From: Candidatus Saccharimonadia bacterium
GTDB taxonomy: Bacteria > Patescibacteriota > Saccharimonadia > UBA4664
DNA: 64,000 bases
Reading direction: 5' to 3'
Assembly: GCA_035544015.1 (NCBI GenBank)
Contig: DATKIP010000064.1
Coordinates: forward strand, 2,131 to 66,130
The notes beneath the pieces were generated by a model. That model did no database searches and was not told the DNA's origin. It was given only the letters and a program-made list of their open reading frames with translations. The position numbers and the translations under genes were made by a program. Shown one piece after another: positions 1 through 64,000 of the stretch (positions are counted from its first letter, which is position 1; the number at the start of each line of letters is the position of its first letter).

Positions 1-402
1 GTGAGACATGCCCGACGAACTCATGAGCCGGCTACCAATGAGAAGGTCAGCCTCACCGTCGCGGATCTTTTCCAGGCCTTTCGCCAGGTCTATCGCTTCA
101 TGCTGGCCATCGGCATCAATGGTGGCCGCTACCCCGAAGCCGGATTGCTGGGCGTAGCTCAAGCCGGTAGCCGTGGCGCCACCGCTACCCGTATTGAGGA
201 TGTGCCGGATCACCCTCGCGCCAGCCTGCAGCGCCAGCGTGGCCGTATCATCTTTGGAGCCGTCATCCACCACTACTACCTCGTATCTATATTTCGTTTT
301 ACTCAGCTCTTTGTGCATTTCGGCCACCACACCACCAATACTCCGCCCCTCGTTGTAGGCGGGAATCACTATAGCGACCCTCAACTGTTCGTATTCACTC
401 AT
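1..402 (-). CDS. Family 2 glycosyltransferase (DPM1/GtrB-like), partial; C-terminal part lies beyond the window start
   Basis: Reverse translation from 402 downward reads MSEYEQLRVAIVIPAYNEGRSIGGVVAEMHKELSKTKYRYEVVVVDDGSKDDTA..., the GT2 N-terminal signature with the DDGS(x)D motif. The + strand ORF 1..453 in the track is its antisense artefact. Confidence 0.6.
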   Translation of the reverse strand, partial: MSEYEQLRVAIVIPAYNEGRSIGGVVAEMHKELSKTKYRYEVVVVDDGSKDDTATLALQAGARVIRHILNTGSGGATATGLSYAQQSGFGVAATIDADGQHEAIDLAKGLEKIRDGEADLLIGSRLMSSSGMSH

Positions 403-575
403 TTTGCTACGAATATCTTACCAGATGCCGGGGCCCCGCAGCCGAAATGTTGACCTAGCCAAACAAATACCGTACACTGCTCTCGACGCCCCAATCCGAA
501 TTTGGGTTTTTGCCTTCCAAAAGGCCAGATTCGGGTATGGGAAGTGTAGTACCATATCCGAGAAGGGAATCGTCG

Positions 576-2050
576 TGCATTCGACGGTCTCACTCAGGGG
601 CGGGCAAACTCGCCCGCTCTCGCCGCTTCAGGTGCCAAATCGCCGAACGGCGGCCATCGGCGCTCTGCTCACGGTACTCGCCGCACTCCTGCTCGTCGGC
701 GCGCCCATCATCCCGGGCGCTACGACCGCCGGCCTCGCCAGCGTAGCTCATGCCGACGCCAGCCTCGCCATCTCTGCGCCCTGGGACTCCGGCAAGACGT
801 TCGCGGTCGGCAATCCCGGCGGCGAAGGCGGCGGCTATTACGGCCACTGCTGCTGGGACAGCAATGGCAACTACAACGCCACCGACTACTATGCCGTCGA
901 CATCAACGGCCCTGGCGGCGGCAATGCCGACTGCGGCGAGAACGTCCGAGCCACCAACACCGGCATTGTTAGTGCCGTGGGTACTTACTCGCCTGGTGGC
1001 ATCAGCTACATCCGCATCGACCACGGTTCCATTGCGGCGGGCTACATCAGCGAGTATCAGCACGTCACCGATCGAGTGGCGGTCGGTACTGTAGTGTCGC
1101 GCGGCGACATCATCGCCAAGTTCGGCAACGTCGGTACCACTTTCTGTCACCTGCACTTCGTGGTGAGGCATAGCGGTACGTCCGTGGCGCCCAGCCCAAT
1201 GTCTGGCACCGGCCTGCCGGCTTCGGGTGGCGCCTACGTCACCAGTGACAACTCTTCGACGCCAAACGCCACCCCGCGTATCGCCACCCTGGATGCCGGC
1301 GGCAACCTCAGCGTCAAAGAAGGCTCCCTCGGCGCGACGTGGACGCCGGTGGCTAGCGGGGTGAGTCAATTTCAACTCTCCCCCAATCGCATCGCAATCC
1401 TCGATGGCGGTGGCAACCTCAGCGTCAAGGAGGGGCCACTGAACGCCCCGTGGACCACCATCGGCACGGGCGTTACGGGCTTTCACGTCACCGACAACCG
1501 GATCGGTGCCCTCTTCGGGAACACTCTCGCCATCAAGGAGGGGCCGCTCGGCGCCACCTGGACAACGGTCTCTACCGGTGTCACCGACTTCGACCTCTCC
1601 CCCAACCGCATTGCCGTCCTCGACAGCAGCGGAGGTCTCAGCGTCAAGGAAGGGCCCATCGGCGCTACCTGGACATCCGTCGCGAGCGGTGTCGGTGTCG
1701 GCAAATTCCATGTCACAGACACTCGCGTTGGCGTGCTCTGGGGCACCGACCTCAACATCAAGGATGGGTCCCTGGGCGCCGGCTGGAGCGTGGTTATCAA
1801 TCCCACCGCCGACTTCCGGCTCTCGTCCAACCGCATCATGGCTAGGCAGAGCGACGGTACGCTGTATGTCAAGGAAGGCGCAATCGGCTCAAGCTGGACG
1901 CTCGTATCTGGCGGCGCCGACGGATTCGCCGTCTCTGACACGCGCGTTGAGGTCTGGGGCGGCGGAAACCTGTACGTCAAGGACGGGTCCATCGGCGCCA
2001 CCTGGGCTCTCGTAACCACCGGTTCTGTCGCCGGCGGCCTGTCTCAGTAA
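576..2050 (+). CDS. Secreted M23 (LytM-type) metallopeptidase fused to a 7-repeat tachylectin/PLL-like beta-propeller
   Basis: Signal peptide NRRTAAIGALLTVLAALLLVGA. M23 motifs HxxxD (YYAVDINGPGG..D) and HLHF (CHLHFVV). Seven ~38-aa repeats follow (NRIAILDGGGNLSVKEGPLNAPWTT..). Start is uncertain: GTG 576 with SD GAAGGGA, or GTG 627. Confidence 0.7.
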
Positions 2051-2067
2051 CGACACGAGCGGTGTCG
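2051..2067 (+). terminator. Perfect 6-bp stem hairpin (CGACACgagcgGTGTCG) immediately after the stop of the M23 gene; no T-tract
   Basis: Inverted repeat seen in sequence; position fits a 3' end structure. Confidence 0.3.
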
Positions 2068-2252
2068 CTCACTAGCCCCTAGCGGGAAGGCCCCTGGCCT
2101 CGCGCCGGGGGTTCTTCTCGTTTATCCCGGAGGCGAACGTCCCGGCCGCTGCTCACGCTGGCTGCCTCAGCCCAATCTCAGTCCCCGCGCGCTAGAGTAG
2201 GCGTGTATAGTAGAATAGATCCATTCCCATCCGTGAGTGCTAAGGAGTCCCC

Positions 2253-2408
2253 ATGAAACATCTGCTCGCTTATCTCGATCCCGGCGCCGGGAGCATGCTC
2301 ATCCAGTCGATTATCGGCGGCGTGCTCGGCCTAGCCTACGCCGGCCGCAAAACCCTCCACCGGGTCATCGGCGCGTTACGCAAAAAAGACAGCACCGAGA
2401 AATCGTGA
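2253..2408 (+). CDS. Small hydrophobic protein (51 aa) upstream of the methyltransferase
   Basis: AGGAG SD 7 nt upstream of ATG. Reads MKHLLAYLDPGAGSMLIQSIIGGVLGLAYAGRKTLHRVIGALRKKDSTEKS, one predicted TM segment. Not in the ORF track because it is short. Confidence 0.45.
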   Translation: MKHLLAYLDPGAGSMLIQSIIGGVLGLAYAGRKTLHRVIGALRKKDSTEKS

Positions 2409-2418
2409 TCGAGCGCAG

Positions 2419-3822
2419 TTGCAGGCGCGGGCTATGAAGCACGCCGCCTCCTTTCGCGATCCCGCCGGCTTTGTGTTTGAGCATCGCGGCCGGCTGCTGC
2501 GGCAGGTCAATGCCGCCGGCGTCGCCGACTACGATTCGCTGATGCAAAGCGGCCTCTACGAGCAGCTCACCGGCCAGCACCTGCTCATCCCGCACCGCGA
2601 AGTCGAGATCGAAGGCCTACCGCCCGACGCCGACCGCCGCCTCGTCATCGAGCCCGACCGCGTCCGCACCATCTCGTACCCGTACGAATGGGGCTTTTCG
2701 CAGCTCCAAGACGCCGCGCTCACCACTCTGGCCGTCCAAGCCGAGGCGCTGCGGCATGGCCTCACGCTCAAAGACGCCAGCGCCTACAACATTCAATTCC
2801 ACGAGGGGCGGCCGCTGCTCATCGACACCCTGTCATTTGAAAAATACACCCCCTCCAGCCCCTGGGCGGCGTATCGGCAATTTTGCCAACATTTCTTGGC
2901 ACCGCTAGCACTCATGTCGCAGGTCGATGTCGATCTGGGCAAACTGCTCCTGGTGCACCTCGACGGCGTGCCGCTGCCGCTGGCCGCCAAGCTGTTGCCC
3001 CGCCGTGCGCGCCTGTCGCCGGGGCTGGCCATGCACCTGTTTTTGCACGCCCGCGCCCAATCTCGCACCCCGCAGGCCGCGTCGGCTGCCGGTCCGGGCA
3101 GCCATCGGCGGCTCAGCCAATCCGGCCTCGAAGGCCTCGTCGACAGCCTCACGCGCACCGTCCGCGGCCTCAGGTGGCGCGGCGGCAAAACCGAATGGGG
3201 CGATTACTACAACGCCACCAATTACAGCGCCACCGCCTTCGAGCACAAGCAGGCAGTGGTAGCCAGCTTCCTCGACGAAGTGCGGCCGCAAACCGTCTGG
3301 GACCTCGGCGCCAACACCGGCCAATTCAGCCGCCTGGCCGGCGACCGCGGCATCCATACCGTCAGCTTCGACATCGATCCCGTCGCCGTCGAGGCCAACT
3401 ACCGCCTGGTGCGCGACCGCCGCGAGCCCAACATCCTGCCGCTGCTGCTCGACCTCACCAATCCCAGCCCCGCCATCGGCTGGGCCAACGCCGAGCGCAG
3501 CTCGCTGGCCCAGCGCGGTCGCGCCGATCTCGTGATGGCCCTCGCGCTCGTGCACCATCTGGCCATCTCCAACAACCTCCCGCTCGCCTCTATCGCCGCC
3601 TACTTCGCCGCCCTGGGCCGGCACCTCGTAGTCGAATTCATCCCCAAATCCGACTCCAAGGTTCAAATTTTGCTCGCCACCCGCCCCGACATTTTCCCGG
3701 ATTACACCATGGCCGGCTTCGAGCGGGCGTTTGCGCAGCATTTCCAGATCGTAAAAAAGCTGCCGGTGAAAAACTCCGAACGCACCCTTTACCTCATGGA
3801 AAATCTCATGGAAAAAGCCTAA
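2419..3822 (+). CDS. Two-domain class I SAM-dependent methyltransferase
   Basis: C-terminal Rossmann-fold methyltransferase motif [12 protein letters not shown]...VSFDIDP (motif I GxGxG-like plus acidic motif II). Alternative start is ATG 2434 (MKHAASF). Its stop converges on and overlaps the rfbA stop. Confidence 0.7.
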
Positions 3823-4685
3823 CGCTCCGCCAGCAGTCCCCGCAGGTACTTGCCATACCCGCTCTTAAGTAGCTTGCCGGCTAGCGCGTCGAGGTGTTCG
3901 TCGGTAATATAGCCCTCTTGCCACGCCACCTCTTCCACGCAGCCCACCTTGAGCGCCTGCCGTTCCTCTACCACTTGCACAAATTGGCTGGCCTGCATCA
4001 TAGACGCAAACGTGCCGGTATCGAGCCAGGCCGTGCCGCGGTCGAGCACGCCCACGCTCAGCTTGCCACGCTTGAGGTACTGATTGTTCACCTCGGTGAT
4101 TTCCAGCTCACCCCGGTCGCTTGGTTTGATGTGCTTGGCGATGTCCACCACCTCGTTATCGTAAAAATACAGCCCCGGCACCGCGTAATTGCTCTTGGGC
4201 TTATCCGGCTTTTCCTCGATGCTCACCGCCTTCATGTGCGCGTCAAACTCCACTACACCGTAGCGCTCTGGGTCGGCTACGTGGTAGGCGAAAATCACCC
4301 CGCCGTCCGGATCAGTATGATCTTTGAGCTTCGAGCCCAAATCCGATCCGTAGAAGATATTGTCACCCAAGATCAACGCCACCTTGTCGTCGCCAATGAA
4401 GTCGTCGCCAATGATAAACGCCTGCGCCAGTCCCTCTGGCCGCGGCTGGATTTTGTACGTAAAGTTGCACCCGATCTGCTCGCCGCTGCCCAGCAACCGC
4501 TCAAATCCAGGCATATCCTGCTCAGTCGAGATGATCAAAATATCCCGGATCCCCGCCATCATCAAAGTCGACAGAGGATAGTAAATCATCGGCTTGTCGT
4601 AGATCGGCATCAATTGCTTCGAAATGCCCTGCGTAATGGGGTAGAGGCGCGTGCCCGAGCCACCCGCTAAAATAATTCCCTTCAT
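3819..4685 (-). CDS. rfbA: Glucose-1-phosphate thymidylyltransferase
   Basis: [18 protein letters not shown]...; full-length RmlA signature; 4-bp overlap with rfbD. Confidence 0.9.
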
Positions 4686-5560
4686 GATGATTTCACTTCC
4701 TTCCCTTGTTCGCGCTTGATGTAATCATGCAGTTCTTCGCGCCAGTCCGGCAATTTCACCCCAGCCGACTTAATCTTAGCCAAGTCGTAGTCGCCCTTGA
4801 GCGGTCGCGGCGCCGAGGTCGGCTTGTCTTTGAAGTATTCCGGCGTTGTGATGTCTGTGACGCTCAAATCGTCGCGTCCGAGCTCGCGAAAGATTGCCCG
4901 CGTCACCTCGGCCCAGGATACCACGTCGCCATCGTCCGACACATGATAGATACCATAATCAGCCCGCTTTTTCAGCAACACTTCGATCGCATCCACCAAG
5001 GTACTCGAAAACGTCAGGCGGCCCACTTGGTCGCCCACTACTCGCGGCGAAATGTTCTTGGCGGCCAGCCCCATCATGGTCTTCACGAAATTCGGCCCAT
5101 CGCCCACCAGCCACATGGTCCGCACGATGTAATGCTTGGGCGCCACCCGGACGGCCATGTCGCCCGCCGCCTTCGTTTGGGCATAGACTCCCAGTGGCGC
5201 CACGCCCTCATCCTCGCGGTGGGCCGACTGCGAGCCGTCGTAAACCGTCTCACTTGATACGTGCACCACAGTCAGATCCCGCTCCACCGCCACCCGCGCC
5301 AGATTGGCCACGGCCGCAGCATTAATCGCCCAGGCCGTGCGCCGCCCCTCGGGCGTCTCGGCGCCGTCCACGTTGGTGTAGGCCGCCGCGTTGAGCAGAT
5401 ACTTGATCCCGCTCCAGTCAAACGCCTCCAGCGCCTGCACGCTCGTAATGTCGAGCCCGTCGCGGTCCACTGCTCGAGCGCCCGGAAACCGCTCCGCCAG
5501 CGCCTTCCCCAGCTGCCCGTACGCGCCCACAATCAAAATCTCAGAATCATTCATGCTCAT
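4682..5560 (-). CDS. rfbD: dTDP-4-dehydrorhamnose reductase
   Basis: [14 protein letters not shown] Rossmann motif, RmlD-like length and a YxxxK region; overlaps rfbA and rfbC by 4 bp. Confidence 0.85.
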
Positions 5561-6105
5561 ACCTCCATCGGCGTCACGGCCGAAAGCAAAGGGTGTGCCT
5601 TGTCTTTATCCGACACAATTGCCTGATCCGCCCCGAGCGGCCAGGCAATGCCCAGCGCCGGATCAAACGCGTTCACCATGGTATATTCGGCCTCCGGCGA
5701 CCAATGCGCGTCCACCAGATATGTGTACGTTACGTTCGGCTCCAGCGTTTGGTAGCCATTCGCCACCCCTTGCGGCACAAATACCGCCTTCGCGGGCGTG
5801 ATCTCCAGGGTGTGCGTCCGGCCAAACCCCGGTCCTTTGCGCAGGTCGACCCACGCGCCAAACACGCGTCCGCCGGCCACCGAAATAAACTTCACCCACG
5901 GTTCCGTATGCAGCCCGCGTGTCACCCCCGCCTCGCCGTTGAATGAAAAGTTGTTCTGCACTACCTCAAAGTGGGGGAGACCGAGTGCCTCCATCTTCTC
6001 GCGCTGATAATTTTCCTTAAACCATCCCCGGTCGTCGCGGTGCACCGCCAAATCAATCTCGAACAGCCCCGGAATCGCCGTCTCGCGCACTGCCAAGTCT
6101 GCCAT
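5557..6105 (-). CDS. rfbC: dTDP-4-dehydrorhamnose 3,5-epimerase
   Basis: IPGLFEIDLAVHRDDRGWFKENYQ... RmlC cupin signature. Confidence 0.9.
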   Translation of the reverse strand: MADLAVRETAIPGLFEIDLAVHRDDRGWFKENYQREKMEALGLPHFEVVQNNFSFNGEAGVTRGLHTEPWVKFISVAGGRVFGAWVDLRKGPGFGRTHTLEITPAKAVFVPQGVANGYQTLEPNVTYTYLVDAHWSPEAEYTMVNAFDPALGIAWPLGADQAIVSDKDKAHPLLSAVTPMEV

Positions 6106-6107
6106 CG

Positions 6108-7703
<1,596 letters not shown>

Positions 7704-7745
7704 CGCTCGGCACCCCCGCACCGCCCGCCCTCTTGAGGAGTCTTC

Positions 7746-8405
7746 ATGGCACTCGACCGCACTCCGTCCGTGAACCTCGACAATATACCTCTCGATCAGC
7801 TGATCGAGGCCGCCAGGCGGCGCATCGCCGACAGCGGCCTGTCCGCCCCCGACTCCGCCGTCCAGTTTGCCCGCACCGTCGTGCCGATGCTGCGGGTCAC
7901 GCTCGTGGTCCTGCGCCCGAGCTCCGACGGTGGGTTCGACATGCTGCTGACACCGCCGTGCGAAGCCGCCGACTACACCGTGACCGGCGGCTTCCTGGCG
8001 GAGGGCGAATCGATCCAGGGAGCACTCAACCGCATTGCCGTGGGCCTGTTGGACCTCAATCTAGGCCACGATCCGCTGCCCGCGGGAATCGTGGTCGACC
8101 GGGGCACCGACCGGTCGCACATCCTGCACGCCGTGTTCTGCTACGTCGTGCGCCGCGGCGAACTGCCCAGCGGCCCACGCGAGTGGCACCACCATATGCG
8201 CCGCCCCGCCAACCTCAGCGAGGCCATGAGGAAAGCCGTCAGCCTGGCGCTGGCCGTGGCCAACGACCCGCTCCGGGCCGCGCCCTGGCTGGAGCCGACC
8301 GAGGGATTCCGCACCCCACGTCCCAATCCCCAGATCGGCCACCGGGGTGGCAATCGCCCGCGCTGGGGCCCTCGCAGCTACGGGCGCCCCGACACCACCC
8401 CCTGA
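7746..8405 (+). CDS. Hypothetical protein with degenerate NUDIX-like box
   Basis: GGFLAEGESIQGALNRIAVGL matches Gx5Ex7R of the Nudix box but lacks the REuxEE glutamates. Confidence 0.4.
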   Translation: MALDRTPSVNLDNIPLDQLIEAARRRIADSGLSAPDSAVQFARTVVPMLRVTLVVLRPSSDGGFDMLLTPPCEAADYTVTGGFLAEGESIQGALNRIAVGLLDLNLGHDPLPAGIVVDRGTDRSHILHAVFCYVVRRGELPSGPREWHHHMRRPANLSEAMRKAVSLALAVANDPLRAAPWLEPTEGFRTPRPNPQIGHRGGNRPRWGPRSYGRPDTTP

Positions 8406-8471
8406 CGCCAACGCCCCCGGGACCGCTGCCCTATCGCGGTCCCGGGGGCAACCCCCAGTTTTTATCCAGGC

Positions 8472-8978
8472 CTATTTTCCGTCGCGCCGGCGGGCGTGCT
8501 CTTCCCACTCCCGCAAGAAATCGCTCGACGACCAGCGCTTATCAAGCCCCACGCCGCTGATCACCTCGATCCCGTACTGCTGGCACGTGCCCCATTCCGG
8601 AATACTAGTCTCATCCACGCGGTCGCCGCCCTTGGTAAACACCGCCGGCCGCAGCGCCTCCAGCGCCTTGATCACCGTCTGGTCGTCCTCAATCTCAAAC
8701 GGCACCACGTAATCCACCTCGCGTAGTGCGCTCACGATCAGCATACGCGTGGCCAGGTCCTGAAACGGCTTGCCTTTTTTGGCGCGCAAAAACGCGTCAC
8801 CATTCACGATCACCACCAATGTGTCGCCGTAGTCTTTGCTATCCATAATGCAGCTAATGTGGCCCGGGTGAATCGGGTCAAACCCGCCGCTCGTCGCCAC
8901 AATTTTGCCAAGGTGGTCCCGCATCCCGTCCAATTCTTCAAATGTCACGATCTTCGCGCCAAAATCCTGTCGTTGCAT
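8472..8978 (-). CDS. Nucleotidyltransferase of the cytidylyltransferase superfamily (RfaE domain II / TagD-like)
   Basis: HIGH-type motif GGFDPIHPGH, ~165 aa. Confidence 0.7.
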   Translation of the reverse strand: MQRQDFGAKIVTFEELDGMRDHLGKIVATSGGFDPIHPGHISCIMDSKDYGDTLVVIVNGDAFLRAKKGKPFQDLATRMLIVSALREVDYVVPFEIEDDQTVIKALEALRPAVFTKGGDRVDETSIPEWGTCQQYGIEVISGVGLDKRWSSSDFLREWEEHARRRDGK

Positions 8979-9042
8979 GCTCTCGCGCCTTTAATGCTGT
9001 TAGTTGTAGCGTACCCTGGGCCAAGATTCAAGAGGAGTAACC

Positions 9043-9495
9043 TCAAACCTTCCAGCCGCGGTCGGGCTGCGCCCGCATCGCCTCTGTCTCGTCTGGCCGC
9101 GCGTAATCATCCTCGAGCCGCCAGGTGGTCCCCAGCTCTGGCGTCGAGGCCTCAAACACCTCGCAGTCGGTGAGCCCCACCAGCCGGTGCCGCTGCCCCA
9201 CTTGGCTCGTGTACCCCATGCCCGGCTCGAGCTCGATTTGCTCTAGCTCGCCGGCCGCATTTTCGAGCAGCACCGCCGCCCTCCCCGCATGCACCACCCA
9301 GCTCTCGCTCTTGGCGTCGTGGGCCTGCAGGCTCACTCGGCAGCCTTTATTGATATGCAAAATCTTCATCATGTACGGCCCGCCGTCGGCCGTTAAGTGC
9401 ACTTCGTAGCCCCACGGCTTGACCACGCGTTTCGCGTACCCAGCCGTCGTGAAACCACCCTTGTCGATCATATCGAGAAAATCTAAATGCTTCAT
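9043..9495 (-). CDS. Cupin-domain protein (phosphomannose-isomerase-type cupin)
   Basis: PWGYE...KGCRVSLQAHDAKSESWVV cupin motifs (G(x)5HxH-like and QxH). Confidence 0.55.
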   Translation of the reverse strand: MKHLDFLDMIDKGGFTTAGYAKRVVKPWGYEVHLTADGGPYMMKILHINKGCRVSLQAHDAKSESWVVHAGRAAVLLENAAGELEQIELEPGMGYTSQVGQRHRLVGLTDCEVFEASTPELGTTWRLEDDYARPDETEAMRAQPDRGWKV

Positions 9496-9533
9496 ATGCT
9501 TCCCATTGTACTCGCGAAGCGTATAATCAGGCC

Positions 9534-11357
9534 ATGTGCGGAATTGTCGGTTACATTGGCAAAGATAAAGCGCTCCCCGTGCTTGTAAACGGTTTGCGGC
9601 GTATGGAATACCGCGGATACGACTCCGCGGGCGTCGCCGTGGTTGATCATGGCCACATGGGCATCGTGAAGCGTCCCGGCAAAATCGCCAATCTGGTGGA
9701 GGCGCTCGAGGAACACCCGCTCGAGGGTCACCTCGGCATCGGCCACACCCGCTGGGCCACCCATGGCATCCCCAACGAGCTCAACGCCCACCCTCACCAA
9801 GCCGGCCATATCGCCATTATTCACAATGGCATCATCGAGAATTTTGCCTCCATCAAGGAGCAATTAGGCTCTGGCATCAAATATCTCAGCGACACCGACA
9901 CCGAGGTGCTGGCGCAGCTCATCGCTGCCGAGCGCGAAACAGCGCCGTCGCTCGAGGCCGCCGTGCTGGCCGCCCTACTCCAGGTCGAGGGCACCTTCGG
10001 CCTCGTCGTCATCGACGACCGCGACCCCGGCAAGCTGGTGGCTGCCCGCCGCGGCAGCCCGTTGCTGCTCGGCATCGCCCCCGACGCCACCTACGTGGCC
10101 TCCGACGCCGCTGCCATCATCGGCTACACCGACCGCGTCGTGTACCTCGAAGACGACGAAATCGCCGTCTGCCAGGCCGGCAAATATGAGGTGATTGATT
10201 TCGAAGCCCAGGCCAAGGACCACGAAGAGGTCCAGATCCAGCTCGAGCTGGCCGCCATCGAAAAGGCCGGCTACGATCACTTTCTGCTCAAAGAAATCAT
10301 GGAGCAGCCCCGTACCATCGCCGACACCCTGCGCGGCCGCCTCGACGCCGAAAACGGCACCAGCCATCTCGGAGGCCTCAATCTGGCCGAGGGCTCCTAC
10401 CAAAACATCAGCCGGTTCCTCACCGTGGCCTGCGGCACCGCCTACTATTCGGGCCTGCTCGGCAAATACTTCCTGGAGCGCATGACCGGCCTGCCCGTCG
10501 ACGTCGAGGTCGCCTCCGAATTCCGCTACCGCGAGCCGGTAGTTTCCGAGCACGCGCTGGGCATGGTGGTTTCGCAATCCGGCGAAACCGCCGACACCTT
10601 GGCCTCCCTACGCGAAATGCAGCGCCGCGGCATCCGCACGCTCGGCCTCGTCAACGTGGTCGGTTCCAGCGTGGCGCGCGAAGTCGACGGCGGCATCTAC
10701 CTCCATGCCGGCCCCGAAATCTCGGTGGCCTCTACCAAGGCCTACACCTCGCAGGTCCTGGCACAATTACTCATCGGCCTCCAGGTCGGCCGCGCCCGCA
10801 GCCTCTCGGTCCGCGACGGCAAGGCCATCGTGGCCGCGCTCGAGGCTCTGCCGGCCCAGGTGCAGCACATCCTGGATCAGCACGACAAAATCCGCGCCCT
10901 GGCCAAAAAACTCAGCCACTTCAACAACGCCATGTACCTCGGCCGCGACACCCTCTATCCCGTGGCCCTCGAGGGTGCCCTCAAGCTCAAAGAGGTTGCC
11001 TACATTCACGCCGAGGCCTACCCCGCCGGCGAGCTCAAGCACGGCCCCATCGCCATGATCGACGAGAATCTGCTCGTGGTCTTCCTGCACCCCAAAAACG
11101 ACCTCTACGACAAATCCCAATCTAGCCTCGAGCAAGTCCGGGCTCGCGGTGGCCAGCTGCTAATCGTGGGCACCGAAGGCGACGACACCCTCAAGCAATT
11201 CTCCGAGCATGTCATTTACATCCCCGAAGCCAATCCCTACACCCAGCCCTTGCTGGCCAACATCCCGCTCCAGCTCTTTGCCTACTACGTCGCCGTCGAA
11301 CGCGGCACCGACGTCGACCAGCCCCGCAACCTCGCCAAATCCGTCACCGTCGAATAG
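9534..11357 (+). CDS. glmS: Glutamine--fructose-6-phosphate aminotransferase
   Basis: MCGIVGY N-terminal Cys amidotransferase domain and two SIS domains; ends with canonical KSVTVE. Confidence 0.95.
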   Translation: MCGIVGYIGKDKALPVLVNGLRRMEYRGYDSAGVAVVDHGHMGIVKRPGKIANLVEALEEHPLEGHLGIGHTRWATHGIPNELNAHPHQAGHIAIIHNGIIENFASIKEQLGSGIKYLSDTDTEVLAQLIAAERETAPSLEAAVLAALLQVEGTFGLVVIDDRDPGKLVAARRGSPLLLGIAPDATYVASDAAAIIGYTDRVVYLEDDEIAVCQAGKYEVIDFEAQAKDHEEVQIQLELAAIEKAGYDHFLLKEIMEQPRTIADTLRGRLDAENGTSHLGGLNLAEGSYQNISRFLTVACGTAYYSGLLGKYFLERMTGLPVDVEVASEFRYREPVVSEHALGMVVSQSGETADTLASLREMQRRGIRTLGLVNVVGSSVAREVDGGIYLHAGPEISVASTKAYTSQVLAQLLIGLQVGRARSLSVRDGKAIVAALEALPAQVQHILDQHDKIRALAKKLSHFNNAMYLGRDTLYPVALEGALKLKEVAYIHAEAYPAGELKHGPIAMIDENLLVVFLHPKNDLYDKSQSSLEQVRARGGQLLIVGTEGDDTLKQFSEHVIYIPEANPYTQPLLANIPLQLFAYYVAVERGTDVDQPRNLAKSVTVE

Positions 11358-11362
11358 CCGTC

Positions 11363-11779
11363 CTAAAACAGCTTGTCGACCGCCACTTTCACTTCGTAAT
11401 ACGTCGCCAGTTTTTCCGTACTCGTGAGCACAAACGGCTTGGTTTGCGCCGGATCAATGTCGCTCACCGTGCCAGTGGCCGTGCCCAGCGCCTTGCCGGC
11501 CTTGTCGAGAAACGTCGCGGTAATCGTGGCGCTCCGAGCCGCGTCTTCGTTGTTCGTGATGCTGCCACTCACCACCAGGTACCCCGCCGCATTCGTGGTC
11601 ACCTTTGAATTCGCCAGCGTCGTGCGCTCCTTGGTGGCCGGGCTGGCGGTGGCCGCTGGTGTCTCGCCCGCCGGCCGCTCGTTCACAAATTTATTGCCGC
11701 TTTCGGCCCATAGCAATGCCGCCCCAACCGCCACTACGACCACGCCAACAATCGTAAACAATCTGCGAGATGTACTCAT
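11363..11779 (-). CDS. Membrane-anchored hypothetical protein
   Basis: N-terminal TM LFTIVGVVVVAVGAALLWA; the rest is Thr/Ala-rich. Confidence 0.45.
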   Translation of the reverse strand: MSTSRRLFTIVGVVVVAVGAALLWAESGNKFVNERPAGETPAATASPATKERTTLANSKVTTNAAGYLVVSGSITNNEDAARSATITATFLDKAGKALGTATGTVSDIDPAQTKPFVLTSTEKLATYYEVKVAVDKLF

Positions 11780-11800
11780 ATCGCGCCTCCTGATATGAAG

Positions 11801-13636
11801 CTATAGTACACCAGAGTCATCAGATTCGGCGTCGTAGGAGACCGGGCGCACATGCGTCACATGTCCTGGACCCAGCCGGAAGATGCCCTCGTCGAGCCGC
11901 ACCTGGTCGAAATAGTGCGCCATAAAGCCAACCGATCGTGACAGTACAAACAGCGAGTTAAAGAATTCTGTTGCTACGAGCGTTTGCAGCTCGTCGATCG
12001 CGTAGCCTTCTTTTTCGGCCAACAGATCAAGCAATACCGCCGCCATCGCGCCGTCCACATTCAAGATCAAATTACCCTTCTTGCGCGTCGTTTCCGCCTC
12101 GACCCCGCGGGCAAAGGTGGTAAATCGCGCCTCCTCCAGACTGGCCGCAAACTCCAGCAACCGGCTCACGCGCGGGTCGGGGAAGTCACTGCGGTACTTG
12201 CGGTGGCCAATGCCTGAAATGTAGCTGCGCCGGGCCGCATACGTCTCCACGAGCGCAGCGGGGGACACCTCGCTGCTCACGCCCTCCAGCCACGTCGCCG
12301 CCGCCTGGTTCACGGCCCCGCCAAATCGCGGCCCAATCGTGAGCAGCCCCGCCGCCAGCGAGCTCACCAGATCGCGCCCGGCTCGCGCCGTCACGATGGT
12401 GTTCACCGCCCCCGACACGTACGGTCCGTGGTCGACGAGCAGCTTCAGCACATAATCCACGAACGCCACCAGCTCCGCCGATTGCGCTTCCCGACCCAAA
12501 AACATCGAGATCACAATCTTGGCGAATGAATTATTGTTGGCCAGCTCCAGCAGGCCCTGGTCCATCACCCGCACCTCGCCGTCGCCGTCGTCGTGCGACA
12601 CCGAGCTGGCGATCAAGCCCGGCCGCCGCCCCGTCAGTCGCGCCATGGCGTCGCCCAGATCGGCCGCGTCGGTGGCGCCGGGCAGCTCGGCCACCAGCTG
12701 CGCAAACTCGGCAAACGTGGCGGCACTACGCGCCCCGGCCGCCTCCAGCGCCGCCGCCTTGGCCCGCGCCGATTCGTCGCTCGAAGCCGCCATTGCTTTG
12801 GCGTGGCCAAATTGCGGCGGCGTCTCAAACAGCTCGGCCACGCTGCCCGCAATGTACGCCACCACCGGCTTCGTCACCTCGCCCCGCGCGATCATCTCGG
12901 CCAGTTCGTACTCGTCCAGCCCGCCGAGCTCACCAAAGTACACGATGGCCTCAGTGGCCGGGTCCGCCTCGGCCGCCGCAAACACCTCCTGCGGGCCAGT
13001 CATCGGGAACCGCTCGCCGCCCAGCGCCAGCGAAAAACTCAGCGAATGCCCGCTGGTAGCCACCATGCGGATGATTTCACTCACCATCCCCCCGCTCGAG
13101 CTCACCACCGCCACATTGCCGGGCGTAAATAATTTCGACTTCACGAGCTGCGGCGCCTGCACGCCCCCGATCGCACCCAGTTTCACCACCCCCGGCACCA
13201 CCACGCCCACGCTCGCGCCGCCCGCCAGCCACACGCCGGCAGCCTCGGCCTCCTCGGCCAGCGCCAGCGCATGCCGCTCGGGCAGTCCCTCCGCGAACAC
13301 CACGCCGCCCACCAGGCCGGGCAATGCCCCCAGCGCCTGCCGCGACGACGCCAATACCCGCCGCCCCGACGACAAGTTCACAAACAAATTAATCCGCGTC
13401 TTCAGCCGCTCCGGCAGTTTTTCCACCGAATTATATACCGGCACCGCCACCTCCTCGTTGCCGAAGAAGTACCGTTCCGTTTTGCGTCCCGCCGCCACTA
13501 TCGCCACCACCGACGGCCGCTGTCGGCCCGCCAGATAGTCAAAATCCAGCATGGATTGAATAATCCCCTTGGAGCTTCCCAGAGCCACAATCGCCGGATT
13601 GAGTTCTCGCAGCGCTACGATATCCAGGGTGCTCAT
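11801..13636 (-). CDS. aclA: ATP-citrate lyase alpha subunit-like (SucD-like CoA-ligase domain fused to citrate-synthase-like domain)
   Basis: Phosphohistidine loop QFGHAKAM (GHAGA-like) and C-terminal citrate synthase fold (ISGIGHRKYRSDFPDPR). 611 aa, the bacterial AclA size; overlaps aclB by 4 bp. Confidence 0.7.
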   Translation of the reverse strand: MSTLDIVALRELNPAIVALGSSKGIIQSMLDFDYLAGRQRPSVVAIVAAGRKTERYFFGNEEVAVPVYNSVEKLPERLKTRINLFVNLSSGRRVLASSRQALGALPGLVGGVVFAEGLPERHALALAEEAEAAGVWLAGGASVGVVVPGVVKLGAIGGVQAPQLVKSKLFTPGNVAVVSSSGGMVSEIIRMVATSGHSLSFSLALGGERFPMTGPQEVFAAAEADPATEAIVYFGELGGLDEYELAEMIARGEVTKPVVAYIAGSVAELFETPPQFGHAKAMAASSDESARAKAAALEAAGARSAATFAEFAQLVAELPGATDAADLGDAMARLTGRRPGLIASSVSHDDGDGEVRVMDQGLLELANNNSFAKIVISMFLGREAQSAELVAFVDYVLKLLVDHGPYVSGAVNTIVTARAGRDLVSSLAAGLLTIGPRFGGAVNQAAATWLEGVSSEVSPAALVETYAARRSYISGIGHRKYRSDFPDPRVSRLLEFAASLEEARFTTFARGVEAETTRKKGNLILNVDGAMAAVLLDLLAEKEGYAIDELQTLVATEFFNSLFVLSRSVGFMAHYFDQVRLDEGIFRLGPGHVTHVRPVSYDAESDDSGVL

Positions 13637-14823
13637 CGCGCCGCCTCCAATCCGCTGATGGCCCGCGGAATAATTTCCGACATCATCATCTCGGGTCCAC
13701 TCACCTCGCCCAGCAAATCTTCAGCCTCCAAAAACTCTCGCATCATCGCCAGCCCCTCCACCTCGTAAGGCCCGCCGCGCCGCACAAATACCTTAATGCC
13801 TTGCCGGCGCATCGGCTCCGCCACCTCGCGCAGCGCCGCGATCACCCCGCGAAACGTCGCCCGCACATCCGTAAAGTTGGCTACCCCGCCCGCAATCACG
13901 AGCACCTTGTGCTTGGCCTTCGACTCCAGCATGAGCGACAAAATTTGGCGCGTATACACCACCGTCTCCTCGGTGTTGGGGTTGCCGCTGTATTCGCCGT
14001 AATTGCCGAGCTCCCGGCCCAGCCCCTGGTTGAAGACCTCGTCGGCCAGCACCACGCTGGCACCCCCGCCGCTCAGCAGTAGGAAAATGCTGCCGTTGGG
14101 GTTGAGCACCGCCAGCCGAAACGACGCCTGGCTCTGCGCCGCCAACTCCTCCACTGCTACCATCTGCGGCAGCCGGTTAGTGGCATCAAAACTCCGAAAA
14201 TCCTCGGCGGTCCACCGCTCGTCCACAAAAAACGCCGCCTCCGTGTCTACCTCCACCGCTGCATCAAGCAGGCTTGCCGATCCAGCCTTCACCACCAGGG
14301 GATTAATCTCCAGAAACGAAAAATAATTCTCATCAAACGCGCGCGCCAGCCGCTCCAGCGTTTGCACCGGCAATTTCAACAACTCGGCCGCCCGCGCCGC
14401 CGCTTCCGGGCCAAACACCGCCCGGCGAATTTCCCCGGCCGCCGATTCCACATCCACGCCGCCCCGCGCCGAAAAGCTGATCACCACCCCCGCCCGGAGC
14501 CGCTCGAAAGCCAAATACCGCTCATCGGCGGCGTCATGGGATAATTGCTCCTCGATGAGCAGATACCGAAACCCCTTGCCGGCCAAGGCTTCCACGTCCT
14601 TCGGCAGTTCATGTTTGCCCCGGCCCAATTTCACCAGACCCTTTTTGAAGCGGCCCTTTACGCCCTGATCAACCTTGATTACGTATGACGCGCCGTCATT
14701 GAGCGCCGCCACGGCCGGCTTCCAGGTACCCTGAGTGTCGATCATTACTCCGGTATAAACCTGATCTAGCTCTCGCGCCAGGATTGTTTTGGCTCGGTAT
14801 TCAGATATTTTTCGACGCGGCAT
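13633..14823 (-). CDS. aclB: ATP-citrate lyase beta subunit-like (SucC-like ATP-grasp)
   Basis: ISEYRAKTILAREL N-terminus of the SucC/AclB ATP-grasp family; 396 aa, the AclB size. Confidence 0.7.
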   Translation of the reverse strand: MPRRKISEYRAKTILARELDQVYTGVMIDTQGTWKPAVAALNDGASYVIKVDQGVKGRFKKGLVKLGRGKHELPKDVEALAGKGFRYLLIEEQLSHDAADERYLAFERLRAGVVISFSARGGVDVESAAGEIRRAVFGPEAAARAAELLKLPVQTLERLARAFDENYFSFLEINPLVVKAGSASLLDAAVEVDTEAAFFVDERWTAEDFRSFDATNRLPQMVAVEELAAQSQASFRLAVLNPNGSIFLLLSGGGASVVLADEVFNQGLGRELGNYGEYSGNPNTEETVVYTRQILSLMLESKAKHKVLVIAGGVANFTDVRATFRGVIAALREVAEPMRRQGIKVFVRRGGPYEVEGLAMMREFLEAEDLLGEVSGPEMMMSEIIPRAISGLEAAR

Positions 14824-14892
14824 AGTAAACTCTTTTCACTTAACCACCTCATTATACGTGTGAGGGGCCTAAATGTGCCATAATACCACCAT

Positions 14893-16707
14893 ATGGCCAA
14901 GCGCAAACCCGACCCCGAACCAGAAGTCGACCCGCCGCTCCCCGTCGAGTCGTGGGACGCCACCTCGAGCGCCAGCACCTGGCGGCGCTCGCCGTTGTGG
15001 CTGCGCGCGGTGGGTTCGGCTGCCGTGCTCGCCGTGCTCCTGGTGGGCAGCTTCGAGCTCGTGTACGCCGGCAAGGTCTACCCCGGCGTCACGGCCGACG
15101 GCGCCGCTCTGGCCGGGCTGGGCCGCGCCACGGCCGCGCGACACATCACCGACCGCACCACCGAATTTGCCGGCCACGTGGTCACCATCGCCGACGGTGA
15201 CACCAATCTGCGCATCCCGGTGGCGGGCCTCGGCGTCACCTACAACACGCAGCAAGCCGCCGACCTGGCCTACAATTACGGCCGGCAGGGCAACTGGACC
15301 CGCCGTCTCCACGAACAACTCCGCGCTCTGCTCGGCCGCACCACGAATTTTTCGTCGTACCGCTTCGACGACAGCCGCCTCGTGCCCTACGTGGTTGATC
15401 TCGGCGACGACGTGCTGACGCCGGCCGCCGACGCCAGCCTCAGCTTCGATGCCTCCCGGCCCCAGGTCACCCCGGCTCAATCTGGCACCCGCCTCGATTA
15501 CGGCCGCCTGGCCCAGCTGGTGGCCGACCGCCTCTCGCAGGCCTCATCCGACACCATCGCCGCGCCGGTTTACCAACTCGCCCCCCAATTGTCCACCTCG
15601 GCGCTTCAGGCCGTCACCGATCAGCTCGGCAGCTACCTCTCGGGGCCCATCACGCTCAATTATTCCGGCACCACTGTCACCATCAATCAAAAAACCATCA
15701 TTTCATGGGTTGAAGTGGGCTCCAAGACGCCCAAATCCTTCTTCAATACCTACAACCTAGCCGATATCTATCCCGCGCCGGCCACCGCCAGCCTCGGTCT
15801 CAGCCGCGCCACGGTCGAAAAATACGTGGCCACGTTGGCCGCCGACATCGACCAAACCCCGCAAAACGCCGGCCTGGCGATGCAAAACGGCCAGCTCGCC
15901 GTCGTGCAACCGAGCCGCACCGGCATCAAGCTCAATCAGGCCGACGCCACCACCGCCATCGTCGGTGCGCTCAAAAAATCCGCCGACGACCGCCAAATCA
16001 GCCTCAAGCTCGAAACCACCCAGGCCGATGTCAACGAGTCCAATCTCGACACGCTCGGCATCAAGGAGCAAATCTCCGAGGGCGAAACCTACTTCCCCGG
16101 CTCACCTAGCACCCGCCTCACCAACGTCCGCGCCGGCGCCAAGCGCTTCAACGGCGTGCTCCTCAAGCCCGGCGAGACGTTTAGCTTCGGCAAACTCCTC
16201 GGCAACGTCGGCCCCGAAACCGGCTACGTGCCCGAGCTCGTCATTCTGGGCGACCACGAAGAGAAGCAATACGGCGGGGGACTGTGCCAGGTGAGCTCCA
16301 CCGCCTTCCGCGCCGCCCTGGCCGCCGGCCTGCCCATCACCGAGCGCGTCAACCACGCCTTCGCCATTAGCTACTACACCTGGCCCTACTCCGCGCCCGG
16401 CGTCGACGCCACCATTTACTACCCCGACGTCGACTTCAAATTCGTCAACGACACCGGCCACTACATCCTCATGCAGACCATCATGAACGGCACCGACCTC
16501 AAATTCGACTTCTTCGGCACCAAAACCAAGAGCGGCGTCATCCGCGGTCCCAACTTCGTCACCGGCAGCCCAGACGCCACCCAGCCCTCGCGCACCGTCT
16601 TCTACCGCGATGTACTCGACCTCGCCGGCAACGTCACCAAAACCGACGCGTTCTACACCAACTACAAATCCAGCAAAGATTTCCCCATCACCAAGCAATT
16701 TAACTAG
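14893..16707 (+). CDS. VanW-family protein with N-terminal membrane anchor
   Basis: VanW core YGGGLCQVSSTAFRAALAAGLPITERVNH; N-terminal TM; no vanHAX genes nearby. Confidence 0.8.
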   Translation: MAKRKPDPEPEVDPPLPVESWDATSSASTWRRSPLWLRAVGSAAVLAVLLVGSFELVYAGKVYPGVTADGAALAGLGRATAARHITDRTTEFAGHVVTIADGDTNLRIPVAGLGVTYNTQQAADLAYNYGRQGNWTRRLHEQLRALLGRTTNFSSYRFDDSRLVPYVVDLGDDVLTPAADASLSFDASRPQVTPAQSGTRLDYGRLAQLVADRLSQASSDTIAAPVYQLAPQLSTSALQAVTDQLGSYLSGPITLNYSGTTVTINQKTIISWVEVGSKTPKSFFNTYNLADIYPAPATASLGLSRATVEKYVATLAADIDQTPQNAGLAMQNGQLAVVQPSRTGIKLNQADATTAIVGALKKSADDRQISLKLETTQADVNESNLDTLGIKEQISEGETYFPGSPSTRLTNVRAGAKRFNGVLLKPGETFSFGKLLGNVGPETGYVPELVILGDHEEKQYGGGLCQVSSTAFRAALAAGLPITERVNHAFAISYYTWPYSAPGVDATIYYPDVDFKFVNDTGHYILMQTIMNGTDLKFDFFGTKTKSGVIRGPNFVTGSPDATQPSRTVFYRDVLDLAGNVTKTDAFYTNYKSSKDFPITKQFN

Positions 16708-16724
16708 GTCCGCCCGGTTATTAG

Positions 16725-16761
16725 TTGACACTACGGCTTTTGTTCGGTACACTCTAAACAA
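16725..16761 (+). promoter_or_regulatory. Putative lexA promoter (-35 TTGACA, 17 bp, -10 TACACT) overlapped by an imperfect palindrome TTGTT-N12-AACAA
   Basis: Seen directly upstream of lexA. Does not match the canonical GAAC-N4-GTTC or CTGT-N8-ACAG LexA boxes. Confidence 0.35.
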
Positions 16762-16782
16762 GTAACGCCTGGGAGGGTACCA

Positions 16783-17403
16783 ATGGCCGAACCATTAACC
16801 AAACGCCAAAAAGAGGTCCTCGACTTCGTGACGCAGTTCATCGAGCTGCATGGGTACGCTCCTAGCTACCGCGAAATCGCCGCCTACTTCAAGTACGCGT
16901 CCGTTGCCACGGTCGCCGAGCATGTCGAATCGCTTGTGGGCAAAGGTATGCTCCAAAAAAGCGACAACGAAGCCCGCTCCATCCAGCTCGTTCGGGCCGA
17001 CAACATCGACGCCACGCCTCAATTCGGCCTGCCCATCCTTGGTCTCGTAGCTGCTGGCCAGCCCATCGAGACCCTCGGCACCCATTCCGAAACCCTCGAG
17101 GTCCCCGCCTTCATGATCGGCCGCAAAAACTCCTACGTGCTGCAGGTCAAAGGCGACTCCATGATCGACGAAGGCATCCACACCGGTGATTATGTTGTGG
17201 TCACCGAAAAACCCACCCCTTCGAACGGCGAAATGGTTATCGCCCTCATCAACGGCGGCGAAGCCACGCTCAAGCGGTACTACAAAGAGAAAAACCATAT
17301 CCGCCTTCAGCCTTCCAATGCCGCCATGGAGCCGATCATTATCGAGCCGGGCACCCCCATCGAAATCCAGGGTGTCGTCATCGGCCTCATTCGGAAATAC
17401 TAG
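16783..17403 (+). CDS. lexA: LexA repressor
   Basis: N-terminal wHTH, Ala-Gly cleavage region and S24 peptidase motifs (VKGDSM, GEATLKRY); GGGAGGG SD. Confidence 0.9.
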   Translation: MAEPLTKRQKEVLDFVTQFIELHGYAPSYREIAAYFKYASVATVAEHVESLVGKGMLQKSDNEARSIQLVRADNIDATPQFGLPILGLVAAGQPIETLGTHSETLEVPAFMIGRKNSYVLQVKGDSMIDEGIHTGDYVVVTEKPTPSNGEMVIALINGGEATLKRYYKEKNHIRLQPSNAAMEPIIIEPGTPIEIQGVVIGLIRKY

Positions 17404-17684
17404 AGTAGCATGAACACCGCATCGTTCAACGGCTTCGAGTGCCACATGTACATCTCTGCCCGCGGCGCCATCAAGTCCAAGCTTCCCGCCGAATCCGGCC
17501 CCAGGCGTGTCGCCCGCCTCGAACCCGCCGGCCACGAAGCGCTCATCGACCCCGCCTTCCGCCGGCTCCTGGCCGCCTTCGAATCTGTCCCGCAGCCGCT
17601 CCAAATTGTGCAGGTCTAAGCGGCGCATAGGGAAGAATAAAGTGCCCTCTTGCCTCCTCCAGGACGAGACCGGGGTCGGCGAGA

Positions 17685-17911
17685 GGCAAAGGCACGAATC
17701 GCCGCGAGCGCCCGACCACCAGCGCATCGGATAGATAGTAGGGTTGAGTTCGTTCGCAAGATTCGTGCCTTTGCCGAGAGCATATGCGTCCTTCCCGTGA
17801 CTAAGACCCGGGTAGGCGAAGGTAGGCCTGTGAAATATCGTCAGCGTCAGACAACCACTGCTCTGAAGGAAAATCAGGGTTGAGTTCGCTGACGGTATTT
17901 CGCAGGCCTAC
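17685..17911. repeat. Two tandem hairpin modules, each with conserved loop motif GGGTTGAGTTCG; candidate structured ncRNA or MITE-like element
   Basis: 16-bp perfect IR GGCAAAGGCACGAATC / GATTCGTGCCTTTGCC (17685-17700 and 17760-17775) and 10-bp IR GGTAGGCCTG / CAGGCCTACC (17820-17829 and 17902-17911). Confidence 0.4.
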
Positions 17912-17926
17912 CGCAGCAAGCAAACT

Positions 17927-19000
17927 CTAGGCCAAAAAGAACGCCTCGTTCAACCCCCGTAAAAAGGCCTGAAACGGCCCCCGCTCCGGCCGCTGCGGGT
18001 AGGTTCGGTTCGACAAAAGCACGAGCGCCGACGAGGCGCCCGGGTCTATCGCGATCCAGCAGCCCGTAAAGCCCGACTTCATCAGCCTGCCCGGCCGCTG
18101 CGCCCCGCCCATCACATCCGGCCGATCAATCTCCCAGCCCAATCCCGCCGCCTGGCCAATATCCGTCAGCTGGTTTGTAGCCATCAGCTCGATCGTCTGA
18201 GGGTTAAAGTACCTATGGCCAGCCAAAGCCCCGCCGGCCAGCATCATCTCGGCAAGGCGCAGCAAATCTCCCGCCGTACTAAAAAGCCCCGCGCAGCCGG
18301 CTATCATATCCTGCGTTAGCAGCACCGCCGCCGTCTCGTCGTGCGGCACGCCCCGCACCTCGCCGTACTCGCTAAGCTCCGTTGGCGCAGTGCGGCCCAG
18401 TGCCGCCGGCTTCGGCCGAAATGTTGTACTCGTCATACCCAGCGGCTCAAAAAACCAGCTACGCGCTAGCTCATCAAGCGGCCCGCCGGCCACCCGCTCC
18501 ACCACCAGCCCCAGCAATACGGCGGGGGAGTTGGTGTAGCGGTAGAGCTCACCCGGGGGCGCCTTCAAGGGAGCGTTGAGTATCACATCAAGCAGCCGCT
18601 CTGGATCGCGCTTGGCCACCGCCGACAGCCCCTCCGCCAGATCGAGCACCACGGTATAGGTCAACAAATGCCGCACCAGCACTCCACGGCGATCCGGGTG
18701 CGCCATTTGGGGCAGATACTGTCCCACCCGGTCGTCCAGCGACAGCCGCCCCTCTTCCACGAGCTTCAACGCTGCCATCGCCGTCGGAATCGATTTTGTC
18801 ACCGATGCCACATCATACACGGTGTCGGCCGTCACGAGCGGAGCCGCGTTATGGTACGTCTGCCGGCCGAACCCCATCACCTTCGTCGTCCCACCCCGCA
18901 CATATCCCACGGCACAGCCCGGAAACACCTCTGCCCCAATCGCCTCCCGGCACAGCCGCGTCAAACGCTCGTCGAGATCAGGCGTGCCCCCACCCGCCAT
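17927..19000 (-). CDS. Serine hydrolase of the beta-lactamase/PBP (class C-like) family
   Basis: SVTKS (SxxK) motif near the N-terminus; ~357 aa. Confidence 0.8.
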   Translation of the reverse strand: MAGGGTPDLDERLTRLCREAIGAEVFPGCAVGYVRGGTTKVMGFGRQTYHNAAPLVTADTVYDVASVTKSIPTAMAALKLVEEGRLSLDDRVGQYLPQMAHPDRRGVLVRHLLTYTVVLDLAEGLSAVAKRDPERLLDVILNAPLKAPPGELYRYTNSPAVLLGLVVERVAGGPLDELARSWFFEPLGMTSTTFRPKPAALGRTAPTELSEYGEVRGVPHDETAAVLLTQDMIAGCAGLFSTAGDLLRLAEMMLAGGALAGHRYFNPQTIELMATNQLTDIGQAAGLGWEIDRPDVMGGAQRPGRLMKSGFTGCWIAIDPGASSALVLLSNRTYPQRPERGPFQAFLRGLNEAFFLA

Positions 19001-19001
19001 A

Positions 19002-20726
19002 TTATTGATACGGATTTCCGCCGCCGCCGTAAGTGCGCTGGTTGCCGCGGTAAAAGTCTGAGATCTTCACCGGCGTTCCCCCGCCCGTGCCAATCACATA
19101 CAGCGCGTTTTCATCAGTCTTGGTCGAGCTAAACACGATGTAGTCATTGCCGTACCATTGCACAAACTGATTCACAGAGCCCATACCGGTGAGTTTCTTC
19201 TCGTTGCCGCCGTTGCCATCGGTGAGGTACAGCTCGCTCTTGCCGTCACGTTCTTCGATAAAGCTTGAGTTCGAACGGTCGGGAGAATCATTGTAGTACC
19301 GGCTCGTCTCAATGCTCGGACCATTGGGCAGGCGAGTCACCGCGAAGCTCCCGAGGTCGATGCTATCCCACAGCGACCCAGCCGTACCCGCGTAATACTC
19401 CGACAGCAGGGTTTGCTTGGCTCGCCGCACCGTCGTGTCTGAGGTGATGGCGCTAATGCGCTTGGGGCTGCCCGTAAGCTTGGCCGCAAAAATTCCGTTG
19501 CGGTTGGCGTCGTCGGCTCCCCGCACCGAGTACAAAAACCCGTCGCTGAGCGCCTGGCGAATGGTGGGGCATCCCACGCTCCCGGGTACGCCGGCTAGCA
19601 CCGTCGTCGTCTTGCCGCTACTAATGTCATAGGTCTTGATCGAATCGCAATACCCGTAGGCCGCGGTATAACTCTGCTTCTCGTATACCAAGGTGCTGCC
19701 CAGCCAGGCTCGGAAATTATTAAACTCCACATCCGGCTCGATTTTGGTCAACTTGCGGCTCTCCGTATTGAAGATGAACAAATCGTGGTGCAACCCATCA
19801 GGGCGCCGTCCATCGCGGCTCGAGACCAAAGCTAGGGTATGCGGGTCGGAAATATTGGGTAAAATGCCCGTGATCTCGTCCTCGCTGCCCGTTCCCGCCA
19901 GCACCACCTCGGCGCCCGTGCCGTCGAGATTTGAGCCGTAAATATCAATACGGCCGGTACGGTTCGACTGGAAGTACACCTTGCCCGTGGGGGTCAGCTT
20001 GGCCGGCACCGGTGCGCCTCCAGGCTTCACCGTCACCGCCACCTCCGCGTCGTTGTAGCCGTCGCGAGTTAGTTTGAGCGTCTGCTTGGTGTTGTTGGTG
20101 GCCGGCAGTAGGCTCAGCTCGGCCCGGCCGGTCGCGTCGCTCACCGCTGAAGCCTCGCCGTTTTTGACTTCCACGCCCTCCACGCTACCGCCGGTGATCA
20201 AGTTGGTCACCTGCGCCACCACCTTGATACCGTTGGGCTTGAGCGTCACGCTCGCCGCTCCCTTGCCTAGGGGCGCCAGCGCCGCGACCGAGGCGTCGCT
20301 ATAGCCGGTTTTGCGCACTGTAATGTGGCCGTGACCCAGCTTCACTTTTGCGAGCGTCACGTGGCCCGATTTGTCGGTCAGATCCGCCGCGCCGCCAAAT
20401 TCCACCAACGCCTTCGGTACCGGCTGCTTGGTGGTAGCGTCGGTCACCGTTACTGTCTCCGCAGTCGTCAGAAACATCCCGAGTACCGGATATTTCAGAT
20501 CGGTAGCCCCCACCGCCACGCCGGCCACCACGAGCACTGTCGCCACGCCGGCCGCCCACAGCCGTACCGGCTTGGCCCGCAGCCAAGCCCAGGCGGCCTT
20601 GAGGCTGCGCCGTCGGTGCGGAGTACCGCCATCGGTGGCCGGTGCCGTCTCGGCCGGCTCGTCTGGTGGCGGCGCTGCCTCGGCCGCCAATTCCTCTACC
20701 TCGTCCTCGCGTGCTGGCTCTGCCAT
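19002..20726 (-). CDS. Membrane-anchored TolB-like protein (carboxypeptidase-regulatory-like domains plus PD40 beta-propeller)
   Basis: Acidic/Pro-rich N-terminus, TM LWAAGVATVLVVAGVAV, PD40-type repeats (YFQSNRTGRIDIY; ERDGKSELYLTDGNG). Confidence 0.55.
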   Translation of the reverse strand: MAEPAREDEVEELAAEAAPPPDEPAETAPATDGGTPHRRRSLKAAWAWLRAKPVRLWAAGVATVLVVAGVAVGATDLKYPVLGMFLTTAETVTVTDATTKQPVPKALVEFGGAADLTDKSGHVTLAKVKLGHGHITVRKTGYSDASVAALAPLGKGAASVTLKPNGIKVVAQVTNLITGGSVEGVEVKNGEASAVSDATGRAELSLLPATNNTKQTLKLTRDGYNDAEVAVTVKPGGAPVPAKLTPTGKVYFQSNRTGRIDIYGSNLDGTGAEVVLAGTGSEDEITGILPNISDPHTLALVSSRDGRRPDGLHHDLFIFNTESRKLTKIEPDVEFNNFRAWLGSTLVYEKQSYTAAYGYCDSIKTYDISSGKTTTVLAGVPGSVGCPTIRQALSDGFLYSVRGADDANRNGIFAAKLTGSPKRISAITSDTTVRRAKQTLLSEYYAGTAGSLWDSIDLGSFAVTRLPNGPSIETSRYYNDSPDRSNSSFIEERDGKSELYLTDGNGGNEKKLTGMGSVNQFVQWYGNDYIVFSSTKTDENALYVIGTGGGTPVKISDFYRGNQRTYGGGGNPYQ

Positions 20727-20774
20727 AGCTGCTCCTTATCTTCCCTCAAGCATAATTGTTTTCACGGCCAAGAG

Positions 20775-21779
20775 CTACAGGGCGTTGCGACGCGTGGCGG
20801 CCGGATTGGTTTTTTCGGCTACGGCTCGCACATTAGCGTACTTGTCGAATTCATCGACGATTTCGACGCCCAAAATCTCTTCAATAACATCTTCGATCGA
20901 GATCACACCCACAAATTCCGAAAATTGATTCACCACCATAAACAAGTGGTTTTTAGTCTTAATGAAGGCATTCAAAGCATGGTCGAGCCGCGCATCCTCA
21001 TTCACAAAAAACACCGAATTACTCTTCACCCGCTCCACCGCCTTGCCCTTGATGGCCGGATCGATGAGCTGTTGCGCATACAAAATACCAGTCACCTGGT
21101 CGAGCGACTCGTCGTACACCGGAAAACGCGAGTAGCCCGATAGCCGCAGCTCCTCCACCGTCTTCGCATCAAGCACCCGGTCCTGTTCAATGCCCGTCAC
21201 CATCGAGCGCGGCGTCATGATCTCTCGGATCGCTTTGTCGCTAAACGTCAGCGCTCCCCGCGCGATGCGCTCTTCGTCGCGCTTGAGCGTGCTGCCGCCG
21301 TGCTCTTCCAAAATCCCCATGATTTCTTTGCGCGAGTACATCGTAGGCAGCTCTTCGCCAAGCGCTTTATCGAGCAGCCAGGCCAGCGGCGCCGCCACCG
21401 GATAGAAAATAAACAAAATGATGTGCACCAGCCACGCCGTGCGCGAACCGAGCATCATCGCGTATCGCGAAAAAACCGCTTGCGGAATAATCTCACCGAA
21501 GACGGTAATCAAAAAGGTGGTCATGATGCCGGCCACCACCCCACCCGAGACCGATTCCAGCACCAGCGACAGCGTCGAAATTGCCGCCACGTTGCCCACC
21601 AGCAGCGTTACGAGCAGTAAATTGCCGCGCTTACGCACCGCGTATATGCGCTTCGCCCGGCTATCGCCCGTGGCTATTTTGCGCTTGAGTTCGTGAGGAC
21701 CTAGGCTCATGAGGCCGAGCGTCAGCCCCGAAAAGAGTGCGGAGACTGCCAATAAGGCCAGGACAATGATATAAATCAT
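20775..21779 (-). CDS. CNNM-family (DUF21 + CBS pair) putative Mg2+/Co2+ transporter
   Basis: Four N-terminal TM helices then paired CBS domains; no C-terminal CorC_HlyC domain at this length. Confidence 0.8.
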   Translation of the reverse strand: MIYIIVLALLAVSALFSGLTLGLMSLGPHELKRKIATGDSRAKRIYAVRKRGNLLLVTLLVGNVAAISTLSLVLESVSGGVVAGIMTTFLITVFGEIIPQAVFSRYAMMLGSRTAWLVHIILFIFYPVAAPLAWLLDKALGEELPTMYSRKEIMGILEEHGGSTLKRDEERIARGALTFSDKAIREIMTPRSMVTGIEQDRVLDAKTVEELRLSGYSRFPVYDESLDQVTGILYAQQLIDPAIKGKAVERVKSNSVFFVNEDARLDHALNAFIKTKNHLFMVVNQFSEFVGVISIEDVIEEILGVEIVDEFDKYANVRAVAEKTNPAATRRNAL

Positions 21780-21822
21780 TACGATATTATAAACTATTTC
21801 GCAAAAAATGCATTAATTATTG

Positions 21823-22329
21823 CTATTTACCCAACTGGTGCTCTTGGTCGTGGTGGGCACCGGCCACCCGCCAAGGCCTTTCAATGCCGTCAAAAGCCTT
21901 GATCGCCTCCTCGCGCAGCACACCGCCAACCACTTCCGGACGGTAGTCCCAGTCTTCCGCCAGCTGGGCGATCCGAATCTTGCGCCGGCGAAACAGGTGC
22001 GGCAGGTCGTCGCGGTAGAGGCCAAACGCCACCCGTGCGATGTTCGACTGAAAAATCGCCGCCGAACACATGGGGCACGGCTCGGCCGAGGCGTAAATGA
22101 CACAATCGCTCAGATCGCGCCGACCCAGCTTCCAGCAAGCCTCGCTGATGGCCAGCATTTCGGCGTGCGCCGTCACGTCGGCCTTGCGATGCTCGCCGTT
22201 CTCGGCCGACACCAGCACCTTGCCGCCCTGCACCAGTACCGCCCCAAACGGAAACTCGCCGCGCTCCTTCGACACTTCTGCCTCCCGGAGCGCTAGCTTC
22301 ATAAACTCTTCATTGACCCAATCTGCCAT
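21823..22329 (-). CDS. CMP/dCMP-type zinc deaminase (TadA-like nucleoside/tRNA adenosine deaminase)
   Basis: HAEMLAI ... PCPMCSAAI zinc-binding motifs. Confidence 0.75.
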   Translation of the reverse strand: MADWVNEEFMKLALREAEVSKERGEFPFGAVLVQGGKVLVSAENGEHRKADVTAHAEMLAISEACWKLGRRDLSDCVIYASAEPCPMCSAAIFQSNIARVAFGLYRDDLPHLFRRRKIRIAQLAEDWDYRPEVVGGVLREEAIKAFDGIERPWRVAGAHHDQEHQLGK

Positions 22330-22377
22330 TACCCGAAACTCTACAGCCTCTGCCGGTCCGGTGCAACCACAAAAACC

Positions 22378-23319
22378 CTACGGCTCCCGAATCACCGGCG
22401 TCTCCAGCTCCACCTGGATGTGGCTTACGATCGGCGCCCGCCTCCGCACCCGCGCCTTGATCTCGTCGATGATCCCCTCAATTTGCCGCGTCTCCAGCCC
22501 GCCCGCCATGTGCACCTCCACGTTCACGAGCAACCGCTCCGACCCCAAGTACATCGTGCGCAAATCGAGCACCCGCTGCACCTCATCCACCTCCATCACG
22601 GCATCGCGGATGCGGTCTTCAATGTCGCTCGTGGCGCTGCGGCCCACGAGCAAATCCTTCACACTGCTGATGAGAATAATCGCCAGCACCGCGGTGGCCA
22701 GACCAATCGTCACCGAACCGATTCCGTCAAACCGCGCGTTGCCGGTGATCTGGTAGAGCCCAATGGCCGCTAGCCCAAACACCGCCGACGCCGAACCCAA
22801 GAAATCCAGCACCAATGTAGCTTTGGTCTCAATGAGGCTCGAATGCCGAAACCGCTGCCAAGCACTCGGTCCCACGTGCGCCCCCCGCAGACGCCGAATG
22901 CTCAAGCTCAGCGCGTAGCCGTTGGAGGCCAGCCCAATGCCGAGCGCCAAGTACGTTAGCCATACCTCCTGGATCTCCTGAGGATGAATCAACCGCTGCA
23001 CGCCAAAGATCACCGACAGCGTCGCTGTGAGAATAAACATCGTCACCCCGGCCATGAGCACCCAAAAAAACAGCTCGCGGCCGTGCCCAAACCGGTACTG
23101 GCGATTGGCTCGCCGCCCGGCCCGGCGAATGCCTACCAGAAGCAGCGTCGACGTCAGCAAGTCGGCGCCACCCTGCAGCGCCTCGGCCAGCATCACCACG
23201 CTGCCGGTGAGCATCGCCACCCCAAGGTTAAACACCACATCGCTAAAATCAACGGCAAACGACGTTATGATCACCCGGCGCGCCGAAATTGGAACCTTTG
23301 CTATGCCGCGACCCTTCAT
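22378..23319 (-). CDS. Cation diffusion facilitator (CzcD/FieF-like) transporter
   Basis: Six TM helices and a CDF C-terminal domain. Confidence 0.85.
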   Translation of the reverse strand: MKGRGIAKVPISARRVIITSFAVDFSDVVFNLGVAMLTGSVVMLAEALQGGADLLTSTLLLVGIRRAGRRANRQYRFGHGRELFFWVLMAGVTMFILTATLSVIFGVQRLIHPQEIQEVWLTYLALGIGLASNGYALSLSIRRLRGAHVGPSAWQRFRHSSLIETKATLVLDFLGSASAVFGLAAIGLYQITGNARFDGIGSVTIGLATAVLAIILISSVKDLLVGRSATSDIEDRIRDAVMEVDEVQRVLDLRTMYLGSERLLVNVEVHMAGGLETRQIEGIIDEIKARVRRRAPIVSHIQVELETPVIREP

Positions 23320-23387
23320 TACCTCACTAGTATAACCGCTTTAGCCGCCGCCCGCCTTTGCGCCACCCGCGACTCATCGCCACCCCA

Positions 23388-23432
23388 AAAATACCTGACA
23401 TTTTACATGCCTGCTAAATGTCAGGTATTTTC
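23388..23432. terminator. Bidirectional intrinsic terminator: 16-bp perfect stem AAAATACCTGACATTT / AAATGTCAGGTATTTT with A/T-rich flanks
   Basis: Seen in sequence, downstream of the minus-strand GNAT gene. Confidence 0.6.
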
Positions 23433-23471
23433 TCGCATATAGCCAACCACCTCCCGCTCGAAAGGGCGGCC

Positions 23472-23981
23472 TTAGCTATCGCTCAGCGACTTCGCCCAGG
23501 CAATCTTCTCCTGCCCCGGACCGTAGAAATCCCTGTCCAAGAAGATCGGCTCGCCAAACCGCTCGTTCCAAAAGCCGTAACCCGATTCCCGGTTGCGCGA
23601 TCCGCTCACCACAATGAGCTTCGTAAAGCCCAAATCCTTCGCCCGCTGCTCCAGCCGCTCCGCCAGCGCGCGGCCCACGCCCCGCCCGCGCCAGGTGCCA
23701 GCTACGTAGGCATTCACGAGCTCCGCCGGCCGCTCACTAGGCCAATGTAGTGCCGCATCGATACCCACGCCGGTGAGTCCCATCAAGCCGACCACCGCCC
23801 CATCACCCGACTCTGCTACCAGGTACTGCCGCTCGGAGTCGCCCGCCGCACTCCGGCGTACCGCCTCCAAGATGGCGCTGATATCGTCCGCCAGCACCCA
23901 CTCGTCCAGAATCGGCCGAATCGCCGCCGCATCCCCGTTCCGCACCGCACGAATTACCCCGTCGAAATCGCGATTCATCAC
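23472..23981 (-). CDS. GNAT family N-acetyltransferase
   Basis: Acetyl-CoA binding motif RGRGVGRAL. Confidence 0.7.
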   Translation of the reverse strand: MMNRDFDGVIRAVRNGDAAAIRPILDEWVLADDISAILEAVRRSAAGDSERQYLVAESGDGAVVGLMGLTGVGIDAALHWPSERPAELVNAYVAGTWRGRGVGRALAERLEQRAKDLGFTKLIVVSGSRNRESGYGFWNERFGEPIFLDRDFYGPGQEKIAWAKSLSDS

Positions 23982-25318
23982 AGCATCGATCGCGCATCAT
24001 CGCTAGGCGACGGAAACGCGTAAATCGGCGCCTGGAATTGCTCCACCGTCAGCCCCGCCTCGATTGCCAGCGCAAACAGGTTAATGATGTCCTCGGCGTG
24101 ATTGCCGACCAGGTGCGCCCCCACGATTTTGCCTGTCTTGGCCTCCACCAGCGTCTTCGACATCGTATGCTTCAAGTTGGTGCGCTTGGCGTCGAACCAC
24201 CCCGACATATCCTCGGTGTGCACCCGCACGTCCAGGCCCTGTTCGGCCGCCGCGTGCTCCGTGAGGCCCACCATTGCCAATGGCGGCTCCGTAAACACCA
24301 CACTCGGCGTCGAGCGGTAATCCGGCTGCTTCGTGGGCGTGCCGAGCAGGTTGTCCGCCACGATCGTCCCATGCAGCCGGGCAATGGGGGACAGCGGCGG
24401 CCCCGCGGCGGCCGCATCACCGCCCGCGTACACCCGCGGGTTCGTGGTGCTTTGCAGGTGCTCGTTCACGCTCACCCCGCGCCGCTCGTAGGCCACGCCC
24501 GCAGCCTCCAGATCCAGGCCCGCAATCGCCGGCACCCGCCCCGCGCCGTGCACCGCCACATCCGCCTCGTGCCGCCCGCCGCCATCCGTGTGCACCACCA
24601 CGCCGCTGGCCGTCTGCTCGATCCGCTCAGCCGCCGCTCCCAGCACCACCTCAATGCCGGCCTCCCGCGACGCCGCCACCAGCGTCTTCACTGCGTCTAG
24701 GTCAAATACCCCGAGCGGCCGCTCGTCGCGATGCAAAATCGTCACCTTCACGCCAAACCGCGCCGCCACGTGCGCCAGCTCAAACGACACATACCCGCCG
24801 CCCACAAACACCATCCGTTGCGGCAACTCGGGCAGACTCAAAAAATCATCGCTCGTCACCAAATGCTCCGCCCCGGCCAGGTCCAGCTCCATCGGCGCCG
24901 CCCCCACGGCGATATGAACATGCTTGGCCTCCAGCCGCTCGCCGTTGACCTCCACGGTCGTCTCATTCACAAATTTCGGCGCGCCCTCGTACAGCTCCAC
25001 CCCCGCCTTCTCCAGCGCCTCTTTCGTTTCGCCCGACACCGGCCCGGTAAACGTATCCTTAAACTTGATCAACTGCCCCCAATCCAGCTGCGCCGGCTTC
25101 GTCACAATCCCCAGCTCCCCAAACCGCCGGCCCGCATCCGCCATCTCGGCCACGCCCACCAACACCTTCTTTGGGATGCACCCGCGGTTGTCGCACGTCC
25201 CGCCCCACACCTGGTTGGCCTCGATCACCGCTACCCGCCACCCCGCCGCCCGGCACCGCATCGCCACGCGATACCCCGCGCCGCCGCTGCCCAAAACCAC
25301 CAAATCATACTGCTTCAT
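23978..25318 (-). CDS. FAD-dependent pyridine nucleotide-disulfide oxidoreductase (dihydrolipoamide dehydrogenase / glutathione reductase family)
   Basis: LVVLGSGGAG FAD motif and redox-active GGTCDNRGCIPKK. Start placed at MKQYD with a GGGAGGGG SD. Confidence 0.85.
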   Translation of the reverse strand: MKQYDLVVLGSGGAGYRVAMRCRAAGWRVAVIEANQVWGGTCDNRGCIPKKVLVGVAEMADAGRRFGELGIVTKPAQLDWGQLIKFKDTFTGPVSGETKEALEKAGVELYEGAPKFVNETTVEVNGERLEAKHVHIAVGAAPMELDLAGAEHLVTSDDFLSLPELPQRMVFVGGGYVSFELAHVAARFGVKVTILHRDERPLGVFDLDAVKTLVAASREAGIEVVLGAAAERIEQTASGVVVHTDGGGRHEADVAVHGAGRVPAIAGLDLEAAGVAYERRGVSVNEHLQSTTNPRVYAGGDAAAAGPPLSPIARLHGTIVADNLLGTPTKQPDYRSTPSVVFTEPPLAMVGLTEHAAAEQGLDVRVHTEDMSGWFDAKRTNLKHTMSKTLVEAKTGKIVGAHLVGNHAEDIINLFALAIEAGLTVEQFQAPIYAFPSPSDDARSML

Positions 25319-25335
25319 ATACCCCTCCCAAATCC

Positions 25336-25803
25336 TCAATCATTAACATTTTCCTGATCCATCGCCGGCCGCGCCCGATAGAGCCGCAAGTCAACCTGAG
25401 TAATAATCGATAGGGGAGTCGGCAACGCATCCAGTGCAAACCACCCGATCTCGTCGCATTTTTCCGGCTCCATGATGCGGGGCTCCCGGTCCGGCTTCAG
25501 GGTCGCCAAAAACGTCACCGCCACCCAGTGCTGGCCTTCCGCCGGAATCAAGTGATCGACCGCCGGAAAGGTATCCACGATTTCAATCTCCACCCCGTAT
25601 TCTTCCAAAATCTCGCGTCGCGCCGCCTCCTCCAGCGTCTCGCCAAACTCTACACCGCCACCCGGCGTCTCCCAGCATCCGCGCTCATTCTTCACATTTT
25701 GGCTCCGCTTAGCCAAAAAAAGCTCACCATTATGATTGAAAATCATCGCTCCAGCCGCCACGCCGATATAATCAATGCCTGGCTTCGGAGTCATCCTGCT
25801 CAC
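25336..25803 (-). CDS. NUDIX hydrolase
   Basis: Canonical Nudix box GGGVEFGETLEEAARREILEEYGV. Confidence 0.8.
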   Translation of the reverse strand: MSRMTPKPGIDYIGVAAGAMIFNHNGELFLAKRSQNVKNERGCWETPGGGVEFGETLEEAARREILEEYGVEIEIVDTFPAVDHLIPAEGQHWVAVTFLATLKPDREPRIMEPEKCDEIGWFALDALPTPLSIITQVDLRLYRARPAMDQENVND

Positions 25804-26189
25804 GTAATCTCCGGGTAGCGGTCGGCGTTGTTTCGATAGTATTCAACCCAGGTATCATTTTCGCCAACTTCAACGCACTCAACATACAAGCCGAGCCGAA
25901 ACGGTCCATACTTTTCGTTTTTGCTAGCCTGAGCCTTCGATACCTCTTCCGCACCCACGCCCAGCAGTTCGCGCAAGTCATCGAGCGCCTGCTGCACATC
26001 GGCGATCTCCGATGCCACCTCTTCTGGGCGAGCAGTTAATATTTCTTGCGCTTCTTCCGCAATCTTTTCCACCAACCGCTCTTTATGTTCGTCCTTCTCA
26101 AGCTTACGAAAAGACGGCCGGCCACCGTCAGCAATTCGCTCCACAATTTTATCGCGAACGAGCTTCTCGAAAGAAAACTTCAACATCAT
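25800..26189 (-). CDS. All-alpha NTP pyrophosphohydrolase (MazG/HisE-like), tentative
   Basis: Small helical protein with EExxE-type acidic motifs (EEVASEIADVQQALDDL). Confidence 0.4.
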   Translation of the reverse strand: MMLKFSFEKLVRDKIVERIADGGRPSFRKLEKDEHKERLVEKIAEEAQEILTARPEEVASEIADVQQALDDLRELLGVGAEEVSKAQASKNEKYGPFRLGLYVECVEVGENDTWVEYYRNNADRYPEIT

Positions 26190-27097
26190 TCCAGGTCCTG
26201 CTTAATAATTTCCTTGCGCAGCCACATGCGGTCGGCCCTGGCTACATCGCCCTCAAACTTCACGCCCAGCAAGTCCGATACCCAGGCCTGCACGGCTGGG
26301 TCTTGGCAGACGAAGTAGCTGCTGCCCTCATTGACACTCACCACATTCACGAACCATTCGGGCTTCATCGCCGCCAGCTCCTGCTCGATGGTGGCCTGGT
26401 GCCGGCTCACCACTTCAGCCGCATCCCACACCACCAGCTGGCCAACGCCAAGCGGGCGCGGAAACGTCTTGAAGGTCAGAATTTTGGAGTCATTACGAAT
26501 AGACGTCGTGGCATCGGCCAAGATCGCTTCCTGGCACTCGGTGAAGTATTGAGCGGTCCAGCCGTCGGGAATGTCGGCGTGGGCGACTAGCGCTCTATAG
26601 GCGGTCCGATCACGCTCGGTCGTAACGTGCGCCTTAAAGTTCAAGGTGTTGTCCAAAATGCCCGATACCAGCAGCTTCGCGCTCGTTTCGCTCATGGTAT
26701 CGGCCAACCCTGCCGCCACCCACCGCTCGTAAACTAGCGTGCAAGCCGCACCGATAAACTCAATATGGGCCTTATCGCCAATTCGCTCCTGCCAATATTG
26801 CTCGAAACCTGGGTGATGGTCGATCACCTCGTCCACTCTGGCCAGATCCACAAACCGGTCGAAATGCTCCGGGTCGGAGATGTCGATGAGCGTAAACATG
26901 TCTGTGTCGTTGGGCGTGTAGGTGGTATTGAGCGGCGCCCGCCACGACCGCACCGTCTGACTGATGCTTTCGTTCCAGACCGCCGTGCTAACGGCCTGCG
27001 CCTGCTCGCCCCGAGCTTGCAGGAGTTCAGCATAAGCAATCGCCCCCGCATAGGCGTCTATATCCATATACCGCGACCCGGCAGTAACAATCCTCAT
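26186..27097 (-). CDS. DHH-family phosphoesterase (NrnA/pAp-phosphatase-like)
   Basis: DHH motif (IDHHPG) and DHHA1-like C-terminus; start placed at MRIVTAG. Confidence 0.7.
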   Translation of the reverse strand: MRIVTAGSRYMDIDAYAGAIAYAELLQARGEQAQAVSTAVWNESISQTVRSWRAPLNTTYTPNDTDMFTLIDISDPEHFDRFVDLARVDEVIDHHPGFEQYWQERIGDKAHIEFIGAACTLVYERWVAAGLADTMSETSAKLLVSGILDNTLNFKAHVTTERDRTAYRALVAHADIPDGWTAQYFTECQEAILADATTSIRNDSKILTFKTFPRPLGVGQLVVWDAAEVVSRHQATIEQELAAMKPEWFVNVVSVNEGSSYFVCQDPAVQAWVSDLLGVKFEGDVARADRMWLRKEIIKQDLE

Positions 27098-27211
27098 GCG
27101 TAGAACAATATCATAATCGTATAATGCGTAAAATATATACAAAAACAGAGAAACCGACCAAAAATGTATAGATATTTGACATTTTGTATAGTTTTAGTGC
27201 AAAATCTAAGC

Positions 27212-27943
27212 ATGCCTAAAAACAACAATTTAGTTCCGATAAGTGAGGCCGCAAAGTATTTGGGTGTTACGGTTATGACCTTACGGCGCTGGGATGAGTC
27301 AGGGAAGCTGCCGGCTCTTAAGAGTCCCGGCGGTCACCGATACTATCACCGAGACGCGCTTGAACGTTATAACGCCGAGCTTTTTAGATTGGCCCAAATA
27401 TGGGCAGCAAGTGACGTGGCGCCAAATCTCCCGCCGGCAGACTACTCCGATACGCAGGATAGATTTAGGGCCAGGTTAGACCGAATGGCCAATCTTATAA
27501 ACCAAAACCCCGAAACATCCGTAGCGGCATCTCTAGTTACTGCGATGGCAGGAGAAATAGGTAATAATTCATTCGACCATAACTTAGGAAATTGGCCCGA
27601 TATCCCAGGCCTATTTTTCAGTTACGATCTAAATAGGCGCATCGTTGTACTAGCCGACCGAGGGGTGGGAATTAAAGCGACATTATTGAGGGTGCGTCCA
27701 GAAATGAAAGATGATATTGAAGCACTAACGGTTGCTATGACAGAGTTTGTATCTGGCAGAACCCCCGAACAAAGAGGAAATGGCCTGAAGTTTGTGCGGA
27801 CAGTAGCGACACAGAATCCAATAGGAATTGCTTTGCAGTCGGGTGTAGCAATCGCCACAATTGAGAAGGAAGGTCCTAAAGAACTAAGAGTAAGGCTTGC
27901 AGATCACTTCATTCGCGGCACATTAGCTAGAATTGAGTATTAA
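27212..27943 (+). CDS. MerR-type HTH fused to a GHKL (RsbW/SpoIIAB-like) ATPase/kinase domain
   Basis: MerR/excisionase-like HTH ISEAAKYLGVTVMTLRRWDESG. N-box EIGNNSFDH, G1 DRGVGI, G2 GNGLKF. Low-GC, AT-rich upstream region. Confidence 0.6.
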   Translation: MPKNNNLVPISEAAKYLGVTVMTLRRWDESGKLPALKSPGGHRYYHRDALERYNAELFRLAQIWAASDVAPNLPPADYSDTQDRFRARLDRMANLINQNPETSVAASLVTAMAGEIGNNSFDHNLGNWPDIPGLFFSYDLNRRIVVLADRGVGIKATLLRVRPEMKDDIEALTVAMTEFVSGRTPEQRGNGLKFVRTVATQNPIGIALQSGVAIATIEKEGPKELRVRLADHFIRGTLARIEY

Positions 27944-27945
27944 TT

Positions 27946-28212
27946 ATGAGAATCGAACTAAAAAAATTCGGAGATGTTCTTACTTCCCGCCCAGCGGGCA
28001 AAGAGGCCTTTGCGGCAATACTCCCAACATTAAACCCCAACGAAAGCAATGTAGAGATCGACTTTAGTAGCGTTATTTCTCTTGCACCCTCTTGGGCTGA
28101 CGAATTCTTCAGAGCATTAGAGGAACTCTATGGGGATCGAGTTATCTATATGCCAAGTGATAATCCGTCTGTAAAAGCTACGCTGGCTATTATTCGTGAT
28201 CAAGCAAAATAG
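27946..28212 (+). CDS. STAS-like domain protein (DUF4325 family), partner of the upstream GHKL gene
   Basis: 88 aa with an EIDFSSV motif (conserved DF of DUF4325); 2-bp spacing from the upstream gene. Confidence 0.55.
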   Translation: MRIELKKFGDVLTSRPAGKEAFAAILPTLNPNESNVEIDFSSVISLAPSWADEFFRALEELYGDRVIYMPSDNPSVKATLAIIRDQAK

Positions 28213-28292
28213 GGTCCTACAAAACCGTACTTCGGGCTCTCCGAATCGACTTATGCCAATGTAAATAGTCCGACTCCAAGGCGTGGAGGACG

Positions 28293-28766
28293 TCAAAGCA
28301 GCACTGGCCTCCTGACGGTGATTGCTTGGCCGCTTGAGGTATCGACGCCGTCAGCGCGCAAACTAATTTCTTTAGGGGCAGCCCTATAAATGCGCCATGA
28401 CGCCTCGCCCGTCACCTCGGCCGGGCTGCCAATAGTAAATTTATCCGGTTGTGGCCGGGTATGCAGCGCCGCAATAGCAATATCAATGTCGGCCGGGCTC
28501 TCCAGCTCGACTGCCTCGGCATCAAAGTAAACACCCCCAGAATTTGTCGGCGGCTCTTGGCCAAAAATAACTATCCCCACTTGTGACCTGGCGCGCACGT
28601 TGCTGGAGTGGCGGGCAGCTTTGGCCGAAACCCAGTACAAGTTGAAGTCCTTATCGGGGGCAAAGAATAATGTCGAAGCCCATGGCTTACCGTCGGCATC
28701 CGCCGTCGCTAGCGTCATGTGCACGTTTGTCTCGATCAAGCGCTTGGCTTTTTCGGCATCATTCAT
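28293..28766 (-). CDS. Pyridoxamine 5'-phosphate oxidase-like FMN-binding split-barrel protein
   Basis: PNPOx-like N-terminal motif TNVHMTLATADADGKPW. Confidence 0.65.
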   Translation of the reverse strand: MNDAEKAKRLIETNVHMTLATADADGKPWASTLFFAPDKDFNLYWVSAKAARHSSNVRARSQVGIVIFGQEPPTNSGGVYFDAEAVELESPADIDIAIAALHTRPQPDKFTIGSPAEVTGEASWRIYRAAPKEISLRADGVDTSSGQAITVRRPVLL

Positions 28767-28772
28767 AGTGGG

Positions 28773-29675
28773 CTAGAAATCCGCAATCACGAGCTTTTTC
28801 ATTTCCATCATATGAGCAAAGGCTTTCGGTCGCCGCATGAGCTCGTCCACATTCGCCGGCGCTACCTGCCAGCTCACCCCAAACTGGTCTTTGCACCAGC
28901 CACATTGCTCCGCCTCCGGCACGGTCGAGAGTTTGCCCCAAAAGTAATCAATTTCAGCTTGGTCCTCGCAGGCCACCGATAGCGATACCGCCTCGTTAAA
29001 AGTAAAATCCTGCCCCACGCCCGAGTCCATGGCAGCAAACCATTGGTCTCCCAGCCTGAAATCAGCGAACATGAGCGACCCGGCTTTAGCCGGCCCCGTG
29101 TCTTTGTCGTAGCGCGCCATCGTACCGGTCTGCGAGTCCTTAAAGACCGACGTATACAACTTGATAGCCTCCTCGGCCTGGTTGACGTGGCCCGCGCCAA
29201 ACATCAAAGCGGGGACAATAAACGGACGTGGCTCGCCCTCCGGCTTCGCCAGGCTCAGCTGCCAGGTGAGTCCGTAGCGATCCCTCACCCAGCCGTAACG
29301 CTTGCTGTACGGGTATTCGTCGAGCGCCATGAGGGCTTCGCCGCCCTCGATCAGCTTGCCCCATAGCTCGTCGAGATGCTCAGCCGCCGCATCGTCGCGC
29401 GACGGGTCAAAGTTCACCATAAACGAAATCGACGGGTTGAATTTAAACTCAGACCCGGCATTAATGGCCACAAACTCCTGGCCACTCAGCTCAAATGCTA
29501 TCGTGAGCACCTGTCCGGCTAAGTCTTTCTGAAAGTCGGCCAGCCCGTCTTCCGCGCTCTCGGGGTAGTGGGTGGTGTCGGTGATGCGGCTATCCGGAAC
29601 CGCCGATACATAAAAATCCACTGCCTGCTTGGCATTCCCGCCAAACCATAAATTGGGGGTAATTTTTTGTGCCAT
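28773..29675 (-). CDS. Tandem VOC/glyoxalase-fold protein (PhnB / 3-demethylubiquinone-9 methyltransferase-domain family)
   Basis: Two repeats of the ITPNLWF...FYV and W...DQFGVSWQ pattern; start at MAQKITPNLWF. Confidence 0.65.
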   Translation of the reverse strand: MAQKITPNLWFGGNAKQAVDFYVSAVPDSRITDTTHYPESAEDGLADFQKDLAGQVLTIAFELSGQEFVAINAGSEFKFNPSISFMVNFDPSRDDAAAEHLDELWGKLIEGGEALMALDEYPYSKRYGWVRDRYGLTWQLSLAKPEGEPRPFIVPALMFGAGHVNQAEEAIKLYTSVFKDSQTGTMARYDKDTGPAKAGSLMFADFRLGDQWFAAMDSGVGQDFTFNEAVSLSVACEDQAEIDYFWGKLSTVPEAEQCGWCKDQFGVSWQVAPANVDELMRRPKAFAHMMEMKKLVIADF

Positions 29676-29820
29676 GGCGCGCCCTCTATTAATGCTGTCA
29701 CTACCGTTATACCAGCAATGCCGGGCGCGCGCATGTACGAGCAAGACAAAAACAGGCGCTCATGCCCGAACTGGTGGACTAGCCGCTCTGGGGTCCCCAC
29801 GGCAGTTGTATAATTACGCC

Positions 29821-30183
29821 ATGGAAGACGCCCAGGCCCATAAGCTAACTACAAAAATTAAAGCCAACATGATTGCCGCCACGAAGGCTCGAAAGAGCGT
29901 TGAAGTGAGTGCGCTTCGGTCTCTACTGGCTAGGATATCTAATGCAGAGGCAGTGCCGGCGGATCAAAGCCATATAGCATCCAGCAGCATCGCGGGGGCC
30001 AGCGTCGGTGTAGGATCGACCGAAGCGCCGAGAAAGCAACTTTCCTACATGGATGTGCAAGAGATAATCCAGGCTGAAATTCAAGAAATTCAGGCGGCCA
30101 AACAGCGGCTAGATGGGTCAAGCGACTATGTAGCCGAGCTTGACCAGAAAATCGTCATAGTGAGTGCCTATCTGGAAAAATAA
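29821..30183 (+). CDS. GatB/YqeY domain protein
   Basis: MEDAQAHKLTTKIKANMIAATKARKSVEVSALRSLLARISNAE matches the YqeY family. TATAAT lies 8 bp upstream of the ATG, so it may be leaderless. Confidence 0.7.
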   Translation: MEDAQAHKLTTKIKANMIAATKARKSVEVSALRSLLARISNAEAVPADQSHIASSSIAGASVGVGSTEAPRKQLSYMDVQEIIQAEIQEIQAAKQRLDGSSDYVAELDQKIVIVSAYLEK

Positions 30184-30206
30184 CCCGCTCGGCATAGCAA
30201 GCGGCG

Positions 30207-30998
30207 TTAGAAGTGAGCCAGTACGTCCTCAACGCATTCTGCTAATCTGGTTAGAGTTGGGATTAGCGGCTCGGAGTGAACGATGCCATCAACATTAAAA
30301 GCGAGCTGAATATCAAACTGTGTATCATCGTGCGACGTGTCGCCTGAAGGAGTCGAGAAAAGTACGACTCCTTCGGATATCACCACTTTATCGTCTGGGA
30401 CTAACCCAATCTGCACGGATGGGGTATCCTGCGTCCACTCCATGCCTGGCTCATCAGCAAATGCTTTGCGGAAGTGAGCGCCAAGGTCTACCACCACAGC
30501 CTGATGATTGGCCGAGATAGATAGCATGAAATGGTGTTTATCGGTGATATCCAGCTTGTGAATCAACCAAAGCGAGTTATTCCCGCCCTCGTATGGGGCA
30601 AGGCCAGTAATCGTAGCGATATGCTCGGAAGACATTCCTCGGGTTTTTTGTAAGACGCCGTTAGCGTATGATTCGGCATCCTTAAATATCGGAAACTCGG
30701 TGGCTCGCCCAGGATCGACACCATTGGACAAGATAAGGGCGTAGTTTAAATGATCGAGCGCAGTACGCAAATTATGTATCACATCACCGGCTTGCGTTTG
30801 CAGTTCTGCCGGGATTTCCCGAACCGAAACCACCTGCCATTCTCGTAACCCTGTTTTTTTGTTATCAACAATGGCTACGTCATAGGGTCTGCTACCGTAA
30901 AATAACTGAGTCGTATTAGTCATCTCGCCCAATAGAATTTTTGCCCGCTCAAGCTTATGTCGGGCACTATTCAGGTTTGGCTGTGCGCTTGCTTCCAT
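30207..30998 (-). CDS. Hypothetical protein with HEPN-like Rx4H motif, in a low-GC patch
   Basis: NLRTALDHLNYAL contains R-x4-H in a helical context; no other recognisable domain. Confidence 0.4.
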   Translation of the reverse strand: MEASAQPNLNSARHKLERAKILLGEMTNTTQLFYGSRPYDVAIVDNKKTGLREWQVVSVREIPAELQTQAGDVIHNLRTALDHLNYALILSNGVDPGRATEFPIFKDAESYANGVLQKTRGMSSEHIATITGLAPYEGGNNSLWLIHKLDITDKHHFMLSISANHQAVVVDLGAHFRKAFADEPGMEWTQDTPSVQIGLVPDDKVVISEGVVLFSTPSGDTSHDDTQFDIQLAFNVDGIVHSEPLIPTLTRLAECVEDVLAHF

Positions 30999-31062
30999 GA
31001 GGGTCCTTATCTGTCTCTACGGTGTATCAGATATTACCACTACGAGAGATTAATTGAAGTCC

Positions 31063-31092
31063 ATCAAAAAGAGGCCCACAAAGGCCTCTTTT
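31063..31092. terminator. Bidirectional intrinsic terminator AAAAAGAGGCC-cacaa-aGGCCTCTTTTG
   Basis: GC stem with A and T tracts on both sides; seen in sequence. Confidence 0.55.
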
Positions 31093-31095
31093 GTC

Positions 31096-31114
31096 ATATA
31101 ATTCCTGGCTCCGA
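31096..31114. repeat. Direct repeat (attR-like): CA[T]ATAATTCCTGGCTCCG, duplicating the 3' end of tRNA-Asn
   Basis: A 16-bp perfect match (19 bp with 1 mismatch) to 32343-32361, which spans the 3' acceptor/CCA end of tRNA-Asn. Confidence 0.6.
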
Positions 31115-31149
31115 GTCGTATCGGAAGTCAGAACTGCTTTGAGAAGCGA

Positions 31150-31295
31150 AACCTAACAAAGAACCCAACATAGGGCACTAGGATGCTGACATAGAGAAAT
31201 AGCTTATGCCTAACAAAGAACCTAACATACAACTAACATAGAGTTGACATAGAACCTAACATAGAGTAAAATAGAACCTAACATAGAATTAGAGG
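31150..31295. repeat. Iteron-like array of direct repeats (core AACATAGA / GAACCTAACATAGA, at least 7 copies)
   Basis: Examples: CCTAACAAAGAACC[C/T]AACATA x2; GAACCTAACATAGA x2; ...gacatagag...; ...taacatagag.... Seen directly upstream of the wHTH gene. Confidence 0.55.
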
Positions 31296-31300
31296 AAGAT

Positions 31301-32335
31301 ATGGGCTTAAAAGAACAAATCTTAGAAGTAGCCGAGGCTAAAAAGCACTTTAAGACGGCCGACGTAATGGCCGCCATTAACGATGGCGCCGCTCGTTCGT
31401 ATGTCAGTACAGTAATTAACTCAATGGTATCCGATGGCGCCCTAGTTAGGGAAGGCTCGGGCAGATGGTCTATTTATGCCTTGCCAAAATACGCAGACAC
31501 ACTAGGCAAGAGAATAAAAAAGCGCTTGGCTAACGTCAGCCTTGAAGAATATGAAGTCTTTGACGCTATTAAGAAAGAAAAGCCTTTCTTAAATACCCTC
31601 AGAGAGAATATTCAAAGCGTTCTTGCATATGCTTTCTCAGAAATGCTTAACAATGCCATTGAGCATTCGGGAAGTAAAAACATTGAAGTTGAAATCCAGC
31701 AGCAAAAAGATAACCTCACCTTTGTCGTGAGAGATTTCGGCGTAGGAGTGTTTAGAAATGTTATGGCTAAGCGAGGGCTTGCTTCGGAACTCGAAGCCAT
31801 ACAAGACCTTCTAAAAGGAAAAACTACCACCGCACCTCAAGCCCATTCGGGTGAGGGCATTTTCTTTACTTCGAAAGCCGGCGACCTCTTTGTGCTTGAA
31901 AGCTATGGGCTGAGACTGCGCATTGATAATGTTATTAATGACGTATTTGTAGAGGAAGTTAAGGCTGACGTTCGAGGGACACAAGTTACATTTCAAATCA
32001 GCACAAAATCCAAGCGCCATCTGAGCGAAGTCTTTGCAGGATATCAGGTTGACCCGGAAGAACCTGCCTTCGACCAGACAGAAGTAAAGATTAGACTTTA
32101 CACAATGGGGACAATATATGTCTCAAGGTCTCAGGCTCGAAGAGTCTTAGTAGGACTCGATAAATTCAGAAGAATTATTTTGGACTTTGATAAGGTGCCA
32201 ACGGTCGGACAGGCCTTCTCTGATGAGATATTTCGCGTATTCCAATCCAGACATCCAGAAATCGAAATCGCCCCGGTCAATATGAATGACGCCGTCAAAT
32301 TTATGGTCGGTCGTGTAGATAAACCAACAAAATAA
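31301..32335 (+). CDS. Winged-HTH + GHKL ATPase/kinase + STAS-like (DUF4325) fusion protein
   Basis: N-terminal wHTH (VMAAINDGAARSYVSTVINSMVSDGALVRE). N-box EMLNNAIEHS, G1 DFGVGV, G2 GEGIFF. C-terminal DUF4325-like ILDFDKV. Low GC (~42%). Confidence 0.6.
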   Translation: MGLKEQILEVAEAKKHFKTADVMAAINDGAARSYVSTVINSMVSDGALVREGSGRWSIYALPKYADTLGKRIKKRLANVSLEEYEVFDAIKKEKPFLNTLRENIQSVLAYAFSEMLNNAIEHSGSKNIEVEIQQQKDNLTFVVRDFGVGVFRNVMAKRGLASELEAIQDLLKGKTTTAPQAHSGEGIFFTSKAGDLFVLESYGLRLRIDNVINDVFVEEVKADVRGTQVTFQISTKSKRHLSEVFAGYQVDPEEPAFDQTEVKIRLYTMGTIYVSRSQARRVLVGLDKFRRIILDFDKVPTVGQAFSDEIFRVFQSRHPEIEIAPVNMNDAVKFMVGRVDKPTK

Positions 32336-32351
32336 CGGCTTTGTAAAGCCG
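32328..32351. terminator. Bidirectional terminator hairpin AACGGCTTT-gtaa-AGCCGTT with flanking A/T
   Basis: Lies between the convergent CDS and tRNA-Asn. Confidence 0.5.
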
Positions 32352-32426
32352 TTATTCATCAAATAATTCCTGGCTCCGGAGGTCGGGCTCGAACCGACGA
32401 CCAATTCGTTAACAGCGAACTGCTCT
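32352..32426 (-). tRNA. tRNA-Asn (anticodon GTT) with encoded CCA
   Basis: Manual fold of TCCGGAGTAGCTCAGTGGTAGAGCAGTTCGCTGTTAACGAATTGGTCGTCGGTTCGAGCCCGACCTCCGGAGCCA: 7-bp acceptor stem, D-arm GCTC/GAGC, anticodon loop CTGTTAA, T-arm GTCGG/CCGAC with TTCGAGC loop. Confidence 0.85.
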
Positions 32427-32606
32427 ACCACTGAGCTACTCCGGATCACAATGTGGGCTGGCCCCATCGGGTGATACTACGAGATTATAGCGATGCGACT
32501 CGGCCTGGTCAATCACTGCGCAAAAAAGCGGCCAGAGATTACCTCTAGCCGCCGGGGGTGTGGAGACCGTTCGCTCCCATGCCCCCATCTCGTCTTGAAC
32601 GCGCGG

Positions 32607-33014
32607 CTACTTGCCGCCAAGCAACTTCCCGATCACGCCTGCGATACCGCCGACGACGCGCTGGCCTGGCGCCGCCGAAGCGGGCCTGGTCACCACGATG
32701 GTGGGCTCGACGAACTGTCCCTGCCCGTCGATCTGAGCTGTCCAGCGCGGGCGCTGCTGGGTGAGCTCGCGCTCGAACAGATCAAACCCCACCCGGCTGA
32801 AGCTGTCGCTCCACTGGAGTGTCAGTTTGTTGCCGTTCCAGCCGCCGCGCTCGGCCCGCTCCAGAGCGGCCCAGATGGCGTCGGCGGCCTTGCGTGGCGC
32901 CCCTGCCACCAGGCGCTCCGCTTGCGCCGCGTCGTGGCGCTCCCAGTAGTCCTTCTCGTGTTGGGCAAGACGCTCAGCGGCTTGCTTCGGGGTCTCGGGC
33001 GTGTAGTCGGACAT
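32607..33014 (-). CDS. Hypothetical protein
   Basis: Start MSDYTPETPKQ with a GAGGGTGAG SD; no recognisable domain. Confidence 0.45.
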   Translation of the reverse strand: MSDYTPETPKQAAERLAQHEKDYWERHDAAQAERLVAGAPRKAADAIWAALERAERGGWNGNKLTLQWSDSFSRVGFDLFERELTQQRPRWTAQIDGQGQFVEPTIVVTRPASAAPGQRVVGGIAGVIGKLLGGK

Positions 33015-33157
33015 ATTGCTCACCCTCTCGGTCAAGGTTCAGGACAAACCGCATTATAACATAAAACAAAGATAAATACTAGGATTCGACCCCACCAGAG
33101 TCCTGTATTATTTGGGATTTTCCCTATATAATGGGCAAACTTACTGAGGAGGTCGAA

Positions 33158-36100
33158 GTGAACCGCTTGAAACGTGCCGCTGCAATTGCCCTGATCGCCC
33201 TACTAACCCTATCCGGTCTCACGCTGCCCGTGCCCGGCGCACACGCCTCCACCCCCACCGGCTCCTCGATCAACACCCACACCGTCATGGTCGACGATCA
33301 AAGCAAAATCGTGTCGTGGGTGCCCAACCAAGACCAGGCCTATGCCACCGTGGCCGCCAGCGCCTGGAATTTCCTCCTTAATAACGTCCCCACCGACGAG
33401 CACGGCCTGCCTGGCTTCTACACCCACTCCTACTTCAACCCCGACACGCGTGAGCTGTCGTTCAACCCCCACAACCCGGCCGGCACCAATGCCATGCTCA
33501 CCGAATCCGCGCTCCAATACTACCAATATTCCGGTGACGCCCGCGTGCTCACGCTGGTCGAAAATTCCGTCACATACCACCTGGATCACGGCATGACTGC
33601 TGCCGGCGACAATTGGTCAAACGTACCCTACGCCAGCAGCGATTACGGCAACACCACCTACGCCGGCGCTAGCCGCGGCAATTCCGACGGCGTCGGTGAC
33701 GGCGTGGGCGTGATCGAGCCCGACAAAGTCGGCGAGCTCGGCGTCGCCTTCGTGCAGCTGTACAAGATCACCGGCGAGCAGAAGTACCTCACCGCCGCCA
33801 TCAATGCTGCCAATGCCCTCGCCAGCCACGTGCGCGCCGGCAACGCCACCCAGTCGCCGTGGCCCTTCCGCGTGAAGGCCTCCGACAACACCATCAAAGA
33901 GCAATACACCGCCCACACCATCAGCCCCATCGAGCTGCTCGACAATCTCATTGCGCTCGGTCAGGGCAACACCGCCTCGTATCAGTCCGCCCGCACCACC
34001 GCCTGGAACTGGCTCATGCAGTACCCTATGCAAAGCAACAACTGGAGCACCTACTTCGAGGACGTCGATTTCCATCCCGGCGCCAATAACAACACCCAAA
34101 TGAACTCCATAATGACCGCCCGCTACCTCTTGCAGCACCCCGAGTACGACGCCAACTGGGAGACGCACGTGCGCGGGCTGATCGCCTGGACCGAGCAAAA
34201 CTTTGCCGTACCCGCTTTCGGCGCCAACACCATCCAGGAACAGGCCGATTTTGCCCACCCCATGGGTAGCCACACCAGCCGCTACTGCGATGTGAACGCC
34301 TTGCTCTACCAGCGCACCGGCGACCTCGCTGCCAAAGAAAAAGCCTACCGCGCCTGCAACTGGGCCACCTACATGGCCCGCGACAACGGCGTGGTCATTG
34401 ACGGCCCCGAGATCAACAACGCCTGGTTCACCGACGGCTACGGCGACTTCATCCGCGGCATGATGGTAGCCATGGGCGGTTCGCCCGACTTCGCCCCCGC
34501 CGGCCAAAACCACCTGCTCCAAACCAGCTCCGTGGTCACGAACGTCACGTACGGCCCGTCGCAGCTCAGCTACTCCGCCTTTGAGGCCGCCGGCACCGAG
34601 GTCATCAAAGTCGCCAGCGCCCCCACCGGCGTCGCGATCAATGGCGTTAGCCTCGCTCAGCGCAGCGACCTGGCCGCCGAGGGCTGGACCTACGACGCCG
34701 CTCAAAGCGTGGTACGCGTGCGCCGCGATACGGGCAAAAACGTCACCATCGCACTCAACGGTACCCCCACCAACCTGCTTCCCAACGTGAGCCTCAGCAC
34801 CGGCGCCACCACCTACACCGCACCGGCCAGCTTCAACGTCACGGCCGCCGCCAGCGACCCCGACGGCACCATCACCAAGGTCGAATTCTACCAAAACGGC
34901 GCCCTCGTGAGCACTGTCACCACCACGCCTTATACCTTTGCCGCCGCCGCTCTACCCGCCGGCAGCTACGCCTTCAGCGCTCGCGCCTACGACAACCAAA
35001 ACGCCAGTAGCAACTCCAATACCGTTAGCGTCACCGTCAACGGTGCCTCCCAGGGTGGTACCTGGACCGGCGCCGACATTGGCACCACCGGCGTAGCCGG
35101 CTCCACTGCTGCCGCGGGCAGCGCCATTACCGTGAAGGGTGGCGGCACCGATATCTGGGGCACTGCCGACTCGTTCCAATTCGGCTACCAGCAAATGACC
35201 GGCGACGGCGAGATCAAAGCCCGCGTCGTCACGCAGCAAAACACCGACCCCTGGGCGCTAGCCGGCGTCATGATCCGCGACACCCTCGCCCCCGGCGCCA
35301 AAGAGACGCTAGCCGCCATGACCCCCGGCCACGGTGCAGCCTTTGACTACCGCACCGCCACCGGTGGCAGCACCACTTACGTCAACGGCGCCGCGGCCAC
35401 CGTGCCATATTGGATGCGCCTCGTGCGCGCCGGCACCACCATTACCGCCTCCAAATCCACCAACGGCACCGCCTGGACCAGCATGGGCAGTGCTACCGTT
35501 AGCCTCGGCACCACCGCCTACGTTGGCCTGGCCGTCACCTCGCACAACCCGTCCGCGCTCGGCACCGCCACCTTCGACAACGTCAGCTTCACCGGCCAGT
35601 CCACTGCCGACACCACCCCGCCCGTCATCTCGGGCATAAGCGTCTCCGGCGTGAACCCCAACGGCGCCACGGTCAGTTGGACCACGAGCGAGCCCGCCAC
35701 CTCGCAGATCGAATTCGGTCCCACCACCGCGTATGGCAGCTCCACCACGCTCAACAGCAGCCTGGCCACTGCTCACACCCAGGTAGTTCCCGACCTGGCC
35801 TCCGCCACCACTTACCACTACCGCGTCAAATCCGCCGACGCCGCGGCCAACCTGGCCACCTCGGCCGACAACACCTTTACCACCCCTACTCCGGCCGACA
35901 CCCAGGCCCCGTCGGCCCCCACCGGCCTCACCGCTACGGCCATTAGCTTTACCCAGGCCAATCTAAACTGGACCGCCGCTACCGACAACGTCGCCGTCAC
36001 CGGCTACCAGGTCTTCCGCGACGGCGTCCAAATCGGCACCGCCACGGGCACCACCTTTAGCGACGCCGCCCTCACCTTCAACACGAATTACACCTACACC

Positions 36101-37909
36101 GTGCGCGCCGTCGACGCGGCCGGCAACGTTTCGCTCGATTCTAATGCGGCCGCTATCACCACCCCCACGCCCGACACCCAGGCTCCCAGCGTACCCACCG
36201 GCCTCACCGCCAGCGTCACCCTGCCCAACCAAGTTGACCTCAGCTGGACCGCCGCCGCCGACGACACCGCTGTCACAAAATACCTCGTGAAGCGAAACGG
36301 CGCCGTCATAGCTCAACCCACCGGCACCACGTTCTCCGACACCACCGCCACCGGCGGTAGCACCTACAGCTACGTCGTGGCCGCCGCCGACGCCGCCGGC
36401 AACACATCGGCCAGCTCCGACCCAGCCACCGCCACTGTTCCCGACACCACCGCCCCCACCGCGCCCGTGAGCCTCACCGCCACGGCCGTTGCCGGGCCGC
36501 AAGTCAACCTATCCTGGGGCGCCTCCAGCGATGCCGTCGGTGTCACCAGCTACCTCATCTTCCGCGACGGCCAACCCCTCGACACCGCCACCGGCACGAG
36601 CTACTCGGACGCTAATGTAGTAACCGGCACCACCTACAATTACACGGTCGAAGCCACCGATGCCGCCGGTAACCTCTCCGCTGCCTCCAACACCGCCACC
36701 ATTACACCTCCCGTGCCCGACACCCAAGCGCCCACCGCGCCCACCGGTCTCACCGCCACGGCTGTCAGCTTCACCCAGGTGAACCTCGCCTGGACCGCCG
36801 CTACCGACAACATCGCCGTCACCGGCTACCAAATCTTCCGCGACGGCGCCCAGGTCGGCACCACCACTGGCACCACCTATGCCGACACCGCCCTGCTAGC
36901 CGGCAACAGCTACGCTTACACCGTGCGTGCCACCGATGCCGCCGGCAACCTTTCGCCCGCGTCCAACACCGCCACGGCCACCACGCCCACGCCCGACACC
37001 ACGCCGCCGTCGGCCCCCAGCGCCCTCACCGCCACCGCGCCCACCGGCACGCAGGTCAACCTCAGCTGGACCGCCAGCACCGACAACGTCGGCGTCACTC
37101 GCTACAATGTCCTGCGCGGCGGAACCCAAATCGGCACCACTACGAGCACGAGCTATGCCGACACCACGGTCGCCGCCGGCACCAGCTACTCCTACACTGT
37201 GACTGCCCAAGACGCCGCCGGCAACGTGAGCGCCGCGTCCAACACCGCCACCGTCACCACGCCGGCCCCGGTCGTCACGCTCGCCGTCGACACCCAAGTG
37301 GCCGTCCACACCACCACGGCCGCTACCACCATCACCTCGCCGGCCTTCACCACCGCCGGCCCAGGCGAGCTCCTCGTAGCCTTCGTCTCCTCCGACGGCC
37401 CCAGCGGCGCCTCCACCTTTAGCTCCGTCACCACCACCGGCCTCACCTGGACCCTGCGCAAGCGCCAAAACACCCAGGCCGGCACCTCCGAGATCTGGAC
37501 CGCCCCGGCCGCCGCCAAGCTCACGAATGCCACGGCCAAAGCCACCCGCACCGGTTCCTACCGCAGCTCCCTCGTCGTCACCGCCTTCAAGGGCGCCGAC
37601 CTCACGACCATCGGCGCCACCGCCGGAGCCAGTGCCGCCACCGGCGCCGCCACTGCCAGCCTCACCACCACCCGCGCGGGTTCCTGGGTCTGGGCCGTTG
37701 GCAACGACTGGGACAACGCCGTCGCCCGCACGGTCGGTACCGCCCAAACCAAAGTCGATGAGTTCCTCACGAGCACCGGCGACACCCTCTGGGTCCAGCG
37801 CCGCACCGCCGTCACCCCGGCCGCCGGCACCGTTGTTACCATCAACGACACCGCCCCCACCGCCGACCGCTACAACCTGGCGCTCATCGAGATTCTGCCC
37901 GCTCCATAG
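33158..37909 (+). CDS. Giant secreted multidomain protein: (alpha/alpha)-toroid-like N-terminal domain, Ig-like domain, concanavalin-like lectin domain, 6 FN3 repeats, and C-terminal beta-rich domain
   Basis: Signal peptide after the GTG start (GAGGAGG SD); the ORF track starts at ATG 33131, right after TATATAAT. FN3 repeats ...TGLTAT..L.WTAATDNVAVTGYQ.FRDG.... The lectin-like domain is GGTWTGADIG...GTATFDNVSFTG. Confidence 0.75.
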   Translation: MNRLKRAAAIALIALLTLSGLTLPVPGAHASTPTGSSINTHTVMVDDQSKIVSWVPNQDQAYATVAASAWNFLLNNVPTDEHGLPGFYTHSYFNPDTRELSFNPHNPAGTNAMLTESALQYYQYSGDARVLTLVENSVTYHLDHGMTAAGDNWSNVPYASSDYGNTTYAGASRGNSDGVGDGVGVIEPDKVGELGVAFVQLYKITGEQKYLTAAINAANALASHVRAGNATQSPWPFRVKASDNTIKEQYTAHTISPIELLDNLIALGQGNTASYQSARTTAWNWLMQYPMQSNNWSTYFEDVDFHPGANNNTQMNSIMTARYLLQHPEYDANWETHVRGLIAWTEQNFAVPAFGANTIQEQADFAHPMGSHTSRYCDVNALLYQRTGDLAAKEKAYRACNWATYMARDNGVVIDGPEINNAWFTDGYGDFIRGMMVAMGGSPDFAPAGQNHLLQTSSVVTNVTYGPSQLSYSAFEAAGTEVIKVASAPTGVAINGVSLAQRSDLAAEGWTYDAAQSVVRVRRDTGKNVTIALNGTPTNLLPNVSLSTGATTYTAPASFNVTAAASDPDGTITKVEFYQNGALVSTVTTTPYTFAAAALPAGSYAFSARAYDNQNASSNSNTVSVTVNGASQGGTWTGADIGTTGVAGSTAAAGSAITVKGGGTDIWGTADSFQFGYQQMTGDGEIKARVVTQQNTDPWALAGVMIRDTLAPGAKETLAAMTPGHGAAFDYRTATGGSTTYVNGAAATVPYWMRLVRAGTTITASKSTNGTAWTSMGSATVSLGTTAYVGLAVTSHNPSALGTATFDNVSFTGQSTADTTPPVISGISVSGVNPNGATVSWTTSEPATSQIEFGPTTAYGSSTTLNSSLATAHTQVVPDLASATTYHYRVKSADAAANLATSADNTFTTPTPADTQAPSAPTGLTATAISFTQANLNWTAATDNVAVTGYQVFRDGVQIGTATGTTFSDAALTFNTNYTYTVRAVDAAGNVSLDSNAAAITTPTPDTQAPSVPTGLTASVTLPNQVDLSWTAAADDTAVTKYLVKRNGAVIAQPTGTTFSDTTATGGSTYSYVVAAADAAGNTSASSDPATATVPDTTAPTAPVSLTATAVAGPQVNLSWGASSDAVGVTSYLIFRDGQPLDTATGTSYSDANVVTGTTYNYTVEATDAAGNLSAASNTATITPPVPDTQAPTAPTGLTATAVSFTQVNLAWTAATDNIAVTGYQIFRDGAQVGTTTGTTYADTALLAGNSYAYTVRATDAAGNLSPASNTATATTPTPDTTPPSAPSALTATAPTGTQVNLSWTASTDNVGVTRYNVLRGGTQIGTTTSTSYADTTVAAGTSYSYTVTAQDAAGNVSAASNTATVTTPAPVVTLAVDTQVAVHTTTAATTITSPAFTTAGPGELLVAFVSSDGPSGASTFSSVTTTGLTWTLRKRQNTQAGTSEIWTAPAAAKLTNATAKATRTGSYRSSLVVTAFKGADLTTIGATAGASAATGAATASLTTTRAGSWVWAVGNDWDNAVARTVGTAQTKVDEFLTSTGDTLWVQRRTAVTPAAGTVVTINDTAPTADRYNLALIEILPAP
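35900..37270 (+). repeat. Tandem array of five near-identical FN3-encoding repeats (~270 bp each), plus one diverged copy upstream
   Basis: Recurrent DNA blocks CCGACACCCA(G/A)GC.CC...ACCGGCCTCACCGC and protein blocks DTQAPSAPTGLTATA...; it is intragenic. Confidence 0.7.
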
Positions 37910-37944
37910 TCGTATCCAGGGCCAAATCTGCCTATACTACGAGT

Positions 37945-38478
37945 ATGTTCATCAAAGAACTCTCCACCACCGACCCGACCATTCAGCTAGTGGCGCCCGA
38001 CGTCATCCGCGACGCTCCTCTAGGCGTCACCTGGCTGGCTGGTCCGCGTGGCCGGCATACCCTCAAAATGATGGGCGTGATGGATTCAATCAATCAGCCC
38101 TCAGACCTAGACCAGGAAACCAAACGCATCCAGGTCTTCCTCGAAAACCCCAACCAGTACAACTGGATGATTCGAGTCAAAAACCAGATAGTCGGTTCAG
38201 TTTGGGTTGACCGGCACGGCTGGGGCAATCTCAAAGGGCCCGTCGTCTCGATCATGATTGGCGACCCCTCGGCCCGCGGACAAGGGGTTGGACATGCCGC
38301 GCTTCAGGCAGCCATTGAATTCCTCGAATCCCAAGGGCATAAGCGCATATACGCTCGTCATATCATCGATAACCAAGTTAGCCCTCTGCTCCTAAGTAAA
38401 TTAGGTTTCAAAAAAACCGGCGATCCCTATATTGACGATGAAGATGGCTTGAGCTGGCAGACGCTGGTTCGCTCCTAG
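37945..38478 (+). CDS. GNAT family N-acetyltransferase
   Basis: ARGQGVGHAAL acetyl-CoA motif. Confidence 0.75.
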   Translation: MFIKELSTTDPTIQLVAPDVIRDAPLGVTWLAGPRGRHTLKMMGVMDSINQPSDLDQETKRIQVFLENPNQYNWMIRVKNQIVGSVWVDRHGWGNLKGPVVSIMIGDPSARGQGVGHAALQAAIEFLESQGHKRIYARHIIDNQVSPLLLSKLGFKKTGDPYIDDEDGLSWQTLVRS

Positions 38479-38623
38479 CAACGGTAAAGCGGAGGTTGGC
38501 TAGCTCGACGCAATCTGACGCCTGACAACCATCGGCCCAGGATGCTAACGACTAGGTAGAGTTCGTCAGTCAGGAGAGCTAGCCAACCGCAGCAAATATC
38601 ATGCGCCGGTGTATAGTAGGGGC

Positions 38624-39802
38624 ATGTTCGAGAGAACTCTCTTCGATAAACTCCTCCGCCGCCTCAAATCTGGCGGTGTCACGGTCCATTATTGGGATGG
38701 TACCACGACCCATTATGGCCCTGCCAAGCCCTACTTTGAGCTTATCCTCCATCACCCCCGAGCGGTGCGGGCAATCATGCGGCAGTTCACGCTCGGCTTT
38801 GGGGAAGCCTATATGGACGGCGCGATCGACATCGCCGGGGATATCACCCAAATCGGCCGGCTGATCGCCGAAAACCGGTCCGCCTTCGCCGCGCTCACCA
38901 AATTGAGCAATCTGCGCCGCCGCCAGCCCAACCGGCCCGGGCGCCAGCGCCACCTCATCCAGCACCACTACGATCTCGGAAACGATTTTTACCGTCTCTG
39001 GCTCGACAAATCCATGACCTACTCCTGCGCCTATTTCAGGCACGCTGATGATACACTTGAGGCTGCCCAAAGCCAAAAAGTCGAACACATTTTGCGTAAA
39101 CTGCAGCTCAGCCCAGGCCAAACCTTGCTCGACATTGGCTGCGGCTGGGGCCAATTGCTCATCGCCGCGGCCCAGAAGACCCCTGGCCTCCGCGGCCGCG
39201 GCATTACGCTGAGCGCCGAGCAATTCAAGCTTGCCACTGAGCGCGTCGCTGCCGCCGGGCTCAAAGATCGCATCACGATCGAGCTCATTAGCTACCACGA
39301 CCTAGCGGCCCGCGACCTCAAGTTCGACCGCATCGTATCGGTCGGAATGTACGAGCACGTGGGCTACCGCAACCATGCCGGCTACTTCCGCGCTGTCAAA
39401 CAGATGCTCGCGCCAAACGGCCTGAGCGTGCTGCACACCATCTCCACCGAGCATCTCCAGCCCAACGACGCCTGGATCGACAAATACATCTTCCCCGGCG
39501 GCTTCCTGCCCACGGTGGCCGAAACCACCAAGCTCATGGAAGCTCACGGCTTCGAGCTCCAAGATTACGAAAACCTGCGCTACCACTACGCCCTCACCCT
39601 CGACGAGTGGCTTCGGCGTTTCGAATCCCACCGCGACGAGGTCAAAGCCATGTACGACGAACGCTTTTACCGCATGTGGCGCCTCTACCTCGGAGGCTCC
39701 ATCGCCGGCTTCCGCTACTCCGACCTCACGCTGTCGCAATTCGTCATGACGCCCGGCCCCAACCCCCACCTCCCCCTCACCCGCGAGTTCCTCTACCAGT
39801 AG
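38624..39802 (+). CDS. Cyclopropane-fatty-acyl-phospholipid synthase family SAM-methyltransferase
   Basis: LLDIGCGWGQL motif I and CFA-synthase-like flanks; alternative GTG start at 38609. Confidence 0.8.
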   Translation: MFERTLFDKLLRRLKSGGVTVHYWDGTTTHYGPAKPYFELILHHPRAVRAIMRQFTLGFGEAYMDGAIDIAGDITQIGRLIAENRSAFAALTKLSNLRRRQPNRPGRQRHLIQHHYDLGNDFYRLWLDKSMTYSCAYFRHADDTLEAAQSQKVEHILRKLQLSPGQTLLDIGCGWGQLLIAAAQKTPGLRGRGITLSAEQFKLATERVAAAGLKDRITIELISYHDLAARDLKFDRIVSVGMYEHVGYRNHAGYFRAVKQMLAPNGLSVLHTISTEHLQPNDAWIDKYIFPGGFLPTVAETTKLMEAHGFELQDYENLRYHYALTLDEWLRRFESHRDEVKAMYDERFYRMWRLYLGGSIAGFRYSDLTLSQFVMTPGPNPHLPLTREFLYQ

Positions 39803-39993
39803 CAACATAGGGGTGCAGTGGGGTGGCGCGGAGGCAAACTGGCGCGACGCCGAAGACGCCAGACAACCACCGCTCCCACAATGCCAAACTCAGGTCGAGT
39901 TCGTCGCCCAGGAGCGCCAGTTTGCCGCAGCCCACCGCCTGCGGCCGTCCTCAATTCAGCGCAATCTCAGCCAAACCAGCGTACAATGCCCCC

Positions 39994-40677
39994 ATGAGAA
40001 TCCTAGTCGTAGAAGACGAGCACAAAATCGCCGGCGCCATCAAGCGGGGCCTCGAGCAGGAGTCGTACGCCGTCGACGCCGTGTACGACGGCGATGAGGG
40101 CCTCTCGAGCGCTCTCACCGACGAGTACGACGTTATCATCCTCGACCGCATGCTCCCCGGCCTGCTCGACGGCGTCGAGATATGCAAAGAGGTCCGCGCC
40201 GCCGGTATCCGCACGCCCATCCTCATGCTCACCGCCAAGGACAAAATCTCCGACCGCGTCGAGGGCCTTGGTTCCGGCGCCGATGATTACCTCGTAAAGC
40301 CCTTTGCCTTCGAGGAGCTCCTAGCCCGCATTCGTGCCCTGCTGCGCCGGCCCCAAGATCACGTCGGCAACGTGCTCGAGCTCGCCGATCTCAGTCTCGA
40401 TACCCAAACCTACGAGGTCAAACGCGACGGCCGTCGCATTCAGCTGTCGCAGCGCGAATACGCTCTGCTCGAATACCTCTTGCGCAACCAAAACCGCATT
40501 CTCTCCAAAACCAACATCATCAGCCACGTTTGGGATTACGATGCCGATATCCTCCCCAACACCCTAGAGGTGTATATTGGATATCTGCGGGGCAAAATTG
40601 AGCGCCCGTTCAAAGGTCCAGAACTAATCCACACCGTTCGAGGCTTCGGCTACAAGCTCTCCACTTCAAGCGAATGA
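39994..40677 (+). CDS. OmpR-family response regulator
   Basis: MRILVVEDE receiver and C-terminal winged-helix (TVRGFGYKL); start at the ATG with a conserved N-terminus, not the ORF-track start. Confidence 0.9.
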   Translation: MRILVVEDEHKIAGAIKRGLEQESYAVDAVYDGDEGLSSALTDEYDVIILDRMLPGLLDGVEICKEVRAAGIRTPILMLTAKDKISDRVEGLGSGADDYLVKPFAFEELLARIRALLRRPQDHVGNVLELADLSLDTQTYEVKRDGRRIQLSQREYALLEYLLRNQNRILSKTNIISHVWDYDADILPNTLEVYIGYLRGKIERPFKGPELIHTVRGFGYKLSTSSE

Positions 40678-41714
40678 TTCCTTCCGCCATTTTTAAACTT
40701 ACCCTCTGGTACCTGGGTATCATCCTCGTACTCTCGAGTCTTTTTAGTTTGGCATTGTATCGCGAATCGGTGTCCCAAATCACCGAAAACGCCGACCATC
40801 AACGCACCGCCGTGATGCGGCTGCCGCTTCCGGGAGCCTTTGAGCCCCGTCGGACCGAATTCCTCCAAGCGCTCGATCGCCAGCTCGACCTCGACCAGCG
40901 CCGCATCATTTTGCGGCTCCTCGCGCTCAACCTGTCCACCCTGCTGCTCGGCGGCGCGGCTTCGTACTTCCTGGCCCGCCGTACCTTGCGCCCCATCCAT
41001 CACGCCATGGAAGCCCAGGGCCGGTTCACCGCCGACGCCTCCCACGAGCTGCGCACCCCTCTCACCGCCATGCGCTCCGAGATCGAGGTAGCGCTGCGCC
41101 AAAAGCAGCTCACCGCCGCCGAGGCCCGCGAGCTGCTCACCAGTAACCTCGAAGAGATCGCCAAGCTCGAGGCGCTCTCATCCGGTCTGCTGCGCCTCGC
41201 CCGCTTCGAGGGCGGGCTCGATCCCGCGGCCGTCAGCCAGGTGCCGGTGGCCGACCTCTTCAGTGAGGCCATCCACCGCTTCCAGGCCCTCATCACCGAG
41301 CGCAAGCTCAACATCGCCACGGTTACGGGTGAATTAACCGTCGCCGGCGACCGCGACAGCCTCATTGAACTCGTCGCCATTCTGCTCGACAATGCCATTA
41401 AATACAGCCCACCCGAATCCACCATCAGTCTGGGAGCTCAACCGTCGAACCACTTCGTAAGAATGAGCGTGGCCGACGAAGGCGTCGGCATCAAGCCCGC
41501 CGACATTCCCCACATCTTCGACCGCTTCTACCGCGCCGATCGTTCCCGCTCCAAGCACAAAATTAACGGCTACGGCCTCGGCCTCTCCATTGCCAAACGC
41601 ATCGTCGACCTCCATCACGGCACCATCGTCGTCGAGAGCACTCCGGGCAAGGGGACCATGTTCAAAATCAAGCTCCCCGCCGAGTACACAGCCAAGCAAT
41701 CGCTGCTGAGCTAA
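40674..41714 (+). CDS. Sensor histidine kinase (HisKA + HATPase_c), two TM segments
   Basis: H-box ADASHELRTPLT; N/G boxes LLDNAIKYS, DEGVGI, GYGLGLSI; 4-bp overlap with the response regulator. Confidence 0.85.
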   Translation: MIPSAIFKLTLWYLGIILVLSSLFSLALYRESVSQITENADHQRTAVMRLPLPGAFEPRRTEFLQALDRQLDLDQRRIILRLLALNLSTLLLGGAASYFLARRTLRPIHHAMEAQGRFTADASHELRTPLTAMRSEIEVALRQKQLTAAEARELLTSNLEEIAKLEALSSGLLRLARFEGGLDPAAVSQVPVADLFSEAIHRFQALITERKLNIATVTGELTVAGDRDSLIELVAILLDNAIKYSPPESTISLGAQPSNHFVRMSVADEGVGIKPADIPHIFDRFYRADRSRSKHKINGYGLGLSIAKRIVDLHHGTIVVESTPGKGTMFKIKLPAEYTAKQSLLS

Positions 41715-41752
41715 AATCTAACCCATCTATCACGAGTCCCCCAAATGGAAAG

Positions 41753-41817
41753 CCCGTCCGGGCGAGGCCTCCATGCCATGCCGAAGCATGGTGGATTGCC
41801 TCGCCCAAACGGGCGGG
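41753..41817. terminator. Long imperfect GC-rich hairpin between convergent genes (CCCGTCCGGGCGAGGC ... GCCTCGCCCAAACGGGCGGG)
   Basis: Inverted repeat seen in sequence; no clean T-tract. Confidence 0.3.
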
Positions 41818-41823
41818 TGACGC

Positions 41824-42306
41824 CTAGGTTCCGGCGTCGGCGGTGGAGGGGTCACCGACTGTGATGGTATCGGCGCTGGCGATGTATTTGCCGCCAGTCA
41901 GCCGAACCGACCCTTCCACGGTCACCTTCCGGCCCAACAGATCAGCCAGCCGGACGGGCTTCCCCGCGGAGTCGACGATCTTCGTGGAGTCCGCGAGCGA
42001 GATGGCAGAGCGCCGGTAGGCGTCGGTGAAGTGATAGTGCGCCGCCAGAGCGTCGGCGCGGATGACCGTGACGTCGTTCTGCAGGACCAGGGTCTTGTCG
42101 GATACCGACAGCGTAGTGGCGGTGACCGCGTAGCCGTTGCCGGCCGCAGTGCGATCGTCCGCGCTCCGGTGGGAGGCGGCCGCAGCAAGCCCCCAGGCCA
42201 TCCCCGCTGCGAGGGCCAAGGCGCCCAAACCGCCGAGCACCCCCATCACGATCGTGACCGCGATCGACCCCCGGTCGCCCTTTACTCGTTTCAGTAACCC
42301 GAACAT
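41824..42306 (-). CDS. Membrane-anchored hypothetical protein
   Basis: Start MFGLLKRVKGDRG with a GAGGGGTG SD; one TM; no recognisable domain. Confidence 0.45.
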   Translation of the reverse strand: MFGLLKRVKGDRGSIAVTIVMGVLGGLGALALAAGMAWGLAAAASHRSADDRTAAGNGYAVTATTLSVSDKTLVLQNDVTVIRADALAAHYHFTDAYRRSAISLADSTKIVDSAGKPVRLADLLGRKVTVEGSVRLTGGKYIASADTITVGDPSTADAGT

Positions 42307-42552
42307 GGCCACACCCCTCACTTGAACAAGCACAATGGTGTGCTATCCCAGGACAATTGGTTGACTGCCCCATTCGGATGCAAGAAGCATCAGTATCGAG
42401 TAGCCAGCCAGAATCAGAATTGCAAATTATACAACAGAAATCCTTATTAAGCAATAGAGAGAGAAATCTCATAGCGCAAACTCGCCTTGCTATAAGCATT
42501 TCCTCAGAATTCCCAGCGTAGACTTACCATCAAGCAATCAAGGAGCCTGTTC

Positions 42553-43920
42553 ATGAGTACCGTAACCCGCGGGGTGCGCAACGCCTTCCGCAACGCCGTC
42601 CGGACTTCATCGGTCGTGTTGCTGCTCGGTGTGGCTAGCGCCTTGGCGCTCGCCCTGCTGTTGGCCAATCAGGCCGTTAGGACCAAAATCACCGACCTCA
42701 AACGCAGCGCTGCCACCACGCTCACCGTGCGGCCGGCCGGCTCATTCGACGGCGAGGGCGGGGGAGAGCCGCTCACCACCGCCGACACCGCCAAGCTCAA
42801 GGCCCTGGCACATGTACAGGCTGTTAACCAAACCCTGGGCCTCGGCGGCGGCCGTGCGACATTTAGCGCCGGCGGCCAGGTGGAAGTCCCCACTTCAAAT
42901 GTTAGCCTGGATTCATCCATTGACCCCGGCACCCTGGGCCGCCGCCGGTTTGGCGGCACAGACAGTAGCAATGCGCCCGCGCCCACCTTCAAGCTGCCCG
43001 TGAGTCTCACCGGCATCGACGGCAACCTCGACCGCCAGGGCCAGCCGCTCAAAATTACCTCCGGTACCACCACTTTTAGCGCGCCGGACGCTACCGAAGC
43101 CATCGTGGGGCAGGGGATAGCCACCAAAAACAATCTCAAGGTAGGCTCCACGTTCACGGCCTACAGCACCACGGTAAAAGTCGTTGGTATCACTGACGCC
43201 GGCAACCAGTTTAGCAACGACGCCGTCATGGTGCCGCTCGCCACCGCCCAAAAACTCAGTGGCCAAACCGGCGAGATCAGCGAGCTCTACATTCAGGCCG
43301 ACTCCGTTGAGAACATCGACGCGGTCAAAACCGCCGCCGGCAATGCCCTCGGCTCTGGTCGGGTCGACATCACCTCGGCAGCCCAAAACACCAATGACGC
43401 CGTCGCCGCCCTCGCCGGCATCGAGCGCATCTCCCTGGTGGGCAGCATCGGCGCCATGGCCGCCGCCGCCGTCATCCTCTTCCTCGTCATGGTCATGATC
43501 GTACGGGAGCGCCGCCGCGAGATCGGCGTGCTCAAGGCCATCGGCGCCTCCAATGTGAGCGTGGTGAGCTTGTTTGTGACCGAAGCCCTGGTGCTTACGC
43601 TGTGTGGCTCGCTGCTCGGCCTGACCCTGGCCGCCGGCACCTCAAACCAGATCACCGGCGCACTCATCAGCGCCAACCAGCCGGCCGCCACCGACACCAA
43701 TACGCCGGGTGGCCCGAGGGGCCGCGGCGGGTTCGTCACGCGTATCGGCACCACCGCCCAATCCGCCGAGCAGCTGCTCACCGGCGTTAAAACCACCCTC
43801 GGCGGCACGTTCTTGCTCGAGGGCCTAGCCGTCACCATCGGTATCGCCATCCTCGGCAGCGCCGTTCCCGCCTGGCTCATTGCCAAAGTTCGGCCAGCCG
43901 AAGTAATGCGAGGGGAATAA
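42553..43920 (+). CDS. ABC transporter permease, MacB/FtsX-like (N-terminal TM, large periplasmic domain, C-terminal FtsX 3-TM bundle)
   Basis: Topology and the FtsX-domain C-terminus (RRREIGVLKAIGAS...). Confidence 0.8.
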   Translation: MSTVTRGVRNAFRNAVRTSSVVLLLGVASALALALLLANQAVRTKITDLKRSAATTLTVRPAGSFDGEGGGEPLTTADTAKLKALAHVQAVNQTLGLGGGRATFSAGGQVEVPTSNVSLDSSIDPGTLGRRRFGGTDSSNAPAPTFKLPVSLTGIDGNLDRQGQPLKITSGTTTFSAPDATEAIVGQGIATKNNLKVGSTFTAYSTTVKVVGITDAGNQFSNDAVMVPLATAQKLSGQTGEISELYIQADSVENIDAVKTAAGNALGSGRVDITSAAQNTNDAVAALAGIERISLVGSIGAMAAAAVILFLVMVMIVRERRREIGVLKAIGASNVSVVSLFVTEALVLTLCGSLLGLTLAAGTSNQITGALISANQPAATDTNTPGGPRGRGGFVTRIGTTAQSAEQLLTGVKTTLGGTFLLEGLAVTIGIAILGSAVPAWLIAKVRPAEVMRGE

Positions 43921-43930
43921 GGAAACCACC

Positions 43931-44644
43931 ATGCTCAAAGTCACCCATCTCACCAAAACCTTTGCCTCTGCCGGTCAGTCGGTGCACGCCGTCCATGACG
44001 TCAGCTTCACCGTCGATGAAGGCGTATTCGCCGCCATCGTGGGCAAAAGTGGCTCGGGCAAAAGCACGCTGCTGGCCTTGCTAGGCGCGCTCGATGCCCC
44101 CACCTCCGGCACGATCGAAGTCGGTGGCCAGGACATCACCAAACTATCGGACCGCCAGCTCATCAAATACCGCCTCACCCGTATCGGTTTCGTATTTCAG
44201 GGCTATAACCTCATTCCCAACCTCACCGCGCTCGAAAACGTGATGCTGCCCATGGAGTTCGCCGGCGTCGCGGTGGGCGAGCGCCACACCCGGGCCGGCC
44301 AGTTGCTGGAGCAAGTCGGGCTCACCGAAGCCGAGTACGACCGCAAACCCGCGCGCCTCTCGGGCGGCCAGCAGCAGCGCGTCGCGATCGCCCGAGCGCT
44401 CGCCAATCGGCCCCGATTAATCCTCGCCGACGAACCCACCGGCAATCTCGACTCGGCTACCGGCAAGCTCATCGTGAATTTGCTCCATAGCCTCGCTCGT
44501 GAGCACAAAACCACCATTATCGCTGTCACTCACGATCTCGAAATCGCCCGCCAGACCGACGTCACCCTCACCATTTCCGACGGGCAGCTCATTAAAAGCC
44601 ATCCCCGCCCTCGCACTGCCGCCGGACACCCCAAAACTACATAG
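43931..44644 (+). CDS. ABC transporter ATP-binding protein (MacB/LolD-type)
   Basis: Walker A GKSGSGKST, signature LSGGQQQRV, Walker B LILADEPTGNLD. Confidence 0.9.
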   Translation: MLKVTHLTKTFASAGQSVHAVHDVSFTVDEGVFAAIVGKSGSGKSTLLALLGALDAPTSGTIEVGGQDITKLSDRQLIKYRLTRIGFVFQGYNLIPNLTALENVMLPMEFAGVAVGERHTRAGQLLEQVGLTEAEYDRKPARLSGGQQQRVAIARALANRPRLILADEPTGNLDSATGKLIVNLLHSLAREHKTTIIAVTHDLEIARQTDVTLTISDGQLIKSHPRPRTAAGHPKTT

Positions 44645-44691
44645 GCGATTTTATATCACATATGGGTTCAGATTAATATCTTATATGTCAG

Positions 44692-44901
44692 CTAGGGCTC
44701 CCGCCCGTCGCCCCGCCGCTTGGCAATCTCACCGCGCACTCGTTCCAGCAGCCGCTTGGCCCAATCATATTCGCGTGCCCACAGCGCCACCCCCGCCGCA
44801 ATCGCCAGCAAACCAGGGCCGGGCGTCACGAGCATCACGAGCCCGGCCAGCACCAACACGCCGCCACTCACACTCCAGACCGATTTGCTCAATACTGACA
44901 T
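44692..44901 (-). CDS. PGPGW-motif small transmembrane protein
   Basis: VTPGPGLLAIAAG motif in a 69-aa two-TM protein. Confidence 0.55.
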   Translation of the reverse strand: MSVLSKSVWSVSGGVLVLAGLVMLVTPGPGLLAIAAGVALWAREYDWAKRLLERVRGEIAKRRGDGREP

Positions 44902-44932
44902 ATCCCCATTGTACTCTGTGCTAGGTTATACT

Positions 44933-45481
44933 ATGACCATGTCAAAACGCGTACTCTTTGGCTTGGCCGCGCTGGCCCTCGCCGCCGCGAGCATTTACTT
45001 CCGTGCCGGCAACACTCGCACGGCCCGCCTTCACGCCGATCAAATCGTCGCCGCCGACACTGTCGCGGCCGATACCACCACGCAACTCGCTGCGCTCAAG
45101 ACCTTTGTGGCCGACCACATGGGCGCCTCGGTCACCTTCACGCTCCAGGGCTCCTACGACCGCGCCGTCGCGGCCGCCACAGCCGCCGCCGCTGTCCCCG
45201 ATCCCAATGCCCAGGTGTACGCCGCCGCCCAGAAGGCCTGCAGCGGCAAGAGCGACTCACTCACCCTGGCCCGCTGCAATCAGGCGTATCTGGCTCAGCA
45301 CCTCTCGACCGCGCCTACGCCTGCCCCCGTGCCGGCGCCGCGCGCGGCCGATTACCGCCGCACCTTCACCGCCCCGCTCTGGACCCCCGATCTGGCCGGC
45401 GCGTTGCTTGCTGGTGCGGTCGCCGCCCTCATCCTCGGCAACAAAAGGAGAAAACGCTCATGGCTTCCGAAATCTCACTAA
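44933..45481 (+). CDS. Secreted/membrane-anchored hypothetical protein
   Basis: Signal peptide MSKRVLFGLAALALAAASIYF.., a C-terminal TM and a basic tail. Confidence 0.5.
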   Translation: MTMSKRVLFGLAALALAAASIYFRAGNTRTARLHADQIVAADTVAADTTTQLAALKTFVADHMGASVTFTLQGSYDRAVAAATAAAAVPDPNAQVYAAAQKACSGKSDSLTLARCNQAYLAQHLSTAPTPAPVPAPRAADYRRTFTAPLWTPDLAGALLAGAVAALILGNKRRKRSWLPKSH

Positions 45482-46068
45482 CCAAACGGCTGCTGGCCGT
45501 ACTGCTCCCCACGCCGATCCAAGCAATCCTAGCGATTGGCGGCGCCCTCGCCTTTCTGGTCTTCGAGCAAATCGATCAGGTGCTATCGCTCCTGGGTATC
45601 GGTGATGTCGCCCTCAATGCCGCCGGCAGCGAGCTCCATAGCCGGTTCCAGAGCATCCTGACCTCGCAGGTGGCCTCATCGGCGGCGCTCGTGACCTTCT
45701 GGGCCACCATTGGCCTCATCGCCTACCTCGTGTGCTGGAGCCTGTACAACGTGCTCATCGAAGCCCGCAACGAAGTCACCCTCGAAACCCAATACACCAA
45801 CCGCGGCCGCCGCTACACCCACCTCCAAACCCTCGGCCTCAAGGTCCTCGGCGCCGGCCTTCTGCTCGGTCTCGTCGCCCTGCTCAAGCCGGGGCTCGCC
45901 CTCTGGCTGGCCTTGTGGGTGCCCCTTTTGGGGGGCTTCACCGCCATGAGCGTGCTCAATGCCTTCGGCGCTGTCTTGGGCCTAGCCCTACACCTTTATC
46001 TCATTCTGGCGGTCGGTTTATTGACCTTTACCCCGTGGTATCACTCCGAACCCTTTACAGACCGCTAG
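45460..46068 (+). CDS. Polytopic membrane hypothetical protein
   Basis: Four or five hydrophobic helices; overlaps the upstream gene by 22 bp. Confidence 0.45.
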   Translation: MASEISLTKRLLAVLLPTPIQAILAIGGALAFLVFEQIDQVLSLLGIGDVALNAAGSELHSRFQSILTSQVASSAALVTFWATIGLIAYLVCWSLYNVLIEARNEVTLETQYTNRGRRYTHLQTLGLKVLGAGLLLGLVALLKPGLALWLALWVPLLGGFTAMSVLNAFGAVLGLALHLYLILAVGLLTFTPWYHSEPFTDR

Positions 46069-46166
46069 TTTTGGGCTATAATGCCTGCGTTAATGTTAAT
46101 CCGCCCCGAAGGCGGAATTGTCGTCCCGGCCCCAAAGCTTGGCGATGTAAGTGGAGCCAAGTATAA

Positions 46167-46430
46167 GTGGCCAAGAAACTGTTTGTCGGCAACCTGCCGT
46201 ATACAACTACCAATGAAGAGCTCGGTGAGTTCTTCGCCCAGTACGGAGAAGTTCTCTCCGCCGCGGTAATCATGGATCGCGCCACCGGCCGTTCGAAGGG
46301 CTTCGGCTTTGTCGAGATGACCAACGATCCCGAAGCCGACGCCGCTATCGCCCAGGGCGACGGTGCCGAGTTCGAGGGCCGCAAGCTGACCGTCAGCGAA
46401 GCCCGTCCCAAGACCGAAACTCCTCGCTAA
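46167..46430 (+). CDS. RRM-type RNA-binding protein
   Basis: RNP-2 LFVGNL and RNP-1 KGFGFVEM motifs. Confidence 0.8.
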   Translation: MAKKLFVGNLPYTTTNEELGEFFAQYGEVLSAAVIMDRATGRSKGFGFVEMTNDPEADAAIAQGDGAEFEGRKLTVSEARPKTETPR

Positions 46431-46443
46431 CCAGCGAATCGTC

Positions 46444-46482
46444 CGGTCAAAAAAAGAGCCCCTCGGGGCTCTTTTTTAGTGG
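46444..46482. terminator. Intrinsic bidirectional terminator (A7-GAGCCC-ctcg-GGGCTC-T6), copy 1 of a 39-bp exact direct repeat
   Basis: CGGTCAAAAAAAGAGCCCCTCGGGGCTCTTTTTTAGTGG is identical to 47587-47625. Confidence 0.7.
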
Positions 46483-46540
46483 ATTCAATCAGATGCATGA
46501 CATTGTGGTAATATCATACCCCTGAAGGTAAACTAGAATT

Positions 46541-47560
46541 ATGAAGTTTGTGCGACCCAAGAAGGTTGTATTTTGCAACAACAAAGGCGGAGTGGGCAAA
46601 ACCACTCTAGCATTTCATATTGCCGTTGAATTTTCCAAGAAAGGCTACAAGACTGCACTCATCGACCTCGACCCCCAATGTAACCTGACACTTCAGGCGC
46701 TGAGCCACACATTTTACGAAGATAATCTGTTTACCGAGAATCAGAGAACGGTTTATGACGTGCTCAAGCCAAAAATAGACGGTAGCGGCGATATAGACGC
46801 CTCTATTAATCTCACCCATGTGCGGGAGAATCTCTACATTTTACCCGGCGATATCCAACTTTCGCTTTTCGAGAATATACTGATTGCCAGCTATAATGAA
46901 GCCGCCGCAGGCAACCCGCGAGGGTACTCGGACACGAGCGCCATTGATCGCTACCTAAACGAAGTCGGCGCACGCGAAAAAGTCGATATCTTCATTATCG
47001 ATACCTCCCCGAGCTTAGGGGTTCTAAACCGAGTAATTTTCCTGGGGGCGGAATACTTCGTGGTTCCCGTGACTCCTGATAGCTACAGCGTCCAAGGTAT
47101 AAAAAACCTCGGCAGTGTTTTTGAGATATGGAAAAAGCAATGGAACAATACCGCCAAAGCAGCGGTAGTCGCAGGAAGTACGCCCAGCAATCAGGTCCTC
47201 AAGGGTGACGCCCTCTTTATCGGCTATATCTTGAACTCCTTCAATACATACGACAAGAAGATTGTTAAACGACAGCGGGATTGGACAGAAAACATCCCCG
47301 TAGAGGTCAAACAATATCTATCCGAAAAGCACGGCAGAAATGGGCTTGTAGAAAGGAGCTGGAGTACGCCACTTGGCTCGCTGCAAGATTATGGGCAGTT
47401 GCCTGCAATCTCTATGGAAAACCATTTGGCGATTCAGGAATTTGACCGTGCTAAGGTCCCCGAGCTCAATCTTAAGGGCACCAAGGAGCTACAAGAAAAA
47501 GCCGTCATCGAGATCGACGCCGTGAGTGATAGAATAATCAAGGTACTCGAAAGCTACTAG
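46541..47560 (+). CDS. ParA/MinD-family P-loop ATPase (orphan), low GC
   Basis: Deviant Walker A NNKGGVGKTT; IDLDPQ; ~47% GC against a ~65% genome background. Confidence 0.8.
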   Translation: MKFVRPKKVVFCNNKGGVGKTTLAFHIAVEFSKKGYKTALIDLDPQCNLTLQALSHTFYEDNLFTENQRTVYDVLKPKIDGSGDIDASINLTHVRENLYILPGDIQLSLFENILIASYNEAAAGNPRGYSDTSAIDRYLNEVGAREKVDIFIIDTSPSLGVLNRVIFLGAEYFVVPVTPDSYSVQGIKNLGSVFEIWKKQWNNTAKAAVVAGSTPSNQVLKGDALFIGYILNSFNTYDKKIVKRQRDWTENIPVEVKQYLSEKHGRNGLVERSWSTPLGSLQDYGQLPAISMENHLAIQEFDRAKVPELNLKGTKELQEKAVIEIDAVSDRIIKVLESY

Positions 47561-47586
47561 AATCCTACTCCGCTGCGAACACACTT

Positions 47587-47625
47587 CGGTCAAAAAAAGA
47601 GCCCCTCGGGGCTCTTTTTTAGTGG
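47587..47625. terminator. Intrinsic bidirectional terminator, copy 2 of the 39-bp exact direct repeat
   Basis: Identical to 46444-46482. Confidence 0.7.
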
Positions 47626-47638
47626 GCGTGCGGCTGAA

Positions 47639-48151
47639 TTACTTCTGGCCGCTGGCCTTGTAGTCCGCGATGGCCTTGGCCACTTTGCCGTCATTCTTCA
47701 GGTTTTCCCAGAACAACACTTGCTGACGGCTCACGTACATTACATCCTCAGGTCCGTGGAGCTCGCCACCCAGCTTTGCCAGCGAGACCTGCTGGTTGTT
47801 GGCGGCCGCCGCGGCCGAGGTATCTTTGGGCTGCACCGTTTGCTGCACTTGGAGGTAGTAGATGTCGGTACACTTTACGTAGCTGTTATCGACTTTGGTG
47901 AGTTTACAGAAATACACCTGGCCGTTCGTCAAAAACACTGCCTGGTACTGCTTGCCTTTAACGCCGCTGTCGGCCGTCGCTGCGGCGTAGGCTTTGCTGG
48001 CAAACCATCCCAGCACCGTTAGGCCCACTAACACGAGCACTATGGCTACTACTTTGCTCAACATCCCCCCGCCACCACCGCTCTTGCGGGAGACCGCCGG
48101 CACATCGGCCAATCCGTTATCGGCTACCTGTCCTTGTCGTCGTACGTCCAT
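47639..48151 (-). CDS. Membrane-anchored hypothetical protein
   Basis: Start MDVRRQG; Gly-rich segment then TM VVAIVLVLVGLTVLGWFA; no recognisable domain. Confidence 0.45.
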   Translation of the reverse strand: MDVRRQGQVADNGLADVPAVSRKSGGGGGMLSKVVAIVLVLVGLTVLGWFASKAYAAATADSGVKGKQYQAVFLTNGQVYFCKLTKVDNSYVKCTDIYYLQVQQTVQPKDTSAAAAANNQQVSLAKLGGELHGPEDVMYVSRQQVLFWENLKNDGKVAKAIADYKASGQK

Positions 48152-48332
48152 ACGAAATCTATCTCCACCTAAACTTAGCGTTAGGATTATGTTACATGAG
48201 CACCAATAGAGTGTCCAGGCCGCGGCGTTCTCAGAATTGGCCCAAATTTTGCTTGGCGCGCGCCTCAACACCGGCTATAATCATAAGGACTATAGAGGTG
48301 ACCGTGAACAGCGTGAAAAGGGCGATCCGCTC

Positions 48333-49148
48333 ATGAAACTGCGCAGATTAACCGGCTTGGCGGTCGCCGCTCTCGCGCTGCTCGCCGCCGCACCGGCGCT
48401 GGCCAGCTTGTCGCAGGGCTATGCCACCACCACGGCGATTGCCGCCGGCAGCCTGGTGTCGCTCGATCCCAAGTCGAGCGGCAGCGTGGTGGTGGCCGAC
48501 CTCAACAACGTCGCCCGCCTCTTTGGCGTGGTGGTGCCGCCGTCGTCGGCCTCCATCTCGCTCAGCGGCACCGGATCCGGTCAGGTGCAAGTCACCACCA
48601 CCGGCAGCGCGCTCGTGCTCGTGAGCACGGCCGGCGGCGACATCCACGTGGGCGATTACATTACCATCTCGCAAATCGCCGGCGTCGGCCAGAAAGTCGG
48701 CACCTCGAGCGCGCGAGTCATTGGCACGGCCCAGGCCGACTTCAACGGCAGCGGTGACGGTGTCACCAAGCGCACCGTCGACGACGGCAGCGGCAAAAAA
48801 GAGGTTGCCATCGGCCAAATCCCCATCGTCATCGCCGTCTCCAGTTACACCTCCACCGACGGCAAGCAATCGTATGTGATCCCCAACTGGCTCCAAAACC
48901 TTTCCAACACCCTCGCCGGCAAGGCCGTTTCGCCCATTCGCATCATTATCGCCGGGCTTATTCTCATCGTCGCCATCATCAGCATTAGCGTGTTGCTCTA
49001 TTCGGCCGTGCGCAACAGCATTATCTCGATCGGGCGCAACCCACTATCCAAGGGCGGCGTCTTGCAGGGCATGTTGGCGGTCGGCGGGTTCGCCTTGTTG
49101 ATTCTGGCCGTCACGGCGGTAGCAATGTATCTGGTGATATCGAGGTGA
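48333..49148 (+). CDS. Secreted protein with a C-terminal two-helix hairpin resembling an ATP synthase c-subunit (loop GRNP) but lacking the conserved carboxylate; first gene of the atp cluster
   Basis: Signal peptide MKLRRLTGLAVAALALLAAAPALA. C-terminus IIIAGLILIVAIISISVLLYSAVRNSIISIGRNPLSKGGVLQGMLAVGGFALLILAVTAVAMYLVI. Its stop overlaps the atpF start (GTGA). Confidence 0.45.
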   Translation: MKLRRLTGLAVAALALLAAAPALASLSQGYATTTAIAAGSLVSLDPKSSGSVVVADLNNVARLFGVVVPPSSASISLSGTGSGQVQVTTTGSALVLVSTAGGDIHVGDYITISQIAGVGQKVGTSSARVIGTAQADFNGSGDGVTKRTVDDGSGKKEVAIGQIPIVIAVSSYTSTDGKQSYVIPNWLQNLSNTLAGKAVSPIRIIIAGLILIVAIISISVLLYSAVRNSIISIGRNPLSKGGVLQGMLAVGGFALLILAVTAVAMYLVISR

Positions 49149-49741
49149 ATATGGAAGTTCTCATTTTAGCAGTCGTAATCGTGATTATGCTCATCGTCGT
49201 AGTGGTGCAAAACGTTCAGCTGCGCGGGGCCACCAAAATTCGGGCCGCAGCCGCCGGTCAGCCCAAGCCCATCAAGATCTCCGAGCCCACCGCCGTCGAG
49301 CTCGAAGCCAAACTAAAAGCCGCCTACGAAGCCAAAATCGCCGAAGCGTCGCAGGGCTTTGGCGTCGACCTCAAGGCCACCTCCACGCGCCTCGGCGAAC
49401 AGGTCTCGCGCCTCACCACCACCGTGATCGAGGAGGAGCTCGAGGCCTACCAGAAGACGCTCGAGGAAGTCCGCCACGCCGCCACCGAGGCCATGGAGCA
49501 AATCCACCAAGCCGTCGAGCACCAGCGCGTGGAGCTCCACGCCGGCATGGAGGCCGAGCTGGCCGAAGAAAAAAAGCACCTGGCCGACAAATTCGACGCC
49601 AAAATCGGCGACGTCGTATCGAGCTATGTTTCCGAAGCCCTGGGCAGCGGCGTTGACCTCGGCGCGCAGATGCAGTTCATTCTCACGAGCCTCGAGGCGC
49701 ACAAAGAAGAAATCCGAAAGGACCTCCTCAATGGCATCTGA
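49145..49741 (+). CDS. atpF: F-type ATP synthase subunit b
   Basis: One N-terminal TM then a long charged coiled-coil (EAKLKAAYEAKIAEA...); its position in the operon fits. Confidence 0.7.
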   Translation: MNMEVLILAVVIVIMLIVVVVQNVQLRGATKIRAAAAGQPKPIKISEPTAVELEAKLKAAYEAKIAEASQGFGVDLKATSTRLGEQVSRLTTTVIEEELEAYQKTLEEVRHAATEAMEQIHQAVEHQRVELHAGMEAELAEEKKHLADKFDAKIGDVVSSYVSEALGSGVDLGAQMQFILTSLEAHKEEIRKDLLNGI

Positions 49742-50315
49742 ACCAATCCCCTCAACCACCTCCGCTGCACCCGCCATGCCGCCCGTAGCAACCGCGCCGG
49801 TTCCAGCGGCCACCCCCGTAGCGCCCGCCTCTGCGCCACCAGTATTCGAATTACCCCCCGCCATTTACAGTCCGGCGCTGCTCGAATCCGTCATCTACGA
49901 CCTCCAATATTACCTCGACTGGACCCGCCAAAACCAAATCCGCAAAACTGTGGGCGCCAAAGCCAAAGAAGAGCCCAGCCACTCGGCCGAAACCGTACTC
50001 GTCATTAAAGCCTGGCAGGGGAATGCGCCCGCCACCCTCGACAGCCTCGAACAGCTCCTCGCCTACCTGCGCGGGCTCAAATTGCCCGAAATTCACATCA
50101 TGCTAGCCGCCCTACCCAACCACGCACAGCGCGAGACCATCGTGAGTTGGTTCCACGCCAACGTGTCGCCGCGCCTCCTGCTCTCGTTCGTCGCCGACCG
50201 CAACTTGGGCGGTGGGCTGGTGGTGCGCACTCCCAACCGAGTGTTTGATTACACCTGGAAGCAGCAGCTGGTGGCCGGTCGCAGCAAAATGGCGGAGATA
50301 TTAAAACGTGTTTGA
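49731..50315 (+). CDS. atpH: F-type ATP synthase subunit delta (OSCP), divergent with Pro/Ala-rich N-terminus
   Basis: C-terminal OSCP motif RNLGGGLVVRTPNRVFDYTWKQQL. Overlaps atpF by 11 bp. The ORF-track start 49626 is rejected. Confidence 0.6.
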   Translation: MASEPIPSTTSAAPAMPPVATAPVPAATPVAPASAPPVFELPPAIYSPALLESVIYDLQYYLDWTRQNQIRKTVGAKAKEEPSHSAETVLVIKAWQGNAPATLDSLEQLLAYLRGLKLPEIHIMLAALPNHAQRETIVSWFHANVSPRLLLSFVADRNLGGGLVVRTPNRVFDYTWKQQLVAGRSKMAEILKRV

Positions 50316-51810
50316 TAATCCCAAATTTGCCAAACTAGTAGCCGACGGCCGTCCCACCGGCGAGGTCGTCGGCGTCGACCGTTTCCTCGTGACCATCCAG
50401 GGTATGGGCGGCGTGGCTATCAATGCGCTCATTTACTTCGACAACGGCTACCAAGGCCTCGTGCGCGAAGTCCGGGCCGAAACCGTCATGGTGCTCAACC
50501 TCAGCGCCGAATCCATCCCCATCGGCACCCTGGCCGTCATCGAGGCCGACGAAATCGTGACCGGGGTAGGGGACGCGCTGCTGGGCCGCGTGGTGAGCGT
50601 CACAGGGCAGCCGCTCGACGGCAAAGGTCCCATCACCTTCAGCCACTTCGACTCTGTCTTCAAGGTGGCGCCCGGCATCATCGAGCGCCAGCAGCTCACC
50701 GAACCCCTTACCACCGGTGTCGCCATCTCCGACCAACTCTTCCCGCTCGTCAAAGGCCAACGCATCGCGGTGCTCGGCGACAACAAAACCGGCAAATCAG
50801 CCTTCACCATGCAGCTCACGCTGGCCCAAAAAGACACCGGCCGCTTCGTGGTGCACGTGCTCATCGCCAAGCGCAAATCCGATGTCGACCGCCTCATCTC
50901 GAAACTCAACGAAACCGGTGCCATCTCGTACTGCACCATCATCGTAGCCTCGGTTTTTGACTCCCTCACCCAGTCGTACCTCGCGCCCTACATCGGCGCC
51001 ACCATCGCCGAGCACTTTTGGCACGGTGGCAAGGACGGCGTCATTGTGTACGACGACCTCTCCAACCACGCCAAAGTCTACCGCGAACTCTCCCTCTTGC
51101 TCAAAGTCGCCCCCGGCCGCGCCAGCTACCCCGGCGACATGTTCTATGCTCACTCCAGCCTGCTCGAGCGCGCCGGCCGCCTCGTCAAAAACGGCGCCAC
51201 GCTCGCCTCCATCCCCGTGGTACTCACGCCCAACAACGATATCACCGCGCCGCTGCCCACCTCCATCATGTCCATCACCGACGGCCAGCTCATCTTCGAT
51301 ACCGAGGCCTTCCGCGCGGGCATCCGTCCCGCCATCTCGGTGGGCCTGTCCGTCTCCCGCGTCGGCGGCGTCGGCCAAACCAAGCGCCAAAAGAAGCTCA
51401 CCGCCAGCCTCTTCAAAAAACTCGCCGCCTACCGCCAAGCCGCCGAATTTTCACACTTCGGCTCCGAGCTAGCCATCGAATCACGCGCCGATCTCGAGCT
51501 CGGCAAAAAAATCTACGAAGCCCTCAAACAACCCCCCGACATGATTTACTCCAGCAACGAGCAAGATCTCATCCTAGGTACCGTCATGAAAACCGAGGGT
51601 AAAATCACCATCAATATCGACAGTCTCAAGCGCAAAGCCAAAGAGCTGGCGCCCACCATGACCGCCGAATCCGACTGGGACGGCGCCATCGCCAGGCTGC
51701 TGGCTGAGGTTACCGTGCAAGCGGCTGCACCCCCAGCCGCCCCCACCTCCCCAGCCGCCCCCGGCCAGCCCCCAGCGCCGCCCGCCCCTGCCCCCGAGGC
51801 CAAAAAATGA
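50308..51810 (+). CDS. atpA: F-type ATP synthase subunit alpha, with a Pro/Ala-rich C-terminal extension
   Basis: P-loop GDNKTGKSAF (alpha-type GDRQTGKT) and alpha-subunit N-terminal beta-barrel. Confidence 0.85.
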   Translation: MFDNPKFAKLVADGRPTGEVVGVDRFLVTIQGMGGVAINALIYFDNGYQGLVREVRAETVMVLNLSAESIPIGTLAVIEADEIVTGVGDALLGRVVSVTGQPLDGKGPITFSHFDSVFKVAPGIIERQQLTEPLTTGVAISDQLFPLVKGQRIAVLGDNKTGKSAFTMQLTLAQKDTGRFVVHVLIAKRKSDVDRLISKLNETGAISYCTIIVASVFDSLTQSYLAPYIGATIAEHFWHGGKDGVIVYDDLSNHAKVYRELSLLLKVAPGRASYPGDMFYAHSSLLERAGRLVKNGATLASIPVVLTPNNDITAPLPTSIMSITDGQLIFDTEAFRAGIRPAISVGLSVSRVGGVGQTKRQKKLTASLFKKLAAYRQAAEFSHFGSELAIESRADLELGKKIYEALKQPPDMIYSSNEQDLILGTVMKTEGKITINIDSLKRKAKELAPTMTAESDWDGAIARLLAEVTVQAAAPPAAPTSPAAPGQPPAPPAPAPEAKK

Positions 51811-52667
51811 GTTCACGTTCACTGGGCATCGAGCATGAAGCCGGCCAGGTCGGCACCGTCTCCGAGCTCACGGGTATCTTCGAGTCCATCGCCTCCATGC
51901 GTATCGGCAAAATCAAAGACCGCGTCGCGCGCAGCCAGCAGTTTTTTTCCGAATTGTGGCAAATCTACACCCAGCTGCGGGTCGACCCCCAAGACCGTCT
52001 CACCGGCAAAAACAGCCCGACTCGCGACAAACCCAACGTCTTCCTAGCCCTCACGTCCGAAGGCGGTCTATCGGGCGACATTGACGGCCGCATCGTCAAA
52101 ACCGTGCTCGAAAACATCGATCCCACCACCACCGACCTCATTGTGATCGGTGCGCACGGCGCCACGCAATTCGTGCAAAACCACGCCAAGATCAAGCGTT
52201 ACTTCCGCCTGCCCGACATCGACCAAGCCATCGATGTCTCGCCGATCGTCGACGAACTCTTGGGCTACAAGCAACCCACCGTCTGGTTCCAGCGCTACGT
52301 GTCGCTGTCGGTGCAGGAAGTCGGCCGCATCGACCTCCTCGGCCGCGTGCGCACCCTGGCCACCGGCGCCGAAGCCGCCAAAACCACCGACATCATCAGC
52401 CCTCGCGACTACCTGTTCGAGCCCAGCGTCGATGACGTCGTACGCTATCTCGAATCGGTCATGATGGAAATCGCCCTCTCGCAGGTCATCCTCGAATCCC
52501 GCCTCGCCCAATACGCCTCGCGATTCACCGCCATGTCGGCGGCCAAAAAGCGCGCCAAAGAGCTCCAAACCCTCCTCGTCATGAACTACAACCGCGCGCG
52601 CCGCGGCGAGGCCGACGACCGCATCAAAGAAATCGTCAACGCTATGAACGCGCTGCACGCGAATTAA
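51807..52667 (+). CDS. atpG: F-type ATP synthase subunit gamma
   Basis: Gamma-like N-terminal helix (ASMRIGKIKDRVARSQQF) and C-terminal helix (NRARRGEADDRIKEIV). Confidence 0.8.
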   Translation: MSSRSLGIEHEAGQVGTVSELTGIFESIASMRIGKIKDRVARSQQFFSELWQIYTQLRVDPQDRLTGKNSPTRDKPNVFLALTSEGGLSGDIDGRIVKTVLENIDPTTTDLIVIGAHGATQFVQNHAKIKRYFRLPDIDQAIDVSPIVDELLGYKQPTVWFQRYVSLSVQEVGRIDLLGRVRTLATGAEAAKTTDIISPRDYLFEPSVDDVVRYLESVMMEIALSQVILESRLAQYASRFTAMSAAKKRAKELQTLLVMNYNRARRGEADDRIKEIVNAMNALHAN

Positions 52668-52753
52668 ATCGCTGCCCCCAATCCCGTATAATAATCGAAG
52701 GTGTCGCAACCCCGCACCAAGTCCCCGCACCCACGGCACAAGGAGAAAGCTCC

Positions 52754-53245
52754 ATGTCAACCGGCACGCAGCAAAAATCCAGGGGTCGAAGCGCGTCGAT
52801 CGCAAGAATCCTCGCAGTAGCAGTACTAGCAATCCTCGGCCTGATCAAAGGCAGAGCCATGCCGGATACGTCCTCAGATTCAGACGTTGTGTACCGCATC
52901 CAGGGCGCATGGATCCATGCAGGGACCGAGGAGCCCAACGAGATCAAGGTTCTCATCAACGGCGAACCGCCACCTCCAAGCCTCGGCGTTCCACCCGGAT
53001 ACACGAGCAAGGATGATCACGCCCTCCTGAGTGCTCTTATCTCTGTTCCTCCCGGAACCGTCCTCGAGGTGATCGTGACTGCCCGGAGCAATCCCCGATC
53101 CAATGAACCCCTCGAGCAGCTATGCTCTATTACGCGGCCCGGCGAAGTACAGCGACCCTCTTCGGGCCATGCCAACATTGGGGACTATGTGAAGCACATC
53201 GTGAGGGACGACCAGGGCCCACTCATGTGCACGAGGGTCGTGTAG
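52754..53245 (+). CDS. Small secreted two-cysteine protein, paralog 1 of 4 (unknown family) inserted within the atp operon
   Basis: Basic N-terminus plus hydrophobic anchor. Shared motifs with the three downstream ORFs: IxxLING, PxGTVLEVxVTA, first Cys (EQLCSI), C-terminal GPLMCTR. Confidence 0.55.
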   Translation: MSTGTQQKSRGRSASIARILAVAVLAILGLIKGRAMPDTSSDSDVVYRIQGAWIHAGTEEPNEIKVLINGEPPPPSLGVPPGYTSKDDHALLSALISVPPGTVLEVIVTARSNPRSNEPLEQLCSITRPGEVQRPSSGHANIGDYVKHIVRDDQGPLMCTRVV

Positions 53246-53288
53246 AGGCCCCGCAGTTTACAGGCGCTCCTTCGCCTGCTAACCAACA

Positions 53289-53324
53289 GCCCCGGGATGG
53301 CCCAACGTCGTACCATCCCGGGGC
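53289..53324 (+). promoter_or_regulatory. 12-bp perfect GC stem hairpin (GCCCCGGGATGG-N12-CCATCCCGGGGC) followed by an unusually AT-rich stretch
   Basis: Seen in the spacer between paralogs 1 and 2; no T-tract. Confidence 0.35.
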
Positions 53325-53438
53325 CAGCTCTCGTGCGCTACAATAATAATTTGCCTCAGCTTAAACACATTGATATCGTACTTTCTTGGGCACCCAAATA
53401 CCTCAGGTGCCGGCACCTACGCCTCCCAGAGAGGGGAC

Positions 53439-53912
53439 ATGCCGACTAGCGTTGGTCAAAGATCCGGAAACAAGGTCATACGAAGCCTCGGTATGGCTGC
53501 TGTCGTGGTAGCGCTTACCCTCGTGGCTGCGCATTTAGCTGGCAACAACGGCAGCGTTCAATCGCCTGAGATGCGCAAATACACCATGAAGGGCTCGTGG
53601 TTCAACGCCGACTTCAAGAACCAGAATCGCATCGATCTTCGCATCAATGGCAGGCGAGCCGGTGGCTCCGTCGGCTACTCACCGAGCGGTGGCACCGAAC
53701 ACACATACTCCGTCCCTGCCGGATCGGAGCTCACCGTGACGGTCACCGCCTCAGCCCTCGCTGTAGCCCCGACCGGAATCGAGGACCTGATCCAAAGCTG
53801 CTTCATCCTCCTGCCCAACGAATCCGAGACAACACCCACCCTGCCGCCCAACGCCGCGCGTCGCGTCGTGGACAACGACCAAGGGCCGCTCACCTGTAGT
53901 CGCACCGCGTAG
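53439..53912 (+). CDS. Small secreted two-cysteine protein, paralog 2 of 4
   Basis: Start MPTSVG after GAGAGGGGA; motifs RIDLRINGR, AGSELTVTVTA, QSCFIL, ESETTPTLPP, GPLTCSR. Confidence 0.55.
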   Translation: MPTSVGQRSGNKVIRSLGMAAVVVALTLVAAHLAGNNGSVQSPEMRKYTMKGSWFNADFKNQNRIDLRINGRRAGGSVGYSPSGGTEHTYSVPAGSELTVTVTASALAVAPTGIEDLIQSCFILLPNESETTPTLPPNAARRVVDNDQGPLTCSRTA

Positions 53913-53956
53913 GCCCACGCCAAGACAACCTCGCCGTACCTACCCACAGGAGCGCC

Positions 53957-54481
53957 ATGTCCAGGCAAGCTACCAGATCAAGGCCGATTCGAAGCGTCAT
54001 CGCGGCTGCCGGAGCGATCGCGCTAACCCTCGCACTGGCACATGTCATCGCCAACCCCCATCCGCTGGCAGGCCCCGGCATCGCAGTCAACCAGTTGCCG
54101 GACGGAGTGGCCATGGAGGACGGCACCGACGAGCGTGTCAAATACATCCTGCATGGTGTGTGGGGGTCCGCCTCGCGCACGGATACCAGCCGCATCCAGA
54201 TACTCGTCAATGGTGTCGTAGTAGCCGACCATCCCGCCGCGACGCCAGCCGGTGAACTCACACGGGCTTACCTCCTTTCCGCGGGCAATGAGCTTGAAGT
54301 AACGGTTCACGCCGTCGGTCGGTCGATTGAGGGCGTACCCGGGAAGAGGTTCAAGCTGCTGCAGCAGTGTTCGATCCTACGGGAAGGAGAAAACGAAACA
54401 ACCCCCCATCTGCCCCCGCGCGCTTTCCTGCGTGTCACCATCGACCCCCAGCCCCCTCTCACCTGCCACCGCACGACGTAA
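53957..54481 (+). CDS. Small secreted two-cysteine protein, paralog 3 of 4
   Basis: Signal peptide; motifs RIQILVNGV, AGNELEVTVHA, QQCSIL, ENETTPHLPP, PPLTCHR. Confidence 0.55.
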   Translation: MSRQATRSRPIRSVIAAAGAIALTLALAHVIANPHPLAGPGIAVNQLPDGVAMEDGTDERVKYILHGVWGSASRTDTSRIQILVNGVVVADHPAATPAGELTRAYLLSAGNELEVTVHAVGRSIEGVPGKRFKLLQQCSILREGENETTPHLPPRAFLRVTIDPQPPLTCHRTT

Positions 54482-54508
54482 CGTCGTCGCGACCCAGCCG
54501 GAGGCGCC

Positions 54509-55027
54509 ATGTCCAACAGTACACGGCAAAGCTCCAACCGTACGCGGCTGTTGGCGCTACTCGCCATTCCTCTGGCGCTACTCATTGCCCCATCTCTCGT
54601 CAAGCTCGCTACCGGCCCTACCAATACCCCAGATGGTTACCACGAGGTCTACCTACCCGACTCCGACCTACATGTTCTTGCCTTTCCGGGCATAGAGCAT
54701 CACCGAGAAGATGGCCGTATTTACGAGATGGGAGGGAGCTGGGCGGGGAGCTGGACGGGAAACGGTATCCAGTACAAGATCAACGGCGCTGTGATCAAGA
54801 CCCATACCGTTGGCAGAGCAAAAAGCCGCGACCATCAATTCGTCCTCGTCCCCGCAGGCACGGTGCTGGAGGTGTTGACCACCGCTGGCAGCCTCACCCA
54901 GCTCACGTCAAGATTCTGCGTCATCGCTGCGTTCCACGAAGATCCTCACAATGTACCGCCGCCTGCTGGCCGGTCGGTTGAAGGGCCAAGTCCGAGAAAC
55001 CCCCTCACCTGCATTCGGATAGCGTAG
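54509..55027 (+). CDS. Small secreted two-cysteine protein, paralog 4 of 4
   Basis: Signal peptide; motifs QYKINGAV, AGTVLEVLTTA, SRFCVI, NPLTCIR. Confidence 0.55.
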   Translation: MSNSTRQSSNRTRLLALLAIPLALLIAPSLVKLATGPTNTPDGYHEVYLPDSDLHVLAFPGIEHHREDGRIYEMGGSWAGSWTGNGIQYKINGAVIKTHTVGRAKSRDHQFVLVPAGTVLEVLTTAGSLTQLTSRFCVIAAFHEDPHNVPPPAGRSVEGPSPRNPLTCIRIA

Positions 55028-55108
55028 GCGCACCGCCACGCCCTGGGCGAACATCCACCCAGGGCGTGGCTCCCATGCCTCAAATCATGTAAAATAACAA
55101 TAAGCGTT

Positions 55109-56431
55109 ATGGCAACCACTACCGCAGCCCACACTGGTCGCATCGTCAGCATCCGCGGACTCATCGTGGAGGTCGCCTTCCAAGGGGAGGGCCGCCCGAA
55201 CTTGCGCGAAATCCTCACCATCGAGGGCCACCCCGAAATTCTGCTCGAAATCCAATCGTTCAACGAGCACCGCGACGCCATTTGCATCACCTACATGACC
55301 AGCTCGCTCGTCGCTCGCGGCGCCGCGGTAGTCTCCACCGGCACCACCATCTCGGTGCCCACCGGCGCCAAAGCCCTCGGCCGCCTGTTTAATTCCGTGG
55401 GCCAGCCTGCCGACAACCTCGAGCCCCTCGGCCCCGACGTACCGCGCCGTAGCGTATATATGAGCGCCGCCAGCTCACAGCTGTTCACCAACAAAGACGA
55501 GCTGCTCGAAACCGGCATCAAAGTGCTCGACTTCTTCACGCCCTTCGTGAAAGGCCGCAAAATCGGCATCATCGGCGGCGCCGGTGTCGGCAAGACCGTC
55601 CTCATCATGGAAATCATCAACAACATTGGCAAAGACCCATCCAAACTCGCCTTCTTCGCCGGCATTGGCGAGCGCATCCGCGAGGGCCACGAGCTCTACG
55701 AAACGCTCAAAGAGCGCGACATGCTCTCCGGCACCGCCATGTTTTACGGCCAAATGAACGAAAACCCCGCCATGCGCGCCATGGTCGGCATCACCGCCAC
55801 CACCCTCGCCGAATACTTCCGCGACGAAGAAAAACGCGACATCCTGTTCTTCGTCGACAACGTCTACCGCCACATCCAGGCCGGCAACGAGCTGAGCACC
55901 ATGATGGGCCAAATCCCGTCCGAGGGCGGCTACCAAGCCACCATTTTCTCCGACCTCAAGCGCTTCCAGGACCGCCTCTACTCCAACGCCAACGGCTCCA
56001 TCACCGCCGTGCAGACCATCTACGTGCCGGCCGACGACCTCACCGACCCGGCCGTGCAAGAAATTAGCTCCCAAATCGATTCCGTCATCGTGCTCTCCCG
56101 CGCCGTCGCCGAGGCCGGCATCCGGCCCGCCGTCGACCTCATCCGCACTAGCTCCAGCCTCGTCACCCCCGAAATAGTGGGGGATAGGCACTATCTGCTT
56201 GTCACCCAGGTGCAGGCCATCATGCAAAAATACGACTCGCTCAAGAACATCATCGCCATCATCGGCGAAAACGAGCTCTCTCCCCAAGACCGCGCCGACT
56301 ACCAAAAGGCCAAAAAGCTTATCGAATTCTTTGCCCAAAGCATGTTCGTCACCGAGAAGCTCAACGGCATCCCCGGCACCTATTTCTCCCGCGAACAAAC
56401 CCTCAGCGGCGTCGAAGAGATTTTGATTTAA
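55109..56431 (+). CDS. atpD: F-type ATP synthase subunit beta
   Basis: P-loop GGAGVGKTVLIMEIINNI; DELSEED-like region; full length. Confidence 0.95.
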   Translation: MATTTAAHTGRIVSIRGLIVEVAFQGEGRPNLREILTIEGHPEILLEIQSFNEHRDAICITYMTSSLVARGAAVVSTGTTISVPTGAKALGRLFNSVGQPADNLEPLGPDVPRRSVYMSAASSQLFTNKDELLETGIKVLDFFTPFVKGRKIGIIGGAGVGKTVLIMEIINNIGKDPSKLAFFAGIGERIREGHELYETLKERDMLSGTAMFYGQMNENPAMRAMVGITATTLAEYFRDEEKRDILFFVDNVYRHIQAGNELSTMMGQIPSEGGYQATIFSDLKRFQDRLYSNANGSITAVQTIYVPADDLTDPAVQEISSQIDSVIVLSRAVAEAGIRPAVDLIRTSSSLVTPEIVGDRHYLLVTQVQAIMQKYDSLKNIIAIIGENELSPQDRADYQKAKKLIEFFAQSMFVTEKLNGIPGTYFSREQTLSGVEEILI

Positions 56432-56454
56432 TGTCAAGAAAGGGGTAGAGCGAA

Positions 56455-56546
56455 GGAAAACATTAGTATCGCCGCGCGCGCCAGACAAAACAACGCCCCC
56501 ACGCAGCAAAGAGGTCGAGTTCGCAAGCAAGATACTAATGTTTTCC
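56455..56546. repeat. 16-bp perfect inverted repeat (GGAAAACATTAGTATC ... GATACTAATGTTTTCC) enclosing a 60-bp GC-rich loop, in the atpD-atpC spacer
   Basis: Seen in sequence. Confidence 0.6.
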
Positions 56547-56562
56547 GCAGCCACCACACCAG

Positions 56563-56820
56563 ATGGACAAAAAAACCAAGCGCTTCAAGCTCAAAATCCT
56601 CAGCCCCTACCAGACCTACTACCAAGGCGACGCCGTCTCGCTCAGCGCCGCCAACCGCACCGGCCCGTTTGATATTTTGCCCGGCCACATCAACTTTTTC
56701 TCATTGCTCACCAGCGGCGCCGTGGTGGTAAACACCGGCTTCCAGCGCCTCGAATTCCAGATCGGCCGCGGCGTGCTGCGCGTCAGCCAAGACAACGTCA
56801 CCCTGTTTGCGGACGTTTAG
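56563..56820 (+). CDS. atpC: F-type ATP synthase subunit epsilon, N-terminal beta-sandwich only (no C-terminal helical hairpin)
   Basis: Epsilon-like LKILSPYQTYYQGDAVSLSAANRTGPFDILPGHINF...; only 85 aa. Confidence 0.65.
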   Translation: MDKKTKRFKLKILSPYQTYYQGDAVSLSAANRTGPFDILPGHINFFSLLTSGAVVVNTGFQRLEFQIGRGVLRVSQDNVTLFADV

Positions 56821-56823
56821 GCC

Positions 56824-57711
56824 CTACCAAGGTGCCACATCACCGGGATGATCCAGCGGCACCGCCCCGTTGGCTCCTTTCTGATCCGGAAACTCGCTTC
56901 GCACCCATTCCACGTCGTCGGGTTCCATCGCGAAATCAAGCGCACCCAAATTTTCCTCCAGATGGTCCACCCGACTTGTCTTGGCAATCGTCACCACATG
57001 ATCTTGGCTCACCAGCCAGTTAATAGCGATCTGCGTCGGGGTCTTGTTGTACTTGCGCGCCAATGCCTCTAGCGCCGGCGCGCCGGCCAGCGCTCCCTTT
57101 TCCATCGGCCGGTACGCCACCAACATCACATCCTCACTCTGACACTGTGCTAGCACTCCACGCCGCTCCGCCTCTCGAATCTGCACATTATAATGTACCT
57201 GATTGCACGCGAGTTTATGCGCGCTCGCCGCCTGCGCCGCCGCCAAGCGGGCCGGTGAAAAATTACTCACTCCAATATGGCGCACCAATCCTTCATCCAC
57301 CAACGCATCCATAGCTCGCATCGTGTCTGTAATCCGTAGCCCCGGCGCCGGAAATTCGTGCAACAAGTACAAATCCACATAATCCATCCTCAGCCGCTCC
57401 AAGCTGGCCGCCAGAGCTCGCTTCACCCCGTCGTACGACTGGTGAACGCCGCTCACCTTCGTAGCCACCGTGAGCTTGCTCCGGTCAAATCCCTCCACCG
57501 CCCGCGCCAAGAGCTCCTCCGCATGCCCATCGCCGTAAACCTCAGCCGTATCAAGGTGTGTCACGCCCCGCTCCAGCGCCGCTCGGATCGCCGTCACCTC
57601 GCGTTCGTCGTGGCTGCGGTCAGCCTCCCAGCGCCCGCCCATTTGCCACAGTCCCAAGCCGTACACAGGCAATTCAAACCCGTTTGCTAGTCGTTTTGTC
57701 GGAATTTTCAT
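56824..57711 (-). CDS. Aldo/keto reductase
   Basis: AKR catalytic tetrad context (DTAEVYG, ...K..SNF...). Confidence 0.85.
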   Translation of the reverse strand: MKIPTKRLANGFELPVYGLGLWQMGGRWEADRSHDEREVTAIRAALERGVTHLDTAEVYGDGHAEELLARAVEGFDRSKLTVATKVSGVHQSYDGVKRALAASLERLRMDYVDLYLLHEFPAPGLRITDTMRAMDALVDEGLVRHIGVSNFSPARLAAAQAASAHKLACNQVHYNVQIREAERRGVLAQCQSEDVMLVAYRPMEKGALAGAPALEALARKYNKTPTQIAINWLVSQDHVVTIAKTSRVDHLEENLGALDFAMEPDDVEWVRSEFPDQKGANGAVPLDHPGDVAPW

Positions 57712-57857
57712 GGCTCAATCATAGCATCGCGCCGCTACATCGAGTCCACCTACCAGCTCGAAATCACGGGCCTCTGCTCCCTATGCACTGAAAAATCCCG
57801 TTGACAACAGATATAGCATAAGCATAATACAGATAAGAGTATTAATCAGGAATACCC

Positions 57858-58076
57858 ATGGCCTATTCCAAAATCAATTCCAAGGGACAGCAATATTATC
57901 TCCACATGAAGGACGTCACTCTCAAGGGTGGCCGTTTGCAGCGGATTTATTTCTTTGCACGCGAAGTTCGTGAAGGCGCCGTTGACGCGATGCCCGAGGG
58001 CTACACCGATGTCGAGAATCCTCGCACCGGCCTGCTCGTTCTCAAGAAGATCAACAAGGTCGCCAAGGCAGCCTGA
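57858..58076 (+). CDS. Small hypothetical protein (72 aa)
   Basis: AGGAAT SD-like; preferred over the overlapping antisense ORF on composition. Confidence 0.35.
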   Translation: MAYSKINSKGQQYYLHMKDVTLKGGRLQRIYFFAREVREGAVDAMPEGYTDVENPRTGLLVLKKINKVAKAA

Positions 58077-58085
58077 TGGTGATAC

Positions 58086-58857
58086 GCTAAGGCGTATGGC
58101 TGACGCTCTGCTCGAAGTCAAAGATCTCCGCAAAACTTACGCCGACGGCTTTCAGGCCGTCAAGGGCGTAAGTTTTGCCGTCAAAAAAGGCGAAGTCTTT
58201 GGCATTCTCGGGCCCAACGGCGCCGGCAAAACCACGACCCTGGAAATGATCGAGGGCCTCCGGTCTATTACCTCCGGCAGTGTTACGCTCGATGGTCTCG
58301 ACGTGCAGCGCCACCCCTATGAGGTCAAAGAGCGCATCGGCATTCAGCTCCAATCTTCGGCTTTCTTCCCCAATCTCAAGCTCGTCGAGCTGCTGGCCCT
58401 CTTCAATGACCTGTACGCGCAGTCCACCGACCCCCTTGAGCTGCTGCGCGAGGTCGGCCTCGAGGAAAAAGCCGATGCCAAAGCCAAAGAGCTATCCGGC
58501 GGCCAAGCCCAGCGCTTTAGCATCGCCACCACGCTCGTCAACAAGCCGCTGGCCGTGTTCCTCGACGAGCCCACCACCGGCCTCGACCCGCAGGCCCGCC
58601 GCAACCTTTGGGACCTGGTGGCCCAAATCAAGAAAAAAGGCACCACCGTCATCCTCACCACGCACTACATGGAAGAAGCGCAAATTCTCTGCGACCGCGT
58701 GGCGATCATGGATGAAGGCAAGATTATCGCTATGGACAGCCCCGAGCACCTTATCCGCCAACTCCTAGGTCGTGGCTTTAAGCCTCACACCAAGGTGCAG
58801 GCGGCTACGCTCGAAGATGTGTTTATCGATCTGACCGGAAAGGAGCTCAGGGACTAA
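58086..58857 (+). CDS. ABC transporter ATP-binding protein (ABC-2/DrrA-type)
   Basis: Walker A GPNGAGKTT, signature LSGGQAQR, Walker B VFLDEPTTGLD. Confidence 0.85.
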
Positions 58858-58859
58858 TT

Positions 58860-59969
58860 ATGGCTATCAGTCGACGCTCATTTGTGGCCTTGCGCGGGCT
58901 CACCGTTGCTTCGCTCAAAATGTATTTCCGCAACCGCACCGCACTCTTTTTCTCGTTGTTTTTCCCCGTCGTGTTTATCGTGGTCTTCGGTTCGATTTTC
59001 AAAAATACGTCGGCCTCGTTTAAAATCGACTTCACCAATCAATCATCTGCTCCGCTAGCGACCGAGTTCAAGTCGGCTCTGGAGAAAATTCCAGCGTTCA
59101 AGATCAAAGAGGTCAGCCCCGCCGACGCCCAAACCGACCTCGACAAAGGCGACGCCGACCTGTCGGTCATGGTGCCGCCAGACTTTGGCACCGACCAAAA
59201 CGGCCGGCCGGCTACGTCCAAAATCGTTGCCCATTACAACGAGGCCAAGCCGGGCAACGGCCAGGCGGCCGCCCAAATCGTGCAGCAGCTAGCCGGCAAC
59301 CTCAACAACGCCATCACCAAGGCGCCCCAGATCATCTCGGTCGAAGCCAGCGGCGTCAAAACCAAAAACCTCAGCTACATCGATTTCCTCTTGCCCGGCA
59401 TGATCGGCCTCTCCGTGATGCAGCTTGGCATCTTTAGTGTCGCGTTCGGGTTCGTGTCGTACAAGACCACCGGTATGTTGCGCCGGCTCCAGGCTACGCC
59501 CATCCACCCCGGCAGCTTCCTGGCGGCCCAGGGCTTCACGCGGCTCATCATGGCCGTGCTCCAAACGGCCTTGCTGGCCGGTATCGGCCTGGCGTTCTTT
59601 GGCTTCCACCTCGATCCAGCCAATTACCCCGCGTTTCTGGTGCTGGCCCTGCTCGGCAGCGCCGTCTTCATGGCCGTCGGCTTCGCCATCGCGGGCTGGG
59701 CCAAAAACGAAGATCAAGCCCAGCCAGTAGCTCAGCTCATCCAGTTCCCCATGATGTTCCTCTCGGGCACCTTCTTCCCCCGCGACACCTTCCCGCACGT
59801 GCTGCAGGTGGTCACCGGCTACTTGCCGCTCACCTACCTCGCCGACGCTCTGCGCCACGTCGCCAACGACAACGCATCGCTATGGGCCGTCCGCGGCGAC
59901 CTCCTCGGCCTCATTATCTGGGGTGTCATAGCGAGCTTTATCGCCACACGCCTCTTCAGCTGGGAATAA
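58860..59969 (+). CDS. ABC-2 family transporter permease
   Basis: Six TM helices with a large first extracytoplasmic loop; 3-bp spacing after the ATPase. Confidence 0.8.
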   Translation: MAISRRSFVALRGLTVASLKMYFRNRTALFFSLFFPVVFIVVFGSIFKNTSASFKIDFTNQSSAPLATEFKSALEKIPAFKIKEVSPADAQTDLDKGDADLSVMVPPDFGTDQNGRPATSKIVAHYNEAKPGNGQAAAQIVQQLAGNLNNAITKAPQIISVEASGVKTKNLSYIDFLLPGMIGLSVMQLGIFSVAFGFVSYKTTGMLRRLQATPIHPGSFLAAQGFTRLIMAVLQTALLAGIGLAFFGFHLDPANYPAFLVLALLGSAVFMAVGFAIAGWAKNEDQAQPVAQLIQFPMMFLSGTFFPRDTFPHVLQVVTGYLPLTYLADALRHVANDNASLWAVRGDLLGLIIWGVIASFIATRLFSWE

Positions 59970-60020
59970 ATCGCTACCCGCAGGTTTGAACTAGCGAGGG
60001 AAAGTCCTTATGATTAGCTC

Positions 60021-63000
60021 ATGAAACCCCACCATAAGCTATCGTTGGCCTGTGGGGCAATAGTGCTTGTGCTGGGATTAATTAGCGCGCTGTTGCCGTC
60101 CAGCACGCGTAGTGCCGGGCCGTGCCCCTGCACTATCTGGTCCACGAACCCGTCGGTGTCGGTCATCAGCAATGGCCAGCCTTTGGAGCCGGGCGTAAAG
60201 TTCTCCGCCGACGCCGATGGCTACATCCTGGGCGTGCGATTTTACAAAGATACTGGTATGGGTGGAGCTCACGTCGGCCACCTCTGGGACAGCCTCGGCC
60301 ACAAGCTGGCCGAAGCCACCTTCGGCACCGAAACCAGCACCGGCTGGCAAACCGTCACCTTCGACAATCCGGTCAAAGTCACCGCCAGCACCCTCTACGT
60401 CGCCTCGTATTACGCCGCCGACGGCAATTTTGCGCGCACCTCCGGGGGGCTCAGCTCGGCCGTCGACGCCGGTACGCTCCACGTGCCTGCCAACGTCACT
60501 GCCGCCGCCCTCGACGGGTTCGGCGACAACCACAACGGTGTGTTTGCCGACGGCGTCAGCGCGTACCCCTACCAGAGCTTCGGTGGCAGCAATTATTGGG
60601 TGGATGTTGTCTACGACACCGTCGTGCCCGATACCGCCCCGCCGCTCGTAACCGTCACTCAGCCCAAGTCCTCGTCCTACGGCGTGCTCGCCGCCGGCCC
60701 CTACACGGCGCAGTTCAACGAACAACTCGATCCCGCCACCATCACCACGAGCACCTTCACCGTCACCGGCTCCACCGGCCCGCCGGTCGCCGCCTCAGTA
60801 TCGTACGACGCTGCCAGTTTCACAGCTTCCATCAAGCCGTCGTCGCCGCTGGCCCCCGGCGAGTACACCGCCAAACTGGCCGGCGGGGGAGGATCAGCCA
60901 TCACCGACCTGGCCGGCAACCATCTCGCCAGCGACTTCACCTGGACCTTCAGCGTGGGCGCCACCCCCGGCGGCTCACCCACCGCCGGCCCCGGTGGACC
61001 CATCCTCGTTATCACGTCGAGCACCAATCATTTTAGCGATTACTTCGCCGAAATCTTGCGCGCCGAGGGCTACAACAGCTTCGCCACCGTCGACCTTGCC
61101 ACCGTCGACGCCACCATGCTCGGCAATTACCAGCTCGTCGTGCTCGGCGATGTCGCACTGTCGGCTCCCCAAGCCTCCATGCTCTCTACCTGGGTGAACG
61201 CCGGCGGTAAACTCATCGCCAGCCACCCCGACAAAAAACTCGCCGGCCTGCTCGGCCTCACCGACGACGCCGCCACCCTCACCAACGCCTACCTCAAGGT
61301 CAACACCGGCAGCGCCCCCGGCTCCGGCATCGAGAGCGCCTCCATGCAATACAAAGGCCCGGCCGACCGCTACACCCTCAGTGGCGCCAGCTCCGTGGCC
61401 GACCTCTACACCGACGCCGCCACCGCCACCACCAAGCCGGCCGTCTCGCTCGCCACTGCCGGCAGCGGCCAGGCCGCCGCCTTCACCTACGACCTGGCCA
61501 AATCCATCGTGTATCTGCGCCAGGGCAACCCGGCCTGGGCCGGCCAAGACCGCGACGGCGACTCCCTGGATCGCTCCGACGACCAATACTTCGGCGCCAA
61601 AATCGGCGACGTCCAGCCCAACTGGAACGACCCCACCAAGCTCGCCATCCCCCAAGCCGACGAACAGCAACGCCTGCTCGGCAACCTCATCACCCAAATG
61701 ATGTCCACCGCCCTGCCCCTGCCGCACTTCTGGTATTTCCCCAAGGTGGGCATTAATACCCTGCCCAAGGCGGTATTAATGATGGCCGGCGACGACCACG
61801 CCACCGCCGGAGGCACTTACACCTCCATGGTGCGTCTGAGCGGCCTCAGTCCAGGCAATTGCTCACTCTTGGACTGGGAGTGCGACCGCATGACCTCCTG
61901 GTATTACACCAACACGCCCCTCTCCAATGCCGCCGCTGCCAGCCTGGCCGCTCAAGGCCACGAATTGGCCGACCACCTGTCCTTCAGCAGCGGCTGTGGC
62001 AGCAGCTACACCGAAGCCAGCTACCTCAGCTTTTTTGCCAGTGATCTGGGCGCCTTCCGGTCCAAATACACCAGCCTGCCCAGCCAGCGCACCAACCGCT
62101 GGCACTGTGTGCCGTGGGGCGATTGGGCCAGCCTGCCCAAAGCCGAAGTCCAAAACGGCGTTCGCCTCGACGCCGGCTATTACTACTACCCCACAGCCTA
62201 CACCACCGCCGGCGACGGCCTGTTTAACGGCTCCGGCCTGCCCATGCGCTACGCCGACACCGACGGCTCCCTCATTGACGTCTACCAGCAAGTCAGCCAC
62301 CTCGTAAATGAATCCGGCCGCCCCCACCCGGCCGACATCACTACCATGCTCGACAATGCCCTGGGCGCCAGCGGCTACTACGGCGTGTTCGGCACCCACT
62401 TCGACTGGACCGATAGCTACGACCGACAGCTCATGACCGCCGCCACGGCCCGCAACGTCCCCATGATCTCCGCCGACCAGCTCCTCACCTGGCAAGACGG
62501 CCGCGGCGCCTCCAGCCTCACCGGCTTTGGCTTTAGCGGCAACGAATTAACCTTCAACCTGGCCGCCGCCGGCGGCGCCACCGGCATGCAGACACTCATC
62601 CCCGCGACCGGCCCCACCGGATCAGTCACAGCCGTGTCGCGCGATGCTGTCACGGTCTCATACGGCACCGTGAATATTAAAGGGGTATCGTACGCCGTAG
62701 TCCCAGCCGCCCCCGGCGCCTACACCGTCTGCTATAACACCTGCAACCCGGCTCCCACTCCCACTCCCACGCCCACCCCTACTCCCACGCCAACGCCCAC
62801 TCCAACGCCGACTCCCACACCCACCCCAACCCCAACTCCAACGCCCACCCCGACTCCGACACCGACCCCCACGCCGACTCCAACACCCACACCTTCTGCC
62901 GCGCCCACAGCTACTGCCACCCCCACGCCCAAGCCTTCTTCCAAGCCCCAGAGCAGTGCCACGCCCGCGGCATCGCCGGCTGCGGCCGGGCCCACCGCGT

Positions 63001-63236
63001 CTCCCAGCCCGGAGGCCTCGGCCAGCCCGGCGCCCACATCTAGTGCCAGCCCCCAAGCCTCGCCCAGCCCCACCGCGTCCGCCACGCCCGCACCCGCCGC
63101 CGGGTCCGGCAACAACACCGTGCTCATACTAGGCATGGCCGCCGGCGGATTAGGCTTCCTCGGGCTCCTCATTTTCCTCGCGCTCTGGCTCCGCCGTCGG
63201 TCCAAAGGTCCCGACGACCCCGGCCCCCTGAGCTAG
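60021..63236 (+). CDS. Large cell-surface protein: signal peptide, DUF4082-like N-terminal domain, Ig-like domain, large central domain, (PT)n linker, S/A/P-rich stalk, C-terminal TM anchor
   Basis: Signal peptide; (PT)~35 repeat; C-terminal [29 protein letters not shown]. Confidence 0.7.
62750..62893 (+). repeat. (CCN ACN)n microsatellite-like repeat encoding a (Pro-Thr)n linker
   Basis: Seen in sequence; intragenic. Confidence 0.8.
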
Positions 63237-64000
63237 CGATGCGTCCGCGGCCACCATTCCGGCATCAACGCCCGCCGCGGTAGCCGGGGAAGGATATAGG
63301 CCGCCAGCACCGTAGCGAGCGGCACCGCTGCCACCAGCGCAGCTCCCCCTACCAGCGTGCGAATGACCTCCTCACCAATCAATTCGTTATTGAGCGTCAT
63401 AAAAAGTGGCATAGCCGGATGCACTGCCAAAAACACCAACAAGGAAAATGACGCCCCCGCATACGCCAGCACTAGCGTATTAATCAGCGACGCGATGTGC
63501 TCCTGCCCCACCCGCAACCCCCGCCGGTACAATTCCGCCGCCGATAGGGCCGCATTCGCCTCATGCAGCTGTGCCACCACGGCCACTTGAGCCGTAGTAA
63601 TATCATCAAGAATTCCCAATACCCCAATCATCATTCCGCCGAGCAACAATCCCTGCAGATCCAGCCCCGGCGCCGCCTGGAAAGCCAGTGCAGCGGCGCC
63701 CTCGCCGGCCAGACCCGTCAGGTTTGCCGCCCCCACCGCTATGAGCGAAAGTGCCGTTCCCGCCAGCAACGTCGCTACCGTGGCAACCAGCGCTAGGCTG
63801 GTGCGGCGATTAAAACCGTGCGCCAGGTACAATGACGCCCCGGCTATCATAAAGGTGCCCGTGAGGCAGGTAGTAAAGGGATTATTCCCGCGAATAATCC
63901 CCGGGATAATCCACAGCGCGATGATCCCGAAGCTCACGGCCAGCCCAACCAAGGCCGTAAAGCCTCGCCACCGCCCAATCCCTATCGCCAAGGCCACAAA
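63233..64000 (-). CDS. YibE/F-family membrane protein, partial (N-terminus lies beyond the window end)
   Basis: Polytopic membrane protein with YibE/F-like helices; the ORF runs to the window edge. Confidence 0.55.

Follow-up and report, generated by a model that had tools for sequence, protein, structure and literature searches.

A gene cluster for F1-type ATPase subunits

The window analysed here, a 64 kb stretch from a metagenome-assembled genome of Candidatus Saccharimonadia, contains at positions 48333-56820 a cluster in the order X, b-like, delta, alpha, gamma, four small paralogs, beta and a short epsilon, where X denotes the protein encoded by the first gene. Every gene that an earlier note on this DNA had placed in the cluster was found at its coordinates, while the four tandem paralogs separating gamma from beta (52754-55027) had been omitted. 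The features are as follows.

47639..48151, minus strand: up170, conserved and divergently transcribed, with homologs upstream of X in relatives
48253..48281, plus strand: sigma-70-like promoter match, by consensus only
48333-49148, plus strand: X, 271 aa
48933..49142, plus strand: hairpin of X, two transmembrane helices (Foldseek, hhalign)
49035..49043, plus strand: R235-N236-P237 in the cytoplasmic loop of X (hhalign register)
49145 (GTG) or 49151 (ATG) to 49741, plus strand: b-like stalk protein (position and architecture)
49731-50315, plus strand: delta/OSCP-like (Pfam, family profile, NCBIfam)
50308-51810, plus strand: F1 alpha-like (motifs, NCBIfam atpA)
51807-52667, plus strand: F1 gamma-like, full length (Pfam ATP-synt)
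52754-53245, 53493-53912, 53957-54481 and 54509-55027, plus strand: four tandem small paralogs in the gamma-beta gap
55109-56431, plus strand: F1 beta-like catalytic subunit (motifs, NCBIfam atpD)
56563-56820, plus strand: epsilon, beta-sandwich only, 85 aa

From the DNA, the operon seems to begin with X, and a promoter candidate lies upstream of it (TTGGCG-17-TATAAT, 10/12 match to the sigma-70 consensus). To judge from the reading frames, the b-like gene is translationally coupled to X, as the earlier note had it: in the overlap GTGA (49145-49148) the stop TGA of X occupies 49146-49148 and a GTG start 49145-49147, and the alternative start, ATG at 49151, is preceded by a Shine-Dalgarno-like site, GAGGTG. 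Frames also overlap in the b-like/delta, delta/alpha and alpha/gamma pairs.

The F1 part is divergent by its scores and looks active by its motifs. Beta, 42% identical to the best beta in the PDB, keeps Walker A (GGAGVGKT), GERIREG, FVDNVYR and PADDLTDPA intact, with an altered DELSEED loop and a short C-terminus; alpha has the P-loop GDNKTGKS and the arginine finger SVSRVG, and its N-terminus is short. Gamma matches Pfam ATP-synt over residues 14-283 (E 3e-32). All five subunits score under the NCBIfam equivalog cut-offs for ATP synthase: beta with 450.4 bits against 462.85 (atpD), alpha with 395 against 484 (atpA), gamma with 92 against 194, delta with 17.8 against 57.5, and epsilon with 49.8 against 67.25 over profile positions 2-79 of 130. 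The divergent delta described in the earlier note is borne out, since the match to OSCP/delta is confined to the C-terminal two thirds (Pfam OSCP at E 6e-4, below cut-off; the family profile against PDB delta/OSCP at E 2e-6), so that the C-terminal domain is kept and the N-terminal one reduced; the relatives L002 and L004 have deltas of 158-166 aa. Both Pro/Ala-rich stretches pointed out before, the N-terminus of delta and the C-terminal tail of alpha, are present as lineage-specific extensions, and epsilon indeed consists of the N-terminal beta-sandwich without the inhibitory C-terminal helices. The gene called atpF in that note fits a b subunit by position and by architecture, one N-terminal transmembrane helix followed by a helix of ~170 aa; a sequence match to b subunits is absent, either for the protein or for its family profile, in Pfam, NCBIfam and a profile search.

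The absence of atpB and atpE also held. No gene for subunit a or c was found in the cluster or the rest of the window, in the 3.5 kb past its 3′ end, or across ~2 Mb of 166 related loci.

Two further kinds of genes accompany the subunits. Up170 is a single-pass membrane protein with an outside domain of roughly 120 aa and no match in Pfam, NCBIfam or PHROG. In many related loci a homolog is encoded on the other strand immediately 5′ of X, and L017 and L022 have theirs 3′ of epsilon. Up170 may be one more part of the system. The small paralogs (139-174 aa from the starts that the gene caller chose, 163-180 aa when read as ORFs) are mutually 28-33% identical and are secreted or anchored, all with an anchor at the N-terminus and the motif PLxC.R at the C-terminus. 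They too have no match in Pfam, NCBIfam or PHROG, and no homolog in 165 related loci. They are a species-specific insertion; in relatives the gamma-beta gap holds other insertions or none.

The hairpin protein X

X consists of an AXA-type signal peptide (aa 1-24), an ectodomain (aa ~25-184), an amphipathic helix (185-195) and a hairpin (201-270), so the signal-peptide protein with an ectodomain and a two-helix GRNP hairpin described before is confirmed by model (AlphaFold2 with 133 sequences, pLDDT 92.3) and by conservation. Close relatives share 65-85% identity in this protein, and because its family comprises 485 clusters at E<=1e-30, X is no chance ORF. The ectodomain, a beta-rich barrel of about 160-170 aa, resembles in Foldseek the barrels found at the N-termini of preneck-appendage, tail-fibre and decoration proteins of phages (in BFVD E 2e-9, rmsd 3.0-3.4 A and 18-24% identity; E 2e-4 for capsid decoration proteins in the PDB), a likeness that the earlier note did not have. 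Anchor domains of the preneck-appendage, tail-fibre, Mtd_N and DUF2190 type share this fold, whereas X is a cellular membrane protein; there is a weak Pfam match to XM1_gp53, no match in PHROG, and no homolog was found in 2.9 million viral contigs.

How far does the hairpin resemble a c subunit? Its topology (N-out, hairpin, C-out), length and register are those of an F-type c subunit (PF00137), and its gene occupies the slot directly upstream of b. Among the 50 PDB matches listed by Foldseek, those of the hairpin are F-type c subunits, the best being that of Chloroflexus (9itt_H, TM 0.84, rmsd 1.6 A, 21% identity). In hhalign, X and the c subunit align without a gap over 76 columns (P about 0.0014), the RNP of X falling on the RQP loop; the scores, 21.0 local and 18.5 global, exceed those of all 150 column shuffles (maxima 15.7 and 9.8), while the hhalign probability is only 7-19% and the reference alignment consists of 8 c-subunit sequences put together by hand. 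G-R-N-P-L is the sole invariant block of the family, with R in 145/145, N in 144/145 and P in 145/145 diverse members. E. coli c-subunit genetics has marked the R(Q/N)P loop as the place where gamma and epsilon dock in c-rings. As the earlier note stated, the essential Asp/Glu is missing: no carboxylate is conserved in either helix across the 145 homologs, and position 249 may hold Q, E, R, K or A. Unlike c subunits, X also lacks the GxGxG packing motif in helix 1, carries the signal peptide and ectodomain fused N-terminally, and has no match to Pfam ATP-synt_C or, by profile search, in the PDB. As a fold, the helical hairpin is generic, which counts against a c-like reading of X, and a published table has VirB2-type pilins, too, among the matches to the c-subunit fold. 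The reading is strengthened by the fold, the profile-profile alignment above every shuffle and the invariant RNP loop taken together.

Distribution and comparison with known systems

This operon type, carried by Saccharibacteria of soils, occurs in hundreds of Saccharimonadia species, with at least 580 species-level matches. The order X-b-delta-alpha-gamma-beta-epsilon was seen in 57/80 species genomes anchored on beta and in 38/80 metagenome loci anchored on X, so that among relatives the X-b arrangement without a and c is conserved. Betas of the cluster form one long-branch clade against the canonical outgroup, and since the arrangement is present in every subclade of this tree, it is ancestral. 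The adjacency of X and b, with frames overlapping or closely abutting, is kept between lineages whose betas share no more than 56-60% identity. Nine ATPase clusters have no X nearby, and X stands apart from ATPase genes in about 20 loci.

Wherever X stands alone and the DNA reaches far enough past it, a gene for a giant protein comes after it (19 loci). These giants, of 2000-3300 aa, make up one family of membrane-anchored, fibre-like proteins with an inside N-terminus and a single transmembrane segment. In 12 loci the giant gene lies 3′ of epsilon, and in L124 b-delta-alpha-gamma-beta-epsilon-X-giant follow one another on one strand. X always adjoins ATPase genes, the gene of the giant fibre-like protein, or both, and so has a genetic link to a giant protein of the cell surface.

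Other Saccharibacteria, RAAC3 among them, have ordinary a-c-b-delta-alpha-gamma-beta-epsilon operons. In the published genome GCA_001790445 we counted one each of a, c, b and delta, and two each of alpha, beta, gamma and epsilon, as expected for one canonical operon plus one cluster like the present one. Probably, the cluster encodes a paralogous second ATPase; neither this nor the tie of X to the giant protein was contained in the earlier note. Its remodelled enzyme stands, as a conserved operon type with all F1 subunits under equivalog cut-offs, and is remodelled more deeply than the note supposed, whereas its other option, that atpBE for this enzyme are encoded elsewhere, now looks less likely, because a and c of Saccharibacteria occupy complete operons with their own F1 and because one genome has two F1 sets with a single a/c/b/delta set.

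With the canonical F1Fo (atpIBEFHAGDC) the cluster shares the order b-delta-alpha-gamma-beta-epsilon and the catalytic residues, and canonical F1 subunits are its best database matches; it differs in having neither subunit a nor a carboxylate-bearing c, in its sub-cut-off subunits with a beta only 42% identical to solved ones, and in the reduced epsilon, delta N-terminal domain and alpha N-terminus. The N-ATPase, an alternate F1F0 reportedly described by Dibrova et al. in 2010 with the order atpDCQRBEFAG, is likewise a second divergent F-type operon beside the canonical one in some genomes. It keeps a and a Na+-binding c and adds AtpQ and AtpR, none of which occurs in the cluster; the gene order differs, and scores lie far under the cut-offs (beta 410 against 752, alpha 325 against 750).

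F1-like ATPases of Mycoplasma, Types 2 and 3, are said to have been described by Beven et al. in 2012 and in later structural work. Type 2 is the gliding motor of M. mobile (MMOB1660/1670, 'G1-ATPase'), and Type 3 (MSC_0618/0619) is linked to MIB-MIP. Like the cluster, they have alpha-, beta- and gamma-like genes in an operon without a or c, stand beside or derive from a canonical F1Fo, and are paired with lineage-specific membrane proteins; the M. mobile ATPase powers giant surface 'leg' proteins, and the cluster is genetically linked to a surface protein of 2000-3300 aa. Membership in these families is excluded by NCBIfam scores under the cut-offs, for beta 390 bits against 570 (MSC_0618) and 333 against 850 (MMOB1670), for alpha 313 against 600 and 231 against 520. 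Unlike the Mycoplasma systems, the cluster still has delta, a b-like stalk and epsilon, arranged in the canonical order, belongs to Patescibacteria, and has a c-subunit-like partner; to our knowledge, none such as X has been described for mycoplasmas.

A rotary ATPase for surface work?

What could such an enzyme do? The explanation we put forward, with about an even chance of being right, is a paralogous rotary ATPase of F1-like type, distinct from the proton-driven synthase of the cell, which would pump no protons and be coupled to a structure on the cell surface. An alpha3-beta3 head, competent in catalysis and completed by gamma and the short epsilon, would be held by a peripheral stalk of delta and the b-like protein, and X would take the place of subunit a and the proton-carrying c-ring in the membrane sector. 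Having kept the shape, the length and the invariant R-N-P loop of a c subunit, X could dock to the gamma/epsilon foot; it would have lost the ion-binding carboxylate and acquired, on the outer side, a domain with the build of a phage tail-fibre base. Hydrolysis of ATP by the head might then turn or strain an assembly of X in the membrane, and its movement would do mechanical work outside the cell, most plausibly on the giant fibre-like protein. That X and F1 touch, that X forms a ring, that the enzyme works in the direction of hydrolysis and that its output is mechanical are all inferences. It is to be noted that a stalk requires a stator in the membrane and that none was identified, which counts against a motor. 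So do the proton-pumping oxidases reported in soil Saccharimonadia, to which a true synthase would be useful.

These last two points, the stator such as subunit a that the kept b-like and delta stalk implies and the proton gradient that the oxidases build, speak for an ordinary ATP synthase with a and c elsewhere. Split atp operons are known in other bacteria, and X would then be an unrelated or accessory neighbour, e.g. an assembly factor or a surface-protein anchor, in keeping with the loci where X and the ATPase occur apart. We consider this unlikely: saccharibacterial a and c sit in one complete operon with its own F1, GCA_001790445 has doubled only alpha, beta, gamma and epsilon, and every F1 subunit falls under its cut-off next to an unrecognisable b-like protein, whereas b of S. 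epibionticum matches Pfam ATP-synt_B at E 1e-25. Nor does a split operon offer a role for the invariant RNP loop, and translation of the b-like gene is coupled to that of X.

If X instead served the giant surface protein as its base in the membrane or as its chaperone, and stood physically apart from an ATPase whose F1 is soluble or anchored by the b-like protein only, adjacency would be an inherited order in small syntenic genomes. The succession of X and giant is as regular as that of X and b-like, the ectodomain resembles phage-fibre attachment domains, hairpins are generic, and X has no sequence-level match to c subunits. This seems improbable to us, however, given that X and b stay adjacent across such distant beta lineages, that X, when off the operon front, can reappear directly 3′ of epsilon (L124), and that the giant gene is often found there as well. 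Moreover, the most conserved part of X is the cytoplasmic c-subunit docking motif, which purely extracellular anchoring would not predict. Might the cluster simply be a decaying synthase remnant in a reduced genome, with Fo lost and the rest heading for loss? Incomplete ATP synthase sets are frequent in CPR genomes, that of S. epibionticum is dispensable, and epsilon and delta are truncated here. Such decay is very hard to reconcile with intact frames and catalytic motifs, with the number of species that conserve the operon and with the size and conservation of the X family; in the proteome of M. amalyticus, a cultured member of the Saccharimonadia, ATP synthase alpha ranks 19th and beta 13th by abundance, though the enzyme there may be of another type.

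Returning to the rotary ATPase coupled to the cell surface, its proton-conducting parts would be replaced by X, which has no proton-binding residue, and the enzyme therefore probably spends ATP on work at the cell surface instead of making it.

Layout of the cluster and its F1 subunits

Which subunits of an F-type enzyme can be recognised in the ATP-synthase-like cluster at 48333-56820? When gene coordinates and Pfam matches were re-derived, the description of the cluster in the earlier note proved correct; its list gave the subunit genes as they stand and omitted four genes inserted between gamma and beta.

Genes of the cluster and their recognition by Pfam
48333-49148 (+): X, a protein of 271 aa, not recognised
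49145 or 49151 to 49741 (+): b-like protein with a TM helix and a long helix, not recognised
49731-50315 (+): delta, weakly recognised
50308-51810 (+): alpha, recognised
51807-52667 (+): gamma, recognised
52754-55027 (+): four small paralogs between gamma and beta, 28-33% mutual identity
55109-56431 (+): beta, recognised
56563-56820 (+): epsilon, N-terminal domain recognised

From X to gamma, neighbouring genes overlap or abut within a few bases, and a promoter-like match is found just upstream of X, whose sequence is found unchanged in an NCBI protein record (locus tag VMT30_03260). The TGA stop of X (49146-49148) overlaps a GTG, and an ATG at 49151 sits after a GAGGTG site. The second gene had been labelled atpF, a name without support in any sequence comparison: against subunit b (PF00430) there was no Pfam, NCBIfam or PDB-profile match, and only generic coiled coils were returned. 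What makes its product b-like is a b-type architecture, with an N-terminal TM helix followed by a long helix, and its place in the operon.

All the catalytic elements of F1 are present, namely the P-loop, catalytic Glu and Walker B of beta and the arginine finger of alpha. Beta keeps the motifs GGAGVGKT, GERIREG, FVDNVYR and PADDLTDPA and is 42% identical to the nearest solved beta; alpha retains P-loop and arginine finger (SVSRVG), and its alignment to solved alphas starts at its residue 10-18, corresponding to their residues 20-36. The nearest NCBIfam model of every F1 subunit is that of canonical F1, with a score under the curated equivalog cut-off: 395.1 against 484.45 for alpha (TIGR00962), 450.4 against 462.85 for beta (TIGR01039), 92.2 against 194.45 for gamma (TIGR01146), 17.8 against 57.5 for delta (TIGR01145) and 49.8 against 67.25 for epsilon (TIGR01216). 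Judged from its motifs and scores, the F1 part looks active yet non-canonical. Delta had been supposed to carry only the C-terminal OSCP part. Its single sequence reaches 19.9-20.4 bits against Pfam PF00213, under the cut-off of 22.3, and a profile of its 12-sequence family matches solved delta/OSCP chains (E 2e-6) over the C-terminal two thirds only. Epsilon is truncated, as had also been supposed, and consists of the beta-sandwich alone by both Pfam and NCBIfam. Pro/Ala-rich tails were considered as functionally central and rejected, because they are absent from relatives.

How does this locus compare with other F-type and F1-like ATPases? It shares the F1 catalytic motifs with canonical F1Fo, but it has neither subunit a nor a carboxylate-bearing c, and its subunits fall under the equivalog cut-offs. 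It is no N-ATPase either, having no AtpQ, AtpR, a or c and a gene order different from atpDCQRBEFAG; the alt_F1F0 (N-ATPase) models score 410 against a cut-off of 752, 325 against 750, 41 against 282 and 21 against 100. F1-like ATPases without Fo are known from mycoplasmas, and the gliding engine of Mycoplasma mobile is such an F1-like ATPase working with giant surface proteins. All scores for the mycoplasma families MMOB1660/1670 (Type 2) and MSC_0618/0619 (Type 3) lie far under their cut-offs, and a PDB search with beta gave 279 bits for G1-ATPase beta against 383 for the best canonical beta. Thus the present cluster is close to the M. mobile engine in logic, not in ancestry. An ATPase working like Mycoplasma Type 2 and 3 would be without a and c and coexist with a canonical enzyme; the locus is without a and c, and the subunit counts of one published genome suggest that a cluster of this kind may coexist with a canonical enzyme there.

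The four paralogs are small, N-terminally anchored or secreted, and end in PLxC.R; they have no family match and no homolog in 165 related loci. Since relatives carry different insertions at the same site, such as an opposite-strand 171-aa gene in L002 (L-numbers denote related loci fetched from species genomes or metagenomes) and gaps of 1.2-1.3 kb in L010 and L096, the gamma-beta gap looks like an insertion hot spot. Divergent from X, in the window and in many relatives, lies the gene of a conserved single-pass membrane protein (47639-48151, -), which in L017 and L022 is found after epsilon on the same strand; its product, up170, has no family match and may be another component of the system.

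As for the rest of the window, GC skew is negative in 31 of the 32 2-kb bins (about -0.02 to -0.32) whatever the gene strand, only 30001-32000 being positive, and cumulative skew falls almost steadily. Such a pattern indicates a strong compositional bias between replication strands, the window lying wholly on one replichore. A low-GC stretch at 26000-32445 (46-55% against ~62% elsewhere) ends at a tRNA-Asn gene (32371-32445, -) and contains an ORF (27164-27943) with helix-turn-helix-like, excisionase/MerR-like sequence; the stretch is a possible integrated element. Directly upstream of the ATPase genes, in a patch of 51% GC, is an orphan ParA-like ATPase gene (46541-47560, +), probably a horizontal acquisition since L002 and L004 have no such gene at that place.

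Absence of a and c genes, and protein X in the c slot

The earlier note had found no a or c gene in place at the cluster, and HMM and phmmer searches with a c-subunit HMM and E. coli AtpB agree, giving no match in the 64 kb window. With the same queries none was found in the 3.5 kb past its 3' end, nor in 80 beta-anchored loci from species-level genomes, nor in 80 X-anchored metagenome loci. The precomputed Pfam labels of related contigs concur. Taken by subunit, a (PF00119, with its essential arginine) is matched nowhere in the window or the 166 related loci by phmmer with E. coli AtpB and by Pfam labels, and a c subunit with the membrane ion-binding Asp/Glu has no HMM match in the window or related loci. 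Comparison with the ATPase operons of relatives, which had been proposed as a check, thus shows the same lack of a and c together with a recurrent X-b arrangement: the c slot of the operon is occupied by X, which has no conserved carboxylate.

The family of X is real, large and under constraint. By word-indexed search 268 homologs were obtained, and the 120 of them that were listed are 65-100% identical, those with names being all Saccharimonadia or Patescibacteria. An exhaustive search of 1.84 billion cluster representatives with the X profile gave 485 matches at E<=1e-30 and 3480 at E<=1e-3; most among the 150 listed are ~250-310 aa long and covered nearly end to end. In 145 representatives, 30-60% identical to the protein of the window, only one block is invariant, the G-R-N-P-L of the loop that joins the two C-terminal helices (R in 145/145, N in 144/145, P in 145/145), and neither helix has a conserved acidic residue, so the description of a c-like hairpin without the essential carboxylate holds for the family. 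Position 249, near the cytoplasmic end of helix 2, is Q, E, R or K in the family and A in the window.

The AlphaFold2 model of X (mean pLDDT 92.3, from a 133-sequence alignment) consists of a signal peptide, a beta-rich domain (26-172), a short helix (185-195) and the hairpin (201-235 and 237-270), and in Foldseek searches of the PDB the ectodomain and the hairpin match separate kinds of protein. For the hairpin, F-type c subunits appear among the 50 listed matches; the best is that of Chloroflexus aurantiacus (TM-score 0.84, rmsd 1.6 A over 66 columns, 21% identity), followed in order by c subunits of M. tuberculosis, spinach, I. tartaricus and B. pseudofirmus. The E-values are weak (0.1-0.6) since the hairpin is short. 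Structural likeness to solved c subunits, whose absence would have told against the earlier note, is therefore found. It is to be noted that VirB2-type pilins have also been matched to the c-subunit fold in published structural annotation.

Can the relation be seen in sequence as well? The ATP-synt_C HMM (PF00137) does not match the X hairpin even at E<=10, and a profile of the hairpin finds nothing among PDB sequences at E<=10. When X was aligned by hhalign to a reference alignment of eight c subunits, the two ran without gaps over 76 columns with RNP on RQP, at P ~0.0014 and a probability of 7-19%. The scores (21.0 local, 18.5 global) exceed all 150 column shuffles (means 9.3 and 3.2, maxima 15.7 and 9.8) and the reversed controls. 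The likeness of the GRNP loop to that of c subunits, noticed before, is thus upheld by this register and by the near-invariance of RNP. X and the F-type c subunit have the same topology, with the N-terminus outside and the loop in the cytoplasm, and both are two-helix hairpins with a cytoplasmic R(Q/N)P loop; they differ in that helix 1 of X is without the GxGxG motif. As known from E. coli genetics, gamma and epsilon contact real c-rings through the R(Q/N)P loop, and this c-type loop is the most constrained part of X. From the sequences and the model we conclude that X probably works like a c subunit at the cytoplasmic face, and it may descend from one. We also conclude that X is not a PF00137 member and, by its residues, would be unable to carry ions as c does.

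The ectodomain resembles phage capsid decoration proteins in the PDB (Borrelia phage BB1, E 2e-4; HFTV1; Sf11; T1), and matches predicted viral structures better (E 2e-9, 24% identity), namely the N-terminal barrels of preneck-appendage, tail-fibre, Mtd_N and DUF2190 proteins. A prophage or viral origin of X was dropped because X has no homolog in IMG/VR; PHROGs gave no match for X, the b-like protein, up170 or one of the four paralogs. New here is the fusion of a c-like subunit that lacks the carboxylate with a fibre-anchor domain outside the cell.

Distribution of X and its giant neighbours

A beta scan over one genome per GTDB species gave at least 580 relatives, the best 80 all from Saccharimonadia. 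X lies directly upstream of the b-like gene in 57 of these 80 loci; nine have a cysteine desulfurase gene there instead, with no X within 10 kb, and the rest are truncated. All these betas form one clade in a neighbour-joining tree, on a long stem relative to the canonical outgroup. Since X-b is present in every subclade and the X-less state is scattered inside one, X-b is ancestral and X has moved away several times. In one MAG, SMAG_U6217, two complete X-type clusters of different beta subclades occur (L050 on DASZYT010000004.1 and L069 on DASZYT010000001.1), so that it is either a mixed bin or a genome with two such ATPases.

Where does X go when it leaves the ATPase? It is found without ATPase genes in L086. 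In the metagenome loci fetched with a motif-selected subset of the X alignment, 38 read X-b-delta-alpha and so on, and about 20 carry a stand-alone X. Wherever such a stand-alone X has enough downstream DNA (19 loci), a very large ORF comes next. The 25 ORFs of at least 1400 aa make one similarity family, the longest being ~3300 aa. These giants, when the N-terminus is complete and follows just after X or epsilon, share a start MENxxQNT..., a cytoplasmic tail of 60-100 aa and one TM helix, and the outside part is huge and repetitive; Pfam gave no match for the two submitted. A giant also follows epsilon in 12 ATPase loci, and on the 632 kb contig of L124 the order is b-delta-alpha-gamma-beta-epsilon-X-giant on one strand. 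No X-like domain was found in the giants by HMM; only two unrelated ORFs, directly upstream of X in L137 (2-787) and L164 (1-1341), have an X-like ectodomain core (X-HMM ~59-150, E 1e-9), so the ectodomain exists outside the X architecture too.

Stand-alone X-giant pairs often come after parA, parB and a signal peptidase I gene (L136, L150, L151, L132, L155), which places the X-fibre module next to the chromosome partition locus there. The window itself has no giant-family gene. Large predicted secreted proteins of 1592 aa (33131-37909, +) and 1071 aa (60021-63236, +) flank the region; neither is similar to the giant family at E<=1e-5, and the latter has no Pfam match on record. For M. amalyticus, a Saccharimonadia member in culture, a preprint of 2026 on its Pam pili (10.64898/2026.03.03.709456) reports a related pattern; X and the missing a and c are not described in it. 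Proteins labelled ATP synthase beta and alpha rank 13th and 19th in abundance in its proteome table; their accession numbers are four apart, which suggests extra genes between them, as in the window.

A proposed F1 motor without ion coupling, and rival readings

What, then, is this cluster for? Its simplest account, on which we would put even chances, is a paralogous F1-like ATPase. Such an enzyme would still have its head and central shaft, with the stalk reduced, and would have exchanged the ion-conducting Fo for X, which would retain the rotor docking loop, have lost ion binding, and carry a fibre-anchor-like domain outside the cell. As there is neither carboxylate nor subunit a, no known path leads from rotation to ions, so that the enzyme likely runs by ATP hydrolysis and delivers its output mechanically at the cell surface. 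The contact of X with F1, the forming of a ring and the nature of the output are our inferences. One may go further, to a guess that we consider improbable: a new kind of ATP-driven rotary or ratchet machine, in which the F1 head turns an ion-blind ring of c-like X whose outer domains grip or move the giant surface fibre, for attachment, movement or attack on a host bacterium. That would be an F-type ATPase turned surface-appendage motor, independent of the M. mobile engine and of flagella.

The main rival is that this is the ordinary synthase of the cell, with atpBE elsewhere in the genome, which we think rather unlikely. Canonical operons do exist in the class. S. epibionticum has AtpZ/I-a-c-b-delta-alpha-gamma-beta-epsilon, with a b that matches Pfam ATP-synt_B at E 1e-25 (PMC10633639 supplement); a, c and b are consecutive genes in rhodopsin-bearing Saccharibacteria (PMC9296517 supplement); and RAAC3 has each of eight subunits in one copy. 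For Saccharibacteria bacterium RIFCSPHIGHO2_12_FULL_41_12, Mahendrarajah et al. (PMC10656485, Supplementary Data 4) count two each of alpha, beta, gamma and epsilon, and a single a, b, c and delta. Exactly these numbers would result from a canonical operon together with a cluster like that of the window, in which standard models recognise only alpha, beta, gamma and epsilon. It is likewise doubtful that X serves the giant only and is a mere neighbour of the ATPase; the stand-alone X-giant pairs fit such a role, but it accounts neither for a cytoplasmic c-type loop as the invariant part of X nor for the translational coupling of X to the stalk gene. A decaying remnant of an ATP synthase, to which the missing a and c might be ascribed, seems very improbable against the conservation of the operon, the X family and the catalytic motifs.

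In full-text searches of the literature neither X nor this operon type was found described, and papers on Saccharimonadia from soil and sludge do no more than record F-type ATPases, 'to varied completeness'. Metagenomic reconstructions routinely score Saccharibacteria for 'F-type ATPase', from which proton-driven ATP synthesis or proton pumping is deduced. Should the proton-blind version be the one in most environmental lineages, such inferences are wrong for at least one ATPase set, and that version may account for the 'varied' completeness in soil CPR genomes. A paralogous F1-like ATPase of this kind, if true, would be a second, independent recruitment of the F1 motor beyond ion coupling, after mycoplasmas. 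As a rotor-like subunit is kept in modified form, it would make the swap of membrane partners by a rotary ATPase, a long-standing question, directly testable. The cultured relative M. amalyticus has very high levels of the proteins labelled ATP synthase alpha and beta. Ties to giant surface fibres, and to the surroundings of the Pam pilus operon, direct attention to the apparatus of epibiotic attachment, of which less is understood than of any other part of CPR biology.

Follow-up and report, generated by a model that had tools for sequence, protein, structure and literature searches.

Gene layout and expression signals of the insert

The window, a 64,000-nucleotide stretch of DNA from a Candidatus Saccharimonadia bacterium, carries an atp operon in which the 2.44 kb between atpG and atpD are occupied by four open reading frames (ORFs) on the + strand, referred to below as paralogues 1–4. 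The features at this locus are the following:

51807..52667, + strand: atpG (F1 gamma; PF00231, E 3.1e-32), the left border of the insert
52687..52692, + strand: TATAAT box read from the sequence, a putative -10-like element 62 nt upstream of paralogue 1
52754..53245, + strand: paralogue 1, 163 aa, Cys124 and Cys159; AAGGAG ribosome-binding site at 52740-52745
53289..53324, + strand: perfect 12-bp GC-rich hairpin after paralogue 1 (inverted repeat I5)
53339..53344, + strand: TACAAT box read from the sequence, a putative -10-like element upstream of paralogues 2–4
53439..53912, + strand: paralogue 2, 157 aa, Cys121 and Cys153; GAGGGG ribosome-binding site at 53431-53436
53957..54481, + strand: paralogue 3, 174 aa, Cys138 and Cys170; AGGAG ribosome-binding site
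54509..55027, + strand: paralogue 4, 172 aa, Cys137 and Cys168; GGAGG ribosome-binding site
55035..55070, + strand: perfect 13-bp GC-rich hairpin after paralogue 4 (inverted repeat I3)
55088..55108, + strand: AT-rich atpD leader, TGTAAAATAACAATAAGCGTT, which contains TAAAAT, is conserved in relatives and forms the right border of the insert
55109..56431, + strand: atpD (F1 beta; PF00006, E 3.9e-65)

The flanking genes are closely related to those of other Saccharimonadia: AtpG is 75–90% identical to its counterparts in the related loci L001–L005 and L010, and AtpD is 82–91% identical to those of the closest relatives. Besides the atp genes, the neighbours of the insert in the window are an ABC-2 transporter and an aldo-keto reductase. 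The Logan assembly of run SRR8863102, made with a second assembler, is 100% identical across 6,089 bp. The called frames of the insert ORFs follow the order GC3 > GC1 > GC2, with a GC3 of 0.65–0.71 compared with 0.78–0.84 for the atp genes and 0.75–0.85 for most genes of the window.

Paralogue 2 has three candidate starts, namely (i) ATG 53439 (157 aa), (ii) TTG 53370 (180 aa, the longest ORF), and (iii) the NCBI start at 53493 (139 aa). The first is most likely the true one and the other two less likely, because ATG 53439 is preceded by the GAGGGG ribosome-binding site and gives an N-terminus that aligns with those of the other three proteins. The length range of 163–180 aa in the preliminary description therefore needs amending for paralogue 2, which is more likely 157 than 180 residues long.

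Both hairpins of the insert are devoid of a U-tract. The one after paralogue 1 has a dG of -27.3 kcal/mol (z -4.0), with 0 of 200 shuffles as stable, and is possibly a terminator or an mRNA stabiliser, while the one after paralogue 4 has a dG of -32.7 kcal/mol (z -5.7). A simple -35/-10 scan called a complete promoter nowhere inside the insert, the TATAAT box included. As read from the nucleotide sequence, the hairpins and the -10-like boxes argue for separate transcription units. Read-through with the atp operon is possible given the absence of called -35/-10 promoters and of U-tracts, and since the genes lie within an essential operon and share its strand, they may be co-expressed with the ATP synthase.

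Paralogy, export and predicted fold

The four proteins recognise each other in pairwise blastp comparisons (27–86 bits, 29–36% identity) and in a leave-one-out test, in which ectodomain HMMs were searched against 9,944 ORFs. Each omitted copy was retrieved, with E values of 1.2e-14, 8.6e-20, 7.2e-16, and 2.7e-8 for paralogues 1–4, respectively, and the next best match had an E value of at least 0.3. This mutual recognition bears out the preliminary description of four tandem paralogous genes between atpG and atpD. Paralogue 4 is the most divergent copy, and at ~30% identity substitutions between the paralogues are saturated. The motif ENETTPxLPP occurs only in paralogues 2 and 3, as had been noted. 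Every paralogue has exactly two cysteines, 31–35 residues apart, and the first cysteine of paralogue 4 is shifted by 1–2 alignment columns; the claim of two conserved cysteines is supported, with a correction for the position of this one residue.

The N-region of each protein contains 3–4 K/R and zero D/E, and a 15-residue hydrophobic core with a Kyte-Doolittle value of 2.4–2.6 follows it in all four, in agreement with the exported or anchored nature proposed earlier. An AXA-like cleavage site is visible in paralogue 3 (ALA-H), arguable in paralogues 1 and 2, and absent from paralogue 4. On the basis of these n- and h-regions, the paralogues appear to have export-type N-termini and may be either anchored by the N-terminal helix or cleaved and released.

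AlphaFold models of paralogues 2 and 3 attain pLDDT values of 80–82, with ectodomain blocks at 85–96, from an alignment of four sequences only. The model of paralogue 2 comprises a helix at residues 22–34 and an ectodomain (pLDDT 85–96) of 8 strands, and that of paralogue 3 an ectodomain with a pLDDT of 81.8, a pTM of 0.74, and 8 strands, in which the cysteines lie on strands 6 and 8. Strands contain the conserved residues (Y, G-W, I..NG, G..L.V..A, C, PL.C.R), and loops the variable stretches. Each protein is thus predicted to have a single ~115-residue, eight-stranded all-beta sandwich ectodomain, in which a disulfide probably braces strands 6 and 8.

Comparison of the AlphaFold models with known structures by Foldseek, as the preliminary description had suggested, returned only weak, generic beta-sandwich matches. 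The mycobacterial protein MmpS5 ranks second in the PDB lists of both independent models, as 8em5_A for one (prob 1.00, TM 0.63 by target) and as 9mvz_A for the other (prob 0.97). Over both models the MmpS5 matches are weak, with E values of 0.024–0.039 and TM scores of 0.39–0.63.

Homologues and the atpG-atpD junction in relatives

The earlier remark that the family was not recognised is upheld by the database searches. Scans of all four proteins against Pfam (E up to 10), NCBIfam, and PHROGs gave no match, and a PDB sequence search with the family profile retrieved only antibody light chains at non-significant E values of at least 0.1. Self matches, in single-member clusters, were the sole result of a word-indexed search of 5.8 billion clusters. 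A profile search run exhaustively over 1.84 billion representatives found self as the only full-length match.

The non-self matches of the exhaustive search are partial and hit giant surface proteins in their Ig-like repeats (DUF11, PKD, Cadherin-like, Big), which is consistent with a surface beta-sandwich. Such repeats (DUF11 PF01345, PKD, Cadherin-like, Big_x) resemble the predicted ectodomains in being extracellular beta sandwiches, and the central motif "I.v.vNG ... aGt.L.VtvtA" matches many of them in proteins of 1,200–2,600 aa. The matches are limited to profile positions ~28–100, and their significance is mainly summed over 5–17 weak repeats. Unlike these repeats, the window domain is predicted to be single, membrane-anchored, and disulfide-containing. 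Membership of an Ig-like repeat family was rejected, as the Pfam models of these families gave no match with the four proteins and the reverse matches are partial and summed over repeats.

Searches with the four proteins (tblastn/HMM) found zero matches in 80 related loci or elsewhere in the window. The loci of the relatives span +/-10 kb around the atp genes, and the rest of those genomes was covered indirectly via the protein-database search. Within this range, the synteny check proposed in the preliminary description finds no such genes in relatives at all, the strongest form of an outcome that it had named as refuting. The atpG-atpD gap is at most 212 bp (median 36 bp) in 77 of 78 related Saccharimonadia loci, where the two genes are adjacent. 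The sole other interrupted junction is that of the closest relative, L005 (AtpD 91% identical), whose cargo is a PfkB kinase (PF00294, E 5e-35) that is cytoplasmic and unrelated to the four paralogues. The atpD/atpC junction of L005 and L001 also holds unrelated ORFs, and the inserted ORFs of these two loci are common to neither the window nor any other locus. Three close relatives thus carry three different cargoes at two atp operon junctions.

The atpD leader is near-identical in L005 and L010 and partly so in L001; in L010, which has no insert, it directly follows the atpG stop codon. An insertion event common to the window and L005 was considered and rejected: there is no evidence for it, since the border that they share is the ancestral atpD leader, present also in L001 and L010. 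A metagenome scan with this leader for further islet variants retrieved two chance loci devoid of atp genes.

Origin and role of the insert

The notion that the ORFs opened by chance in intergenic DNA rich in GC, or stem from faulty assembly, draws on the lack of homologues anywhere and on the source of the window, a metagenome-assembled genome. It is contradicted by the recognition of the four frames as protein in the leave-one-out test, by the correctly spaced ribosome-binding sites, by the GC3 > GC1 > GC2 order, by the confident AlphaFold models from a four-sequence alignment, and by the identical sequence from the second assembler. The probability of this reading is close to nil, and it is refuted by a reasonable standard. 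A function with the ATP synthase, which the preliminary description favoured over random insertion, would make the four proteins extracytoplasmic partners, assembly factors, or regulators of F1Fo that are kept in the operon for co-expression. Their placement on the same strand inside the atp operon and the possible read-through transcription fit this proposal; moreover, the first gene of the operon in this class encodes a conserved, exported protein of uncharacterised role, which makes unusual exported components conceivable. Against it stand the absence of homologues from 80 of 80 related atp loci, including relatives with AtpD 88–91% identical, and the unrelated kinase at the same junction in L005. 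Furthermore, F1 gamma and beta are cytoplasmic whereas the four paralogues are predicted to be exported, and the latter have neither sequence nor fold likeness to any known ATP synthase subunit or assembly factor. The insert also has its own hairpins and -10-like boxes, and its codon usage is atypical compared with that of the atp genes. Such a link is thus very unlikely and, judged by synteny, largely refuted. The same slim chance is given to a narrower version, in which the paralogues would be lineage-specific extracytoplasmic partners of the membrane sector that, co-expressed by read-through, decorate or regulate F1Fo; a candidate contact would be the first protein of the operon (48330-49148), which is conserved, exported, and 273 aa long with two TM segments.

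A second proposal is that the four proteins are MmpS-like transporter adaptors, maybe from an actinobacterial host lineage, that have diverged beyond sequence recognition. MmpS4 and MmpS5 are small single-pass membrane proteins; with their beta-sandwich ectodomain they scaffold large transporters, the RND pumps MmpL4 and MmpL5. MmpS proteins have a single N-terminal TM helix and two four-stranded sheets linked by a conserved disulfide (PMC12803245, PMC12122801). The likeness in architecture to the family (PF05423; MmpS4, MmpS5; 8em5, 9mvz), which is the best parallel in this respect, extends to a size of ~140-175 aa, a single N-terminal helix with a positive cytoplasmic stub, an ectodomain that is an eight-stranded sandwich in MmpS and predicted to be one in the window proteins, and two conserved cysteines, of which one lies on a central strand and the other on the last, near the C-terminus (PMC12803245). 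The window proteins resemble this plan in their TM helix, 8 predicted strands, and cysteines on strand 6 and the last strand; in all four, the hydrophobic core follows an N-region with a charge of +3/+4. The second rank of MmpS5 with both independent models also speaks for this proposal. In contrast, the two groups have no detectable sequence relationship, their cysteines are spaced differently (31–35 residues compared with 23 in MmpS5), and MmpS is encoded by one gene upstream of its transporter in Mycobacteriales, whereas the window has four tandem copies in a member of the Patescibacteria. The four proteins have no PF05423 match at either cutoff used (E <= 0.1 and E <= 10), an hhalign comparison with MmpS5 gave a probability of 0.5% (a weak test, as the MmpS alignment is shallow, with at least 79% identity), and no MmpS is found among the exhaustive profile matches. 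No RND/MMPL domain protein is encoded among the large window ORFs. Membership by sequence was rejected on these grounds, together with the lack of an adjacent mmpL/RND gene, and the MmpS-like proposal as a whole is improbable. If it holds, a transporter-adaptor type of mycobacteria would also be present in a bacterium that maybe lives on Actinobacteria.

The probable explanation is a genome-specific accessory cassette of four exported beta-sandwich proteins that fills a permissive gap in the atp operon, appears to have its own expression signals, and most likely serves an envelope or surface role. The cassette would occupy the gap from the atpG stop codon to the conserved atpD leader and be read as two units: (i) the TATAAT box, paralogue 1, and its hairpin, and (ii) the TACAAT box, the closely spaced paralogues 2-3-4 with their ribosome-binding sites, and the second hairpin. 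The downstream genes atpD-atpC would retain their own conserved AT-rich leader. The proteins would be exported by Sec and either anchored via the N-terminal helix or released after cleavage. Their role is most likely at the cell envelope or surface, where they might act as binding or adhesion modules or as small accessory subunits of a membrane complex, and a role in ATP synthesis is unlikely. A surface role would suit an episymbiotic Saccharimonadia cell, with loops diversified between copies.

The ancient duplications proposed in the preliminary description are plausible, and they probably predate arrival at the atpG-atpD site, because ~30% identity is hard to reach in situ while AtpD is still ~90% identical to that of insert-free relatives. 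An already diversified array may thus have been acquired en bloc. Random insertion is now the better reading, since relatives lack these genes and L005 has an unrelated kinase at the junction.

The accessory cassette resembles genomic islets in conserved operons, in which the content varies at the same junction between close relatives with no common cargo, and it shares with them atypical codon usage and its own terminator-like hairpins. It differs in that searches for an integrase, a tRNA, and direct repeats on its flanks found none at the insert (the only tRNA lies at 32371) and in its host site, as a position inside an essential atp operon is unusual. The four genes are best regarded as a real but unremarkable orphan family of predicted exported proteins in an accessory islet. 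If the accessory cassette is the correct reading, it adds another orphan family to the large pool of function-unknown exported proteins in Patescibacteria, and it would also exemplify how strain-specific genes can land even in an essential, usually rigid operon. Surface proteins that vary in this way are candidate factors of host recognition in episymbionts.

Four paralogous genes at the atpG-atpD junction

The window belongs to a 72.8 kb contig of a Candidatus Saccharimonadia MAG (NCBI locus tags VMT30_03285 to VMT30_03300). Its atp operon runs on the + strand in the order exported protein, atpF, atpH, atpA, atpG, four small ORFs (paralogues 1-4), atpD, and atpC.

Features of the atp operon and its insert (window positions)
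48237/48330-49148, +, conserved exported protein, directly upstream of atpF
49145-49741, +, atpF
49626-50315, +, atpH (delta), longest ORF; weak OSCP match, residues 126-217 only
50308-51810, +, atpA
51807-52667, +, atpG
52687-52692, +, TATAAT upstream of paralogue 1
52754-53245, +, paralogue 1, 163 aa; ribosome-binding site AAGGAG
53289-53324, +, perfect 12-bp hairpin after paralogue 1; -27.3 kcal/mol, z -4.0
53339-53344, +, TACAAT upstream of paralogues 2-4
53370/53439-53912, +, paralogue 2; ribosome-binding site GAGGGG
53957-54481, +, paralogue 3, 174 aa; ribosome-binding site AGGAG
54509-55027, +, paralogue 4, 172 aa; ribosome-binding site GGAGG
55035-55070, +, perfect 13-bp hairpin after paralogue 4; -32.7 kcal/mol, z -5.7
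55109-56431, +, atpD
56563-56820, +, atpC, short

The relatedness of the four ORFs is more than chance. All are connected by pairwise blastp, from 86 bits for paralogues 2 and 3 (35% identity over 170 aa) down to 27 bits for the weakest pair, paralogues 3 and 4. When profiles of three ectodomains were run against all 9,944 ORFs (≥ 50 aa) of the window and 80 related loci, the omitted paralogue was recovered with E values of 1.2e-14, 8.6e-20, 7.2e-16, and 2.7e-8, and every other ORF had E ≥ 0.3. Each of the four ORFs has a purine-rich ribosome-binding site upstream, and the frames follow the order GC3 > GC1 > GC2, which is coding-like for a genome of ~60% GC. Over 6,089 bp spanning the entire insert, the Logan assembly of run SRR8863102 matches the window at 100% identity, and the arrangement is thus not an artefact of one assembler. 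The four ORFs reported at this junction in the preliminary description are thereby confirmed, and it is very unlikely that they are non-genes. For paralogue 2, the best start is the ATG at 53439 (157 aa), on the basis of its ribosome-binding site and an N-terminus that aligns with the other three. The TTG at 53370, which opens the longest ORF, adds 23 residues that match nothing in the other paralogues, and the NCBI start at 53493 (139 aa) cuts off the charged N-region.

The insert sits precisely between the atpG stop codon and the AT-rich atpD leader (TGTAAAATAACAATAAGCRTTATGGC). This leader, TGTAAAATAACAATAAGCRTT, lies directly 5′ of the atpD ATG (window 55088-55108), contains TAAAAT, follows the 13-bp hairpin, and lacks a Shine-Dalgarno sequence. 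The leader is conserved in the related loci L005 (9719-9739) and L010 (~9804-9825) and partly in L001, is kept with or without an insert, and could be an internal promoter or translation-initiation element. Gaps of only 44 and 27 nt separate paralogues 2, 3, and 4. Since a simple consensus scan of the insert called neither full -35/-10 promoters nor U-tract terminators, its transcription units are putative. Neither an integrase nor a tRNA accompanies the insert, and it has no direct repeats at its flanks.

Predicted architecture and database searches

Every paralogue has an N-region with 3-4 K/R and zero acidic residues, a single 15-residue hydrophobic core (Kyte-Doolittle 2.4-2.6), and exactly two cysteines spaced 31-35 residues apart. 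With an input alignment of the four paralogues only, AlphaFold2 yielded confident models, with a mean pLDDT of 81.8 and a pTM of 0.74 for the paralogue 3 ectodomain, and a mean pLDDT of 79.9 for full-length paralogue 2 (ectodomain blocks 85-96). Both models are all-beta with eight strands each, and in paralogue 2 a helix is predicted over the hydrophobic segment. Residues conserved among the paralogues sit in strands, while the long variable stretches are loops.

Conserved motifs placed on the models
Y.x.G.W, strand 1
I...NG, strand 2-3 turn
aG..L.V.vtA, strand 5
Conserved Cys, strand 6
PL.C.R, strand 8

In these models, a disulfide linking strands 6 and 8 is plausible.

None of the four matched Pfam (even at E ≤ 10), NCBIfam, PHROGs, or PDB sequences. 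The earlier view of exported two-cysteine proteins of an unrecognised family is supported. Among 5.8 billion protein clusters, a word-indexed profile search found self matches only, each a single-member cluster. When 1.84 billion representatives (about 15 billion proteins) were searched exhaustively with an HMMER profile, the four paralogues and ten others were recovered: nine giant repetitive proteins (1,194-2,585 aa) and a repeat protein of 352 aa. These ten align only with profile positions ~28-100 and do so in 3-17 repeats per protein. Four of the ten were scanned and are composed of DUF11, PKD, Cadherin-like, or Big-type Ig-like repeats; similar tandem repeats are visible in the sequences of the rest. 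The strand motif "I.v.vNG ... aGt.L.VtvtA" common to these Ig-like repeat proteins and the paralogues indicates an extracellular beta sandwich but does not establish family membership.

Foldseek against the PDB gave no match at E ≤ 0.001 for the models of paralogues 2 and 3. The single recurrent and architecturally meaningful match is mycobacterial MmpS5: 8em5_A ranks second for paralogue 3 (E 0.039, prob 1.00, TM 0.63 normalised by target), and 9mvz_A and 8em5_A rank 2 and 32 for paralogue 2. MmpS proteins, adaptors of MmpL/RND transporters, have a single N-terminal transmembrane helix and a periplasmic sandwich in which a conserved disulfide joins two four-stranded sheets (PMC12122801, PMC12803245), the same parts list as in the four paralogues. 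That the latter are MmpS-like transporter adaptors is nevertheless unlikely: they have no PF05423 match, hhalign gives a probability of 0.5% against an MmpS5 alignment (itself shallow), and the window contains no mmpL/RND gene. As membership fails on these points, "MmpS-like" is retained as a description of architecture and not as a classification.

Synteny and origin of the cassette

The position of the four genes inside the operon had led the preliminary description to propose a functional link to the ATP synthase. Synteny is the decisive test, and it does not support this proposal. Eighty Saccharimonadia loci were fetched with an AtpD query from one-genome-per-species GTDB contigs (AtpD identity 56-91%), and both atpG and atpD could be placed in 78. 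Their aligned parts lie ≤ 212 bp apart in 77 of the 78 (median 36 bp; 29 nt from atpG stop codon to atpD ATG in L010), the larger distances reflecting a Pro/Ala-rich N-terminal extension of AtpD and not intergenic DNA. Neither tblastn nor a profile search of every ORF found homologues of the paralogues in any of the 80 loci. Apart from the window, the junction is interrupted only in the closest relative, L005 (AtpD 91%, AtpA 89%), whose 1.6 kb insert carries a PfkB-family sugar kinase (8513-9601; PF00294, E 5e-35) and, after it, a hairpin of its own. Strain-specific ORFs also occur at atpD/atpC, of 176 aa in L005 (11371-11901) and of 210 aa, AT-richer, in L001 (6013-6645); the L005 and L001 cargo genes have no counterpart in the window or any other locus. 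Given the adjacency in relatives, the lack of homologues, and the differing cargoes, atp operon junctions in this clade behave as permissive landing sites, and the four-gene cassette is private to the window genome. A partnership with the ATP synthase is accordingly very improbable. The four genes are probably an accessory cassette specific to this genome, encoding beta-sandwich proteins that are either secreted or anchored in the membrane, probably carry a disulfide, and likely act at the envelope or surface. MAGs of Patescibacteria commonly encode orphan exported proteins; what is unusual here is that the landing site lies within the atp operon and that such insertions recur in the clade.

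The GC3 of the paralogues (0.65-0.71) falls at the lower end of the range in the window (atp genes 0.78-0.84, most other genes 0.75-0.85), which fits recent acquisition or weak expression. Identity among the paralogues is only ~30-39%, whereas the flanking atp proteins are 80-91% identical to those of insert-less relatives. In-situ duplication after insertion would therefore demand extreme acceleration, and arrival of a ready-diversified array from an unsampled donor would be the simpler account; an ancestral array lost from relatives is a possible alternative. The 3′ ends of paralogues 2-4 retain some DNA similarity to one another, at ~550-570 bp spacing, which is consistent with old tandem duplication.

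Other features of the locus

Enlarged gaps are also seen in L011 (atpD/atpC, 487 bp) and L054 (atpA/atpG, 530 bp). The last 116 nt of atpF (49626-49741) are also covered by the longest atpH ORF; given this overlap and the restricted OSCP match, the real start probably lies downstream of 49626. The 273-303 aa exported protein upstream of atpF holds the same position in 57 of the 80 loci (L003 5687-6517). Its signal peptide is followed by an ectodomain of ~200 aa and, at the C-terminus, by a hairpin of two helices whose loop, "IGRNP", resembles the "ARQP" loop of the c-subunit. The second helix of the hairpin, however, lacks an acidic residue, and Pfam ATP-synt_C gives no match. Neither atpB nor atpE adjoins atpF in the window or L003. 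Divergent from the operon head is a small membrane-anchored protein (47639-48271, -) that has no Pfam match and is kept in L003 (5042-5566, -).

The Pro/Ala-rich AtpD extension of the closest relatives spans ~44-87 residues (L005 9740-10000; L010 ~9826-10000; L001 4506-4640) and is absent from the window AtpD, which begins at 55109. Pro/Ala-rich stretches do occur in the window as the C-terminal tail of AtpA (about 51720-51807) and in the N-terminal part of the AtpH ORF. The window also encodes two very large predicted surface proteins, one of 1,592 aa (33131-37909) with fn3, Big_7, and DUF1349-like parts and one of 1,071 aa (60021-63236) with DUF4082 plus Big_5.
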